Source: the human T2T-CHM13v2.0 reference genome, Homo sapiens
DNA length: 64,000 nucleotides
Assembly: GCF_009914755.1 (NCBI RefSeq)
Contig: NC_060948.1
Strand: one strand, 5' to 3'
Shown here: positions 1-64,000 of the stretch, piece by piece
How the letters are laid out: every line of letters begins with the position of its first letter
Position numbering within the stretch: position 1 is the first letter of the stretch
The notes under the pieces: model-generated
What the model was told of the DNA's origin: nothing
The model's database searches: none
Seen by the model: only the letters and a program-made list of their open reading frames with translations
Program-made: the position numbers and the translations under genes

Positions 1-935
1 TTCTGTTTGTTAGTTTTCCTTCTAACAGTCAGGACCCTCAGCTGCAGGTCTGTTGGAGTTTGCTGGAGGTCCTCTGCAGACCCTGTTTTCCTGCGTGTCA
101 GCAGTGCAGGCTGCAGAACAGCAGACATTGGTGAGCAGCAAATGTTGCTGCCTGATGGTTCCTCTGGAAGTTTTGTCTCAGAGGAGTACCCGGCCGTGTG
201 AGGTGTCAGTCTGCCCCTACTGGGGGGTGCCTCCCAGATAGGCTACTCGGGGGTCAGGGACCCACTTGAGGAGGCAGCCTTACTGTTCTCAGACCTCCAG
301 CTGCGTGATGGGAGAACCACTACTCTCTTCAAAGCTGTCAGACAGGGACATTTAAGTCTGCAGAGTGTTCTGCTGCCTTTTGTTTGGCTATGCTCTGGCC
401 CCAGAGGTGGAGTCTATAGAGGCAGGAAGGCCTCCTTGAGCTTTGGTGAGCTCCACCCAGTTCAAGCTTCCTGGCTGCTTTGTTTACCTACTCAAGCCTC
501 CTCCAGCCTCGCTGCTGCCTTGCAATTTGATCTCAGCATGCTGTGCTAGCAATGAGTGAGGCTCTGTGGGCATAGGACCCTCCAAGCCAGGCACAGGATA
601 TAATCTCCTGGTGTGCCATTTGCTAAGAGCATTGGAAAAGCACAGTATTAGGGCAGGAGTGACCCAATTTTCCAGGTGCCATCTGTCACCCCTTTCTTTG
701 AGTAGGAAAGGGAATTCCCTGACCCCTTGTTCTTCCCGGGTGAGGAGATGACTCGCCCTGCTATGCCTCATGCTTGTTGCGCTGCACCCACTTCCTGCAC
801 CCACTGTCCGACACTCTCCAGTGAGATGGACCTGGTACCTCAGTTGGAAATGCAGAAATCACTCTTCTTCTGCATCTCTCATGCTGGGAGCTGTAGACTG
901 GAGCTGTTCCTATTCGGCCACCTTGGCTCCACCCC
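1..935 (-). mobile_element. L1PA 5' UTR (element continues left of the window)
   Basis: Reverse complement of the L1PA 5' UTR: 'ttctgtttgttagttttccttctaacag', 'cagttggaaatgcagaaatcac', ending in 'gctgttcctattcggccaccttggctccacccc'. Confidence 0.93.
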
Positions 936-1149
936 CTCAAACTCTTAACTGATAGACTTGATGTCCATTGTCTTCCATATTCTGTTCCTGTTCATATAAA
1001 TTCAACCTGCTTTAAAAATTATATTTGGTACTTAATGACTATAAGATAGACACTGTAAACCTGAGTATTCAAGGTGAATAAATCTGATCAGAAGCCAACT
1101 TCCAATCTAATCCAGAACTATATTTTTTCCACGAACTATGTCTAATCAG

Positions 1150-1545
1150 CCATGTTAAATTCTAAGTATGAAGGAAATAAAAATAGTGCATATATAGTTA
1201 AAGAAACAGCATATTGGAAGCAGAGGTTTGGTGGAATCTAGTGAATGTCACAAATAAGTAGAGAGCCTAGGACAAACATTTAGGGGCTGAATTAAGTAGG
1301 AGCCAGTCAAGGAGAATGAGAGAAGTCAGTGAGGTAGGAAGAAAACAAAATTAAACTTGACTTTACAAAAGACAAGGGAAGAAGATGTTCAAACAAAGAA
1401 CGGATGTCCAACTCTTTAAGAGTGATAGGTGACCATTAAATTGGAAATATAGAAGTCACTGATGACCTTGACAAAAGCAAGATCAGTGGAGTGGACAGAC
1501 TGAAATCTGGATGGTTTAAGGAGTGATCAGAATTTTGAGAAAAAA
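1150..1545. mobile_element. Old L2 fragment; similar sequence resumes at ~3,800-4,350
   Basis: Purine-rich L2-like text such as 'gaagtcactgatgaccttgacaaaagc...gtggagtgg...tggtttaaggagtga'. Recognised from memory only. Confidence 0.5.
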
Positions 1546-1562
1546 AGTGAGTATCAACAACT

Positions 1563-3787
1563 CTTTTTTTTTCTCTTTTTCTTTTTTTTTTTTGGAGGGG
1601 GGATGGAGTCTTATTATATCACCCAGGCTGAAGTACAGTGGTGCGATCTCATCCCACTGCAACCTCTACCTCCCAGGTTAAAGCAATTCTCCTGTGTAAC
1701 CCTCCACGTCTGGCTAATTTTTGTTGTATTTTTGTCTCAGTCCAAAATCTCCTTAAGCTGATAGGCAGCTTCACCAAAGTCTCAGCATACAAAATCAATG
1801 TGCAGAAATCACAAGCATTCTTATACACCAATAACAGACAAACAGAGAGCCAAATCATTAGTGAACTCCCATTCGCAATTGCTTCAAAAAGAATAAAATA
1901 CCTAGGAATCCAACTCACAAGTGATATGAAGGGCCTCTTCAAGGAGAACTACAAACCACTGCTCAATGAAATAAAACAGGATACAAACAAATGGAAGAAA
2001 ATCCCATGTTCATGGGTAGGAAGAATCAATATCATGAAAATGGCCATACTGCCCAAGGTAATTTATAGATTCAATGCCATCCCCATCAAGCTACCAATGA
2101 TTTCTTAAGAGAATTGGAAAATACTACTTTAAAGTTCATACGGAAACAAAAAAGAGCCCGCATTGCCAAGTCAATCCTAAACCAAAAGAACAAAGCTGGA
2201 GGCAACATGCTACCTGACTTCAAACTATACTACAATCTACAGTAACCAAAAAAGCATGGTACTGGTACCAATCAGAGATATAGACCAATGGAACAGATCA
2301 GAGCCCTCAGAAATAATGCTGCATATCTACAACTATTTGTTCTTTGACAAACTTTACAAAAACAAAAAATGGGGAAAGGATTCCCTACTTAATAAATGGT
2401 GCTGGGAAAACTGGCTAGCCATATGTAGAAAGCTGAAACTGCATCACTTCCTTACACCTTATAAAAAATTAATTTAATATGGATTAAAGACTTAAATGTT
2501 AGACATAAAACCATAAAAACCCTAGAAGAAAACCTAGGCCATACCATTCAGGATATAGACATGGGCAAGGAGTTCATGTCTAAAACACCAAAAGCAATGG
2601 CAACAAAAGCCAAAATTGACAAATGGGATCTAATTAAACTAAAGAGCTTCTGCACACCAAAAGAAACTACCATCAGAGTGAACAGGCAACCTACGGAATG
2701 GGAGAAAATTTTTCTAATCTACTCATCTGACAAAGGGCTAATATCCAGAATCTACAATGAACTCCAACAAATTTACAAGAAAAAAACAAACACCCCATCA
2801 ACAAGTGGGCGAAGGATATGAACAGACACTTCTCAAAAGAAGACATTTATGCAGCCAAAAGACACATGAAAAAATGCTCATGATCACTGGCCATCAGAGA
2901 AATGCAAATCAAAACCACAATGAGATAGCATCACACACCAATTAGAATGGCGATCATTAAAAAGTCAGGAAACAACAGGTGCTGGAGAGGATGTGGAGAA
3001 ATAGGAACACTTTTACACTGTTGGTGGGACTGTAAACTAGTTCAACAGTTGTGGAAGTCAGTGTGGTGATTCCTCAGGGATCTAGAACTAGAAATACCAT
3101 TTGACCCAGCTATCCCATTACTGGGTATATACCCAAAGGATTATAAATCATGCTTCTATAAAGACACATGCACACGTATGTTTATTGAGGCACTATTCAT
3201 AATAGCAAAGACTTGGAACCAAGCCAAATGTCCAACAATGACAGACTGGATTAAGAAAATGTGGCACATATACACCATGGAATACTATGCAGCCATGAAA
3301 AATGATGAGTTCATGTCCTTTGTAGGGACATGGATGAAGCTGGAAACTATCATTCTCAGCAAACTATCTCAAGGACAAAAAACAAAACACTGCATGTTCT
3401 TACTCATAGGTGGGAACTGAACAGTGAGAACACATGGACACAGGAAGGGGAACATCACACACTGGGGCCTGTTGTGGGGTAGGGGGAGGTGGAGGGATAG
3501 CATTAGGAGATATACCTAATGCTAAATGATGAGTTAATGGGTGCAGCACACCAACATGGTACATGCATACATATGGAACAAACGTGGACGTTGTGCACAT
3601 GTACCCTAAAACTTAAAGTATAATAAAAAAGTAAAAGAAAATAAAAAATAAAATAAAATATTAATCTCTCCAAAAAAAAAAAAAGAAGAGGGGGGTTTCA
3701 CCGTGTCTGCCAGGATGGACTGCATCTCGTGATCCACCCACCTTGGCCTCCCAAAGTGCTGGGATTACAGACGTGAGCCACCGCCCA
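1563..3787 (-). mobile_element. Alu split in two (1,563-1,733 and ~3,685-3,787) by an L1 insertion
   Basis: Poly-T, then 'gatggagtc...cccaggctgaagtacagtggtgcgatctc...ggctaatttttgttgtattttt', then the L1, then 'gggtttcaccgtg...cctcccaaagtgctgggattacagacgtgagccaccg'. Confidence 0.88.
1734..3684 (+). mobile_element. 5'-truncated L1PA (ORF2 3' part, 3' UTR, poly-A)
   Basis: ORF2 peptides '[10 protein letters not shown]...[12 protein letters not shown]', '[14 protein letters not shown]' and 'KKMWHIYTMEYYAA' in broken frames; 3' end 'gtaccctaaaacttaaagtataataaaaaa'. Confidence 0.96.
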
Positions 3788-5027
3788 CATCAACAATTCT
3801 TATAACAGGTTTTGCAGTGAGGAAAGCAGATAAATTAGACTGTAGATAGGGATTTAGGGTAAATAAGTATTTTATCATATTATTTTGAAGATGGCATTTT
3901 TTTAACATGTTTGAATGTTAACAGATATGATACAATACAGGAGAAACTGATGTTGCAAGAGAAATATGGTGCACCTGAAAGAGTAAAATCCTTGGGGAGT
4001 GAAGAAGAATGGGACCCAGTACAATTGTGGAACGACTGTCCCATCTCTTAGAAATGGGGACACTTTCTTGGTTTGAAATAAAGAAAAGGGGTATATTAAC
4101 ATCAGGCTTGGAGATGTCACAGTCAAAATATGGAGCAAGCTTCTTTTCATGGCTTCCTCCCATTTTCTCAGTGAGGTATACAATTGGAAACAATGAGATT
4201 GGGACAGGTGGGTATATAAAATTTAAGGAAAGGGAAGATATGAAAATGAGTTTAGAGATAGTGAAAAAGTGAACTTGCTATAGAAAAACAGTGGAAATTC
4301 CAGGAAGTATTGAGACTTAATTTGAGTTTTGAGAACAATTAAAGTTAAACTAGGGTGGCTGATGATTTGATTTTCTCCAGCTATGAAGAAAGGATAACTA
4401 ATGTGCAGAGCAAAAATGGGACTTAACTTCATGATTTCTGACTCTACAATATTCTTTGGACTATACTATATTAATGGTATTTTCTTTTAAATTCACTACA
4501 AAAGTCATAGCTCAGGTTGTAACTGAGTAAAATATTTTCTTCAAATTAAAAAATATATATCCAAGTGGAGGATAAGCAGCAATACCTTTGGAAAGAAATT
4601 GAAAAGGCTTACAACATGAAACATTTGTAGCTTGTATGCTAATCAGCATATATTTCACTCCCTGTAAATATTGCAAAATATCCATATGCTTATGTTGCAA
4701 AATCCTTCTTGGAGCCTTGTAATAAGGCCAGTGGACCATGTTGTTAGGCACAATGTAACCGCTTTCATTCTTGGCCCCAAACAAAGGACAGCAGGCTGAT
4801 AGTGTTAGAGCTAATTAGCACACTATTCATCTTGCCTTATGCTTAGAATGCCTAAAGGAATCTTCCTTTTTCTGGCTGATGATAAAACAGAATCAGTCTC
4901 TTTTGCTCTCTGATTTGAGTCATTTATCAATCATCATTCTGCAGACACACTGAGAAGCAAAGAATGTATACACATATACATGTTTTTGTTAAATGTTTTA
5001 TGGGGTTATATATGTTTTTTAGCAGGC

Positions 5028-5029
5028 GT

Positions 5030-5070
<41 letters not shown>
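5028..5070. repeat. (TG)n microsatellite
   Basis: Visible run of tg dinucleotides. Confidence 0.95.
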
Positions 5071-5072
<2 letters not shown>

Positions 5073-5149
5073 TGGCAACACAATATAATGAAAAGAAAAG
5101 TGGGAGGGGTTGAGGAAAGCGAAGTCTGGAAACTGAGTACAGCTATTCC

Positions 5150-5432
5150 TGGAGAGACAGAATGGTGTAAAATTAAAAGCATGGGCTCTGGAGTCAAATT
5201 TCTTGGCCTGAATCCTGGCTCTGACACTTATTAGCCACATGGCCCTGGCCAAGTTACTTACCTTCCCTGGACCTCAGTCACCTTATTTGTTGCATACAAA
5301 TAATAGTAGTACTTAAAATAAAAAGTTGTTGAAAGAATTAAATGAGTTGATGTTTGAAACTCTAGTATTTACCAGCTGGTGATCCTGGGAACATCATTTA
5401 AATTCTTAAGTTTCAATGTCCTTACAGTAAAA
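5150..5432 (+). mobile_element. MIR fragments
   Basis: 'aaagcatgggctctggagtca...gaatcctggctctgacacttattagc...ggccaagttacttacc...cctcagt...aaatgagttgatg' matches the MIR core. Confidence 0.8.
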
Positions 5433-8049
5433 ATACCTCCAAAGCCTCCTCTGTTTTGCATTTTTTTTTTCCCTTTCACAGATTTTACATTTTCTGGTAT
5501 TTTGGCAACAGATTCATGGTTACATAATATTGTATTAGTTACAAAATTTCCTCTACCTTTACGCAGATTAACTAGACTTCAGTTGCACTAATTAAGAGAG
5601 CATTAGCTGAGTCAAACGATAATAGATAAGTTATAATTGATGTCAAAATTCTACCTCATTATATTACCTTCCAAATCATATCCCAAGTTTTCTTCTATTT
5701 TGAGAAACATCACTCTACATACACATAGAACAAAGATTGATTTTGCAGATTAGCATGATTTTAATAGAGCAAATTCGACCTTCAAATCTGATAAGCACTT
5801 TCCAATCCATAAAACACTGTCAGAAAAAAACTGTCTATCAGGTTAGACACATTTCACAGAGCCTATGAAGTTGCAAATCACTTATGCCTCCCTCTTGTGT
5901 TACCAAGATAACGTATAGCACTACATAGTGTTTCTTAGCTTGAAAGAGCTTAGGAACTTAATTAATCCCTAGACTACCTAGTGAGAGAGTGGTAAGAAGC
6001 CCCTTGAAGAGATCATTTAACTACATAATTCACTCTTGCTTAAATGTAATTCAGCATATGTGTCATGTTGTGTTCTACTAGCTTTCTATTTCAATCTTCA
6101 GAGAAATAATATTTATGTGTGAATGTATGATGCATAGGCAACTATTATGAACAAAATTATGTAGACTGCACTCTGTCTGCCACTAAAAGCTAACAGATAT
6201 ATGTACATCCAACACATTAAAAAAATCTGGTACATTCTGCTGGATTTTCTTTTCTTTTCCATTTTATATCTCATTTTCAGGTATTTCACAGTGGCCTTCT
6301 TAGATTTGAAAAGGCTAAAAATTTTAAATAAGGAATATACAATTCTCTTGTTAATTTTTATAATTACTTTAATTTTTTGGAAAGTGTATTAAAAGTAAAT
6401 GTTTATAGATGAATATAAAAGAATATCGTATGTGAACACTTCACCCAAATGAAAGAATATTTATTTATTCTATTTAGAATTCTCTCTAGTAGGATTTCCT
6501 TCTCTGCAGGTAGCTGGCTACAGGGATCTACCAAAACAAATCTATTTCTGCAGTAAATACCAACACTTGGTTACTCAGGAAATAACTCTTTCAGTCTGCA
6601 AAACACTACATATCTTTTCCCTGAGCAGGATAAATTCTTATACAGTTTTACTGTTCTACTAAAATTTCAATTAAAGTTAACCATTTTCATTTTTATTGCA
6701 AATAAAATCTGGTTACTTTCTAATTACTTGCCCGAAATCTATTCTCTATAACTTTCTAAAATTACATAGACATACACACACCCATACAAAAGAAACAGTA
6801 CAACTGGAAGAATAACCAATGTGTGCATGTGTTCTGTTTTAAAAAAATTTCTACTGTACTATTTGCATTAAGGTTATAGTTGTAATTCAATCAATGACCC
6901 ATTTTAAATGAGTGGCTAGGACATCACTGGAGAAAGTGGGTGCAATGCAAGAAACATTTCCCTATGCATTCACTTTATTTGTAAATACATTTATACTGTA
7001 TAGTTGAAGTGGTTAACTTTGTCGTCAAAGACTGATACTGGCAAAAGTTTTGTTTCTTAATATGCTCTTCTTTAATTTTTTCCAGAATGTTTCAAAATGT
7101 CATTCATATATTTATTCTAATTTCTTCTGGGAATAGATAGCTAAAGAAAAATGGAGAAAACCATTTTTTCCTATAAGTTTATCATCTCTTGAGTGTCAAA
7201 CTTGTCATGAAAGGAGAGATGCATCTGCTGCTCTTACTTTAAGACCAGACTTTCCACCAATAGATTATAAATGTGAAAATATCTGCCTACTTAAAGCCAC
7301 TGTTCTGAAGAAAACACTATTACAGTCTGAGATTGAACCCTAAGGACTGGCCTTGGGAACTTTGAGATTTTGGTCAACTAATTTCTAAGCTAATTTCTAA
7401 GGATGATCTCAGTTGCAAGAGTTATTGACTCTTTAGTCAAACACTCTATCACAGAAAATCTAACCTTGTGGGCCATTTGGTTATGAGACGGTAAAAAATA
7501 ATAAAAATATTACTGGGATGCAGATAGCCAGTACTATAGCTCTTCAAGGAAAAATACTCTCAGTAACAATATGAAAGTTTGTCTGAATTTCTATTTCCAC
7601 ACTATGATTATTATGCCACATTTTGTAGCATTTCTGTAAATTATTTCTGGTTTTGAAAATCTTTACTTTTGAATGAGGATTTGTCTTTAAAAATTAATAT
7701 TGTTCCATAGGACCATTTGCTTGTATAAATTATGCAACATTTTATGGGAGCTCATACATGGACATCTCATAGAAAGCAAGTGATGAGACAGATGTTTGAG
7801 ATGCATTAGGGTGGATGAAGCGGAAGCACTGTTTCTACTCTCTGGGTCTCTCACTTCCAATAAGACAAACTACAAAATAATTTCATATAAGAGTTTAAAA
7901 AAGAATGACTCAATCTGTTGTGTCTGATTGTTGTTTTGTATCCCATAAACACTTTATGCTATATCTAAGACTTAAGGTGTTTTAAACATTAGATATTGTC
8001 TTTAGGACACCAAGTGGAGGCAGGGCAACACAAGCAGGTGCTGCCTGGG

Positions 8050-8652
8050 GGATCTTATCTAATGAAAGAAGTCAGCAACAGGCAGCTGAAAGGGTAGTGG
8101 TCCAGTGCCAGGTGTTTAGCTGAGACTTGTATAAGTTTCTCAGAAACTCTCACAAGTATCTGAGGGAAATGAAACTGGTTTACCAATGCTCTTTTAAAAA
8201 AATCAGCTAAAGAACATCCTATAGTGTCCTGAGGAGAAAAGTGAGCAAGGCACATAATTTGAGATAGGAAAAATAGTAGGTGATTGCAGGAGCATAGAAA
8301 ATCTCAGACAGGTGTTTCACATGACTAGCAAATATACACTGTTAAAATAGCCACATAAAGTAGGAGATGATAAGACTGTGGAAAACCAGGGTGTGGGCAA
8401 ATCTGGCTAGGAACAGCTGGTTGAAATTCAACATGGTGTGGAATTTCATCTAGGTTTCGCCTTAGAGAAAATAGCCAAAAATTCACTGCTACTACCATGC
8501 AGCTCTGCTACTACCATGTAGCAGAGCAACTAATCAAAGGCAGCAACTGCCTAACTATGGCTGGTTCACATGTGAAAAACAGAAATCCCTTTTTGTTTAA
8601 TTCATGCTTACTTTTTTCTGCTATATGAAGTAAAACACATTCCTTAATGACA
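8050..8652 (+). mobile_element. Probable MLT1 (MaLR) LTR
   Basis: The end 'cacatgtgaaaaacagaaatccctttttgtttaa...ttttttctgctatatgaagtaaaacacattccttaatgaca' resembles MLT1 3' ends. The 5' boundary is uncertain. Confidence 0.45.
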
Positions 8653-8796
8653 ACATGTTTCATTTTCTATCTTACTCTTCACCATTTATTTTCTTCTCAC
8701 ATTACTTATAATTTGTAACTTATTTTGTCAAATATATGAAATGAGGTAACACGGCAGTATTATAGAAAGCACACTGCATTGAAAACAGACTTATAT

Positions 8797-9645
8797 TGAA
8801 ACGGGAAAACATCGCTTTTACCCTTCCCAATGGAGCTTGCAATGAGGACAGGTTGTGGGGCTCTGCTCCCAGGCAGTGTCTAGGGATGAATGTTCACAGA
8901 TCTGGAATTGCCAGAGGTCATGTGTTACATGGTGTTATTTTAGTTTATCCATCCGTAGGTGGCTTGAGTTAGTCAGCTCCATCAGACACCCTGCCTTACT
9001 GCAAACACAGAGGGCTATCTGAATCCCGGGGTTTCTTGCCTTGGTGTACCTGAAGAATTGGCTCCCACGTGGGCTTGAAGAATAAGTGCCAGGTTTCATT
9101 GAGTGGATGCTCTCAGCAGATAGATGGGGACCCACAAGGGAGATGGAGCAGGAAGGTCGGTTTCCCTTGGAATGGGGCAGCTCTGGACTCTCTTCCCACA
9201 GCCCCATGGGACTCCATGTTCTTCTGAGGTGGATGGCCTGCCACCTCTGTCCTTGTGCTTTCCTTCCTCTGGTGTCTTCTCAAGGTCCAGTTGCTGCGTC
9301 TTTTTCTGCTGATGGTTCCTCTCGACATCTGCGGCTATGTCACTGCCTGCTAGGGTCTCCAGGTTTCTTATATCACAGGATGGAGGTGTAGCAGGCCAGG
9401 GTGGTCTTGGGAAATGTTCCTCTCAACATCTGCGGGTATGTCACTGCCTGCTAGGGTATCGGAGTTTCTTATATCACAGGATGGAGGTGTGGCAGGCCAG
9501 GGTGTTCTTGGGAAATGCAACATTTGGACAAGAAAACAGAAGTGTTTGTCCTCACCTATGTGAGTGAACACAGGTCTGAGGGTGGAGCCCTAACCAAGGA
9601 CCATGCCCTCCCCTACCCAGCACTTCTCTACCCCCTTCCATATCA
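8797..9645 (-). mobile_element. ERV1 solo LTR, MER52/LTR1-like
   Basis: TG...CA termini. The reverse complement starts 'tgatatggaagggggtagagaagtgctgggtag...ctccaccctca...aaatgttgcatttcccaaga'; internal 'gaatcccggggtttcttgccttggtgtac...cacgtgggcttg'. It contains a ~100-bp internal tandem duplication. Confidence 0.75.
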
Positions 9646-10006
9646 ATAGTTTTTATTTAAGTCTCCAAAAATGATACCCAAATTCTTTAGAGAAGACAAT
9701 TGGAGGAAATAGCATTAGAATATTCTAGGATTAGGGTCACTAAATAGAAAATGAAAACAGAGAGCATGTCCTGCAGGCCATGGAATCACTGCAGAAACAT
9801 ATCCCCTGCTGAGAAGGAGAGGGACACACACTGGCTTCTCTAGTCTTCTTGTTCTCTAGTCTCTTCACTGTCACCCCTCAACTGAATTGAAACAGGAAGT
9901 AATTTTTATGGGAGCCTAGGAACCATGACTCACAGAGGCCAGGCCTCTCTATTACAGAGCAGTGCCAGGAGATGTGATTGATGTATCTGTGGGCATATAA
10001 ACCCAT

Positions 10007-11124
10007 AATCAAGGCTGACATCTGGGGGTGGTTCGCAATCTTGATTTAGGTCAAAGAGGCTTTAGATGCCATGGAAGGAAAAGCTAGAAACAACAGGGAA
10101 GAAGGCCTAAGAGCACCCAAAGGCAGGGGTATGGAATTTATCAGATCTGCTTCCATGTATGACCTCCCTTTCCCCTCTCCCTCCCCCTGAATTAAGGACT
10201 CTTGGGTTCACGGAGAGTATGTAATTCTGAGGCTGACTGCACTGATATTGGGAGGGGAAATTTGCAGAGAGTTCCTGGTGTCTAAGGAGTGGCAGAATCT
10301 GCTTATACCCAAAGACTCCCAGTCTCAGATCAGACTAGTAAGGGGGAGCAATCACACACCCTTAACAATATCTTGATTCACAGAAAAACCTGTTCTGGTG
10401 AGAACTCGCTTCTGCTCTTCAAAAAGATGCCCCAAACGTCTGATGCTCAGCATCAGGAAGGGTTTCTCCGCTGCATGCAGGAAGATAGTACCCGCCTCTG
10501 CTCCGGCTTTTTACAGCCACATGTGTCCGTGGCAACCCACGTTTCCTCCCCAAATGGTCACATCGACGCCGAGCTGCCCATCAGTTACTTACACTTCCCC
10601 AAGAGCACCTCTCAACTAGATAGGCAGAAGAAACACTGAAAATGATGCAACACTGGCCCAGAAGCCAGGGATGCTCTGGATGATGGCGCCTCTGCGGTCC
10701 AGCTGGGGCTTGCGCCTCTGCTCCATCTTTCTCCTCTCCTGAGAAAAGGTATTCCTGGCTCGGGCATTAACCAGCTCCAGCCCCACCTGAACGACCAGCA
10801 GCTCCACCAGTGCAGACTCTGGGGTCATGGGCCCAGGGCCAGGCTGTGCCCGTTGGTCCTCCTCCTGCAGCTCCACGTCGGCCTCCTCCTGGGCCACCAC
10901 CTTCGTCTCCGCCATTATGTTGTCTAACAGCAGCACAACTCCTCCTCCAAGGCTGCCTCCCCGCTCTGCGCACCGGGAGCCCCCTCCTGTACAGCCTCCA
11001 TCCTGAAGACAGTGCCCTTCTCCGGACTCCCACAGACCACCGCCTGTGCTGCCTGACCCACACCACAGGAACCCTGCCGCTGCCCTTACTGGAGCCTGTG
11101 GGTCGGAGGGCCCTCAGGGCGCAT
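10007..11124 (-). pseudogene. TSPY: TSPY pseudogene: exon 1 (11,124-10,649), intron 1, and the first ~33 nt of exon 2 (10,039-10,007); the rest is missing
   Basis: ATG CGC CCT GAG GGC (MRPEG) at 11,124, followed by an early in-frame TAA and a frameshift. ORF 10616..10936 reads 'LLLDNIMAE...[12 protein letters not shown]...[23 protein letters not shown]', as in TSPY exon 1. The donor reads GC. Exon 2 begins 'aag|ATTGCGAACCACCCCCAGATGTCAGCCTTGATT' = IANHPQMSALI. Confidence 0.95.
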
Positions 11125-12350
11125 GCACTGGGCTCCAGGCTCCCCCAACAGACTTCAGGCAAACGGCGCCAGGAGCCGCGCCAACACCACCCGCCTCCCC
11201 CCGCGGTCAATCAGTCGGAGGGCGGTGGGCGTCTCCCTGGGCGGCACCAACCCAGGTTGGCCTGCAGTCCCAGCCTCCTGGGGTAACCCTCCTCTGAAAA
11301 GCCCTTGGAGCTTGTGCCAGGTAGCGCTGCGTCCAGGCACACGTGGGCTGCGTGGCCTTTGGAATTGCGGGCATGGGAGACCTGTGCCCTAACTGACATC
11401 CTGAATGTGGCAAATCATTGACCCACAAGGAGCACATGAAACATCTCATTTCATTAGGCAAGCCAGGTAGATGATACGGAATATTGCAGATCCAGAGGAG
11501 AACTCTCTCTGGCTGCTGGGGCGAGGGCAGTGGGGGTGGCCTGGGGAAAGTGGGTCGGGGCCGACGCTAGGGAGGAAAGTAGCCGGGTTATGCTTGGGTG
11601 GAAGTCGTCGCCTCTAGAGGCCAGAACCCCGGCAAGCGCTCTCGCAGGTCGAGGCAAATACAGGCTCCGCGTACCATGCTTCCTCCGTGAGGATGCTGTA
11701 CTCCGGGGAGCATTCCAAAGTGCCTCTCGTCCTATGCCCTAGGCACACCGGAGACCAGCCGCCAGGTTGGCCGTCGATATCCTGCGTGCACACAATTGTA
11801 CGCTGCCTTGCAGACCTAGAGGCTCCCGCACGTGCAGCAGCGGCTGCGGTGCCTGCTGGTGGGGCTCTGCAAGCCCAAGGCCTTGGGCTGTGGCTCCTGA
11901 GCTCCTGTGCGCAGTTGACCCTGCTGGGGACCTGAGCCCCAGGTCAAGTGCGGCGATCTGCGGGCCCAGCCGGGCTTTTCAGGAAACCTGCGTCTACGTA
12001 CCTGTGGGACTAGGTTCTCAGCAGGGCGAGGTCTGTGGGCCTTCCGGGGAGCGGGCCTCCTGGGGAGCGGCCCCAGAGCCTAGTGGTGCCGGGGATGGGC
12101 TGGGCTGCACAGACCGGGGTCTGCGGGAGTACCCAGGAGGGCACAGTGTTCAGGCGGGAGGCTCTGCTGGAGAGGACGGCCCGGGTACAGAGCAAGGAGG
12201 CGGCCTTGAAAGAGGAGGCGGTGCTGATGGTGGAAGACATAATGGCTGAGAAGGAGGTGGTGGTTAAGGAGGAGACCAATGTGTAGTGGCAGAAGGAGGA
12301 CCAGCGGGCACAGCCTGGCCCTGGACCCAGCAGAACCGGGCCGTGAATGG
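10540..12350. promoter_or_regulatory. CpG island and candidate bidirectional promoter between the divergent TSPY copies
   Basis: GC- and CpG-rich block in an AT-rich window, spanning both oppositely oriented exon 1 sequences. Promoter activity is inferred, not shown. Confidence 0.65.
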
Positions 12351-15050
12351 ACTCTCTGGAGGTCCTTCACTTGCAGCTGGGCTGTGAATGGGCCAGGCCA
12401 CAGGGCGTCTCCGGCTTCTGGGACAGAGCCATATCCTTGCAGCTGTCCATTCGGTATTGCTGGCAGCAGGGGATGGGCATCAGGCTTCGGGGTGGGGGGC
12501 ATGGGGGCTGGGTTGGGGGAGGAGCCAGGAGGGAGGCGTATGGGGTGAGCCAGGAGGCAGGGGATGGGGCACAGGTTGGGAGCGGAGGCCAGGTTCCTGC
12601 AGATAGGAGGCTAGCTTGCTTGTGGGAGCCCCGGGAGCACGTGGTAGGGAAGGGAAGCCAAGCACAGTACTCACAAGGAGGAATCTCGGCGCCAAGGGTC
12701 CTTCACTCACAGCACAAAGTTAAGGGGCACGTTTCCCTGGGAAATGCCCTGGAGGAAGGGGAGTCTGCAAGCTCGGGCCAGCTAATGAACCACCCCCGCT
12801 TTTAGTGCCTGTTTCCACCAGGCTCACCCCAGAAACACAAGGTGCTAAAGACTCGAGTTTGTGGTGCATGGGGCTGCTGACCTCCTCAAGGCAGGTACCA
12901 GCTCCCCAGATAACGCTTTCTTTCCCCTGCGGGCGCTGCACCAAAAGAGGTGTAGGCCCCGAGCATATATAAACTCCTTTGCACCCACACAATTCCCATG
13001 GGGAGCACCAGGCAAAATCCTGCAAGCTCCTTCTACCTACAAGGCTTCCCTCAAGTGGACAGGCACACCCTCAGGGAGTCCAGGATAAGAGGACACCACA
13101 CACCCAGATATCAGCAGAGCATGTCCAGAACCCAGCACACAAGGGCCTCCTGCAGCTCATGAACCCTGAGGAAGCAGACACCTCATACCACCCTGCCTTC
13201 CCCCATCCCTCCCTCAGCCAAAACCACCTGCCCACTCATTCTGCTTCCTGTCCCTGGTCAGTGCAGGCCAGCTTGGCCTGGCTCCACCCAACCAAAAACC
13301 ACCACAGTCGTGGTGTTGCCTTCTTGCCAAAGACAGGGGATCAACAAGAGAGGGTGACAGGCCAAATGTCTGGAAGATAGCCCTGCTCCACATTCTCTGT
13401 GATCTTGCAAAATTGCAGGGTGTCACCACGCTTGCCCAACCAATCATCTGGAGGCTCCTTGACCAGAGGTAGATTGCTTGGCAAGCCCAGATGTCGGCCT
13501 AGGTCAGAAACCATGATGAAGTCCTGCTTTGCTACATGATGGATTTGCAGGTCAGGGTGGGGAGCCTGGGTCTGTGGGAGTGGTCCAGTTTCTGAGTCAG
13601 TTTGAGGTTCCCCTGGGGCCTGGGGCTGTCTCAGTGGCAGAGCTGGAAAGGGGAAACTCATCCTTTACTCCAGATGGCAGCCCACTTCAGCCCAGCTAGA
13701 TGAAATGGTCCCGTTGAGTCCATCCTCTTTCTTCTTCTTGATCAGACAGGTGGAGGAACTCAGTCATCCTGGTTACCGGCGGCTGGATGAAATTTCCTTT
13801 CATCACAACCTTTACTTCCACAATGAAGTTATCATTAAGGAATACTTCTTTGGCATCCTGGGTAAGAAGTGCCTCTCAGCATGGTAAGGGAGCTGGTGTG
13901 TGAGAGGGTAAGCCTGTCATGAACCTCCCTGACTCCTCTCCCTGCAGGGTACAGGGTGTCTCATTCCACTGCAGTCCAGTGGGATCATGAAGGTCAAGCC
14001 TCCAGCTGTAGGCAGAACATTGCCTACCTGAGCTTGTTCAGCTGTTTGGCTGAATATGACTGCCTGGGTTTTGGCAGGATTGCTGAGGTGGGGTCCGTGG
14101 TGGGGCATCATGGGAAAGGACCTTGCTGCTCATTCCTTGGCCTCTTGGGAATGGGCTTTGAACTGTGACCTGACCTGTTGTGGACCCCTTCTGCAGTTCC
14201 CCAGATCATTAGCCAGGGCCTATGGCTCAATCCATTGGAGTTCTACCCCAGGGAGTGAGGGACAGCATTAGAGAGGGAACAAAGAGGAGGCCAGGTGAGC
14301 AGCCTAGGTCTGGGAACTGAGAGGCCTTCGAGTCATGGATCTGTACCCTGCATGGAGAACTCAAGGATCATGGAGAAGACTGCAGTGAGCAATCCCAGGC
14401 CAACCATCGGTTTGGGAAGAAAGGCCCATCAGGGAACTGTAACACCCACATTTTAGGATTGGGGAACCCTAAGCCATCGACAATGCATATGTGTCTAATG
14501 TCAGTGAGAAGCAGGGCTTAAGGGATAGCTGTCTCATCATCACTCACCAGCTCCCTCCCCTGCCTTGAGGCCTGCTGCCACCTGGGGCTCAGATTGAGCT
14601 CAACCAGGGCCCTCTCCCTCTCCAAGCAGATGTGCACCTGAGGCCAATCTAGGTCTACACCCTTTCAAAATGTTTCTCCCAGGCCTGTCATGTTCTGTTT
14701 TAATGACCCCAGGCACCCCTGACATGCATTCTCCTCTCTGCCATCCTCACTTGCACTCCCACTGCCCTTCCTTCCCAGATAAGACAGGCCACTGTACAGG
14801 GAATCTGGAGGACCACACTGGGCTCCAGTGTGAGGAAATGTTCTATTTTCTGAATGTACATGTATTTTAGAGCTTCCTCCAGGGCTGTAAATGTGAAGAG
14901 ATTACAAAATAGATGTGGACCTTCAGTGTGTGTCCAGGGAGGGAACCTGACTGGGAATTAAGGCCCACCTGAGTAATGGTGTGGATATCCAGTGTCAGTT
15001 ATCTTGATAAAGACCTGCTTTGTTACATCACCTACTATTAATATAAAAGT
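12035..15050 (+). pseudogene. Diverged spliced TSPY-family paralogue (possibly FAM197Y/CYorf16-type): exon 1 ~12,035-12,480; exon 2 13,473-13,550; exon 3 13,750-13,861; exon 4 13,948-14,087; exon 5 14,205-14,294
   Basis: Exon 1 '[42 protein letters not shown]'; exon 2 (78 nt) 'IAWQAQMSA*VRNHDEVLLCYMMDLQ'; exon 3 (112 nt) 'VEELSHPGYRRLDEISFHHNLYFHNEVIIKEYFFGIL'; exon 4 'YRVSHSTAVQW...FGRIAE'; exon 5 'IISQGLWLNPLEFYPRE*'. Exons 2-5 have AG/GT boundaries in TSPY-like phases. The FAM197Y link and the 3' end are inference. Confidence 0.88.
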
Positions 15051-15436
15051 TAATTTCTTAGAATATTGAAAAAGCCAATTTAAATACAAAGAAAAATGGT
15101 TTGTTCATAATTGTATGCAAAACCTGCGGAAGGATCCATTTTCCATTACAAATCTTATGTGAGACTTGAAGTATTTATCAAGGTTTAAGATACATTTTTA
15201 TTGTTCTACTCTTGGCAAATTTTATGATCATTTTTGCAATACAGGAACATGGGCTCTAGAAAGTTTTTGAGGGACTTTCAGCTTCTTTTAGAGTACTTAG
15301 TTGTAAATTTTGAATGGTTTTCCCCTGTGGTTCTTTTCAGTTTACTATTTGTACTTTATATGCAAAGTGTTAAATTTGTTTTCTTATCTGCCCATTCTGG
15401 AACTTTTGTTTTCAAGAATTTTTTTTTTTCTGTTAG

Positions 15437-15815
<379 letters not shown>

Positions 15816-16426
15816 TCATTTGTTGTTTACGTATTTTAATCCTTGATCTATTTTCTTCATGTACACATATTTTAGAGTTATTGAAATCATATATTTTACT
15901 TACTTAATACTTTAGTAGGATTTTAAAAGTCATGTCTTCATTCACTAAATACAGTATTGTGAATAGGTTAAACCTTGTATAGTATTGTCATTCTGACTTC
16001 CATAAATTATTCAAGAACTCTGATACTGTTTTCTCCCACCTGAGAAGAACATGCAGATAGTTATAAAAAATTGTGTGAGTGGGTAGGTATGAGCATTTAA
16101 TTTGAAGGAATAGTAAAGTTCACAAACACAAGTTCACATTTGTATTTTGCATCACTTTGAAAATTTTATTTGCTGACATATGAAATTCTGTATTCGCCCT
16201 CATGTTAAATATACACTTTTGAATCAATTTCAAGAATGAAAATAATCCAAGGCCAAGCATTAGTTCAGGAAGTAAGTAGAAAGCAGTTGTTATGTAGAAA
16301 AAGCATATTTATTGAAGGTATATTTAGAGAGATTTTAGGAGGCTTAAGTCAATATTTTGTTTTTATTGCTCTGGTGTTTTATCATACTATGACCAGACTC
16401 TAGCATCACTAGTTATAGTCACAAGG

Positions 16427-16699
16427 CTACGAAAGTCTCAGAGGTGCAGTAATTATTATTGAAGTAAGTGGCACTGTGGTTGGCTGCTTAAGGAGACTAG
16501 AGGACTTAGGAGTTTACACCCAAGGCATAAAGGCCTAGTTTAGTGGGTGGCCTTCTTTTGCTGAAGTAGATATGACCCAGGAGAGGTGTGAACTCACTGT
16601 AGTAGCTAGGGCTTTGAGACTATTGAAGCTTATTTGTCTCCAACTGCCATTGCCAGATATTGGTCTACAAATAACGGCACTTCCTAGACTCACTGACTC
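16427..16699 (-). pseudogene. Protease pseudogene terminal exon (domain 2 Ser exon and C-terminal tail)
   Basis: 'tttacag|' then ESVSLGSAVICRPISGNGSWRQISFNSLKALATTVSSHLSWVISTSAKEGHPLN*AFMPWV*TPKSSSLLKQPTTVPLTSIIITAPLRLS*. This follows the 'GDSGGPLVC...W.Q.G..S...T.VS.Y..WI' pattern. Confidence 0.8.
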
Positions 16700-17277
16700 C
16701 TGTAAATTCAAACGTAGAATTTGGATTTAAATCCCTATTCCAACTTCTTAAACTTAGATCTAATAAATGGATAAAAAATATGCATTCAGAAGAAAGTGAG
16801 ACATCAGGTAACTACATAAGTAAATCATCCTGATGAAATACATTCAAAAGTATTACTACAAAAAATCACTGAAGATTAAACTTTAAAAAAGTTATTTAAT
16901 TAGGGAAATAGGAAAAGGTTAGACTCATTTTAAACTCTGAGGTGTAAAGATACTATTATTAGAATATGAGAATTATATAAAATGTCTAATTTGTTTCAAG
17001 GGCAGCATGCCAGCAATTTAGCATGGCTAGAGATTAGTGACCCATGTAAGAAAACTCAGAGATTAACAACAAAGTGTTTTCAGAGATTTTTTCTGCAATT
17101 GAAGACTTTTAAAATGGTTTCCTGTTAATCAATGATTCACTTAAATTTATCATTTAGGCATATGCTGTATACCCTTGTATATAGGAACAAAGTTATAGTT
17201 TCTATCACTATAGAACTACTATAAAACTAGTTACTATAGTTTTATAGTAGCTAGAAAAAAAATTTTTGACTGTGTAC

Positions 17278-17411
17278 CACATTTGCATTAGAGTCTTTGG
17301 CCTCAGTAACAAAGCAAACAATGGAGCTGCCTATGTCAGAATCCAGGTGGGCACAGATGGAAGCTTGCATTAGTTGCGTCTTTAACATTTCTGGATTCTC
17401 ATAAGTCTCCC
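17278..17411 (-). pseudogene. Protease pseudogene exon (domain 2, Cys-Cys loop exon)
   Basis: 'tttttctttctag|' then GETYENPEMLKTQLMQASICAHLDSDIGSSIVCFVTEAKDSNANV, then '|gtacac'. Phase 1 to 0, open frame. Confidence 0.78.
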
Positions 17412-17595
17412 CTAGAAAGAAAAATGGAGTATAGCTATCCTATAGAACATATTTTACAATTAAACACTAAGTATTGAGATAAAACCATGAATTGTCTATC
17501 ACTGTATCATTATTACTTTAAACTTGTATGTATAACTTATAGAAAGAAATTCAGTTTATAGCCAATAATTTCATTCTCTTTCTAGTGACTTCATT

Positions 17596-18200
17596 TTTTT
17601 TTTTTTTTTTTTTTTTGAGATGGTGTTTCACTCTGTCACTCAGCCTGGAATGCAGTGGCCTGATCTCACTGCAACTTCCACCTCTTGGTTTCAAGCAATT
17701 TTCCTGACTCAGCCTTCTAAGTAGCTGGGATTACAGGCACACACCACCACTCCTGCCTAATTTCATATTTTTGGTAGAGATGGGTTTTCCCCATGTTGGT
17801 CAGACTGGTCTCAAACTCCTGACTTCAGGTTATTCGCTGGCCTCAACCTCCCAAAATGCTGGGAGTACAGGCATGAGCGACGACACCAGCCCCCTCTCTT
17901 TTTTTCTGAGACAAGTTATTGTGTGGTCACACAGGCTGGAGTGCATTGGCACCACCTTCACATGCTGCAGCCTCAAACTCTCAGTCTCAAGCTATCTTCC
18001 TGTCTCAACCTCCCACGTAGCTGGGACTACATGTGTGCAACACCACACCAGGCTATTTGTTGTTGTTGTTGTTGTTGTTCTTTAGTGATGAAGCCTTGCT
18101 ATATTGCCCAAGTGGGTATCAAATTCCTGGGCCCAAAGGATTCTCCTAGTTCAAGCTCCCAAAGTGCTAGAATTATAGGAGTGAGCCACTGCGGACAGCA
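17596..18200 (-). mobile_element. Two adjacent Alus (AluS-like 17,596-17,890; AluJ-like 17,897-18,200) in a protease intron
   Basis: Poly-T heads, Alu left and right arms, and (ttg)n in the second linker. Confidence 0.9.
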
Positions 18201-18647
18201 TCATCACTCTTTAATCACTTTCTAAATGCCACTCTTCAAAAGTAACAAGTAAATTTTACTTATGAAATTCTAAACGCCAAGTCAAGTTCAGTTTAATTTT
18301 CATAAAGAGGGAAAAACAAAACAAACAAAAAAACTCCTTTTTCCTTTGTTTTGAAGTCAGCAAAGAGTTGGAAAGCAAATCATCTCTACTTTAGTTTACA
18401 AAATTGACTGTACAGGGAAAGATCCTCATGTAATTGTTTTCGGATCTAAAATCCTATGAAGTTATCATCAGAGCCATCATCTTATAAAATGAAAACAAAT
18501 CTCCTATTGGGTCTCTTATGTGGATTAAATATCTTACACTTAGTAATATATACAATTGTGATTGTACTTCTTCCTTGAACCATAATATTAAAAATATGAA
18601 CCTCATTTTTTAGAACTGCTACCCAAATAAGAAAACTAACCACTGAC

Positions 18648-18894
18648 CTGGTGTAATAATTTGTGGCCCAGAGAGCCGGCATGCTGAACTATTCAGGTTC
18701 TTCAGATAGCCCAAGGGGGCTAAGAGCCAAATGGGAGTCTGGACATCTTGGAGGAGTAGTAATGCCAGGTCATTCCTTCTGCCCCACTGACCAACTGGAA
18801 CCTCTCATGCAATAGAATACTAGACACCTTCACAACTCTCAATAATGCCCCACGGTGCCTCAGGCCCAGAATCACAGCGGTGTCTTCAGGATTC
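18648..18894 (-). pseudogene. Protease pseudogene exon (domain 2 Asp exon)
   Basis: 'cacacag|' then NPEDTAVILGLRHRGALLRVVKVSSILLHERFQLVSGA-(frameshift)-RNDLALLLLQDVQTPIWLLAPLGYLKNLNSSACRLSGPQIITP, then '|gtcagt'. NDLALL corresponds to the trypsin NDIALL motif. Confidence 0.9.
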
Positions 18895-19252
18895 CTGTGT
18901 GCATAGGCAAAGATTTATTGTGGTACATTCATTAGAAAACCTGAACCTTACACGTACATCAGGCTTTCTAGCATATTTTTTAGTCATGATACACAAGGTC
19001 CCTAGCTCATCTTCAGAGAAATCAGAAATATATGAATAAATCCCACAGACAATGGGATTGCAGAGGAATTAACTAACAGAGGTACTAGTAAGCCACAGTA
19101 AAGCAATTTCTTTTCAGCCTAAAACAAAAATGATATCTGTAGAAGTGAGATGGTCATGCATTATTGAAGTGAATTTGGACACAGAAACCTTCAGCAATGT
19201 AATTATAGGATAATGAATTACAGGGTATTGGAAGAGGCAGGCACAATCTTAC

Positions 19253-19388
19253 ATGTTCCTGACATAGTGGGCAGCTGTGAGAACCCAAGAGCTACTAACT
19301 ACGGAACCACTGCAGACCTGACTGCCACAGCTGATGATCCCAGCCTACCAAGGCATGGCATATTGCAGAGAAATCTGATCTGCTGAAG
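19253..19388 (-). pseudogene. Protease pseudogene exon (domain 2 His exon)
   Basis: 'ttttctcctcag|' then SADQISLQYAMPW*AGIISCGSQVCSGSVVSSSWVLTAAHYVRN, then '|gtaaga'. WVLTAAH is the trypsin His motif; TAG at 19,345-19,347. Confidence 0.92.
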
Positions 19389-20283
19389 CTGAGGAGAAAA
19401 ATAAGCTAATGTGCTAATTTGAATAGAATTGCCATCTGTAGACCATTATTTAAAGTTTTAAATCCCTCCTATTTCTGCTAACCAAGTCAGCATTGAGAAA
19501 TATGACTAGCAAGGACAAACTTCTACCTCTTTTGTGTTTATGCATTTTTCTTGAAAATAAGTGTTCTTATTATCTTTCCAAGATCATAGTTTCTTTATGT
19601 CCTAGCTTAAGTTTCTTTAGTCAAAATACTGGGAGTCATTCCAGCTTTCTCCCCCATTGCAACATTTATTTATCTATGATTTTAGCTACTTAGAAGTCAT
19701 TGAAGTAGATAGGCAACAAAAAATGCAATGATTTGAAGCTATTAGATAAATAGTGAAAAATCTGGAGATAAAGCACCTGTCTCTAAATTAGAGAGGGCTT
19801 ATCTTCATAAACGTATAGTGTTCGTGAGATACCAATCCAATAGTTTAAATAGAAAATTCAAGTTTGAGTTTCAGAAAAGAGCTTATATTTTTGAAATGAT
19901 TTTAGAGTTCCTCAGAAAATTGAGTTGAAGCAATGCTCCTGAATATATATAGAGAGATAACCTGTCTATAGAAAGGGTAAGCAAGTAGAGATGAAATTAG
20001 AAGCATAACTAATATCTTACATGTAGTTTTCTTTGAATTAGACTTGGAGGATGTGAGCAAATAATTATGGCCTCCTTTATGTTTTAAATATATTATTCAC
20101 TGTAGCTATAGAAATAGGGGTAGCTATAAAATAGCTGTGGTTAAATGCACATTTAATTCATGAGACCAAAAGAGATCCCTCAATTTCCAAGGAAATAATA
20201 TTTTGAAGGATGGCCGGAAGTAACTTTTGGTGTTCAAGATATTCCTTCTTCTCCCTGGCATTCACACCCCATGAATTTGTCAA

Positions 20284-20417
20284 CTTACAGCCAGGCTCCC
20301 ACGTAGCTTTCTTGGCCTCCACACAAAAAGTGAATTCATTTAGTTTTGGGCAAAATTGGTTACAAGTGCTGACTTGTAGGATGCTCAGGTGCTGTTTCTG
20401 CATAATTCCAGGACTCC
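20284..20417 (-). pseudogene. Protease pseudogene exon (domain 1, Cys-Cys loop exon)
   Basis: SPGIMQKQHLSILQVSTCNQFCPKLNEFTFCVEAKKATWEPGCK (inside ORF 20158..20403) follows the 'LQ...V.I.....C.......MLCA......DSC' pattern. Confidence 0.82.
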
Positions 20418-20583
20418 TTGATAGAAAACAGAGAAGAGGTTTTTGTGTTTGTTTTCATACTTAGCCTAGATTAGAGAGAGAATATGGTGAAGAGAAAGAC
20501 AAATACTTTATTATTCAAGAGAGAATAATATTCTCTTTCCAAACATGCTTCTCTTTCATCCCACTGTCTTCTTCATTACTCAG

Positions 20584-20842
20584 CCCACATAAGGGACCAA
20601 CTAGATAGCCAACAGTCATATAGTTGTATAAATTTCTCCTGTTCCAGACTTTCCTTCAGGCATATAGGAAGGACCAGGGGTTGAAAATATGGTGGCTGCT
20701 TCAGGAAGATCAACCCAGGTCACAGAATCACTTGGAACCTAGGTAGGGTATGGCACAGTCAATGCTGACAGTCTGAGCTTGGGCAGAATCTAGAAGATGA
20801 TTAAGCTCCACTTGGACCAGGGCCAGGGCTGCTGAGTTTTTT
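20584..20842 (-). pseudogene. Protease pseudogene exon (domain 1 Asp exon), both splice sites mutated
   Basis: KNSAALALVQVELNHLLDSAQAQTVSIDCAIPYLGSK*-(frameshift)-GLIFLKQPPYFQPLVLPICLKESLEQEKFIQLYDCWLSSWSLMW. 'PICL...CW..W' is diagnostic. The acceptor reads ccctg (AG lost) and the donor reads ctgagt (GT lost). Confidence 0.88.
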
Positions 20843-20974
20843 CAGGGGAAAAAAAAGTCAAGAAAAAGTCTTATTATTTCTACATTTCAATTTGAATAAA
20901 GCCCTGGAGGTCACGTGAATCAGATGAAGTCCAGGTAAGCACTAAAGTACAAATACTCCTTTAGAAACTATTTT

Positions 20975-21213
20975 CAAGGATCATTTGAGACCAGGTAGGC
21001 AACATGATAAGACTTTATTTCTGCTGAAAAAAAATTAGCCAGATGCAATGGTATGTGCCTGTGGTCCCATGAACTCAGGAGGCAGAGGTGGGAGAACTCC
21101 TTAATCTTGGTAGTTTGAGGCTACTCTGAATCACGCCACTGCACTCCAGCCTGGGCAATAGAGCAAGACCCTGTCTCTATCTCTCTTTCTCTCTGTCTCT
21201 TTCTGTCACATAG

Positions 21214-21250
<37 letters not shown>
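20975..21250 (+). mobile_element. Partial AluJ-like element followed by CT and (CA)n repeats
   Basis: 'ggatcatttgagacc...aaaattagcc...ccactgcactccagcctgggcaatagagcaagaccctgtctc', with (ca)n at 21,215-21,250. Confidence 0.85.
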
Positions 21251-21252
<2 letters not shown>

Positions 21253-21335
21253 GGTAAATATATTCCTTTAGAATCTCAATGTTATTATTGCTTTATAATG
21301 ATATCTTAATCTTAAGATAAATTTCTTAGACTTAC

Positions 21336-21504
21336 ATAAAATTGACACATCTAGCTGTAGTAAGGAAATAGTGTTCATTTAGTATGGAGCCAGCACAGAA
21401 ATGGGAGACAGAACGTTGTACAGAAACTATTCAAGAGAATTCACCAATTTCTGACTCCCAGCGGTTGTGACAGTGGGTGATATGGCCAGGGCATAATCCA
21501 CACT
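21336..21504 (-). pseudogene. Protease pseudogene exon (domain 1 propeptide and His exon)
   Basis: 'ttccttctgcag|' then (E)CGLCPGHITHCHNRWESEIGEFS*IVSVQRSVSHFCAGSILNEHYFLTTARCVNF, then '|gtaagt'. It matches 'ECG...EA..GEFPW.VS.Q....HFCGGSIL...W.LTAAHC'; TGA at 21,431-21,433. Confidence 0.92.
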
Positions 21505-22060
21505 CTGCAGAAGGAATACACATGTGGAATAGAGTGAGATTAGTGTTACTACTATCCTATTTATAAAATATAATTTTAGGTTTTTAGGAATGTTCTTGGA
21601 AATTCAGTATCTTCAATTCTGAGAAAATACTTGGAAATATACATTATTCATGCTACAATTTTAGATATGCTACAGAGGTTATTTGGATACTTTCCCTTCA
21701 AATGATAATTTAATGTATATATAAATATATAATATATCTTATTATTGTATCCAAGATATTATAGTATTATCCAGTTGTGGGTGTATATATTCATATACTT
21801 CAAGTGGAATAATAAACCATTTCTAAGAAGTAAGACTATCTTAAAAATACTCTTCTCTGAATAGAATTGTGTTTATAAAACATAGCCCATAAATCCTGTT
21901 TGGCAAAAGTAAGATATTCTCTCAATATTTAGACATCTCTGCTGATTCATACAATAATCTAAATTTTGGTTTTGCAAAGGTTTGAGGACATAACCTCTGA
22001 TCTTACAAACTGTGGTTTTAGGGTTCAACAAGAGTCTTCGTAGCAAGTATATTAACTCAC

Positions 22061-25000
22061 ACATATGACTAGTCTAAAGGTGCCTGTGGTTTCATGAGAA
22101 ATAACAGCTGTCTTGAAGAGCCAGAAAGCCTGGAAACTTCCAGATTACAGCTAGTTGACACTCAACCGGGAAACATTGAGTTCTGATTGCTTAAGAGGTT
22201 TTTGTCCAGGATTGGGTCCAGATTGAAATCCAGGCATCAGGAGAAGTTGTTTTGTTGAAAGTGTGGCTGCAGCAGCATGCAAGGATGAAAAAGAATGAGA
22301 AATAATGGACTCTTCAGGAAATGTTGAGGAAGATATTTTCTGAAGAACATTAGTAGAAGAGGCTATGGATAGGAGAACAAGAGAGGAGACCAGAGGATAA
22401 ATAACTGAGCAAGATGGGAAAATGAAGAATGAAGGGAATGTACAAGAAGAAAAGACTGAACAAGAAGGGCACAGTGTACATGGAGATGGAAGAGAATAAG
22501 AAAGAGGAAGGAAAATGGAGGAAGAAAGAGAGATAAGAGAGGTACCTGGACATCAGGGCTTTCTTTTATCTGGATAATTTTTAATTTCCTGCCGTAGTGC
22601 TGGTAAACACTCTTCCAGGAAACCAAGTACTTGTACGCTGGCTCAACTGGAGAGAATTGATTTTATCCTGGCTTTCGGTGGCAGTTATCTCAGTTAACAA
22701 AGATAAAATACTGATCTGGGTAAGAAACAGTTTTTACTGGCAAAAAGAGCACATGTTTAGACAAGGAGCCAAAATGACTCGTTAATAGTGTTTCTCCATT
22801 AGGCTCAATTTCAGGAGGAGAAAATGATGCAATTATATCAGCCTTAAAATGGTTTATGGGTCTTAGTATTTCTGTTTCAGGCTGGATCCATGTTCTTACT
22901 TTTCCCGCTTTAAAAATAGCAAAGGATTCAATAATATCAGCTTCAGACTGGATACAGTGTCTGTCTGCTTGGGTTACAGGCAGTATCCAACATACGAGTG
23001 TTCTTCCTATAAGCAAGGTCCGTGTTTTGACTACTGGAGGTAGAATCTTGGGTCAGAATCTTAGTAAGAAGGTTTCAGACTGGATAAAATGGTGAATTAT
23101 GTCAACTTCCAGCTGGATCCAGGGACTGACTGTTTGAGATTTTGAATAAACCCATGATCTGCCTTTATTCATTTGAATGTAAAATGAAGATCTGACTATA
23201 TTAGTTTCCTGCTCGATCGAGGGTCTCACTGCTTGGGTTTCAAGGTGGGTCCAGGTTTGATATGTAGCAGCTCTTGGCTGAGTCCAGGTCCAAAATGTAC
23301 CAACTTCAGTCAGTGGCCAGGGAAAGAGCAGCTGACTTTCAGGATGAATCCAGGGTCTAACTGTATCACATTAAGTCTATAAGCAAGATGTGACTGTATC
23401 AATTTCAGTCATGTTTCAGGGCTTTATTCCTTGGCTTACAGTCCAAATTTGGAAAACTTCAGTTTCAGGTTGGTTCCAGGATCTTACTGAATTCATTTGA
23501 GTCTGGAACAGGTATCTTATCACTATATTGTCTTCAGGGTGGGTCCAGGGATGAATTTCAGAGTAAGTCCATGGTCTGATTGTAGCACGTACATGCTGAG
23601 TCCAGGAATAATTTATGCTAACTTGATTCTGGATCTAGGAGTGTGTCATTTGAGATCCAAGTTGGGTCCAGGGCCAAACAGAAGCGTTATGAGTTGGGGA
23701 CCAACATGTCACCATACCTACCTCATGCCACATCCTAATTGCTTGAGATTCAGGCTCAGTCCATTGCTCTATTTTATCAGTTGCAGAATGTGTCTCGTGT
23801 CTGACTGTATTGGTTTCAGCATAGATCCAAGGTTTCAGAACATCACCTTCAGACTGGGTCCAGGGTATGACTGCATTCTTTTCAGATTGGTTCAATGGGC
23901 GGATTATTTGCCATTCTGGCTTCATCCAGGTAGTAACTCTTTGAGAAGAAAGTTGAGTACCACTTCTTCTTACATTGTTTTGGGTCTGAAACCAAGCACT
24001 CAGAGTATTAATGTCAGGCATGGTCAAGCATTTTGCTGCCTGCATTTCAGCCAGATATAATAGTGTGTCAGACAATGATTGTATTAATGTTGCCTTGAGT
24101 CCAGGGGTGGATTGTGCCTGCTTCAGACCGGATCCATAGTTTTACTGTATGAGCTTCAGAAATGGTCTGGGATCTCATTGTACCTACTTCAGATTGGGTA
24201 CACAGGAAGAAGCCATCAATTTCAGACTGGATCCATGTTATAAATGTTGTAGTTCTCTGTTTGGCCCAGGATTCTATTTTACCAGGTCCAAAGGGAGTAA
24301 ACGTGCTCAATGTTTGAAATTCTGACTGAGCCCAAGGTTTTATTTTTTCTGTTCCAGTTTTAAACGAAGTTCTTTAACTTGAGCTTCAGGTTGGGACCAT
24401 GGTTTTGCTGCTTGAGGCACAGCCAGTATCCAGGATATAAGTGTTCCAAACTCAGGCAAGGTCCATTCATCGATATTTTCAATTTCATGATGTGTCCATA
24501 AAATAGATGCTTGATTTTCATCTTGGATCAAAAGTTGCGTAGTATAAGGTTAAGGCAGCAAGGAAACTCTATAAATATTTTAGCTTCAGGCAGTGCCTAG
24601 AGTTTCTTAGCTTCAGTTTTAACCATCATCCAAAATGAGCCCATATCACTCTGTGTATAAGAATTTGCATCTGGAAAATCATCATGAGTCCACTTTGTGT
24701 CTGTGGAAGCTGTGGCCTCTGTCCATGTGTTTACCACTGGAGACTCAGACTGAGATCATGGGGTGATTGATTTGGACACAGGTAGTGTCCAGGTTTTTCC
24801 TGCTGAAGGGATACCCTGGGTCCATGGTAACACTGAGGAAACTGCAGCCCATGCAGTTTCTCAGCCCATGCATGCCTCTGGATTTTCTGCTGAAGTTTCA
24901 TCATAGTTCCATGATATAAGTATATCAGATACAGTCTGTGTCCAGGTAATTCCTACTGGAGACTGGGCCAGAAGTCACAGTATAATTTTGTCAGATACTG

Positions 25001-28000
25001 GCTGTGTGGAGGTAATGACTGCAGAAGATTCAGCCTGCACCCACAGTGCAACTATATCAGATACAGAATGTATCCAGGGATTTGTTGCTAGAAGTAAAGC
25101 TTTGATCCATGGGGTGACTTGGTAGCTATTGCCTCTATCCATGGATTGACTGCTAGAGATACAGGCTGGGTCCACAGTGATAATGTATTAGATATAGGCA
25201 GTATCCAAGGATTTACTGCTGAAAATTCAAATTGGATCAATCCTATGTATGTCTCAGATACAGGCAGGATCCATGTAATTAATGCTGCAGATTCAGTTTG
25301 GGACCATAATCTGATTGTATTAGATGAAGGCTGTGCCCAGGCCTTTACTGTTGCAGATACAGCCTGTGCCCAAGTTGTAGCTGTATAAAAAACAGGCTGT
25401 GTCCAGGGATTTATTGCTGGAAATTCAGCCTGGGTCCAGGGTATAACTTTGGAAGCTACAGCCTCTGTCCAGATATTTACTGGTAGACATTCAGTTTGAT
25501 GCCCTGCTTTAAGTGTACCATGTAAACTTTATGAAAAGAAGATTAATGATGGAGTTACAGGCTGTGTACACACTGTGAATGTATCAGCAACAGACTTGGT
25601 CCATGGATTTACTGCCAAAAATTCAGTCTGTGTCCATGGTATGACTGTGTCAGTCTCATCCTGTAACAGAGGACTTGGGACTGAACATTCAGACTCTGTC
25701 CAGATATTTACAATTAGAGACTTAGACTGCATCATGGGATTTACAGCTGGAAATTCAGCCTCATTCCAAGTGTTTACTTATAGATATTTTGTTTAGGTCC
25801 ATAGTGTGACTGTATCAGGTACAGGTTGTAACCAGAAATTGATTGCTGGTGATTTTGTCTGTGTCCATGTTATGAATATATCAGCTAGAGCCTCTCTCCT
25901 GAGAATTATTATTAGAAATACATCCGTGTACTGCAGTGTGTCTATATGAGTTACAGCCAATGCTAAGTGACTTATTGCTGGCAACAGATCCTGGGTCCAT
26001 GATGTGACTTTCTCAGTTTTAGACTGTCTCCATAGATTTACTACTACATAAACATTCTTAGCCAATGGTTTCACTCTATCAATAAGTATATGTACAGAGA
26101 TTATTGATTTTAGAATGAGCCTGGGTCCACAGTAAGACAATTTCTGTTTCAAGCTTTGTGGAGGGATTTACTCCTACAGGTTCATCTTGGTTCTGTGGTA
26201 TAACTGCAGCAGGTATAGGCTGTGTCCAGTCATTTACTTTTGGAGATTCAGTCTTGGTCTACTGTATGAAGGTATCAGTTTCATATTGTTTCCAGAGATT
26301 TATGGCAGGTAATTTGACTTGGTTCCAGAGTTTGATTGTATAAGCTATTGCCTGTGTCAAATGCTTTACTGCTGAAGATTCATCTTGGTCCCATGGTTTG
26401 ATTCTATAAGATAGATACTGTGTAAAAGGATTCATTGCTGGAGAGTCATCCTGAATCCACAGTATAGTACTATCACCCAGAGACTGCCCAGGGATTTACA
26501 GCTGAAAATTCAGGCTTGGTCCACAGCTTGTCTGCATCAGCTGTTGTCTGTGTCCATGAATTTACTGCTAGAGAATTAACCAGGATCCACTCTGTGACTG
26601 TATACATTTCAGACTTTGTCCATGCATTTCCCTCTTTAAGTTCAGCCTAATTCCTTGGTAGGACCATATCAGCTGTAGCCTCTCTCCAGGCATTCATTGC
26701 TGGAGTTTCACCCAGAATCCATGTTTGAGTCCAAGATACTGGTGGATGTTCAGGGTGGGTCCATGATAGGAATATATCATGTGTCCAGGGACTTACTCCT
26801 AGAGTTTCAGCCAGAATCCATGTTGTGAGTATATCAGTTTCAGACTGTTTCCAATGATGTAATAATAGCGATTCAGCCTGGATACACATTATTATGACTG
26901 TATCAGATATAGGAGAATATATTCATGAATTCATCACTAGTGATTCATCATTGGTCCCTAGTGTGATTATATCAGTTACCTACTGTTTCCAGGAATGTAT
27001 TGCTGGAACCTCAATCTGGGTTCACAGTGTTATTGCCTCAGTATCAAACTGTATCCAGTAATTTACTGCTGGCAAATAAGCCATGGTCCACAATGAGACT
27101 GGATTAAATTCAGATGGGAGTAAGTTATTTCCTTCTAGATATTCAGGCTGCAATTTTTCCATGGATTTATTGGTGGCATTTCATCAAGGGTCAATGGTAT
27201 GACAGTTTCAGCTACAGTTTTTGCCCAGAGATTCACTGTTGTAAATCTATCCTGGATCCATGGTGTGACTGTCTTAGCTATACGAATATGTCAAGGGAAA
27301 TAAGGCTGGAAATTCTTCTTGGTTCCAACATGTGACTTTATCAGATACAGAATGTGTCCAGAGATTCACTGCTGGAGATTTGGCAATAGTTCACAGTATG
27401 ATTGGATCAGTTTCAGACTGTCTTCAGGATGTTAATTTTTGAAATTCAGCCTTTGTCCATGTTGTGACTGTATCTGCTAACATCTTGGTCCAAGAGTTTA
27501 CTATTGGAGTTTCAGTCTGGGTCCACAGTGGGACTGTGTGAGTTTTAGATTGTGTCCAGGGATTTAATTCTTGAGACTCTCCCTGCATCCATTGTGTTAG
27601 TACGGTAGCTTTACTTTGTACCCAGGGGTCAATTACACCAATGTCTTTCTGATTCCAGGGTCTCAAAGTGTCATCTTCAGCTTGGGTCCACGATCTAACT
27701 TTAACACTTTCAAACTTGCCCCAGAGTCTAAATGCATAAGCTTCATGTTGTATCCAGTCTCTTAACTTATCAGTCACAGGTTGGTTCCAAAACCTCAATA
27801 TTTCAGTTTCAGACTGTATCCAATGCTGATTTGTCAGAGTTACTGGTTCTCTCCACTGTGTGACTGTCTCTGCTTGAGATCAAAACAAAAGTTTGATGAT
27901 ATCAGCTTCAGTGTGATTTCGGGGTCTGGATCTATCACCTCCAGTTTGGGGCCTGGGTACCACTGTTTCCATCCCAGTTTGGGACCAGTACCTAACTGGA

Positions 28001-29534
28001 TCTGCTTCTGGTTGGGTCCAGTGTTTTTCTTTCCATTCTTGAGTCTGGGTTCTGGGCCTCAGTATTTTAAATTTATGCTGAATCCAAGGTCTCATTGTTT
28101 CCATTTCAATTTGTAACTGTTGTTTAATTGTATCAGCTTTCAGGTGAGTCAAGAGTCTTCCTGATTGAGTTTCTGACTAGATTCACGTTAGGACTATGAC
28201 TGTTTTAGGCTGACTTCAGGGTTTGATCATCTCAACTTTGGAGTGAATTGAGGGCTCAATTGCATTCATAATAGGATGTATTAAGATTCATGTCTGCATC
28301 AGGGGTTTCAGTAATAATAGCCACATGTTTACTCAATGGACTCAATCTATCTATTTGATTTGAGGGCCTCATTATACTGGTTTTCTGTTGTGTCCAAGCC
28401 CTAATATTGTCACCTTTTAACTTTGCACATGAAGAGTATGCAGTATAGAAGAAATCCAGAACTGAGTTGACTCAGGTTCAGTGAGAATCTAGTATCCATC
28501 TGTCCTTTCTATAATTTCTTGGGGATACAAATATATTCAACACTAGCTGACACCATGGTTCAAAGGTATGGGTTACTGTAGGATGCTGAGATCCATCTTC
28601 ATTGAGTGATCAATGAGTCCATATTTCAATTTTATTAACTATGAAAAGTACTGGTGGAATCTAGTTGTAAGTTGCTGGTTTTGCACCAGGGTTAACTCTA
28701 TGAGCTACATGATACTTTTGGTTTCTAGTACTCTCTTCACTGGATTTAATCTGCATCACTGTTCCTGTTTTATAAGCTAACAATTGTTTCTAAGTTTCAA
28801 CTTCAGGAGTAATTTCTAGCCAAGGTTTAGCTACAAGTTGTCCATGAGATGGAACATTAATAAATTGAACTTGAGATTGACCAGTATCCATCTTAACAGG
28901 AACTTGAGATTCACCTATCCCACTTGAAAAGAGAAACCAGGATGTACCAGCATTAACTAATGGTAGAGTATGAAGCCTAATTGTACTAGCTAATGTATTA
29001 ATCCAGAATCTTGCTGAATCAGTCACAGCTTAATATTTATAATCCATTGTATTTTTCTCAGGAAAATTCCAGGCTATAGGTTTAATATCTGTTTGGGAGT
29101 TCTGGAGTCCAGAAAAAAAAAGAAATATTGAGAAGTTTCCATTTCTGGGGTACTCCAGCATTCAGCTGTACCAGGATGATCCCGTGGTTTGGCAGCAGGA
29201 GAAATCCGGGATTGTACCATTGGGAATTTGCTAGCTGAGGAGAGGTGACCACTTTGAAAGTGTAATAGTCTATTGGCATGAAAAAATCTCTATTATTCTA
29301 ACCAAAAAAAAAAAAAAACATTCAGTGGGGGTTCCGGTGCTTTCTGTACACTGGGGAAGTGCTTAATCTTCTCCTCCTTATTTGTTCTGAGAATCCATGA
29401 AAGATCAAATTGTCAGAGCCTGTATTAGAGGTAACTGTATTTTGTGGACTATCTTCTACTCCAGGAGAAAAATTGCAGGGTAGAGAAAAAAATACCCCCA
29501 GTGGTTTCTGGGATGCCTTGATAAGCCATCTCAT
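22061..29534 (-). pseudogene. Decayed giant exon encoding ~11-aa Trp-periodic repeats (PWTQxExxxVx)
   Basis: Many minus-strand ORF fragments share one repeat, e.g. 27424..27798 'RFWNQPVTDKLRDWIQHEAYAFRLWGKFESVKVRSWTQAEDDTLRPWNQKDIGVIDPWVQ'. No transposon interrupts the 7 kb. There is a candidate donor GTGAGT at 22,060. The 5' end is either the ATG at 29,534 or an acceptor near 29,298. Confidence 0.8.
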
Positions 29535-29587
29535 TCAAGATATGTATTGGGCTGTCCTGATGACAAGAACGGGGTCATAACAGGCTT

Positions 29588-29661
29588 CTGAGGTATCACT
29601 AACCAGGCCTACTACTGAGGTATCACTGACCAGGCCTACTACTGAGGTATCACTGACCAGG
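29588..29661. repeat. 27-bp tandem repeat, ~2.8 copies
   Basis: 'ctgaggtatcact(a/g)accaggcctacta' starts at 29,588, 29,615 and 29,642. Confidence 0.92.
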
Positions 29662-29740
29662 CAGTGACTGCCAAAGAGGCAAAGAACAGGATGACCTTGC
29701 TGTACCTGAATGGTTGGAAACAAAGTTAACCATATATGTT

Positions 29741-30340
29741 AGAAATACACATAGATGTGTAGTATACATGTATTACAATATGTAATGCATAAATTACATA
29801 TACATGCAATACATATATATTAATTATAAAATATACAGATACATATCTTGTATATGTTTATGAATACTTATATCAATAAATTATATAGTTTATATGGCTT
29901 ATATATTAAATTAAAAGATACTAAACTATAAGTATAAATTTTACTTTTCTATCTCATGTACATTTCATATTACTTGATGGGCAGTAATAAATAATATATT
30001 GTACATACTTCAAGAGTTCCATATAACACTTAGGCATAAATAATTCTAACTGTGGTTAAAACAGTAAAATCAAGCACTAGAAGGAAATTAGAGGAAGGTT
30101 CTAAACAATACAAATTACCTACATACTCAACATCATTATCTGAATATTACTTATGCCTTTAGCCAAGCAGTCTTAGGCAAAGCACAACTTATACGATCAT
30201 GTGAAATGACTGTTTGTGTCACCTCCTCTGCCATTACATTTGTTGATGCCATCATTATTTGTTTAGTCTCTCTGTTTAATTCTGATGCCCACTTGCAGCT
30301 TGCAGTTTGTTCTCCTAGTAGCCAGAATTATACTCAGAGT
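29741..30340 (+). repeat. Direct repeat copy 1 (~600 bp), left of the L1
   Basis: Colinear with 33,168-33,743; shared blocks include 'gagttccatataacacttaggcataaataatt', 'caacatcattatctga', 'tcacctcctctgccattacatttgttga' and 'gaattatactcaga'. Confidence 0.9.
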
Positions 30341-33170
30341 AAACACTTATTGTAAAATCGACTACATAGTTGGAAGTAAAACAATCCTCAGCAAATGCGA
30401 AAGGATAGAAATCATAACAAACAGTCTCTCAGGCCACAGTGCAATCAAACTAGAACTCAGTATTTAAAAATTCACTCAAAACTGCACAACTATGTGGAAA
30501 CTGAACAAACTGCTCCTCAATGACTGCTGGGTACATAATGAAATGAAGGCAGAAATAAAGATGTTATTTGAAACCAATAAGGACAAAGACACAGCATACC
30601 AGAATCTCTGGGAAACATTTAAAGCAGTGTTTTGAGGGAAATATATAGCACTTTTAATGTCCAGAAGAGAAAGTAGGAAACATCTTAAATTGGCACACTA
30701 ACATCAACATTAAAAGAACTAGAGAACAAGAAAAGCAAAAGCAACAAATTCAAAAGCTAGGAGAAGACAAAAATAAATAAGATCAGAACAGAACTGAAGG
30801 AAACAGAGACATGAAAACACTTCAAAAAAATCAATGAATCCAGGAGCTGGTTTTTTGAAAAGATCAACAAAATAGATAGACCACTAGCCAGACTAATGAA
30901 GAAAAGAGAGAAGAATCAGACGTAATAAAAAATGATAAAGGGGATATCACCATTGATCCCACAGAAATACAAACTACCATCAGAGAATACTGTAAACACC
31001 TCTATGCAAATAAACTAGAAAATTTAGAAGAAATGGATAAATTCCTGGATGCATACACCCTCCAAAATCTAAACCAGGAAGAAATCGAATCTCTGAATAG
31101 ACCACTAACAAGTTCTGAAATTGAGGCAGTAATTAGGAGCCTATCAACAACAACAACAACAAAAGGTCGAAGAGTAGGTTGTTCACAGAAGAATTCTACC
31201 AGAGGCACAAAGAGGAGCTGGTACCATTCCTTCTGAAACTATTCCAAACAATAGAAAAACAGGAAATCCACCCTAACTCATTTTATGAGGCCAGAATCAT
31301 CCTGATATCAACATCTGACAGAGACACAGCAAAATAAGAAAATTTCAGGCCAATGTCTCTGATGAACATTGATGCAAAAATCCTCAATGAAACACTGGCA
31401 AACCAAATCCAGCAGAATATCAAAAAGTGTATCCACCATGAAGAAGTCACGTTCATGCTTGGGATGCAAGGCTGATTCAACATGCACAAATCAATAAACC
31501 TAATCCATCACATAAAGAGAATCAATGACAAAAACCACATGATTATCTCAACAGATCCAGAAAAGCCCCTCGATAAAATTCAACATACTTCATGATAAAA
31601 ACTGTCAGTGAACTAGGTATTGATGGAATGCATTTCAGAATAATAAAGCTACTCATGACAAAACCATAGCCAATATAATACTGAATGGCAGAACCTGGAA
31701 GCTTTCCATTTAAAAACCTGCCCAAGACAAGGTTACCCCCTCTCTCACCATTCCTATTCACCACAGTTTTGGAAGTTCTGACAAGGGCGATCAGACAAGA
31801 GAAAGAAAGTGTATTCAAAGAGAAAGAGAAGAAATCAAATTGTCTCTGTTTGCAGATCACAAGATTGTATATTTAGAAAATTGCACTGTCTCACCTCAAA
31901 ATCTCCTTAAGCTTATAAGCAACTTCAGGAAAGTCTCAAGATACAAAATCAATGTGCATACATCACAAGCATTCCTATACTCCAATAGCAGACAAGCAGA
32001 GAGCCAAATCACAGTCATCTCACACACACAGTTGTTACTAAGAGAATAAAATACCTAGGAAAGTAACTCACAAGGGATGTGAAGGACCTTTTCAAGGAGA
32101 ACTACAATCCACAGCTCAAGGTATAAGAGAGGACACAAATACGTGGAAAAGCATTCCATGCTCATTATAGGAAGAATCAATATCATGAAAATGGCCCTAC
32201 AGTGCAAAGTAATTTATAGATTCAATGCTATCACCATAAAGTTGCCATCTGACAAGGGATAACATATTAATCTGACAACAGACCAATATCCACAATCTAC
32301 AAAGAACTTAAACAAATTTACAAGAAAAAAACTAAACCAACCCATCAAAAACTGAGTGAAGGGTATGAAGAGATACTTCCCAAAAGAGGACATTTATGCA
32401 GTCAACAAACATGAAAAAAGTTCATCATCCCTGGTCATTAGAGAAACGCAAATCAAAACCACAATGAGATACTATCTCATGACAGTTAGAATGGCTATCA
32501 TTAAAAAGTCAGGAAACAACAGATGCTGGAGAGGATGTGGATAAGTAGGAACGCTGTTACACTGTTGGTGGGAGTGTAACTTAGTTCAACCACTGTGGAA
32601 TACAGTCTGGTGACTCCTCAAGGCTCTAAAACTAGAAATACCATTTGACCCAGCAATGTCATTATGGGTTATGTACTCAAAGGATTATAAATAATTCTAC
32701 TATAAAGACACGTGCACACTTACGTTTATTGACACATTGTTCACAATAGCAAAGACATGGAACCAACTCAAATGTCCATCAATGATAGATTGGATAAAGA
32801 AAATGTGGCACATATACACCATGGAATACTAAGCAGCCATAAAATAAGATTAGTTTATGTCATTTGCACGGACATGGGTGAAGCTAGAAAGCACCATTCT
32901 CAGGAAACTAACACCAGCACCGGAAGCCAATCACCACATATTCTCACTCATAAGTTGCAGTTGAACAATGAGAACACATGGACACAGGGAGGGGAATATC
33001 ATACACCAGGGCCTGCCAGGGGTGGAGGGCTAGAGGAGGTATAGCAGTAGGAGAAATACCTAATGTGTGTGACAAGTTGATGGGTGCAGCAAACCACCAT
33101 GGCAGGTTTATACCAGTGTAACAAAACCGCACGTTCGATACATGTACCCCAGAACTTAAAGTATATAAAA
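30341..33170 (+). mobile_element. 5'-truncated older L1PA (L1PA7/8-like) with an internal ORF2 deletion near 32,247
   Basis: Decayed ORF2 from 'catagttggaagtaaa'; the jump 'aagttgcca|tctgacaaggg' skips roughly 0.6 kb; 3' UTR 'gcagcaaaccaccatggca...cccagaacttaaagtatataaaaa'. Confidence 0.92.
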
Positions 33171-33743
33171 AATACATATAGACATATACTATACATGAAT
33201 TAAAATATATATAATGCATACATTTCATCTATATGCAATTCATATATATTATAAAGTATACAGATACATATATATGTTTTGGAACACTTATATTTATAAA
33301 TTAGCTATATAACAAGGGGTTTATACATACATTATAAAATATTAACTTAAACATATAAATTATACTTTTCTATCACATGCAAATTTTATATTACTGGATG
33401 GACAGTAAGAAATTTTACATGGTACATACCTAATGAGTTCCATATAACACTTAGGCATAAATAATTGAAACTCTGGTTAAAAGAGTAAAACCAAATACTA
33501 GAGGGAATTTAGAGGAAAGTTGTAACAATAAAAAATCACCTACATATTCAACATCATTATCTGACTATTACTTATGCCCTCAGCCAAGTATACGGTTTAT
33601 ACAGTCACATGAAACGACTGTGTGTATCACCTCCTCTGCCATTACATTTGTTGAAGCATCATCATTTGTTTGGTCTCTCTGCTTGATTCGGACACTCACG
33701 TGTAGCTTAGTTTGTTCTCCCAGTAGCCGGAATTATACTCAGA
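33168..33743 (+). repeat. Direct repeat copy 2, right of the L1; runs into an L2-like fragment to ~33,985
   Basis: See copy 1. It continues with L2-like 'ttttctctgcctggaattctcttcctcca'. Confidence 0.88.
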
Positions 33744-34493
33744 ATAAAATCAAAAGGATTTGTCTTTGATCTCACTTAAGAGTTTTCCTTAGTTCATCTT
33801 GCCACATGATGGCAGTATGACTATTTGCTTAATTCTAGTTTCAGAATTATTTCAATGGTTATTTTCTCTGCCTGGAATTCTCTTCCTCCAAATATATTCC
33901 TAGATTACTTCCTCAACGGTTTAGTCCTTGCTCAAGTAAAGCATTTTTAAAGACAAAGTGACTTCAAAACACTTCTTCCAACATTTTCCTGTCACCTAAT
34001 TAACTATGAACTGTAGTTGATGTAAAAATGTTTGTAAATGTGCTTATGTTAAATGTGCCAATGTTATTGATGGTACCCTTAGTACTTTTAGTCTTTGGAT
34101 CGAAAAGCAATAAAAGTAGAATAAGCCAAAAAACCGTCTTTTCAAAGTGGTGGTAGGCGGAGACCACCACCTTCTTCAAGAAACAGAAGCCCGTCAGCAA
34201 ATCTGAGATCTGCAAGAGGAAGTAGTGGAGGAAAAAGAGCGTGGCTGCCCTCACATGAAGAACACTTGGGTAATGTTTTAAAATATAAAGGTGGAACCAT
34301 GGGACTGAAAGAAAACAAGTTTGAAGGTATCAAAATTTCTCAATTTTATTTATTATCTTTATGAGCAGAATATTAATTATTGATAAGCACAATTATCTCT
34401 AATTACTAAAGGTGTATTATAAGAATGATTGAATTAATATCTAAAATTCATTTTAAAATTGTAACAACTTTGCATTGAAATAACACAGATTTC

Positions 34494-39208
<4,715 letters not shown>

Positions 39209-39719
39209 GAAATAACACAGATTTCAAACTGAATTGATTTTATGAATGCTGATTGCCTGTACTCAACTGGTTTTCTGCATAACTCATTTATATTTATTAT
39301 ACTTTAGAGTTTTCTACTCCAGGGCCCAGAAATTCAAATCAGTTTTATTATCAAAATACAATGGAATATTTACAGTTTTCAAATGGGAAAAAAGTAACTC
39401 AGTACTTAAGATTGATTTTTCAATATTTCATTTTTTATGTGTGTATACCTGTGCAAACATCTATGCAGATGAATCGCTTTGTAATTTTGATAAACAGAGT
39501 TTGTACATTGGCTTGCCATAAAGCGTTTTCAATTGAAGAAATGTAGAACTTTAATTTCTGAAAACAGTCTGTGACTCTGGAAATGTCTAAGAACTACTGC
39601 TTCACACATATCTATATATCTTTCTTTGCTGAAGGATGAGTCTCTGAAAATGATATTCATGAGTGATTTACACAAAAGAAATAAGGGGTTATTTCTACAT
39701 AAAAAAGAAAATCAAACCA

Positions 39720-40140
39720 TGTATTGTATATATATTTATAATTTTATATATTTCTTTATAAAATAAAGGTATTTTATGTATTTCTGTATACAGATTAACA
39801 TATTTTATGTATTTCTATATACAGATAAATGTATTTTATGTATTTCTAGATTCAGATAAACATATTTTGTGTATTTCTATATACAGATAAACGTATTTTA
39901 TGTATTTCTATATACAGATGAACGTATTTTATGCATTTCTATATACAGATAAATGTACTTTTTTCATTTCTATATACAGATAAACATATTTTATGCATTT
40001 CTATATAAAGATAAACGTATTTTATATACTTATATATAAAAATAAATGTATTTTATATACTTATATATAAAAATAAATGTATTTTATATACTTATATGTA
40101 AAAATAAATATGTTATATATTTATATATAAAAATAAATAA
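39720..40140. repeat. AT-rich minisatellite, left half (~28-31-bp units)
   Basis: Repeats of 'atttctatatacagataaa(c/t)gtattttatgt', grading into 'acttatatataaaaataaatgtattttatat'. Confidence 0.9.
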
Positions 40141-43056
<2,916 letters not shown>

Positions 43057-43765
43057 ATATATATATATATAACGTATTTATATATAAAAATAAATATATT
43101 ATATATTTAAATAAAAATAAATATATTATATATTTGTATAAAAATAAATATATTATATATTTATATATAAAAACAAATATATAATATATTTATATATAAA
43201 AACAAATATATAATATATTTATATATAAAAACAAATATATAATATATTTATGTATAAAAACAAATATATATTTATGTATAAAAATAAATATATTATATAT
43301 TTATATATGAAAATAAATATATTATATATTTATATATGAAAATAAATATATTATATATTTATATATGAAAATAAATATATATTTATATATGAAAATAAAT
43401 ATATTTCATGTATTCATATATGAAAATAAATATATTTCATGTATTCATATATGAAAACAAATATATTTCATGTATTCATATATGAAAATAAATATATTTC
43501 ATGTATTCATATATGAAAATAAATATATTTCATGTATTCATATATGAAAATAAATATATTTCATGTATTCATATATGAAAATAAATATATTTCATGTATT
43601 CATATATGAAAATATATTTCATGTATTCATATATGAAAATATATATATTTCATGTATTTATGTATGAAAATATATATATTTCATGTATTTATATATAGAA
43701 ATAAATATATTTCATGTATTTATATATAATATAAACATATTATATATATAGATAGATATTGATAT
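43057..43765. repeat. AT-rich minisatellite, right half
   Basis: Blocks of 'aaatatattatatatttatatataaaaat', then 'aaatatatttcatgtattcatatatgaaaat'. Confidence 0.92.
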
Positions 43766-43774
43766 AGATATATC

Positions 43775-43930
43775 TGGTGTGGTGATTTCCACCTCTAATC
43801 CCAGGTACTCGGGAGACTGAGGCAGGAGAATCACTGAAAACTGGCAGGTGGAAGCTGCAGTGAGCCAAGGTCACGACTTTGCACTCAAGCCTGTGGGATA
43901 TGGCAAGAGTCCATCTCAATAAATAATAAA
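43775..43930 (+). mobile_element. Alu right-arm fragment
   Basis: 'taatcccaggtactcgggagactgaggcaggagaatcac...gcagtgagccaag'. Confidence 0.85.
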
Positions 43931-45344
43931 TCCATTTTTAAACTTTTATTATCTATTAATCAACCTTCAAATATATATCATTTAATTTTGAGTTTAGTAA
44001 CCAGATTTTTAATTAATGGGAGATGTTTTTTAAAGTTGAAATTGCAGTGTTTGCTCCATTTTAAGAAACACAGCTTCATGATTATTTTGTCTCCATTGGT
44101 CTTGAGGGTGAGGTTCAATAATATTCTGCCGTGGATAAGAATGTGCATATTCTAACCTGTAACACTGCCTGGCAATTGGCATATATCTACATTTTTTGTA
44201 GACATATAAAAATATTTTTTCATATTATTTAATATGGAATTCTTAAAGATTATTAATATTTAGCATAGTCTAACCTGAAAATTAGTGTTTCATAAGGGAA
44301 TTGTAAGAATTCAATATTATGTTAACAAATTTTAGAGATAATATATTTTCCTGATGTGTCACCTTTTGATATTGTAAATATCTGAGTTTCTTTGAATGGA
44401 ATTTAGTTTATCTTTATGATATGCTTTGAAAATTTTTCCTCATAAGAGAATGATATAAACAGTCATTTATCATTTTTCTTTCAATGTTTTTATATATATT
44501 ATACTTAGATATTTTACTGATAGTTTTCTGCTCCCTGTTCACTCCCCACTTTTTCCACATCTCTCTCTCACGCAAACATATTATGATTCTTGTGTTTCTT
44601 TCTAGATTTTCTAAATGGACTTTTATTGCTTGAATTGTACTTATTTCATATAAAAATGTTAATTTTATTAGTTTAGACAAATGTGAATTTGTAAGATTAT
44701 AATATGTAGAAAATCTTTATAAACAACTAAAACTTAGCTATTTAAGAAACAGTGATGTTAGTCAACTAAAAAGATTTTGTTTGAAATACAGATGATGGTG
44801 GATAAACTCTTGATCTCAACATGAGTTCTTCTAGGGGGCACATTCCAGTTAAAAGCGGTCCACCTTCAAGAAGTGGAGGTCCTCCTCCTACAAAATCTGC
44901 TCCTGCTGTGGCAAGAAGCAGTAGTTGGATGGGAGGCCAAGGTAAGTGCTACCAGAGAGAAAGACAGTATTTTTCGTATGACTAAAAATAGGCTATTTTA
45001 CTTGAATGCTTAACTTTAACTTCATCGAACGAAAGAGGAGTGACACATACATGGGCATAATTCAGACTGATACCTTTTATTATGGTTTATATATCACTAA
45101 CTACATTTCAGATTTATGGTAAAGAAATACTTGAGCTTCTCATTGCAGGTGAAATAAGTTATTAGAGTGAGGCCAACATTACTTTTAATCCTGTGTTTGC
45201 TAGAGAATTCCCCTTAATAATTCTAACAGTTCCTAGCAGTATTCTTTGATTGTAGTCTTCTTCATCTAATGAATTCTTCCATTTCCTAGGTCCCCTGGTA
45301 GTGGTTCCCTGGTGTCCCATTCTAAAAATTGCTTGTTCAGTTCC

Positions 45345-45630
45345 TTTGTTGGGTTGGAGTCTTGCTCTTATGAGGTCAGAGTGCATAGGTGAGATGATGG
45401 CTTACTACAGCCTTAAACTCCTGGGCTCAGGCAATTCTCCTGTTTCATTTTCCTGAGTTGCTGCAACTATAGCCATGCACCACCATATCTAGCTAAGTTT
45501 TTTCCCCTATATTTTTGTAGAGAGAGGATCTCACCACATTGACAAAACTGACATTAAAGCCCGGGGCTCAAGCAGTCCAGGTGCCTCACCCTTCCACACT
45601 GGCCCACAGTGTGAGCCAGTTAGCCTGGCC
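45345..45630 (-). mobile_element. Degenerate AluJ-like element
   Basis: 'ggagtcttgctct...actacagccttaaactcctgggctcaggcaattctcctg...gtgtgagcca'. Confidence 0.75.
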
Positions 45631-48600
45631 ATCTAGGTTTTGAGACCTCAATAATTCTAATCCGTGAGGCATTTTTCCTGCTTATATAAAGATTGAAAAG
45701 AACTGCAAGAATATTTAGCAGAAAAAGATTCACTGAGCTTAAACATTATTTAAAAAATAATTTAAGGCTTGTAAGTTAGACATGAAGGAGTCCAATATTC
45801 TTAAATTAAGTGGATATCACAGAAGTGTAGAGTTATGAAATATAAGGGGATGTAAATCAATAATTAAGATTGTACCTGGATGTTTAAACATTAACACAAG
45901 ACCTTAGTGTAAGATTTGAAATTATTTGAGGCGAGAATTTAGAACTAAGCAACAAGAGTTGAACAGTAGGATCGAATAGAAGTAATATTTTTGAGAAGGA
46001 GAATTGTAAGATTGCAGACTGAACAGAAGAAAACAAGACAATAAATAAAAATTCTTAGGGACGACGTTTAGCAGAACAAAATAAAATTCTTACTTTGTCC
46101 TCCATCCTAAGATGGAGGAAAATGAAAACTGCCATTTTTAATTTTACATTTCATGTGTAGAGTATCAGTGAAGTTAGTTATTTATTGTCTTCAGGATACA
46201 CAAGCCAACACATTTCCATAGGAAAATTAGCCAGTGAACATATTATAAGTGAAAGACAGACCTCTAAGGAGTAGCACGTGAAGAGTATATTAAAGGAGAA
46301 CCTTTTCTATTTTGAAATAACAACAATGTGATAATGACCCCTTGAACACTATTGCTTATTGCAGTATAAGAAAATCTTGGTCATCATTAGAAAATCTTCA
46401 CTAGTATATTTTAATTTGCCAACATTTAAGATAGAGCCAACCACTTAGAGATAAAGGAGAACTTTTAGGTAAAAGTTTAGCATGCAGTCATTCAAAGGTG
46501 GCAGTATTTGTGTGTGTGAGATGGACTGAACAACATGGGAAAATTTACCTTCTTCAGCTGAGAAAGGACAATGTATGTAAACTTTAAAATCAGTGGAGAG
46601 TTTGATGGTTTTACATTTTCCATGTGTCATTAGTATTCATTAGTAATTCTATAAAAAGGAAAATAATAACTAAGTAGTTATTAAACATTAAAATGAACTT
46701 TTACAAAAGAATTAACATCTGCCTTCAGCTTTGTTAGAAGAACTGGCCTTGCAGGAGCCATGGGGTTATCCAAGGCCATAAGAAATATTCACAGTGTCAT
46801 GATTTTCTAGTAATTTAGGGAAAAAAAGAATGGAGACGTAGATGAAATAATTTTAAAAAGTTGTTTGAGAGAAGAGAAAATAATGTTTCAGATTTCGTGT
46901 TCTTTACATTATGTTCCATCATTTTAATATTAAATGTAATGGAAGAGAGAATTATGGAGTTCCTCCACAGAGACAGTCAGTCTTTTCCTGGAGAAATGAC
47001 CATGTGTCATCAAAAGATGTTGGTTATGCAACTAAGGATAGGTAAAAAAAAAAAAAAGAAAGAAAAAATAGTTAATTTTTTTTTGTTGTGGTGATGAAAT
47101 TCACTTAACAAAATTAAATATTATAAGGTAAACAGTTAAGCGGAGTTAGATACCTTCTGTGTAGTGCAGCAACTACCTCCATCGAGTTCCAAAACATTTT
47201 CATGACTCCAAACTAAAATTCCAACTACTAGTTAAGCAGTCCTTCATTTTCTCCCTTCCCTCAGCTGCTAGCAAACACCAATCTGTGTTCTGCCTGTGCA
47301 CATACCTGTTGTGGGCATTTAATGTTAATGGGGTCAAACACTACATGACTTTTTTACTGTCTGTTTTCCTTTTTCATGATGTCCAGAAGGTTCACATATG
47401 TCATAGCACTTCATTTCTTCCACAAGCTGTTAACCGATCATTTTATTTGAGTTGTTTCCACCCCAGTATTTCTATGAACCAATATTTGTTTGGGCACACT
47501 TAATCAATTCTGGGTATATATAGAAGTGGAATTGCTTGGCCCTATGATAATTATGTGTGTGTTCTTGAGGAACCACCACATTTCTCTATAGAGCTGCATC
47601 ATTTTCCATTCCAGCTAGCACTGTATCAGGGTTCCAGTTTATCTACATCCTCTCAATTGAAATGCATTTTCTGAATCATTGATTATGAGTGTCTGTTCCA
47701 TGTGCTTTTTGGGCATTTGTCTATTTTATTTGGAGAAATATCCATTTAGATGTTTGGCCTTTTAATTTTGTTTAAGTTGTAAGTTAGTTATGTTTTGGAT
47801 ACCAGAAGTTGAAAATTTAAAATTTGTTGCATACACTTATGCACACAGTAATCATCCAGGTTCCTCAGAATCTAGGGATTATGCTCCACCATCTAGAGAC
47901 TATGCATACCGTGATTATGGTCATTCTAGTCAGGATGAACATTCCTCTACAGGAAATAGGTACTATAATAATACTTTCTGCATTTGCCAAATAGAGTTCT
48001 TGAATTGTTCATTCCAACTAACATTGCATCAATGTATCAATTTATCTACATTTTCTCAAACACTTACTATTTCCTGCTTTTTAAAATTTATTGCCTTTCC
48101 AGTGTGTACGTGAATTATGGTATCTCATTTTGGATTTGAAATGTATTTCTGAATCACAGATTATGAGTATCTGTTTCATGCGATTTTGAGACATTTGGCT
48201 ATTTTATTTGGAGAAATATCTATTTAGCTGTTTGGCCCTTTAATTTTGTTTAAGTTGTAATTTAGGTATTATGTATGCTGTAATTTAGTTATGATGGATA
48301 TTTTGGACACTAGAATTTGAAAATTTAAAATTTATTGCTTAAACTTATGCACACAGAAATCATCCAAGTTCCCAAGAAATGAGGGATTATGCTCTAACAC
48401 CTAGAGGCTATGCATACCATTATTACAGTCGTTTGAGTCAGGATGAACATTCCTTTAGAGGATATAGGTACTATATAAGTACTATATAGGTACTATAATG
48501 TTTTGTGGATTTATAAAACAGCTTTCTTAAATTGTTCATTCTGACAAAAGAAACCTTTTTTTTTTTTTTCAATTTAGTGATCTTGATGGCTGCTGTGAGG

Positions 48601-49999
48601 TAGAGAACATTCTGAATGTCCAAGTGGAAGTTCTTACAGAGATGCATTTCAGAGTTATGGTATGAGTCCAGGTTGGATTTTTAAATTATAGAATTATATT
48701 AAATAGACCAGATCATTATTTTAAAGAAAACTAAGGAAATTATAAAGGACAAATATAACATGTTTAAATATTGAGTATTCTTAACAGCATAAAGTGTAGG
48801 GAATGATATAAAGGTGAGAATTTCATTTCACGTTCAGTTAAATGTGATTCAACGTTTACTTTAGAATTAAATTTGTTAAGCTTCAAAATACTACTCTTAC
48901 ACTTCTTTTAAAAAAAACCTTCTGACTATTGCAGGCATAATTAATATCTGTAAATGAAGGCGGAGGAAAGCAGATATTTCCAAGTAGTAGTTTAACTAAT
49001 TAATACTTTAGTGATAGCACTAAAAATGTTTAAATGTAGTCCAACATATTATTTTATCAACCCTGCAGGGACCTCTGATGGTGCACCACCTGTCCAAGGG
49101 CCTCAGATGCCTTATGGTGGAAGAAGCCACCATGATTATAACAATTTATGAGATAGATATGGCAGAACTTGGGAGAGTTACCTAAGAAGCTGCAGTAATT
49201 TTTATTCCTGCGGTTGTGAGCACAGTGGCAGAAAAGACGGAAGGAATCCATTTTCTCTGGACAGGGTGCACACTGCTCCTTGTGAAGCCTATGGTAGCTC
49301 AAGTTATGTGACATCTATAGGAGATGGTGGCAGAAGCCGATCTGAAAAAGGAGACTGAAGTAGATATTAAAGCAAGTATTCAAAATAATAGTTATTGCAT
49401 ACTAAACCTTGTTTGCAAATCGAACATTGAAATTTTATTTCTGCCTTGTTACATGTGTCTTACTAAAAGAAACTTGTTGTTTTTGTGGAGAGAGGTAGAA
49501 ATGCAGAAACTAACTTACTCCATGAATTTTTTGAGCTATTTAAAGGAAAATGAATTTTTTTCAAAGTAATTTCATACTTGTTACTGTTAGTTATAATATC
49601 TGGAATAAAATTTTCATAATCAATTTTTACATGTAATGCAAAATGCCTGATGTTACTGCTTAGCTACACATGCTTAAAAGCAAATTAAATAGAAGAGTAA
49701 ATTGCGTTGTGAACACTTTGTTTCTTTGAACATAAATAGATACAAAATCAGGCATATATTATGTCTCCCTTTCAAGTTGCATAAGTTTTCTAATTAGGCT
49801 GTGTTTCTCTTTAAAAAATTACAAGATTAAAACATTAGCGAAATCTCCAGAAACACTACAAAACTGTTTGCCTCACCATACAATGTTTATCTTATAGAGT
49901 AATAGTACAGGTCAAAGGAAATAATTAGATGTGGTTGATACTAAAGTTTAAGACATCTGGAACAATCTACTTGAAGCATTCTGTGACTGAAGGGGGATA

Positions 50000-52968
<2,969 letters not shown>

Positions 52969-55900
52969 TGTTTCCAGAGTTGGTTCCTTCTGGTAGGTTC
53001 TCGGTCTTTCTGACTTCAAGAATGAAGCCGTGGACCTTCACATAGAGTGTTACAGCTCTTAAAGATAGTGTGTCCAGAGTTCATTCGTTCAGATGTTCAG
53101 ATATGTCCAGAGTTTCTTCCTTCTCCCAGGGGACCTCCTGGTCTCCCTGACTTCAAGAATGAAGCTGCAGACCTTCATGGCTGGTATTGAATCTCCTAAA
53201 GTTGGTGCAGACCCAGAGCGAGCAGCAGCAAGATTTATTGACAAAGCTTCCACAGCATGGAAGGGGACCTGCATGGATTGCCACTGCTGGGTGGGTTGGC
53301 GAGCTTTATTCCCTTATCTGGCCCCACCCACATCCTGCTGATTGATCCATTTTACAATGTGCTGATTGGTCCATTTTACAGAGCGTTGATTGTTGTGTTT
53401 AAAATCATTTAGCTAGACACAGAGCAATAATTGATGCTTTTTTACAGAGTGCTGGTGAATTTACATTCCTTTTGCTAGACACAGAGTGCAGATTGGTGCA
53501 TTTACAATCATTTAGCTAGACAGAAAAGTCCTCCCTGTCCCCACTCAACCCATGAAGTCTAGCTGTCTTCACATCTCAATGCTCTAACTGCTGTTGGGAA
53601 TTGGGTGATGACCACCCTAGCTACTTACTGCTGGATAGAGGTAAAGAAGGGGTCTCTGGTGGTAGTGTCCTCCAGAGGGGAATATTCTAGGCCAGCCAAA
53701 GGGCCAGTGGGTTGATCCAGGTTCCTTGGTAGAAGTTATTAGTTGAGCTCATTGGGGTTCCATTTGTAAGATCAACTGTAGCTTGATGGCCTCAATCCTA
53801 GAGGAAACAAATTTGGCAGGGTGGTTAAAAATACAGGACCTGAAGGAAAGTAATAGCAAGATGGCTGTCATGGGACCTGGAAAGAGGAGAAGTCATATGG
53901 CTCAACTCCAGAGGTTGGTATAAGAGTTTGAAAGGCATTGTCTGGTTTCAGTAGCCTTTTCCTTTAAATGCTGGGTGGCATTGCATACTATCCCAGACTG
54001 GTTAGTGTAAAAGAAACACTCTTCCCTTAAGAAGGTGCAGAGCCCTCCTTTCTCAGCAGTGAGGGAGTCTAGGCCTCAGTGGTTCTGGAGAGCCACTGCT
54101 GCCAAAAAGTCTATTTGGGATTGTAGAGAAAGGATAGATTTTGTTATTTTTCACAAACTGTCTGAGAAATCCTTTGAGAGTGTGTGGTAGTAGGATAATA
54201 CATGTTACACTGTTAACTTTTAGCAAACTTTACTTTTGTTGAAAACCTTCTAAGTTTGGGATTTCAAGTATTCTTTGCTATTAATAAGACCTCGTTCAGT
54301 CCCTATTCACTTAGAAATGGTATAGATGGCTCCTTCGTGATTCTGTAAGTACATTAAGGTTTGGCTGAGGGCAAACGGCTCGCACATTTAAGCAGACAAA
54401 TTATTAGGCAATTTTCCTAACTGCTTCTACAACAGTTCCCTTATCATTTACTGAATACCCATTGCGTCTTTTTCCCTTAATAACCTGGGAGGAACCATCT
54501 ATCATCCTGTCCTGAAGGAAATTCCTCCTAGGTCTTGTTGGACCTTTGTATGGTAATTAGTTAAGACTTTGATCCTTAGATCCCCGTTAGGAATCCTGCT
54601 GAGTTAAAATTTTTTGATAGGAGGTCTAGGGGTTCTCAGTGGCCTCAGTGCTTTCAGACTATGCCCTTGTTTACAATGACAACAAGGTGGTATTGGGGTG
54701 TTAGAGGTCATTGAGAAAACCTTAAATTATCAATTATGGTTATTAAATTTACCCTGGCTTTTAAAGGAATAGGATACACTGCTTTTTCTTTACTACTTCA
54801 ATCTCTTTCTCTCTCTTTGACTCCTTCTTTGTCTGTCTCTTCCTCTCTCTCTTTCCTTCTGTCTTTGACCTTGTCTCTTTCTTTCTTTTTCTTTTTCTCT
54901 GACCCCCTCTTTGTCTGTCTCTTCCTCTCTTTCTCTCTCACTCTCTCTGAATTTCTGTCTCTTCTTCTGTTTCTCTCTTTCTCTCTCTTCTCTCTCTGCT
55001 GGTCTTTTCCTGCCTCTGCCAGCCACTTATGCTGCTGCTCTCCCCTCTCCTTCCCCTTATGATGGCTTCGGCAGTGGAACACTGCCACCACATTGGGTTT
55101 TGCAGAGTGTGCAATAACTCCATGGTTTCCTTGTGATATTTAATGGGGCTTCCCCCCGAGGTTATGAACTCATTTTCTTTCCATATTGCAGGATGGGCAT
55201 GTAGGAGTAGATAAGCATACTTACTATCAATACACACATTTATTCTTCTTCCGTTTCCCCATTGTCAGGCTTGGGTAAGTGCCATTAGTTCTGCTAACTG
55301 GGCGCTGGTCCCTGGGGGAAGAGGCTTACTTTCAAGTGCCCTTACACCACTAAATATGGCATAGCCTGCCCTTCATATACCATTCTACACAAATGAACTT
55401 TCACTGGTATATAGGTTAAGGTCAGGATTAACTAAGGAGCTTTCTAAGAGAGGCTTTCGGGCAGCATAAATTTGGACTATAATTTGTTGGCAGTCATGCT
55501 TGACTAGTGTTTCCCATCCTCTAGGAGAAAAATGGCAGGGTTGAGGGCTACATATGTGCATATTTGAAACACCTGTCGCTCAAGGAGTAGTGTCTGGTAT
55601 CTAAGCAGGCTGTTGTCTGATAGCCATAAACTTCCTTTGGCACCTACTATGCCCTTTACATCATGAGTAGTCCAGAGAGTGAGATCATTTCCTCATATTA
55701 TTTTGACAGCCTCTTACACTAAGATGGTCACTGCCACAACTAATAGTAAACAGTGAGGCTGGCCTTTTTCTAGTACATCAATTTCCTTACTTAGGTATAC
55801 CACAGGTTGTGGGGTTGTCCCATGAGTCTGAGTAAGGACTCCAAGAGCTATTCCTACTCTCTCTCTGGCATATAAATAAAAGTTTTGTCCTCTCAGAAGG

Positions 55901-58900
55901 CTTAAGGCTGGAGCTTGAGTTTATTTCTTCCAGTGCCCAGACTTCAAGGTTGACTCCCTCCTCCAGCAGGGGATAACAAATGGGTAACTTGTTCCCTATG
56001 TTCACGTAGATAATAGCTCCAGCTTTGGCTAATATGTCCCTCCCTAATAAGGTATTGGATGTTCAGGCATAAGAAGAAAGGCATGTGAAAAGAGCAAAGT
56101 CTCCCAGTTACAACTGAGAAGGTGGGAGAAACACTTGGTTACAGGCCAAACCAGGATTCCTCAGATAGTAACAGCCCTTGAGGACAGCTGTCCAGGACAG
56201 GAGATTAACACTGAGAAGGCCACACCAGTGTCCTGGAGGAAGTCAATTTCCTGGCCCTCAATGGTTAAATGTACCTGGGGCTCAGTGAGGGTAATGACAT
56301 GAGCTGGCACTTGACCCAGACACCCTCAGGCCTGTTGTTGGATAATCTGGTTGGGGGCTTCTGGCCTAGAGAAACTTTGTCCTCTGGGGCAGAGAGCCTT
56401 CCAGTGATTGCCTCGGTAGAGTGGACATGGGCCAGGGGACAGCTTGTTTCTTGTTGGACAAACTTTTTTAAGGTGTCCTTGCAAACCACACTGGTAAGAA
56501 ACCCTACCTGGTAATTGGCCTGCTCCATTTTATGTCCGGTCTGAACCACCAAGGTTTGTTTGTCTGAGGGCCATGAATAAGGCTGCAACCTTTCTCTGAT
56601 CTCACTTTTCCATTTTGGCCAGGTCTTCTTGGTAGCTATTAGAGAACACTGAGGTTGCCAGGTTTACTAATGCCTCCAGATTTTGTTCAGGGTCCAGCGC
56701 TGACTTTTGGAGCTTTCTCTTGATATCTTCAGCTGATTGGGTAATAAACTTATCTTTCAGAGTCAATTGACCCTCAAGGGAATCAGGTGACAGAGGAGTA
56801 GATTTCCTTAAGGCCTTCCATAGCCACTCGAGGAAGGCAGAAGGATTTTCTTCCTTTCCCAGAGTTAGGATGGACATCATTGCATAGTTCAGGAGCATTT
56901 TCCTAATTCTCCTCAGTCCTTCTAGAACACAGGTCAGCAGATGTTTGTGACTCCAGTCCCAATAATCTGAGTTGAGTTTCCAGTGGGGATCCATATGGGG
57001 GATGACTTGCTGACTGGTAGGGAATTTGTCCCTTTCTTCAGCTGTCATTCTATCATTTACTTGACTAAGATACCAGGTATCTCCAAACTCTTGGGCTGCA
57101 GCTAAAGCCACATTATTTTCATTAAAGTCCAGGATTTGATCTAACATTAGCATAACATCTCTCCAAGTGAGGTGAAAGGTTTGCCCTAGACCCTATAAGA
57201 TATCTATGTACCTATCAGGATCATCTGAAAACTTCCCTGTGTCTGCCTTGGTCTGCTTCAAATCAGGGAGAGAGAAGGGGACATGTACCCAGGTTGGGCA
57301 AAATTCCCCTCCCCCTACATCTTGAAGGGGACATAATCAATAGCCCGGAGTTTTTTTGTGGTCCTCTGTAGATTTCTTTGCTTGTTTCCTTCTGCAGGGG
57401 GAAGATTAGAGGTGGCTTATCAGTAATAGAAAGGGGAGCTATACAGAGGCTAGGATATAGGGGTAAGCTAAAAGGTACTCCTGTGGGATGTAAATGGCAA
57501 GCTTTGCAAAGCTGTGGATTCTCCTTCAATGAAAATAAAACTTGGACATCAGGTATTTCATTCCACTTGCCTTCTCTCTTATAGAAAAGGTCAAACTGCA
57601 AGATAGTATTTTAATTTTTACTTCCCTCAGTTGGCCATTTTTCCCCATTGGAGAGAATATTGAGGCCTGGTAATAGTGAAGAAAAAAATGAGCCACCTCT
57701 TTGTCAAGGATTTGTGGATCAAATTGGTCCCGATGGCTTAGGATGCACTGCAATGGTGAGCCTGTTGATGTCTGAGTGTTTCCCATCTGAAAGACAAAAC
57801 TTCCCACAATTTTGGTTTGTTTGTTTCTTCCCCTGCCCAAGAACTGCAATGGTCCCTGAACCCTGCTGATTGGCATAGTTGCGCTCACTGACCCAGCAGC
57901 AGAAACACTAGTTTTCCTCCAAGACCACAAAGAAGATTGAGGAAGGTCAGATTTAGTGTCCCTTACTGATGTATTCTCAATAATCTGCACCCTTTCCTGT
58001 CCTCCTAGACCACAAAGAGGACCAAGAAAAATCGGATTTAGTGGCACTTACTGATGCATTCTTGAAAAACTGTTAGAGTCCTAAGCATTCTCCCATTAGT
58101 ATTGGGACTATGCCCCTGTCCTATAAAGATATTACACCTCAAAAATGAAGTGGAGGGCCATACCCTGAGAGAGGGAAATGTTATCCAGGGTTGGAAGAGT
58201 GATGCCTTTTGTCCTCACTTGAATAGGAAGGATACCATTTCTGAAGCTCCCCATACCCTAGCTTCAGGAGTAGCTTTTGTTAGGCCTGCTAGTCTAAAGA
58301 GAGATCCTAAAATTCTAGATAAGATGTTCCCCCAGTCCCCCAGTGGGGCTTTGGGCTAAAATTATATCTTTCTGATTGGTAAGCCCGGGTGCCTAAAGAA
58401 GGGAATAGAGTCCTGGAGTTTATACTAGAAATCATTCTTAGCAGAGAAACTAGAAAAGCACCAGAGACAGGGAGTGGTTTTCAGAAGCAGGGCTAGCCTC
58501 AGAGAAGAGACAAGAGGAAGTTTGTCTGACAGGTATTAGGACCCAGGAAGCAAAGGTCAGATGTCAGGATAGATAGGATAGATGGGCGAGTCTCACTTGT
58601 GCAACGTGACTTTGAGAGTACTACTCATGGCTGCAGCATTAACCAACTTGTTATTGGGACTTTGGAGCTGAATGGCTTTCCTCTCTGTTGACCCCCAGCT
58701 CAGCCCAGAGGTATAGGGAAAGCAGAAGCTGGTTGCAGGCAAACCAATGCTCCCAAATCTGAAGAGTTGGGGCTTGTTAGACAGCACTTCCCCAGAAAGC
58801 ATGACACCCATGTCTTTAGTCCAGCAGCCATGCTAGTCACTTTTAACTGGCTTACAGGTGGCTGGTTTTTTAGCCCCAGAATTCTGAGGAAAAATAGGAC

Positions 58901-59582
58901 AGAATAGCAAGTGAAAGGTGTCTGATGGTACTCACTGCTTGGTGATAGGTGATAGTCCCTTCATGGTTGCCATAATGTGTCTGGAATTTATTCCTTCTAG
59001 TGGGTTCTTGGTCTTGCTGACTTCAAGAATGAAGCCGCGTACCTTCACAGTGAGTTTCGCAGCTCTTAAAGTGGCATATCCAGAGTTTGTTCCTTCAGAT
59101 GTTCAGATGTGCCTAGACTTTCTTCCTTCCAGTGGTCTTGTGGTCTCAATGACTTCAAGAATGAAGCTGCAGACCTTCACAGTGAGTGTTACAGCTCTTA
59201 AAGGTGGTGTGGACCCAAACAATGAGCAGCAGCAAGATTTATTGTGAAGAGCAAAAGAACAAAACTTCCAGAGCTTAGAAGGGGACCCAAGAAGGTGGCT
59301 GATGCTGGGTGAGGTGGCTAGCTTTTATTCCCTTATTTGGATCCATGCACGACCTGCTGATTGACTCATTTTACAGAGTGCTGATTGGTCCATTTTACAG
59401 AGTGCTTATTGTTCCATTTTAGAGAGTGCTGATTGGTGCATTTACAATCCTTTAGCTAGACACAGAGTGCTGATTGGTGCATTTTTAGAGTGATGACTGG
59501 TGTGTTTACAATCCTTTAGCTAGAGGGAAAAGTTCTCCAAGTCCTCACTTGACCCAGGAAGTCCAGGTGGCTTCACCTGTCA
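52969..59582 (-). mobile_element. ERV9 (HERV9) provirus, internally deleted: 5' LTR12 58,976-59,582; gag-pro-pol remnants; env TM fragment; 3' LTR12 52,969-53,578
   Basis: LTR12 motifs 'ctgacttcaagaatgaagccgcg...gtgagtgttacagctcttaaa' and repeated 'gctgattggtgcatttacaatcctttagctaga'. Gag peptides 'MGNTQTSTGSPLQCIL' and 'EFGDTWYLSQVNDRMTAEERDKFPT...LKDKFITQSA'; RNase H 'DSKYAYLLLHAH'. The RT core is deleted at ~55,920. Confidence 0.93.
58955..58972 (-). promoter_or_regulatory. Primer-binding site of the ERV9 provirus (tRNA-Arg type)
   Basis: The minus strand reads TGGCAACCATGAAGGGAC, 3 nt from the 5' LTR, a CpG-decayed version of TGGCGACCACGAAGGGAC. Confidence 0.8.
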
Positions 59583-59734
59583 CTAGGACCTCCAAGAAAA
59601 AATGGGGATTTAAATAGACATTCAAGCACTTCTGAAATGGTTTCCCCCTGGCTTAAGGGATCTCAAGTAGTCAAAAATCTCAGCTCCCACTTTGTACCTC
59701 AAATAACTTAGATTGTACATCTAATGGCTTGACT

Positions 59735-60032
59735 CTTTTTTTGTTTTTTCATTTCTTTTGAGACAGAGTATTACTCTGTCACCTGGGCTGAAGTGCAATG
59801 GCATGATCTTGGCTCATTGCAACCCCTGCCTCCTGTGATTCCCCTGCCTCAGCCTTCCGAGTAGCTGGAAATACAGGTGACCACCACTATGACAGGCTAA
59901 TTTTTGTATTTTTTAGTGAAGAAAAAGTTTCACCATGTTGGTCACGCTGGTCTCAAATTCCTGACCTCAGGTGATCCCCCTCCTTGGCCTCCCAAAGTTC
60001 TAGGATTACAGACATGGGCCACCACATCCAGT
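59735..60032 (-). mobile_element. Alu, paralogue of the one at 51,430-51,732
   Basis: Alu arms with the same flanking unique sequence 'catctaatg(g/c)cttgact'. Confidence 0.88.
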
Positions 60033-60371
60033 CATGTCCTCACTTTTATAGCTTCTGCCCAGGTATCTTGCTTCTAATCCTCCTGACTTTTGGATCTGTC
60101 AAGGTCCTCTGAGAGCAGGCACATAGGCATTTCCCATCAGTCTTCATCGTCACTCACTCTAGCAATATACTGAGCTTCTAAATTTTCCTTCCAAGAAGTC
60201 AAACTACCCAACTATTTCCCTGACTTCTCAGCTTGATGCCTAAGAGTTTTAATACTAACTTGCCAATCTCTGGAAGCTAATGAAGCCCAGCATCTTGTAG
60301 CCCCAGGGTTTTGAAGAGGAAAAATGATTTTTTTTACCATAACTCTGCATGACTATTAAACTGGCTTATTT

Positions 60372-60782
60372 TTGTAGTTTAAATATTTTTCCCTCCAAGC
60401 CTCAGGTTGAAATGTGGTTGTCCACACTATAAATGACACCTAGTGTGGGGCTGGATCCCTCATAAATGGCTTGGCACCCTCACCATGGTTAATAAGTGAG
60501 TTTTCCACTCTATTAGTTCCCACAATGGAATTTACATCCAAATAGGTTGTTCAAAAGAGCCTGATACTGTCTCCCATTCTCTCTCTTGCTCTCTCCACAT
60601 GTGGCATGCCTGTTTTCCTTTACCTTCTGTCCTGAGTGGAAGCCTCATGAGACTCTCACCAGATGCAGATGCTGAGACCACACATCTTTTACAGCCTCCA
60701 GAACCAGGAGCCAATGAAAGCTTTTTTCTTTATAAATGTTCCAGTCTCATTCTTTTATAGGAACACAAACAGAATAAGCCAT
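60372..60782 (+). mobile_element. MST-type MaLR LTR
   Basis: 'ggatccctcataaatggcttggc...taagtgagtt...ccagatgcagatgctg...acagcctccagaaccaggagccaa...ttttttctttataaat...ccagtctca'. Confidence 0.8.
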
Positions 60783-60982
60783 GTATCTCTGGCTGATAAT
60801 GTGCCTATATCAGTAAGCAGTGGAGCTCAGCATTCACTGTTTCCTTTGTTCCACAGAGGAAAAAAAAAGTGGTTTTCGGTGGTCCCGTGAAATTGTCCTT
60901 AAATCCAACCCTTGGCTTACTCTAGCTTTCAGGTTCTCCATGGAAGCACCACAACATTTTAAACTCCTCCCTTAGGACCAGT

Positions 60983-61285
60983 ATTTTTTTTTTTTGAGAT
61001 TGAGTCTCACTCTGTCACCCATGTTGGAGGGAAGTGGCATGATCTCAGCTCACTTTGACCTCCATCTGCTGGGTTCAAGATATATTCCTGCCTCAACCTT
61101 CCAAGTAGCTGGGACTACAGGCACATGCCACCAGGCCTGGCTGATTTTTTTCTTTTTTGGTATGTTTAATAGAGAGGAGATTTCACCATTTTAGCCAGGA
61201 TGGTCTCAACCTCCTGAACTTGTGATATGCCCACCTCATCCTCCCAAAGTGCTGGAGTTACAGGTGTGAGCCACTGTGATCAGCA
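60983..61285 (-). mobile_element. Alu
   Basis: Poly-T plus both arms, ending 'cctcccaaagtgctggagttacaggtgtgagccactg'. Confidence 0.9.
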
Positions 61286-62689
61286 TAGACCATTCTTTTA
61301 ACTTGCCTGTTTCTGGGATCTGAAGTGACAGAGTAGGCATTCTGTGATTCTGCTAATTCCTACCCTCTCCACAAAAACAAAAAAACAAACAAACAAAAAC
61401 TCAGCTCACAAATATCCTTAGATAAGGACACCTTAGTGAATGATTCTATAACTTGGGATTGAATCTATGACACCTTTTTTGACTGTAGAACATAGAATAG
61501 CCATACACATAGGATAAAAGAACAGTTTTAATTTGAAGTTTTTTTTCTCCCCAAGCCAGCACAGTGTTGCATATGAAAAACATTTCCCTGGACTCACAGT
61601 TTCTTCAGATTGGAGAGAGTTGAAAGTGCACATTCAGGCTTTTCTTTTCCATTTTGCAATTCTTCACATGATGTTCTCTCTAGTCTTACCCAGTGGGTAA
61701 CATCGAGGGTATCAGACAACTGGGGTCAGGTAGAAACAAACTACATGGATGGGGCTCACATTGACCATGAAAGTAATCTTACTGGTGGCTTTGCATTCCA
61801 GCCAGCAGAGGAGAACCACCAGAGAAACTAGGCAACAACATCATTCTGCAGCAACCAACCGTGGTTGATTGGTCTGCCAGGCTCAAATCATTGGCCAACT
61901 GCCAAATCCCACCCTGGCTTTCTCTGCAGAACTTCCCAGGCTGTGACAAAGAGGCAGCTTGGTAATTACCCACAGAATGTTCATGTGACCCCACCCAATC
62001 TAGGCTATCATACTTTTGACCATCTTAGCCCTGTGTGCTCCACCCATCCCCAGGCTGAATATCAGAGGCAGTTTAGGCAGTTTAGTGGTTAAGGATGAAG
62101 TTGCTGGCTCTAACTGGACCCAGAGGGCAAGTAGCTTATATAATAAGCCTTGTTACCTCTGGAAGGATGTTCACTTCTGATATATCTAATGGAAATCACT
62201 GGGGTGTTAGAATCTCTAGAGCACATGATTTTATTGAGAAACCGAGAATCCCAGTCTCAGTTCCAGCTCCTCCCTCTGCTGCTCAGAAACAACTACCATG
62301 CTGGGGAACTTGCCTGTCTGAGCCAATGAATGTAGTCTATCCAGGCTCTCTCCAGCAGAAAATGGATCTAGACTCTCCAGCCTTTGTTCCCTATTGGGAG
62401 AACCCACTCTCAGCTCTGGTTCTTCCCTATGTCAGGGAATTATAAGCTCTTTGAGAAACTTTCTGGGCAAATGCAACTTTCTTAGCCCAGACCAGGTTCT
62501 AAATGATCTGTTCAACAGCAATGTCAAGGGAGCTGATTTTCAGCCCCAGAGCCTCCTGCTGCAGGCAGAAAACTAGCCCATTTGTGCAGAGACCTTCCAG
62601 TAATCATCACAGCCAAAATTACAGCCATGCCATTCTCTGTTCCACAACAGAATCAAAGTGAACCCGGTCTCAGCTCCAGCCTGTCCAAT

Positions 62690-62812
62690 TTCAATTTCTG
62701 AAATTGAATCATTACTAATAAATAACCTACCAGCCAAAAAAAAAAAAGCCAAGAAACTGACAGATTCAGGATGCATTCTACCATATATACAAAGAGCTGC
62801 ATCATATTCCAC
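62690..62812 (+). mobile_element. Short old L1 ORF2 fragment
   Basis: 'tctgaaattgaatca...aataacctaccagccaaaaaaa...cagattca...attctaccatatatacaaagagctg' (peptide 'SEIESLLINNLPAKKK'). Confidence 0.7.
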
Positions 62813-63114
62813 TGTGTGGGTGATCCTAGATTGTTCAACTGGTTGTGAATGTATGCTTATACACACACACAAAACGCACACAACTAGGTTTCATGTTCTG
62901 TCAAAAAGCAGCAATGGAAATGCCATGCTGGTCTCTGGTATTATCTGAAGGCTCATTGGGAAGGACCCATTCCTTTGTTTGCATTACATTTTTGCCAGGA
63001 GCCTTGTCCACAATGGCAGTTTTTCAGTGGTTTCTTACAGCTCTGTAGATAACCTGCAATTATGTTTATTTACATGCTTTACAATATCTTCGTTAGTCTT
63101 TATCTCTAAACTTG

Positions 63115-63270
63115 AGGCTGGGTACAATGGCTAAAGTCTATAATTTCAGTACTTTAGGAAGTTGATGTTGGAGGATCCTCTGAGCCCAAAAGTGTTAGAC
63201 TACAGTGATGTATAATTCAGACTGTTGACAGAGCAAGACCCTCACTCTAAGTAAATAAATAATAAAAATA
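63115..63270 (+). mobile_element. FLAM/Alu monomer
   Basis: 'ggctgggtacaatggct...taatttcagtactttaggaa...ggaggatc...tgagccca...gacagagcaagaccct' plus an A-rich tail. Confidence 0.75.
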
Positions 63271-63929
63271 CAACTGATAGTAGTATTTTTGTTTTACCAT
63301 TTGGAAATACAAATTTCCTTGATCAAATACATGAATATTTGATAGCCACTAACACAACACATTTGCTTGTGCATGGGAGCCGATGCAGGAAAGCAGAGGG
63401 ATTGGATGCTCTTTTCTTCTTAATGCCTGAACGCGGGTACTATGATGATAAGTGGTGAGTTTGGAACAGGAAGGCTTTCTGCCAGAGCCATCAAAGCTAT
63501 GGGAATAAAACTCTCCACAAGTCAGGAAACAAAACAATCATTACTGGTAATAGTAAATGGAAAATCTTTTGCAGATTTGATTGCACTTTTAATTTAATAT
63601 GGACTAGGCAGCATAATACAGACTACCCGGCCCCTAATAGTGTGCAATTTGATGACAAATGTCAATTGTGTTTGGTTGTTGGAAACTAGGTTTCAGCTCT
63701 TCCAAGAAGCTTAGTTACATGAGTAATTTTGACAATACTCATAGTTACTTGAGTATTGTCAAATATACACCAGCTTATTTTAACATTTCTGTTAGTCCAC
63801 CAGAGACCTAAATATTATTAATATTATTTTAAACATAAAATATTAATGTAAACATAGTTCAAAATTCATGTGGATAATGAGTAAAATCATGTTTTTATTT
63901 TTATTCATTTCCTTTTGGTTTCATGCCTT

Positions 63930-64000
63930 TCATTCTCTTTTTCTCCCTCCCTTCTTCCCTCCCTCCCTTCTCCCTGTCTTTCTTTCCTTCTTTCCTTCTT
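63930..64000. repeat. CT-rich low-complexity tract
   Basis: 'ctccctcccttcttccctccctcccttctccc...ttccttc'. Confidence 0.85.

What the first reader, a model, noticed from the sequence alone, without database searches (positions are those of the whole stretch)
16308..29534. Hidden 13-kb fossil gene: giant repeat exon plus two tandem trypsin domains (PRSSLY-like)
Seen in the sequence: seven minus-strand exons that the ORF track almost entirely misses (21,504-21,336; 20,842-20,584; 20,417-20,284; 19,388-19,253; 18,894-18,648; 17,411-17,278; 16,699-16,427). They carry the motifs HFCAGSILN/LTTARC, PICL..CW, WVLTAAH, NDLALL and GSAVIC..W in S1A order with mostly compatible phases. A ~7 kb repeat exon precedes them and AATAAA follows. 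Established, from recall: PRSSLY is a Y-linked testis serine-protease-like gene with a huge first exon, related to PRSS55. Inference: this is a nearly full-length dead PRSSLY whose ancestral protein exceeded ~2,500 aa. It may be unannotated at this locus, although the gene family itself is known.
Basis: partly seen in the sequence, partly recalled or inferred. Interest (0 to 1): 0.9.

Follow-up and report, generated by a model that had tools for sequence, protein, structure and literature searches.

The report
Dead PRSSLY gene copy on Y
This stretch of the human Y chromosome is a decayed, partly truncated duplicate of PRSSLY, a testis protease-like gene that many other mammals still keep intact; human PRSSLY pseudogenes are already published, so it is a real but ordinary, unannotated relic.

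Summary
They also align to the 3' end of a giant exon, 29705-22085 (7,621 nt). That exon carries a tryptophan every 11 residues, as in intact orthologues.

Intact orthologues also have two tandem trypsin-like domains after the long ORF. Both domains lack a full catalytic triad.

The locus is dead. Reading through the giant exon needs about 16 stops and 30 frameshifts. The protease exons carry further stops, frameshifts and broken splice sites. A 0.9-kb deletion removed the last exon of the first domain. The 5' exons are missing.

Hughes et al. 2022 (PMC9178871) already report transcribed PRSSLY pseudogenes on the human Y. Their human model matches a different, roughly 87%-identical copy at 10.24 Mb. 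This window holds one of at least 17 dispersed Y copies. It has an identical inverted twin at 10.15 Mb. Its last two exons also recur in at least 42 TSPY array units.

Exons and introns have diverged equally among the copies, which indicates neutral decay. Verdict: a new, unannotated member of a known pseudogene family, of low to moderate interest.

The parts
29706..34003 (-). Remnant of the intron upstream of the giant exon. It is collinear with the published copy at 10.248-10.2515 Mb. It holds two dispersed repeats, about 30343-31500 and about 32270-33170. Homology to other copies ends at about 34003 (copy B) and about 34493 (copy D), so the gene is cut off here.
   Evidence: no coding match upstream
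22085..29705 (-). Giant exon of 7,621 nt. The acceptor is ttcag|GTACAG at 29706/29705, and the donor position reads GC at 22084-22083. Its body is an 11-residue tryptophan-periodic repeat. It is heavily decayed.
   Evidence: about 16 stops plus 30 frameshifts; 44 of 82 W-W spacings equal 11
29535..29705 (-). Start of the giant exon. It encodes the C-terminal piece of the N-terminal trypsin-like domain (VQQGHPVLC...YDPVLVIRTAQYIS). It ends in a TGA (29537-29535) where orthologues have Trp.
   Evidence: P0012: E 7.6e-39, 53% identity
29588..29662 (-). In-frame 27-bp tandem repeat (2.8 copies) inside the domain remnant. Orthologue proteins lack it, showing a 14-residue gap in the alignment.
21335..21505 (-). 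Exon B1 of the first downstream trypsin-like domain (...EFS*IVSVQ...HFCAGSILNE..LTTARC). The TGG-to-TGA stop is private to this copy and its twin.
20588..20841 (-). Exon B2 (..PGLIFLKQ..PICL..YDCWLSSWSLM). It has a 1-bp deletion with a frameshift near 20731/20719. The acceptor AG has become TG, and the donor GT has become CT.
20284..20417 (-). Exon B3 (SPGIMQKQHLSILQ...). The donor GT has become TT.
20190..20204 (-). Junction of a deletion of about 0.9 kb, at about 20197. It removed exon B4 (the 'GDLGAPLVC' exon, sheep aa 1461-1553) and part of the next intron.
   Evidence: 900-917 extra bases at this point in 3 of 3 copies compared; the exon is matched in 7 of 10 copy sequences, but not in this copy, its twin or the TSPY unit
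19252..19410 (-). Exon C1 of the second trypsin-like domain (PW*AGIISCGSQVCSGS..WVLTAAHY). It has a CAG-to-TAG stop, and the Cys after the His has become Tyr.
   Evidence: (Pfam E 1.5e-5)
18643..18893 (-). Exon C2 (NPEDTAVILGL...RNDLALLLLQ...). It has a private 1-bp deletion with a frameshift at 18780/18777.
17278..17412 (-). Exon C3, an open frame with both splice sites intact.
16427..16699 (-). Exon C4 (..LGSAVIC..GSWRQI..). It has two private stops. The terminal TAG sits at the orthologues' stop position.
16308..16367 (-). Two AATAAA motifs, 60 and 114 nt past the stop. They are possible poly(A) signals, but the evidence is weak.

Best explanation
The interval is a non-functional, 5'-truncated, duplicated copy of the Y-linked gene PRSSLY.

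In species where the gene is intact, it encodes three parts in order (shown):
- an N-terminal trypsin-like domain;
- a very long spacer with a tryptophan every 11 residues, encoded in one giant exon;
- two tandem trypsin-like domains.

Neither downstream domain can be a serine protease. In the dog protein, the first has His57 changed to Arg, Asp102 to Pro and Ser195 to Leu. The second keeps His and Asp but has Ser195 changed to Pro. Any ancestral role was therefore binding or structural rather than catalytic (inferred).

In the human lineage the gene died. The block PRSSLY-TSPY was copied around the Y, and each copy has since drifted neutrally. This copy kept the giant exon and seven of the eight downstream exons. 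It lost the promoter-proximal exons at a duplication junction near 34.0-34.5 kb. It lost exon B4 to a 0.9-kb deletion. It then collected its own stops, frameshifts and splice-site changes.

This copy is identical to an inverted twin at 10.15 Mb. That fits arm-to-arm gene conversion or a recent duplication of an inverted repeat (inferred). The copy does nothing as a gene. Any transcription would be incidental.
For: Exon-by-exon homology to intact orthologues: E down to 1.7e-32, 58-89% identity.

The best database matches include 'TPA_inf: PRSSLY [Peromyscus eremicus]' and 'serine protease 55-like' records. 10 of 11 candidates passed at E <= 0.01.

Two probes taken from the first 400 nt of the 'Human (model)' sequence in Additional file 9 of PMC9178871 hit the window with 1 and 2 mismatches. 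They hit exactly only at 10,244,000-10,244,156.

Decay:
- A best-path read-through of the giant exon needs about 16 stops and about 30 frameshifts.
- The protease exons carry 4 stops, 2 frameshifts and 4 changed splice sites.
- Exon B4 is deleted.
- No match to the first roughly 195 residues of full-length homologues lies upstream of 29705. These exons survive only at 10.2539-10.2568 Mb, plus one exon in the four copies at 22.79, 23.46, 25.30 and 26.91 Mb.

Neutrality: exon identity equals intron identity between paralogues. Examples are 0.880 against 0.885 for the 7.35 Mb copy and 0.907 against 0.901 for the 6.18 Mb copy.

The twin is 100% identical over 3,151 bases.

Hughes et al. 2022 state that the human loci are pseudogenes, transcribed at low level and with no ORF in any transcript (section 5 read; Additional file 3 passage).
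Against: Nothing here measures transcription of this particular copy. The paper's RNA-seq values (0.13-0.17 TPM in human testis) were computed on the other copy. Reads could cross-map between copies.

All four domain-C splice acceptors and all three donors are intact, and exon C3 is open. A spliced non-coding transcript is therefore not excluded.

The lesion count in the giant exon comes from a heuristic path, not from an alignment to an orthologue.

Only 400 nt of the published human model could be seen, because the supplement is cut in the held copy.
Confidence: 0.93

Rival explanations
1. This is the original (orthologous) human PRSSLY locus, the one already described in print, rather than a secondary copy.
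For: It has the longest giant exon seen among the copies compared and a complete second domain.
Against: Both probes from the published model match exactly at 10.244 Mb and mismatch here. The repeat exon here is 87% identical to that copy. Only the 10.24-10.257 Mb copy keeps three upstream exons of the N-terminal domain. Homology to that copy stops at about window 34003, some 2.4 kb short of where its next upstream exon lies.
Confidence: 0.03
2. The locus still has a function, as a spliced non-coding RNA or a short protein from the better-preserved second domain.
For: Domain-C splice sites are intact, and exon C3 is open. Hughes et al. report low-level transcription of the human pseudogene.
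Against: There are stops in C1 and C4 and a frameshift in C2. Native 5' exons are absent, so presumably the promoter is too. Exons are no better conserved than introns among copies.
Confidence: 0.04
3. It derives from an autosomal trypsin-family gene, for example PRSS55 or a multi-domain TMPRSS, copied to the Y, and not from PRSSLY.
For: Automatic names of some orthologues read 'serine protease 55-like' or 'transmembrane protease serine 9-like'.
Against: The locus keeps introns and the PRSSLY-specific giant exon. Its domain B carries the PRSSLY signature LTTARC seen in all 18 eutherian sequences of Additional file 5 (read by eye). All 80 of 80 listed genome matches of a dog PRSSLY-type protein are on the Y.
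Confidence: 0.01

Closest known systems
Human PRSSLY pseudogene as modelled by Hughes et al. 2022 (BMC Biol 20:133, PMC9178871)
   Same: It descends from the same gene and lies on the same chromosome. It has the same giant exon followed by trypsin-like exons, and no ORF. The repeat exon is 87% identical and the protease region 84-87% identical.
   Different: It is a different locus, at 10.232-10.257 Mb. That copy keeps three 5' exons and exon B4. This copy lacks both, but has a longer stretch of the giant exon aligned. Their protease-exon lesions differ, apart from one shared change, the GT-to-CT donor of exon B2.
Intact PRSSLY of other eutherians (for example Peromyscus eremicus TPA_inf PRSSLY, sheep LOC132658999)
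   Same: The exon order is the same, as are the two tandem dead trypsin-like domains, the LTTARC signature, the 11-residue Trp periodicity of the long ORF and the stop position.
   Different: Those are open reading frames of 1,041-1,823 aa or more. This one is broken throughout.
PRSS55 (autosomal, testis-specific; named the closest paralogue by Hughes et al.)
   Same: It has a trypsin-fold domain, and it is expressed in testis according to the paper (abstract).
   Different: As recalled, PRSS55 has a single domain and no giant exon. The relationship was not tested here, because one search listed no autosomal match.
Other Y-linked pseudogene families carried in ampliconic blocks (TSPY and RBMY pseudogenes, such as the TSPY19P and RBMY2GP that flank this locus)
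   Same: These too are dispersed and decayed, duplicated together with their neighbours, and have inverted-repeat twins (hub table).
   Different: Those families still have functional members on the human Y (recalled). No intact PRSSLY copy was seen among the 10 copy sequences examined.

Membership tests
PRSSLY (by descent) | Best protein matches are PRSSLY orthologues, across all protease exons | tested here: met
   a record named PRSSLY matches 7 of 7 exons at 51-82% identity
PRSSLY (by descent) | Very long single exon upstream of the conserved protease-like domain | tested here: met
   7,621-nt exon at 29705-22085. Its last 440 nt are 52% identical to sheep at protein level, E 5e-31. It has the same 11-residue Trp period as four orthologue proteins.
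PRSSLY (by descent) | Conserved domain with His57 replaced by Arg (LTTARC) | tested here: met
   the orthologue alignment to plasma kallikrein is
PRSSLY (by descent) | Y linkage in eutherians | tested here: met
   The window is on chrY (hub table). All copies found lie on contig C24.
PRSSLY (as a working gene) | Open reading frame, with testis-specific expression | tested here: not met
   The ORF is broken. Expression cannot be tested with these tools.
Peptidase S1A / Pfam Trypsin PF00089 | Significant match to the family profile | tested here: met
   Window frames score 25.4 bits (above the 20.6 cut-off) and 20.4 bits (just below it). Orthologues score E 1e-40.
Peptidase S1A (active enzyme) | Catalytic triad His57, Asp102, Ser195 | tested here: not met
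   Dog orthologue: domain B has R/P/L, and domain C has H/D/P. Window: domain B has R and its Ser exon is deleted; domain C has H, D and then L at the Ser position (read by eye).
Processed pseudogene (retrocopy) | No introns, with a poly(A) tail | tested here: not met
   Seven introns are retained, with recognisable splice sites.
PRSS55 clade | Closest human paralogue is PRSS55 | not tested
   One search returned only Y matches under a stricter filter. The claim rests on Hughes et al. (abstract).

The most novel reading that the evidence does not exclude
PRSSLY and TSPY were neighbours on the ancestral anthropoid Y, and that block seeded much of the human Y's repeated architecture. If so, PRSSLY fragments would be a common-origin marker for three structures: the TSPY array, whose unit would start inside a PRSSLY intron; the inverted repeats around it; and the four copies at 22.8-26.9 Mb.

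In the boldest form, PRSSLY was still lesion-free in its protease exons when it began to be copied. It would then have existed briefly as a multi-copy gene family before every copy died independently.
Probability: 0.12. Interest if true: 0.5.

Novelty: new member of a known kind. Interest (0 to 1): 0.25.

Why it matters
It matters little for function, because this is a dead gene.

It matters modestly for annotation. RefSeq has no row here, and the one published human model represents a different paralogue. RNA-seq quantification of 'the' human PRSSLY pseudogene can therefore be confounded by at least 17 related loci and at least 42 array units.

PRSSLY-derived sequence inside every TSPY repeat unit, and in several other repeated Y blocks, gives a handle for reconstructing how these blocks arose.

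Two points about the intact protein were not found in the main text of the 2022 paper: the three-domain, all-dead protease architecture and the strict 11-residue tryptophan period. The words 'catalytic', 'tryptophan' and 'repetitive' gave no hits there. Both points may help anyone studying the intact gene in other mammals.

Tried and rejected
- Pfam on the three minus frames of 29300-34300 found 0 of 3 frames with any family at E <= 10. No upstream domain is detectable.
- tblastn of the first 330 residues of four longer homologues (P0017, P0012, P0018, P0019) found only the start of the giant exon. The other hits were weak (E 0.002 to 0.5), lay on the wrong strand or inside the repeat, and were treated as noise.
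- A tandem-repeat scan found no DNA-level array in the giant exon apart from a 66-bp doublet at 26318-26450. The repeat is visible only as a protein-level period.
- The test of the closest autosomal paralogue failed. The whole-genome protein search fell back to a stricter filter and listed Y matches only.
The extent of upstream homology was instead read from coordinates.
- AATAAA as evidence for a 3' end was rejected as uninformative, with 153 occurrences in the window.
- Structure prediction, complex prediction and RNA tools were not used, because nothing in the question needed them.
- Additional files 5 and 9 of the paper are cut at 400 characters per sequence in the held copy, and figures are not held. 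The published human model could be compared only over its first 400 nt, and Fig. S1 could not be seen.
Full report
**What is there**

On the minus strand of window 16308-29705 lies the wreck of a multi-exon gene. I searched the large protein database with one clean 47-residue open frame from the window (20579-20719). Of 11 candidates, 10 passed at E <= 0.01. All named ones were mammalian. They included 'TPA_inf: PRSSLY [Peromyscus eremicus]', sheep LOC132658999 and several 'serine protease 55-like' records.

I then ran tblastn of four of these proteins back against the window.
- 21505-21335
- 20841-20588
- 20417-20284
- 19410-19252
- 18893-18643
- 17412-17278
- 16699-16430, followed by a TAG at the orthologues' stop position

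Against the sheep protein, per-exon identities are 58-89% and E-values reach 1.7e-32.

Pfam on raw frame translations finds the two 'His' exons only. One scores 25.4 bits, above the 20.6-bit cut-off. The other scores 20.4 bits, just below it.

**Two tandem domains are the norm**

Of the 9 orthologue proteins scanned, 9 carry Pfam Trypsin and 7 carry two stretches of it (the tenth protein, P0003, was left out).

The proteins are not enzymes. I aligned the dog protein to plasma kallikrein and granzyme M.
- The first downstream domain has Arg, Pro and Leu at the His57, Asp102 and Ser195 positions.
- The second keeps His and Asp but has Pro at Ser195.

The window copy shows the same LTTARC signature in the first domain. 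In the second it shows WVLTAAH, NDLALL and LGSAVIC.

**The giant exon**

The exon starts at an acceptor at 29706/29705, not at 29534. The 'M' at 29534 simply follows a TGG-to-TGA change. It ends at 22085, where the donor position reads GC. Its length is 7,621 nt.

Its first 170 nt encode the C-terminal piece of a further, N-terminal trypsin-like domain. A search with this stretch found 11 proteins at E <= 0.001. One is a 1,188-residue protein with three Trypsin stretches, and one is a 276-residue N-terminal fragment with one stretch. The intact gene therefore encodes domain A, a spacer, domain B and domain C, and the giant exon is not its first exon.

The spacer has a tryptophan exactly every 11 residues. 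In the window, 44 of 82 W-W spacings within uninterrupted segments equal 11, and 14 equal 22. The fraction of spacings at 10-12 is 0.45, against a shuffle mean of 0.08 and a shuffle maximum of 0.19. The same period is seen in the sheep, bat and deer-mouse proteins and in a fourth, unnamed database protein, P0012.

At DNA level there is no array, only a 66-bp doublet. A 27-bp in-frame tandem repeat lies at 29588-29662.

**It is dead**

- A best-path read-through of the giant exon needs about 16 stops and about 30 frameshifts. This is a heuristic count.
- The protease exons carry stops in B1, C1 and C4 (two in C4).
- They carry 1-bp deletions in B2 and C2.
- Splice sites are changed at the B2 acceptor, the B2 donor and the B3 donor. 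The giant-exon donor position reads GC.
- The sheep residues 1461-1553, which make up the 'GDLGAPLVC' exon of the first domain, have no match here. In 3 of 3 other copies compared, 900-917 extra bases sit at the point that corresponds to window 20197. The exon is matched, fully or in part, in 7 of 10 copy sequences examined, but not in this copy, its twin or the TSPY unit.
- No exon for the first roughly 195 residues of domain A is found upstream. Homology to other copies ends at window 34003-34493, next to RBMY2GP.

**It is known, but this is not the published copy**

Hughes et al. 2022 (PMC9178871) make several relevant statements. I read the outline and abstract, sections 5 and 12, found passages, and parts of Additional files 2, 3, 5, 6 and 9.
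- PRSS55 is the closest paralogue.

Two probes from the visible first 400 nt of their 'Human (model)' match exactly only at 10,244,000-10,244,156. They match this window with 1 and 2 mismatches. That copy alone keeps three upstream domain-A exons, at 10.2539-10.2568 Mb.

**Many copies**

Whole-genome searches found relatives only on the Y contig, apart from dispersed repeats in the upstream intron. The copies are:

| Location | Note |
|---|---|
| 10.148-10.163 Mb | Inverted twin, 100% identical over 3,151 bases |
| 10.232-10.257 Mb, with a partial twin at 5.915-5.921 Mb | The published copy |
| 6.17-6.19 and 9.95-9.97 Mb | A pair |
| 22.31-22.34 Mb | |
| 7.35 Mb | |
| 8.55 Mb | |
| 22.78, 23.47, 25.30 and 26.92 Mb | Four copies |
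| 7.94, 10.21, 23.03 and 23.23 Mb | Single-exon matches |

At least 42 units spaced 20.3 kb apart between 8.96 and 9.85 Mb also match. This is the TSPY array, named from its position and spacing as I recall them.

One array unit is collinear with window 17701-10008 at 80-82% identity. That span runs from the intron before exon C3, through C3 and C4, down past TSPY19P. PRSSLY and TSPY were therefore neighbours in the same orientation before the array formed (inferred).

A maximum-likelihood tree of 9 copy sequences groups this copy with the 6.18 Mb copy. It puts the 8.55 and 23.47 Mb copies on the other side of a midpoint root. Tip branches are about 0.05 changes per site. At a recalled primate Y rate of about 1.5e-9 per site per year, that means tens of millions of years. 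This is a rough inference.

**Neutral decay**

Most lesions in this copy's protease exons are private to it and its twin. However, exon identity equals intron identity in comparisons with the other copies. Examples are 0.880 against 0.885, 0.865 against 0.886 and 0.907 against 0.901. No constraint is visible since the duplications.

**Literature on the multi-copy state**

Three full-text searches found no paper linking PRSSLY to the TSPY array or describing multiple human copies. The 2022 paper's main text has no occurrence of 'TSPY'. The library lacks most subscription journals.

**Verdict**

The family and its human pseudogenes are already in print. This locus is an unannotated secondary copy.

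Noticed in passing
window 10008-17701; locus L033/L034 (G000:C24:9032000-9051999): Every 20.3-kb unit of the large tandem array at 8.96-9.85 Mb (the TSPY array, by position) contains the last two PRSSLY exons. Each unit is collinear with the window from the C2-C3 intron to beyond TSPY19P at 80-82% identity. At least 42 units were listed, most with that last exon as an open 97-codon frame.
   Followed up: partly
G000:C24:10253871-10256798 (loci L037, L040, L041): Only the copy at 10.24-10.257 Mb retains three exons of the N-terminal trypsin-like domain (residues 12-71, 81-150 and 128-195 of P0017). This is also the copy that the published human model matches exactly.
   Followed up: partly
window 22085-29705, and proteins P0004, P0006, P0008, P0012: The long PRSSLY ORF, described in the paper as having no identifiable domains, has a strict 11-residue tryptophan period in the human relic and in the four other mammalian proteins examined (sheep, bat, deer mouse and the unnamed P0012). 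The words 'tryptophan' and 'repetitive' do not occur in the paper's main text.
   Followed up: partly
proteins P0019, P0017, P0001: Full-length homologues carry three trypsin-like domains, not one. Neither of the two downstream domains aligned here has a complete catalytic triad.
   Followed up: partly
window 29588-29662: A 27-bp in-frame tandem repeat (2.8 copies, 97% matches) lies inside the remnant of the N-terminal domain. Orthologue proteins lack it.
   Followed up: yes
window about 30343-31500 and about 32270-33170: Two interspersed repeats, with about 85%-identical copies on many autosomes, sit in the intron upstream of the giant exon. They are shared with other PRSSLY copies, so they inserted before the duplications. 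Their families were not identified.
   Followed up: no
G000:C24:23464318-23464515 and three sister copies (22.79, 25.30, 26.91 Mb): The four copies in the distal long-arm repeats keep one exon of the N-terminal domain that all other secondary copies lack. They have lost the first roughly 2.3 kb of the giant exon.
   Followed up: partly
window 21215-21250 and 15491-15529: A (CA)18 microsatellite lies in the B1-B2 intron, and a (TG)19 lies downstream of the gene.
   Followed up: no

What the first reader, a model, noticed from the sequence alone, without database searches (positions are those of the whole stretch)
22860..28200. About 5.3 kb of cryptic 33-bp/66-bp periodicity encoding an 11-residue tryptophan ladder
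Seen: on the plus strand 'tcca' (the reverse complement of a Trp codon plus the next base) recurs about every 33 nt in 'gggtccaggg', 'tgtgtccatg' and 'ctggatccat'. Minus-strand fragments show W every 11 aa. In the centre (~24.7-27.6 kb) two variants alternate, 'PWTQPVxDTVT' and 'xWTQAE(S/F)PAVN', giving a 22-aa higher-order unit. Length divided by 33 suggests roughly 160 units (an estimate). Units are too diverged to look like a DNA satellite, so the pattern was probably maintained at protein level. Inference: a beta-solenoid with stacked Trp, or a Thr/Ser-rich extended stalk, on a sperm protein. I do not recognise it as a named domain.
Basis: partly seen in the sequence, partly recalled or inferred. 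Interest (0 to 1): 0.8.

Follow-up and report, generated by a model that had tools for sequence, protein, structure and literature searches.

The report
Dead PRSSLY gene's tryptophan-repeat exon
The periodic stretch is the decayed giant exon of PRSSLY, a Y-linked testis protease gene that died in the human lineage; the locus is already described in print, but its 11-residue tryptophan motif gives a handle on a protein region so far called featureless.

Summary
Base identity peaks at lag 33 (z 27.6) and lag 66 (z 33.5). There are 159 units in 22,860-28,200, of which 140 are exactly 33 nt and 99 carry TGG at the Trp column.

The tract is the giant exon (about 29,740-22,085, minus strand) of an unannotated PRSSLY pseudogene. 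All downstream trypsin-like exons follow at 21,511-16,430.

Intact relatives in slow loris, mole, sheep and bats share the motif W-[TI]-Q-x-E-x-x-[TI]-[VI]-x-P.

Hughes et al. 2022 (PMC9178871) already report human PRSSLY pseudogenes and a giant exon with "no identifiable domains". Li et al. 2013 (PMC3759724) noted "an array of divergent repeats" in the dog orthologue.

The Trp frame alone is depleted of stop codons: 31 against 65.8±5.4 expected. Since the human copies split, substitutions have been neutral.

At least 11 substantial copies and 2 fragments lie on chrY, and every examined TSPY array unit keeps the last two PRSSLY exons.

Interest is low to moderate.

The parts
22085..29740 (-). 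Giant exon of a PRSSLY pseudogene (about 7.6 kb; the ends are approximate)
   Evidence: A colinear tblastn chain of the slow loris model P0024 (residues 1-2817) runs from 29,711 to 22,085. Sheep, bat and unnamed orthologues map to the same span.
29328..29705 (-). Start of the giant exon: C-terminal end of an N-terminal trypsin-like domain plus linker
   Evidence: P0011 residues 96-207 align at 54% identity. P0024 residues 1-105 align at 48%.
29588..29662 (-). 27-bp x2.8 tandem duplication inserted in that protease-like tail (human-side insertion relative to P0011)
   Evidence: TRF reports 97% matches. The alignment gap against P0011 is seen.
28304..29110 (-). Non-periodic linker of the giant exon
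   Evidence: P0024 residues 175-442 align at 40%. P0009 residues 27-297 align at 28%, E 8.5e-19. Lag-33 signal here is weak.
22824..28284 (-). Strongly periodic array of about 165 degenerate 11-codon units, consensus W-T-Q-[PSAT]-E-[STA]-x-[TAI]-[VIL]-x-[PLS]
   Evidence: Autocorrelation; wraparound profile and residue tallies; frame runs.
24600..27650 (-). Central part where two unit types alternate, giving a 22-residue / 66-nt higher-order unit
   Evidence: Lag 66 exceeds lag 33 here.
22085..22492 (-). Cys/Ser/Pro-rich low-complexity tail of the giant exon and the junction to the first C-terminal trypsin-like domain; 2 stops
   Evidence: Aligned to P0024 residues 2677-2817 at 54%.
21335..21511 (-). 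Exon of C-terminal trypsin-like domain 1 (reads LTTARC where active proteases have the His motif); 1 stop
   Evidence: 66% identity to P0024 residues 2816-2874 and 68% to sheep P0022.
20284..20841 (-). Further exons of trypsin-like domain 1 (best pieces 20,719-20,588 and 20,439-20,284)
   Evidence: 89% identity to sheep over 44 residues.
19252..19410 (-). First exon of trypsin-like domain 2 (reads LTAAHY); 1 stop
   Evidence: 74-75% identity to P0024 and P0022.
18643..18893 (-). Exon of trypsin-like domain 2, aligned in two pieces (18,893-18,783 and 18,777-18,643), so an indel lies between them
   Evidence: 89% and 76% identity to P0024.
17278..17412 (-). Penultimate PRSSLY exon
   Evidence: 62-64% identity to P0022 and P0024.
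16430..16699 (-). Last PRSSLY exon, with a hydrophobic C-terminal tail; 2 stops
   Evidence: 68% identity to sheep P0022 residues 1734-1823.

Best explanation
The 33/66-bp periodic tract is the decayed giant coding exon of a PRSSLY pseudogene (protease, serine-like, Y-linked; DYNG in dog), read on the minus strand.

In the functional ancestor this single exon encoded roughly 190 degenerate copies of an 11-residue unit, W-[TI]-Q-x-E-x-x-[TI]-[VI]-x-P. In the centre the units were organised as alternating A/B pairs of 22 residues. The exon lay between the end of an N-terminal trypsin-like domain and two C-terminal trypsin-like domains, followed by a hydrophobic tail.

Shown here: selection kept that one reading frame open while the units diverged, and the same motif persists in intact orthologues of several mammalian orders.

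Shown here: in the human lineage all copies have drifted neutrally since they split. They were spread over the Y together with TSPY and RBMY sequences. Inferred: the gene had lost function before that spread.

Inferred, not shown: in species where the gene is intact, the repeat region is a beta-rich, Thr/Ser-rich extracellular spacer or solenoid. It would hold the protease-like domains away from the germ-cell or sperm membrane, by analogy with the GPI-anchored paralogue PRSS55. In human the tract has no protein function.
For: Identity of the gene:
- A read-through of a sister copy (P0001, X at stops) was searched with phmmer against 1.84 billion representatives and gave 19 hits at E<=0.001. 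They include P0007 (2357 aa, E 1e-28, 13 stretches), P0009 (3058 aa, 8e-24), P0011, P0014 and P0020.
- P0020 and its relatives are annotated uncharacterized proteins of Rousettus, Rhinolophus, Ovis and Castor, and carry two Pfam Trypsin stretches. A search with P0007 found Nycticebus and Talpa models.
- The slow loris model is colinear with the window's minus strand from 29,711 to 16,451, with 2,948 aligned positions at a mean identity of 45%.
- That paper's supplementary 'Human (model)' and sheep sequences match by eye. About 60 nt of the human model match window ~27,541-27,600, and the sheep snippet translates to the N-terminus of P0022.

Coding origin:
- The Trp frame has 31 stops in 2,016 codons, against 84-186 in the other five phase frames.
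- 100 column-preserving shuffles give 65.8±5.4 stops in the Trp frame, minimum 47.
- A majority consensus of six paralogue lineages drops to 14 stops (shuffles 52.3±4.8), while the other frames stay at 83-188.
- The longest Trp-frame ORF rises from 168 aa in the window to 416 aa in the consensus.

Motif conservation:
- Trp pairs at lag 11 number 88 in Nycticebus (shuffle mean 7.3), 49 in Talpa (5.4) and 46 in Ovis (3.8). The residue preferences at all 11 positions are the same across species.

Neutral decay in human:
- Derived substitutions number 676, 670 and 627 at codon positions 1, 2 and 3 (p=0.31).
- Per-site rates are 0.067 at the Trp codon and 0.071 at the Gln codon, against about 0.068 overall.
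Against: - Information per column of the 33-nt unit is not 3-periodic, and several third codon positions are among the best-kept columns. Part of the DNA periodicity therefore reflects common descent of units by duplication rather than selection on residues.
- Hughes et al. report Ka/Ks near 1 for the upstream ORF, so constraint on individual residues is weak.
- The six-lineage consensus still has 14 stops and about 6 frame changes in the periodic part. Either the gene was already broken before the copies spread, or the consensus is imperfect.
- Exons for the first ~95 residues of P0011 (the N-terminal protease-like domain) were not found in the window.
- The match to the published human model was made by eye on a short printed snippet only.
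- The between-species excess of identity at Trp is inflated, because the aligner rewards W-W pairs.
- The proposed role of the repeat region rests on composition and analogy only.
- Mouse Prssly knockouts are fertile. One study reports a modest female bias (PMC9178871 abstract). Another reports offspring sex ratio among the parameters that remained unaffected (PMC7617377 passages).
Confidence: 0.95

Rival explanations
1. The tract is an old, non-coding 33-bp minisatellite, and the tryptophan ladder is a by-product of a unit that happens to contain TGG.
For: - Young 33-bp VNTRs on chr5, chr4 and chr10 (two loci) give Trp-every-11 frames and were picked up by the protein searches.
- The plus strand also shows long ORFs, with the longest ORF in the region being 189 aa on the plus strand.
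- Column information is not 3-periodic.
Against: - Only one of the six phase frames is depleted of stops, and only that frame gains stops from consensus to present copy.
- The tract is colinear with annotated proteins of six mammals and is flanked by the matching trypsin-like exons.
Confidence: 0.01
2. The periodicity is kept mainly by repeated birth and death of units (DNA-level duplication of 33- and 66-nt blocks) in a nearly unconstrained spacer. On this view selection acts only against stops and for Trp and bulk composition, not for a folded repeat domain.
For: - Ka/Ks is near 1 in the upstream ORF, and homology is seen only between close species (PMC9178871).
- Exon length differs greatly between species (same source).
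- Third codon positions are conserved between units.
- A 66-nt x2 block at 76% identity lies at 26,318-26,450.
- Positions other than Trp show only 0.34-0.50 identity between species.
Against: - The same preferences at all 11 positions recur in bat, sheep, mole, loris and two unnamed proteins that are only 26-30% identical overall.
- The motif shows a beta-like alternation: hydrophobic moment 0.74 at 160 degrees against 0.49 at 100 degrees.
Confidence: 0.3
3. One or more human copies still act, as a low-level testis transcript (lncRNA) or through short ORFs, so the tract is not merely a relic.
For: [quoted passage not shown]
- Open frames of up to 364 aa are reported around matches in the copy at 22.32 Mb.
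Against: - Substitutions are evenly spread over codon positions and motif positions in all six lineages.
- No Rfam family matches 16,000-30,500.
- RefSeq annotates nothing here (hub table).
Confidence: 0.04

Closest known systems
PRSSLY / DYNG (protease, serine-like, Y-linked)
   Same: - Colinear homology over the giant exon and all C-terminal trypsin-like exons.
- Y-linked.
- A giant single exon upstream of the protease domain, as described in PMC9178871.
- The dog orthologue was said to contain 'an array of divergent repeats' (PMC3759724, passage read).
   Different: - The window copy is a pseudogene, with 31 stops and about 13 frame changes in the periodic part alone.
- It is one of at least 11 substantial copies, whereas PRSSLY is reported single-copy where functional.
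- The 11-residue Trp motif and the 22-residue A/B unit are not mentioned in the main text or legends that I could read.
PRSS55, the closest paralogue of PRSSLY according to PMC9178871
   Same: - Trypsin-like domain.
- Testis-specific expression.
- PRSS55 is GPI-anchored (abstract of PMC6208766), and PRSSLY orthologues end in a hydrophobic tail.
   Different: No counterpart of the repeat turned up outside chrY in the human genome: protein and DNA searches with the giant exon hit nothing there except unrelated 33-bp VNTRs and one unchecked weak match on C19.
Aromatic-rich beta-hairpin solenoids such as choline-/cell-wall-binding repeats, and Thr-ladder antifreeze beta-solenoids (recalled, not tested)
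   Same: - Short repeats of about 11-22 residues with one conserved aromatic residue.
- A Thr/Ser face alternating with polar residues.
   Different: - No sequence similarity was detected. Of 529 PDB matches the 60 listed all fall in the trypsin-like domain.
- The repeat has no Cys.
- The fold was not predicted here.
33-bp VNTR minisatellites (chr5:3.556 Mb, chr4:1.544 Mb, chr10:1.674 and 133.864 Mb in this assembly)
   Same: 33-nt period, and a Trp-every-11 frame.
   Different: The VNTR units are 88-99% identical, GC-rich and open in several frames. The Y tract has units about 45% identical, with a single frame that is poor in stops.

Membership tests
PRSSLY (as a pseudogene copy) | Trypsin-like serine protease domain orthologous to that of PRSSLY | tested here: met
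   - Exons at 21,511-16,430 match sheep, bat and loris models at 62-89% identity.
- Pfam Trypsin is found in those models.
- A trypsin-domain DNA snippet printed from the paper's Additional file 5 (species label not shown in the passage) translates, by eye, to nearly the same residues as the trypsin-like domain of P0020.
PRSSLY (as a pseudogene copy) | Massive single exon upstream of the protease domain | tested here: met
   About 7.6 kb of uninterrupted colinear homology, 29,711-22,085. The feature is described in PMC9178871 section 5.
PRSSLY (as a pseudogene copy) | Y linkage in eutherians, with no X homologue | tested here: met
   The window is chrY (hub table).
- DNA search with the giant exon: 39 of 39 matches on contig C24.
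- Protein searches: 59 of 60, 117 of 123, 46 of 46 and 74 of 75 matches on C24.
- The exceptions that were checked are VNTRs. One weak match on C19 (E 0.066) was not checked.
PRSSLY (as a pseudogene copy) | Agreement with the published human PRSSLY pseudogene model | tested here: inconclusive
   Only a printed snippet of about 400 nt of the 'Human (model)' was seen. Its first part matches window ~27,541-27,600 (minus strand) by eye with a few mismatches. No computed alignment was made, because the paper's sequence was not entered into any tool.
Functional PRSSLY gene | Intact open reading frame | tested here: not met
   - 31 stops in the Trp frame and about 13 frame changes in the periodic part.
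- Stops in 4 of the exon alignments downstream.
Functional PRSSLY gene | Testis-specific expression | not testable with these tools
   No expression data are available here. Hughes et al. report low-level transcription of the human pseudogenes.
Non-coding tandem repeat (minisatellite) | No reading frame favoured over the others | tested here: not met
   The Trp frame is depleted of stops by 6-8 standard deviations. The other frames lie within about 3.
Beta-solenoid repeat domain | Regular stacked coil with an aromatic ladder in a confident model or structure | not tested
   Structure prediction accepted no jobs. The only indication is a beta-like hydrophobic moment.

The most novel reading that the evidence does not exclude
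The 'featureless' giant ORF of PRSSLY may be a definable and so far unnamed repeat domain. It would consist of 100-250 copies of an 11-residue unit, W-[TI]-Q-x-E-x-x-[TI]-[VI]-x-P, paired into 22-residue A/B units. The motif is conserved from bats and ruminants to strepsirrhine primates and may fold as a beta-rich Trp-stacked solenoid.

In the human lineage the dead gene was carried along when TSPY and RBMY were amplified. As a result, every unit of the TSPY array still holds the last two PRSSLY exons.
Probability: 0.35. Interest if true: 0.5.

Novelty: already known. Interest (0 to 1): 0.3.

Why it matters
As a locus it is ordinary. It is one more copy of a pseudogene whose existence on the human Y was published in 2022, although RefSeq does not annotate it in this window.

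Two things have modest value.

First, the human relic exposes the repeat grammar of the giant PRSSLY exon. The defining paper describes that exon as having no identifiable domains and homology only between close species. An 11-residue motif profile links the exons of distant mammals: phmmer from the human relic reaches them at E 1e-28. This makes repeat-aware alignment, position-specific selection tests and structure prediction possible for a gene whose function is still open.

Second, PRSSLY relics sit next to TSPY sequence here and inside every examined TSPY array unit, with an RBMY pseudogene also in this window (linkage to RBMY at the other copies was not examined). This gives a marker for reconstructing how the human ampliconic Y blocks were assembled.

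Tried and rejected
- Pfam on 7 window ORFs found nothing above chance.
- The search for homologous proteins with a 187-aa ORF of a sister copy, 'longer' proteins only, found none among 107 candidates. The word index misses this family; exhaustive phmmer found it.
- Of the 19 phmmer hits I fetched 6. One of them, P0018 (712 aa, E 3e-4), has its own unrelated repeat and no Trp ladder, so I dropped it. The short hits P0002-P0006, P0008 and P0010 (62-155 aa, 74-94% identical) were not examined further.
- Non-Y genome hits on chr5, chr4 and chr10 (two loci) were checked and are homogeneous 33-bp VNTRs. A weak hit on C19 (E 0.066) was not checked.
- ADGRG4, perilipin/apolipoprotein-type 11-mers and mucins were considered from memory and dropped once the orthologues were found.
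- ESM Atlas look-alikes for the sheep repeat region scored 0.75-0.76, which is within the chance range.
- The PDB sequence search gave 529 matches; the 60 listed all fall in the trypsin-like domain.
- Rfam found no family in 16,000-30,500.
- Upstream exons of the N-terminal protease-like domain were not found in the window.
- Structure prediction accepted no jobs on three tries, each after the stated wait, so no fold, fold search or complex test was done.
- Literature: 'PRSSLY' + 'tandem repeat' returned 0 papers. 'tryptophan' and 'periodic' have 0 occurrences in the PMC9178871 main text. '11-residue repeat' + tryptophan + sperm, and beta-solenoid + tryptophan + 11-residue, gave nothing relevant.
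Full report
**1. The observation**

Between 22,860 and 28,200 the fraction of identical bases at lag 33 is 0.427, and at lag 66 it is 0.462. The composition predicts 0.261, giving z values of 27.6 and 33.5. All further multiples of 33 up to 198 also peak. Four control stretches of equal length elsewhere in the window give 0.26-0.29.

A sliding profile places the strong signal at about 22,800-28,300, with a weak tail to about 29,000. Lag 66 beats lag 33 from about 24,600 to 27,600.

TCCA occurs 92 times on the plus strand. Of the 91 successive distances, 34 are exactly 33 and 13 are exactly 66. Shuffles give 0.07 on average.

The units are therefore far too diverged for a satellite call.

Of these, 140 are exactly 33 nt long and 99 carry TGG at the Trp column.

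**2. Is it coding?**

This was not obvious at first, for three reasons:
- TGGATCCA is its own reverse complement, so a Trp ladder also appears on the plus strand.
- The longest ORF in the region is on the plus strand, at 189 aa.
- The information per column of the unit is not 3-periodic.

I therefore counted stop codons in the six frames defined by the repeat phase. The minus-strand Trp frame has 31 stops in 2,016 codons. The other five frames have 84-186. Shuffling bases within columns among units gives 65.8±5.4 for the Trp frame, with a minimum of 47 in 100 shuffles. The other frames lie within about 3 SD of their shuffles.

Next I projected five further paralogue lineages onto the window copy and took a majority consensus. 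This lowers the Trp-frame stops to 14 (shuffles 52.3±4.8) and leaves the other frames unchanged at 83-188. The longest Trp-frame ORF grows from 168 to 416 aa.

One frame was therefore kept open while the units diverged, and it is now filling with stops. That is the signature of a dead coding exon.

**3. What gene?**

Pfam found nothing, and a word-indexed protein search found nothing.

I read a sister copy through with X at its stops (P0001) and searched it with phmmer against 1.84 billion representatives. This returned 19 hits at E<=0.001. Among them are long proteins P0007 (2357 aa, E 1e-28, 13 matched stretches) and P0009 (3058 aa), plus P0011, P0014 and P0020.

P0020 is an uncharacterized protein of Rousettus with two Pfam Trypsin stretches. 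Its relatives come from Rhinolophus, Ovis and Castor. A search with P0007 added Nycticebus and Talpa.

The literature search for PRSSLY led to Hughes et al. 2022 (PMC9178871; I read the abstract, sections 5, 7 and 9, legends and passages of supplements). That paper reports the following:
- PRSSLY is a testis-specific Y-linked gene.
[quoted passage not shown] The supplementary sheep sequence translates by eye to the N-terminus of P0022. The 'Human (model)' snippet matches the window's minus strand near 27,541-27,600 by eye.

**4. Anatomy in the window**

The slow loris model is colinear with the minus strand from 29,711 to 16,451, with 2,948 aligned positions at a mean identity of 45%. The parts, in order along the minus strand, are:
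- the tail of an N-terminal protease-like domain, 29,705-29,328, with a 27-bp x2.8 duplication at 29,588-29,662;
- a non-periodic linker;
- the periodic array, 28,284-22,824;
- a Cys/Ser/Pro-rich tail ending at 22,085;
- exons of two trypsin-like domains at 21,511-21,335, 20,841-20,284, 19,410-19,252, 18,893-18,643, 17,412-17,278 and 16,699-16,430.

Several of these exons contain stops. Upstream exons were not found. RefSeq lists no gene here (hub table).

By eye, the first C-terminal domain reads TTARC and GDLGAP where active proteases have His and Ser. The second domain keeps TAAHC in the orthologues. The canonical motifs are recalled, not taken from a call.

**5. The repeat as a protein feature**

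In the window, the residue tallies by motif position are as follows:

| Motif position | Commonest residue(s) | Count |
|---|---|---|
| 1 | Trp | 106 of 185 units |
| 2 | Thr / Ile | 68 / 40 of 182 |
| 3 | Gln | 83 of 182 |
| 5 | Glu | 72 of 182 |
| 9 | Val / Ile / Leu | 131 of 186 |
| 11 | Pro | 54 of 187 |

In the six-lineage consensus, Trp occupies 126 of 184 units.

Intact orthologues show the same grammar:

| Species | Trp pairs at lag 11 | Shuffle mean |
|---|---|---|
| Nycticebus | 88 | 7.3 |
| Talpa | 49 | 5.4 |
| Ovis | 46 | 3.8 |
| Rhinolophus | 28 | 2.6 |
| P0009 (unnamed) | 36 | 4.8 |
| P0007 (unnamed) | 23 | 2.9 |

The preferred residues at all 11 positions are the same across these proteins.

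Between species, pooled identity is 0.75 at Trp and 0.34-0.50 at the other positions. The aligner favours W-W pairs, so this excess is inflated.

The repeat parts contain 23-25% Thr plus Ser (21% in P0009), 4-6% Trp and almost no Cys. The pooled motif from 270 regular units alternates small/beta-branched and polar residues. Its hydrophobic moment is 0.74 at 160 degrees and 0.49 at 100 degrees. This is a hint of beta structure and argues against an amphipathic 11/3 helix.

The solenoid versus stalk question therefore stays open.

**6. History in human**

The giant exon has 39 DNA matches, all on chrY. They group into 11 loci with more than 1 kb (this copy; a 99.7% partner at 10.15 Mb; pairs or singles at 6.17/9.96, 10.24, 22.32 and 8.55 Mb; four copies at 22.79-26.92 Mb) plus fragments at 7.355 and 8.445 Mb.

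K2P distances between lineages are 0.097-0.184. With a recalled primate Y rate of about 1.5e-9 per site per year, this corresponds to very roughly 30-60 million years.

Derived substitutions are evenly spread over codon positions: 676, 670 and 627, p=0.31. They are also evenly spread over motif positions: Trp 0.067, Gln 0.071, mean about 0.068. Only position 11 is higher, at 0.088. All copies have therefore drifted neutrally since they split.

This fits Hughes et al., who find PRSSLY intact in mouse lemur but dead in catarrhines.

**7. What is new and what is not**

The locus type (human PRSSLY pseudogene) and the giant exon are in print. So is the statement that the dog orthologue DYNG holds 'an array of divergent repeats' (PMC3759724, passage).

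I found no statement of the 11-residue Trp motif or of the 22-residue unit:
- 'tryptophan' and 'periodic' have 0 occurrences in the PMC9178871 main text.
- The legends were read.
- 'PRSSLY' + 'tandem repeat' returned 0 papers.

The main text of PMC9178871 does not mention TSPY or RBMY, and it calls PRSSLY single-copy where functional. The multi-copy spread in human and the relic inside the TSPY array may therefore be undescribed, but this is a side observation.

**8. Verdict**

This is a correct and sharp observation whose object is an already known, non-functional gene relic. Interest is low to moderate. Its value is the repeat grammar it reveals for an otherwise uncharacterised giant exon of a gene with an open function. 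Knockout mice are fertile. One study reports a modest female bias (PMC9178871). Another reports offspring sex ratio among the parameters that remained unaffected (PMC7617377, passages).

Noticed in passing
window 10,008-17,701; G000:C24:8,998,327-9,547,369: Each examined ~20.3-kb unit of the TSPY tandem array is colinear, at 80-82% identity, with window 17,701 -> 10,008. That span covers the last two PRSSLY exons followed by TSPY sequence. The array unit therefore begins inside the dead PRSSLY gene. At least 26 periodic hits were listed, although only 40 of 19,063 candidates were scored.
   Followed up: partly
window 10,640-10,918 (TSPY19P) and 16,430-29,740: The slow loris RefSeq model P0024 fuses PRSSLY (Trypsin) with a NAP domain. 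Its NAP part aligns to TSPY19P in the window, in the same order and on the same strand. The PRSSLY-then-TSPY adjacency is therefore older than the human amplification.
   Followed up: partly
L011 ~7,040-10,000 and L013 1-3,635 (G000:C24:22.321-22.328 Mb): The sister copy at 22.32 Mb is split by an insertion of about 6.6 kb that contains retrovirus-like ORFs. It was only seen in an ORF listing and left out of all alignments.
   Followed up: no
L012 (chr5:3.556 Mb), L020 (chr4:1.544 Mb), L021 and L027 (chr10:1.674 and 133.864 Mb): These are homogeneous GC-rich 33-bp VNTRs (88-99% unit identity where measured) that are open in several frames, up to 765 aa. They give Trp-every-11 translations and appear as false relatives in six-frame protein searches.
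   Followed up: yes
window 39,600-40,000 and 43,000-43,600: There is very strong identity at lag 31 (0.66-0.78 in 400-nt windows). These stretches lie inside the RBMY2GP span, within or adjoining stretches that NCBI masks as repeats. This is probably a 31-bp tandem repeat unrelated to the finding.
   Followed up: no
window 24,855-24,870 and 24,538-24,725: Alignments of all other lineages covering this part break at a 16-bp stretch (24,855-24,870), suggesting an insertion private to the window copy. About 190 bp (24,538-24,725) has no counterpart in the copies at 22.32 and 10.24 Mb.
   Followed up: no
G000:C24:5,914,798-5,921,001 (31-37 kb before the window): Another PRSSLY trypsin-exon relic (84-87% identity) lies just upstream of the window, near TSPY13P of the hub table. 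It has a partner at 10.232 Mb.
   Followed up: no
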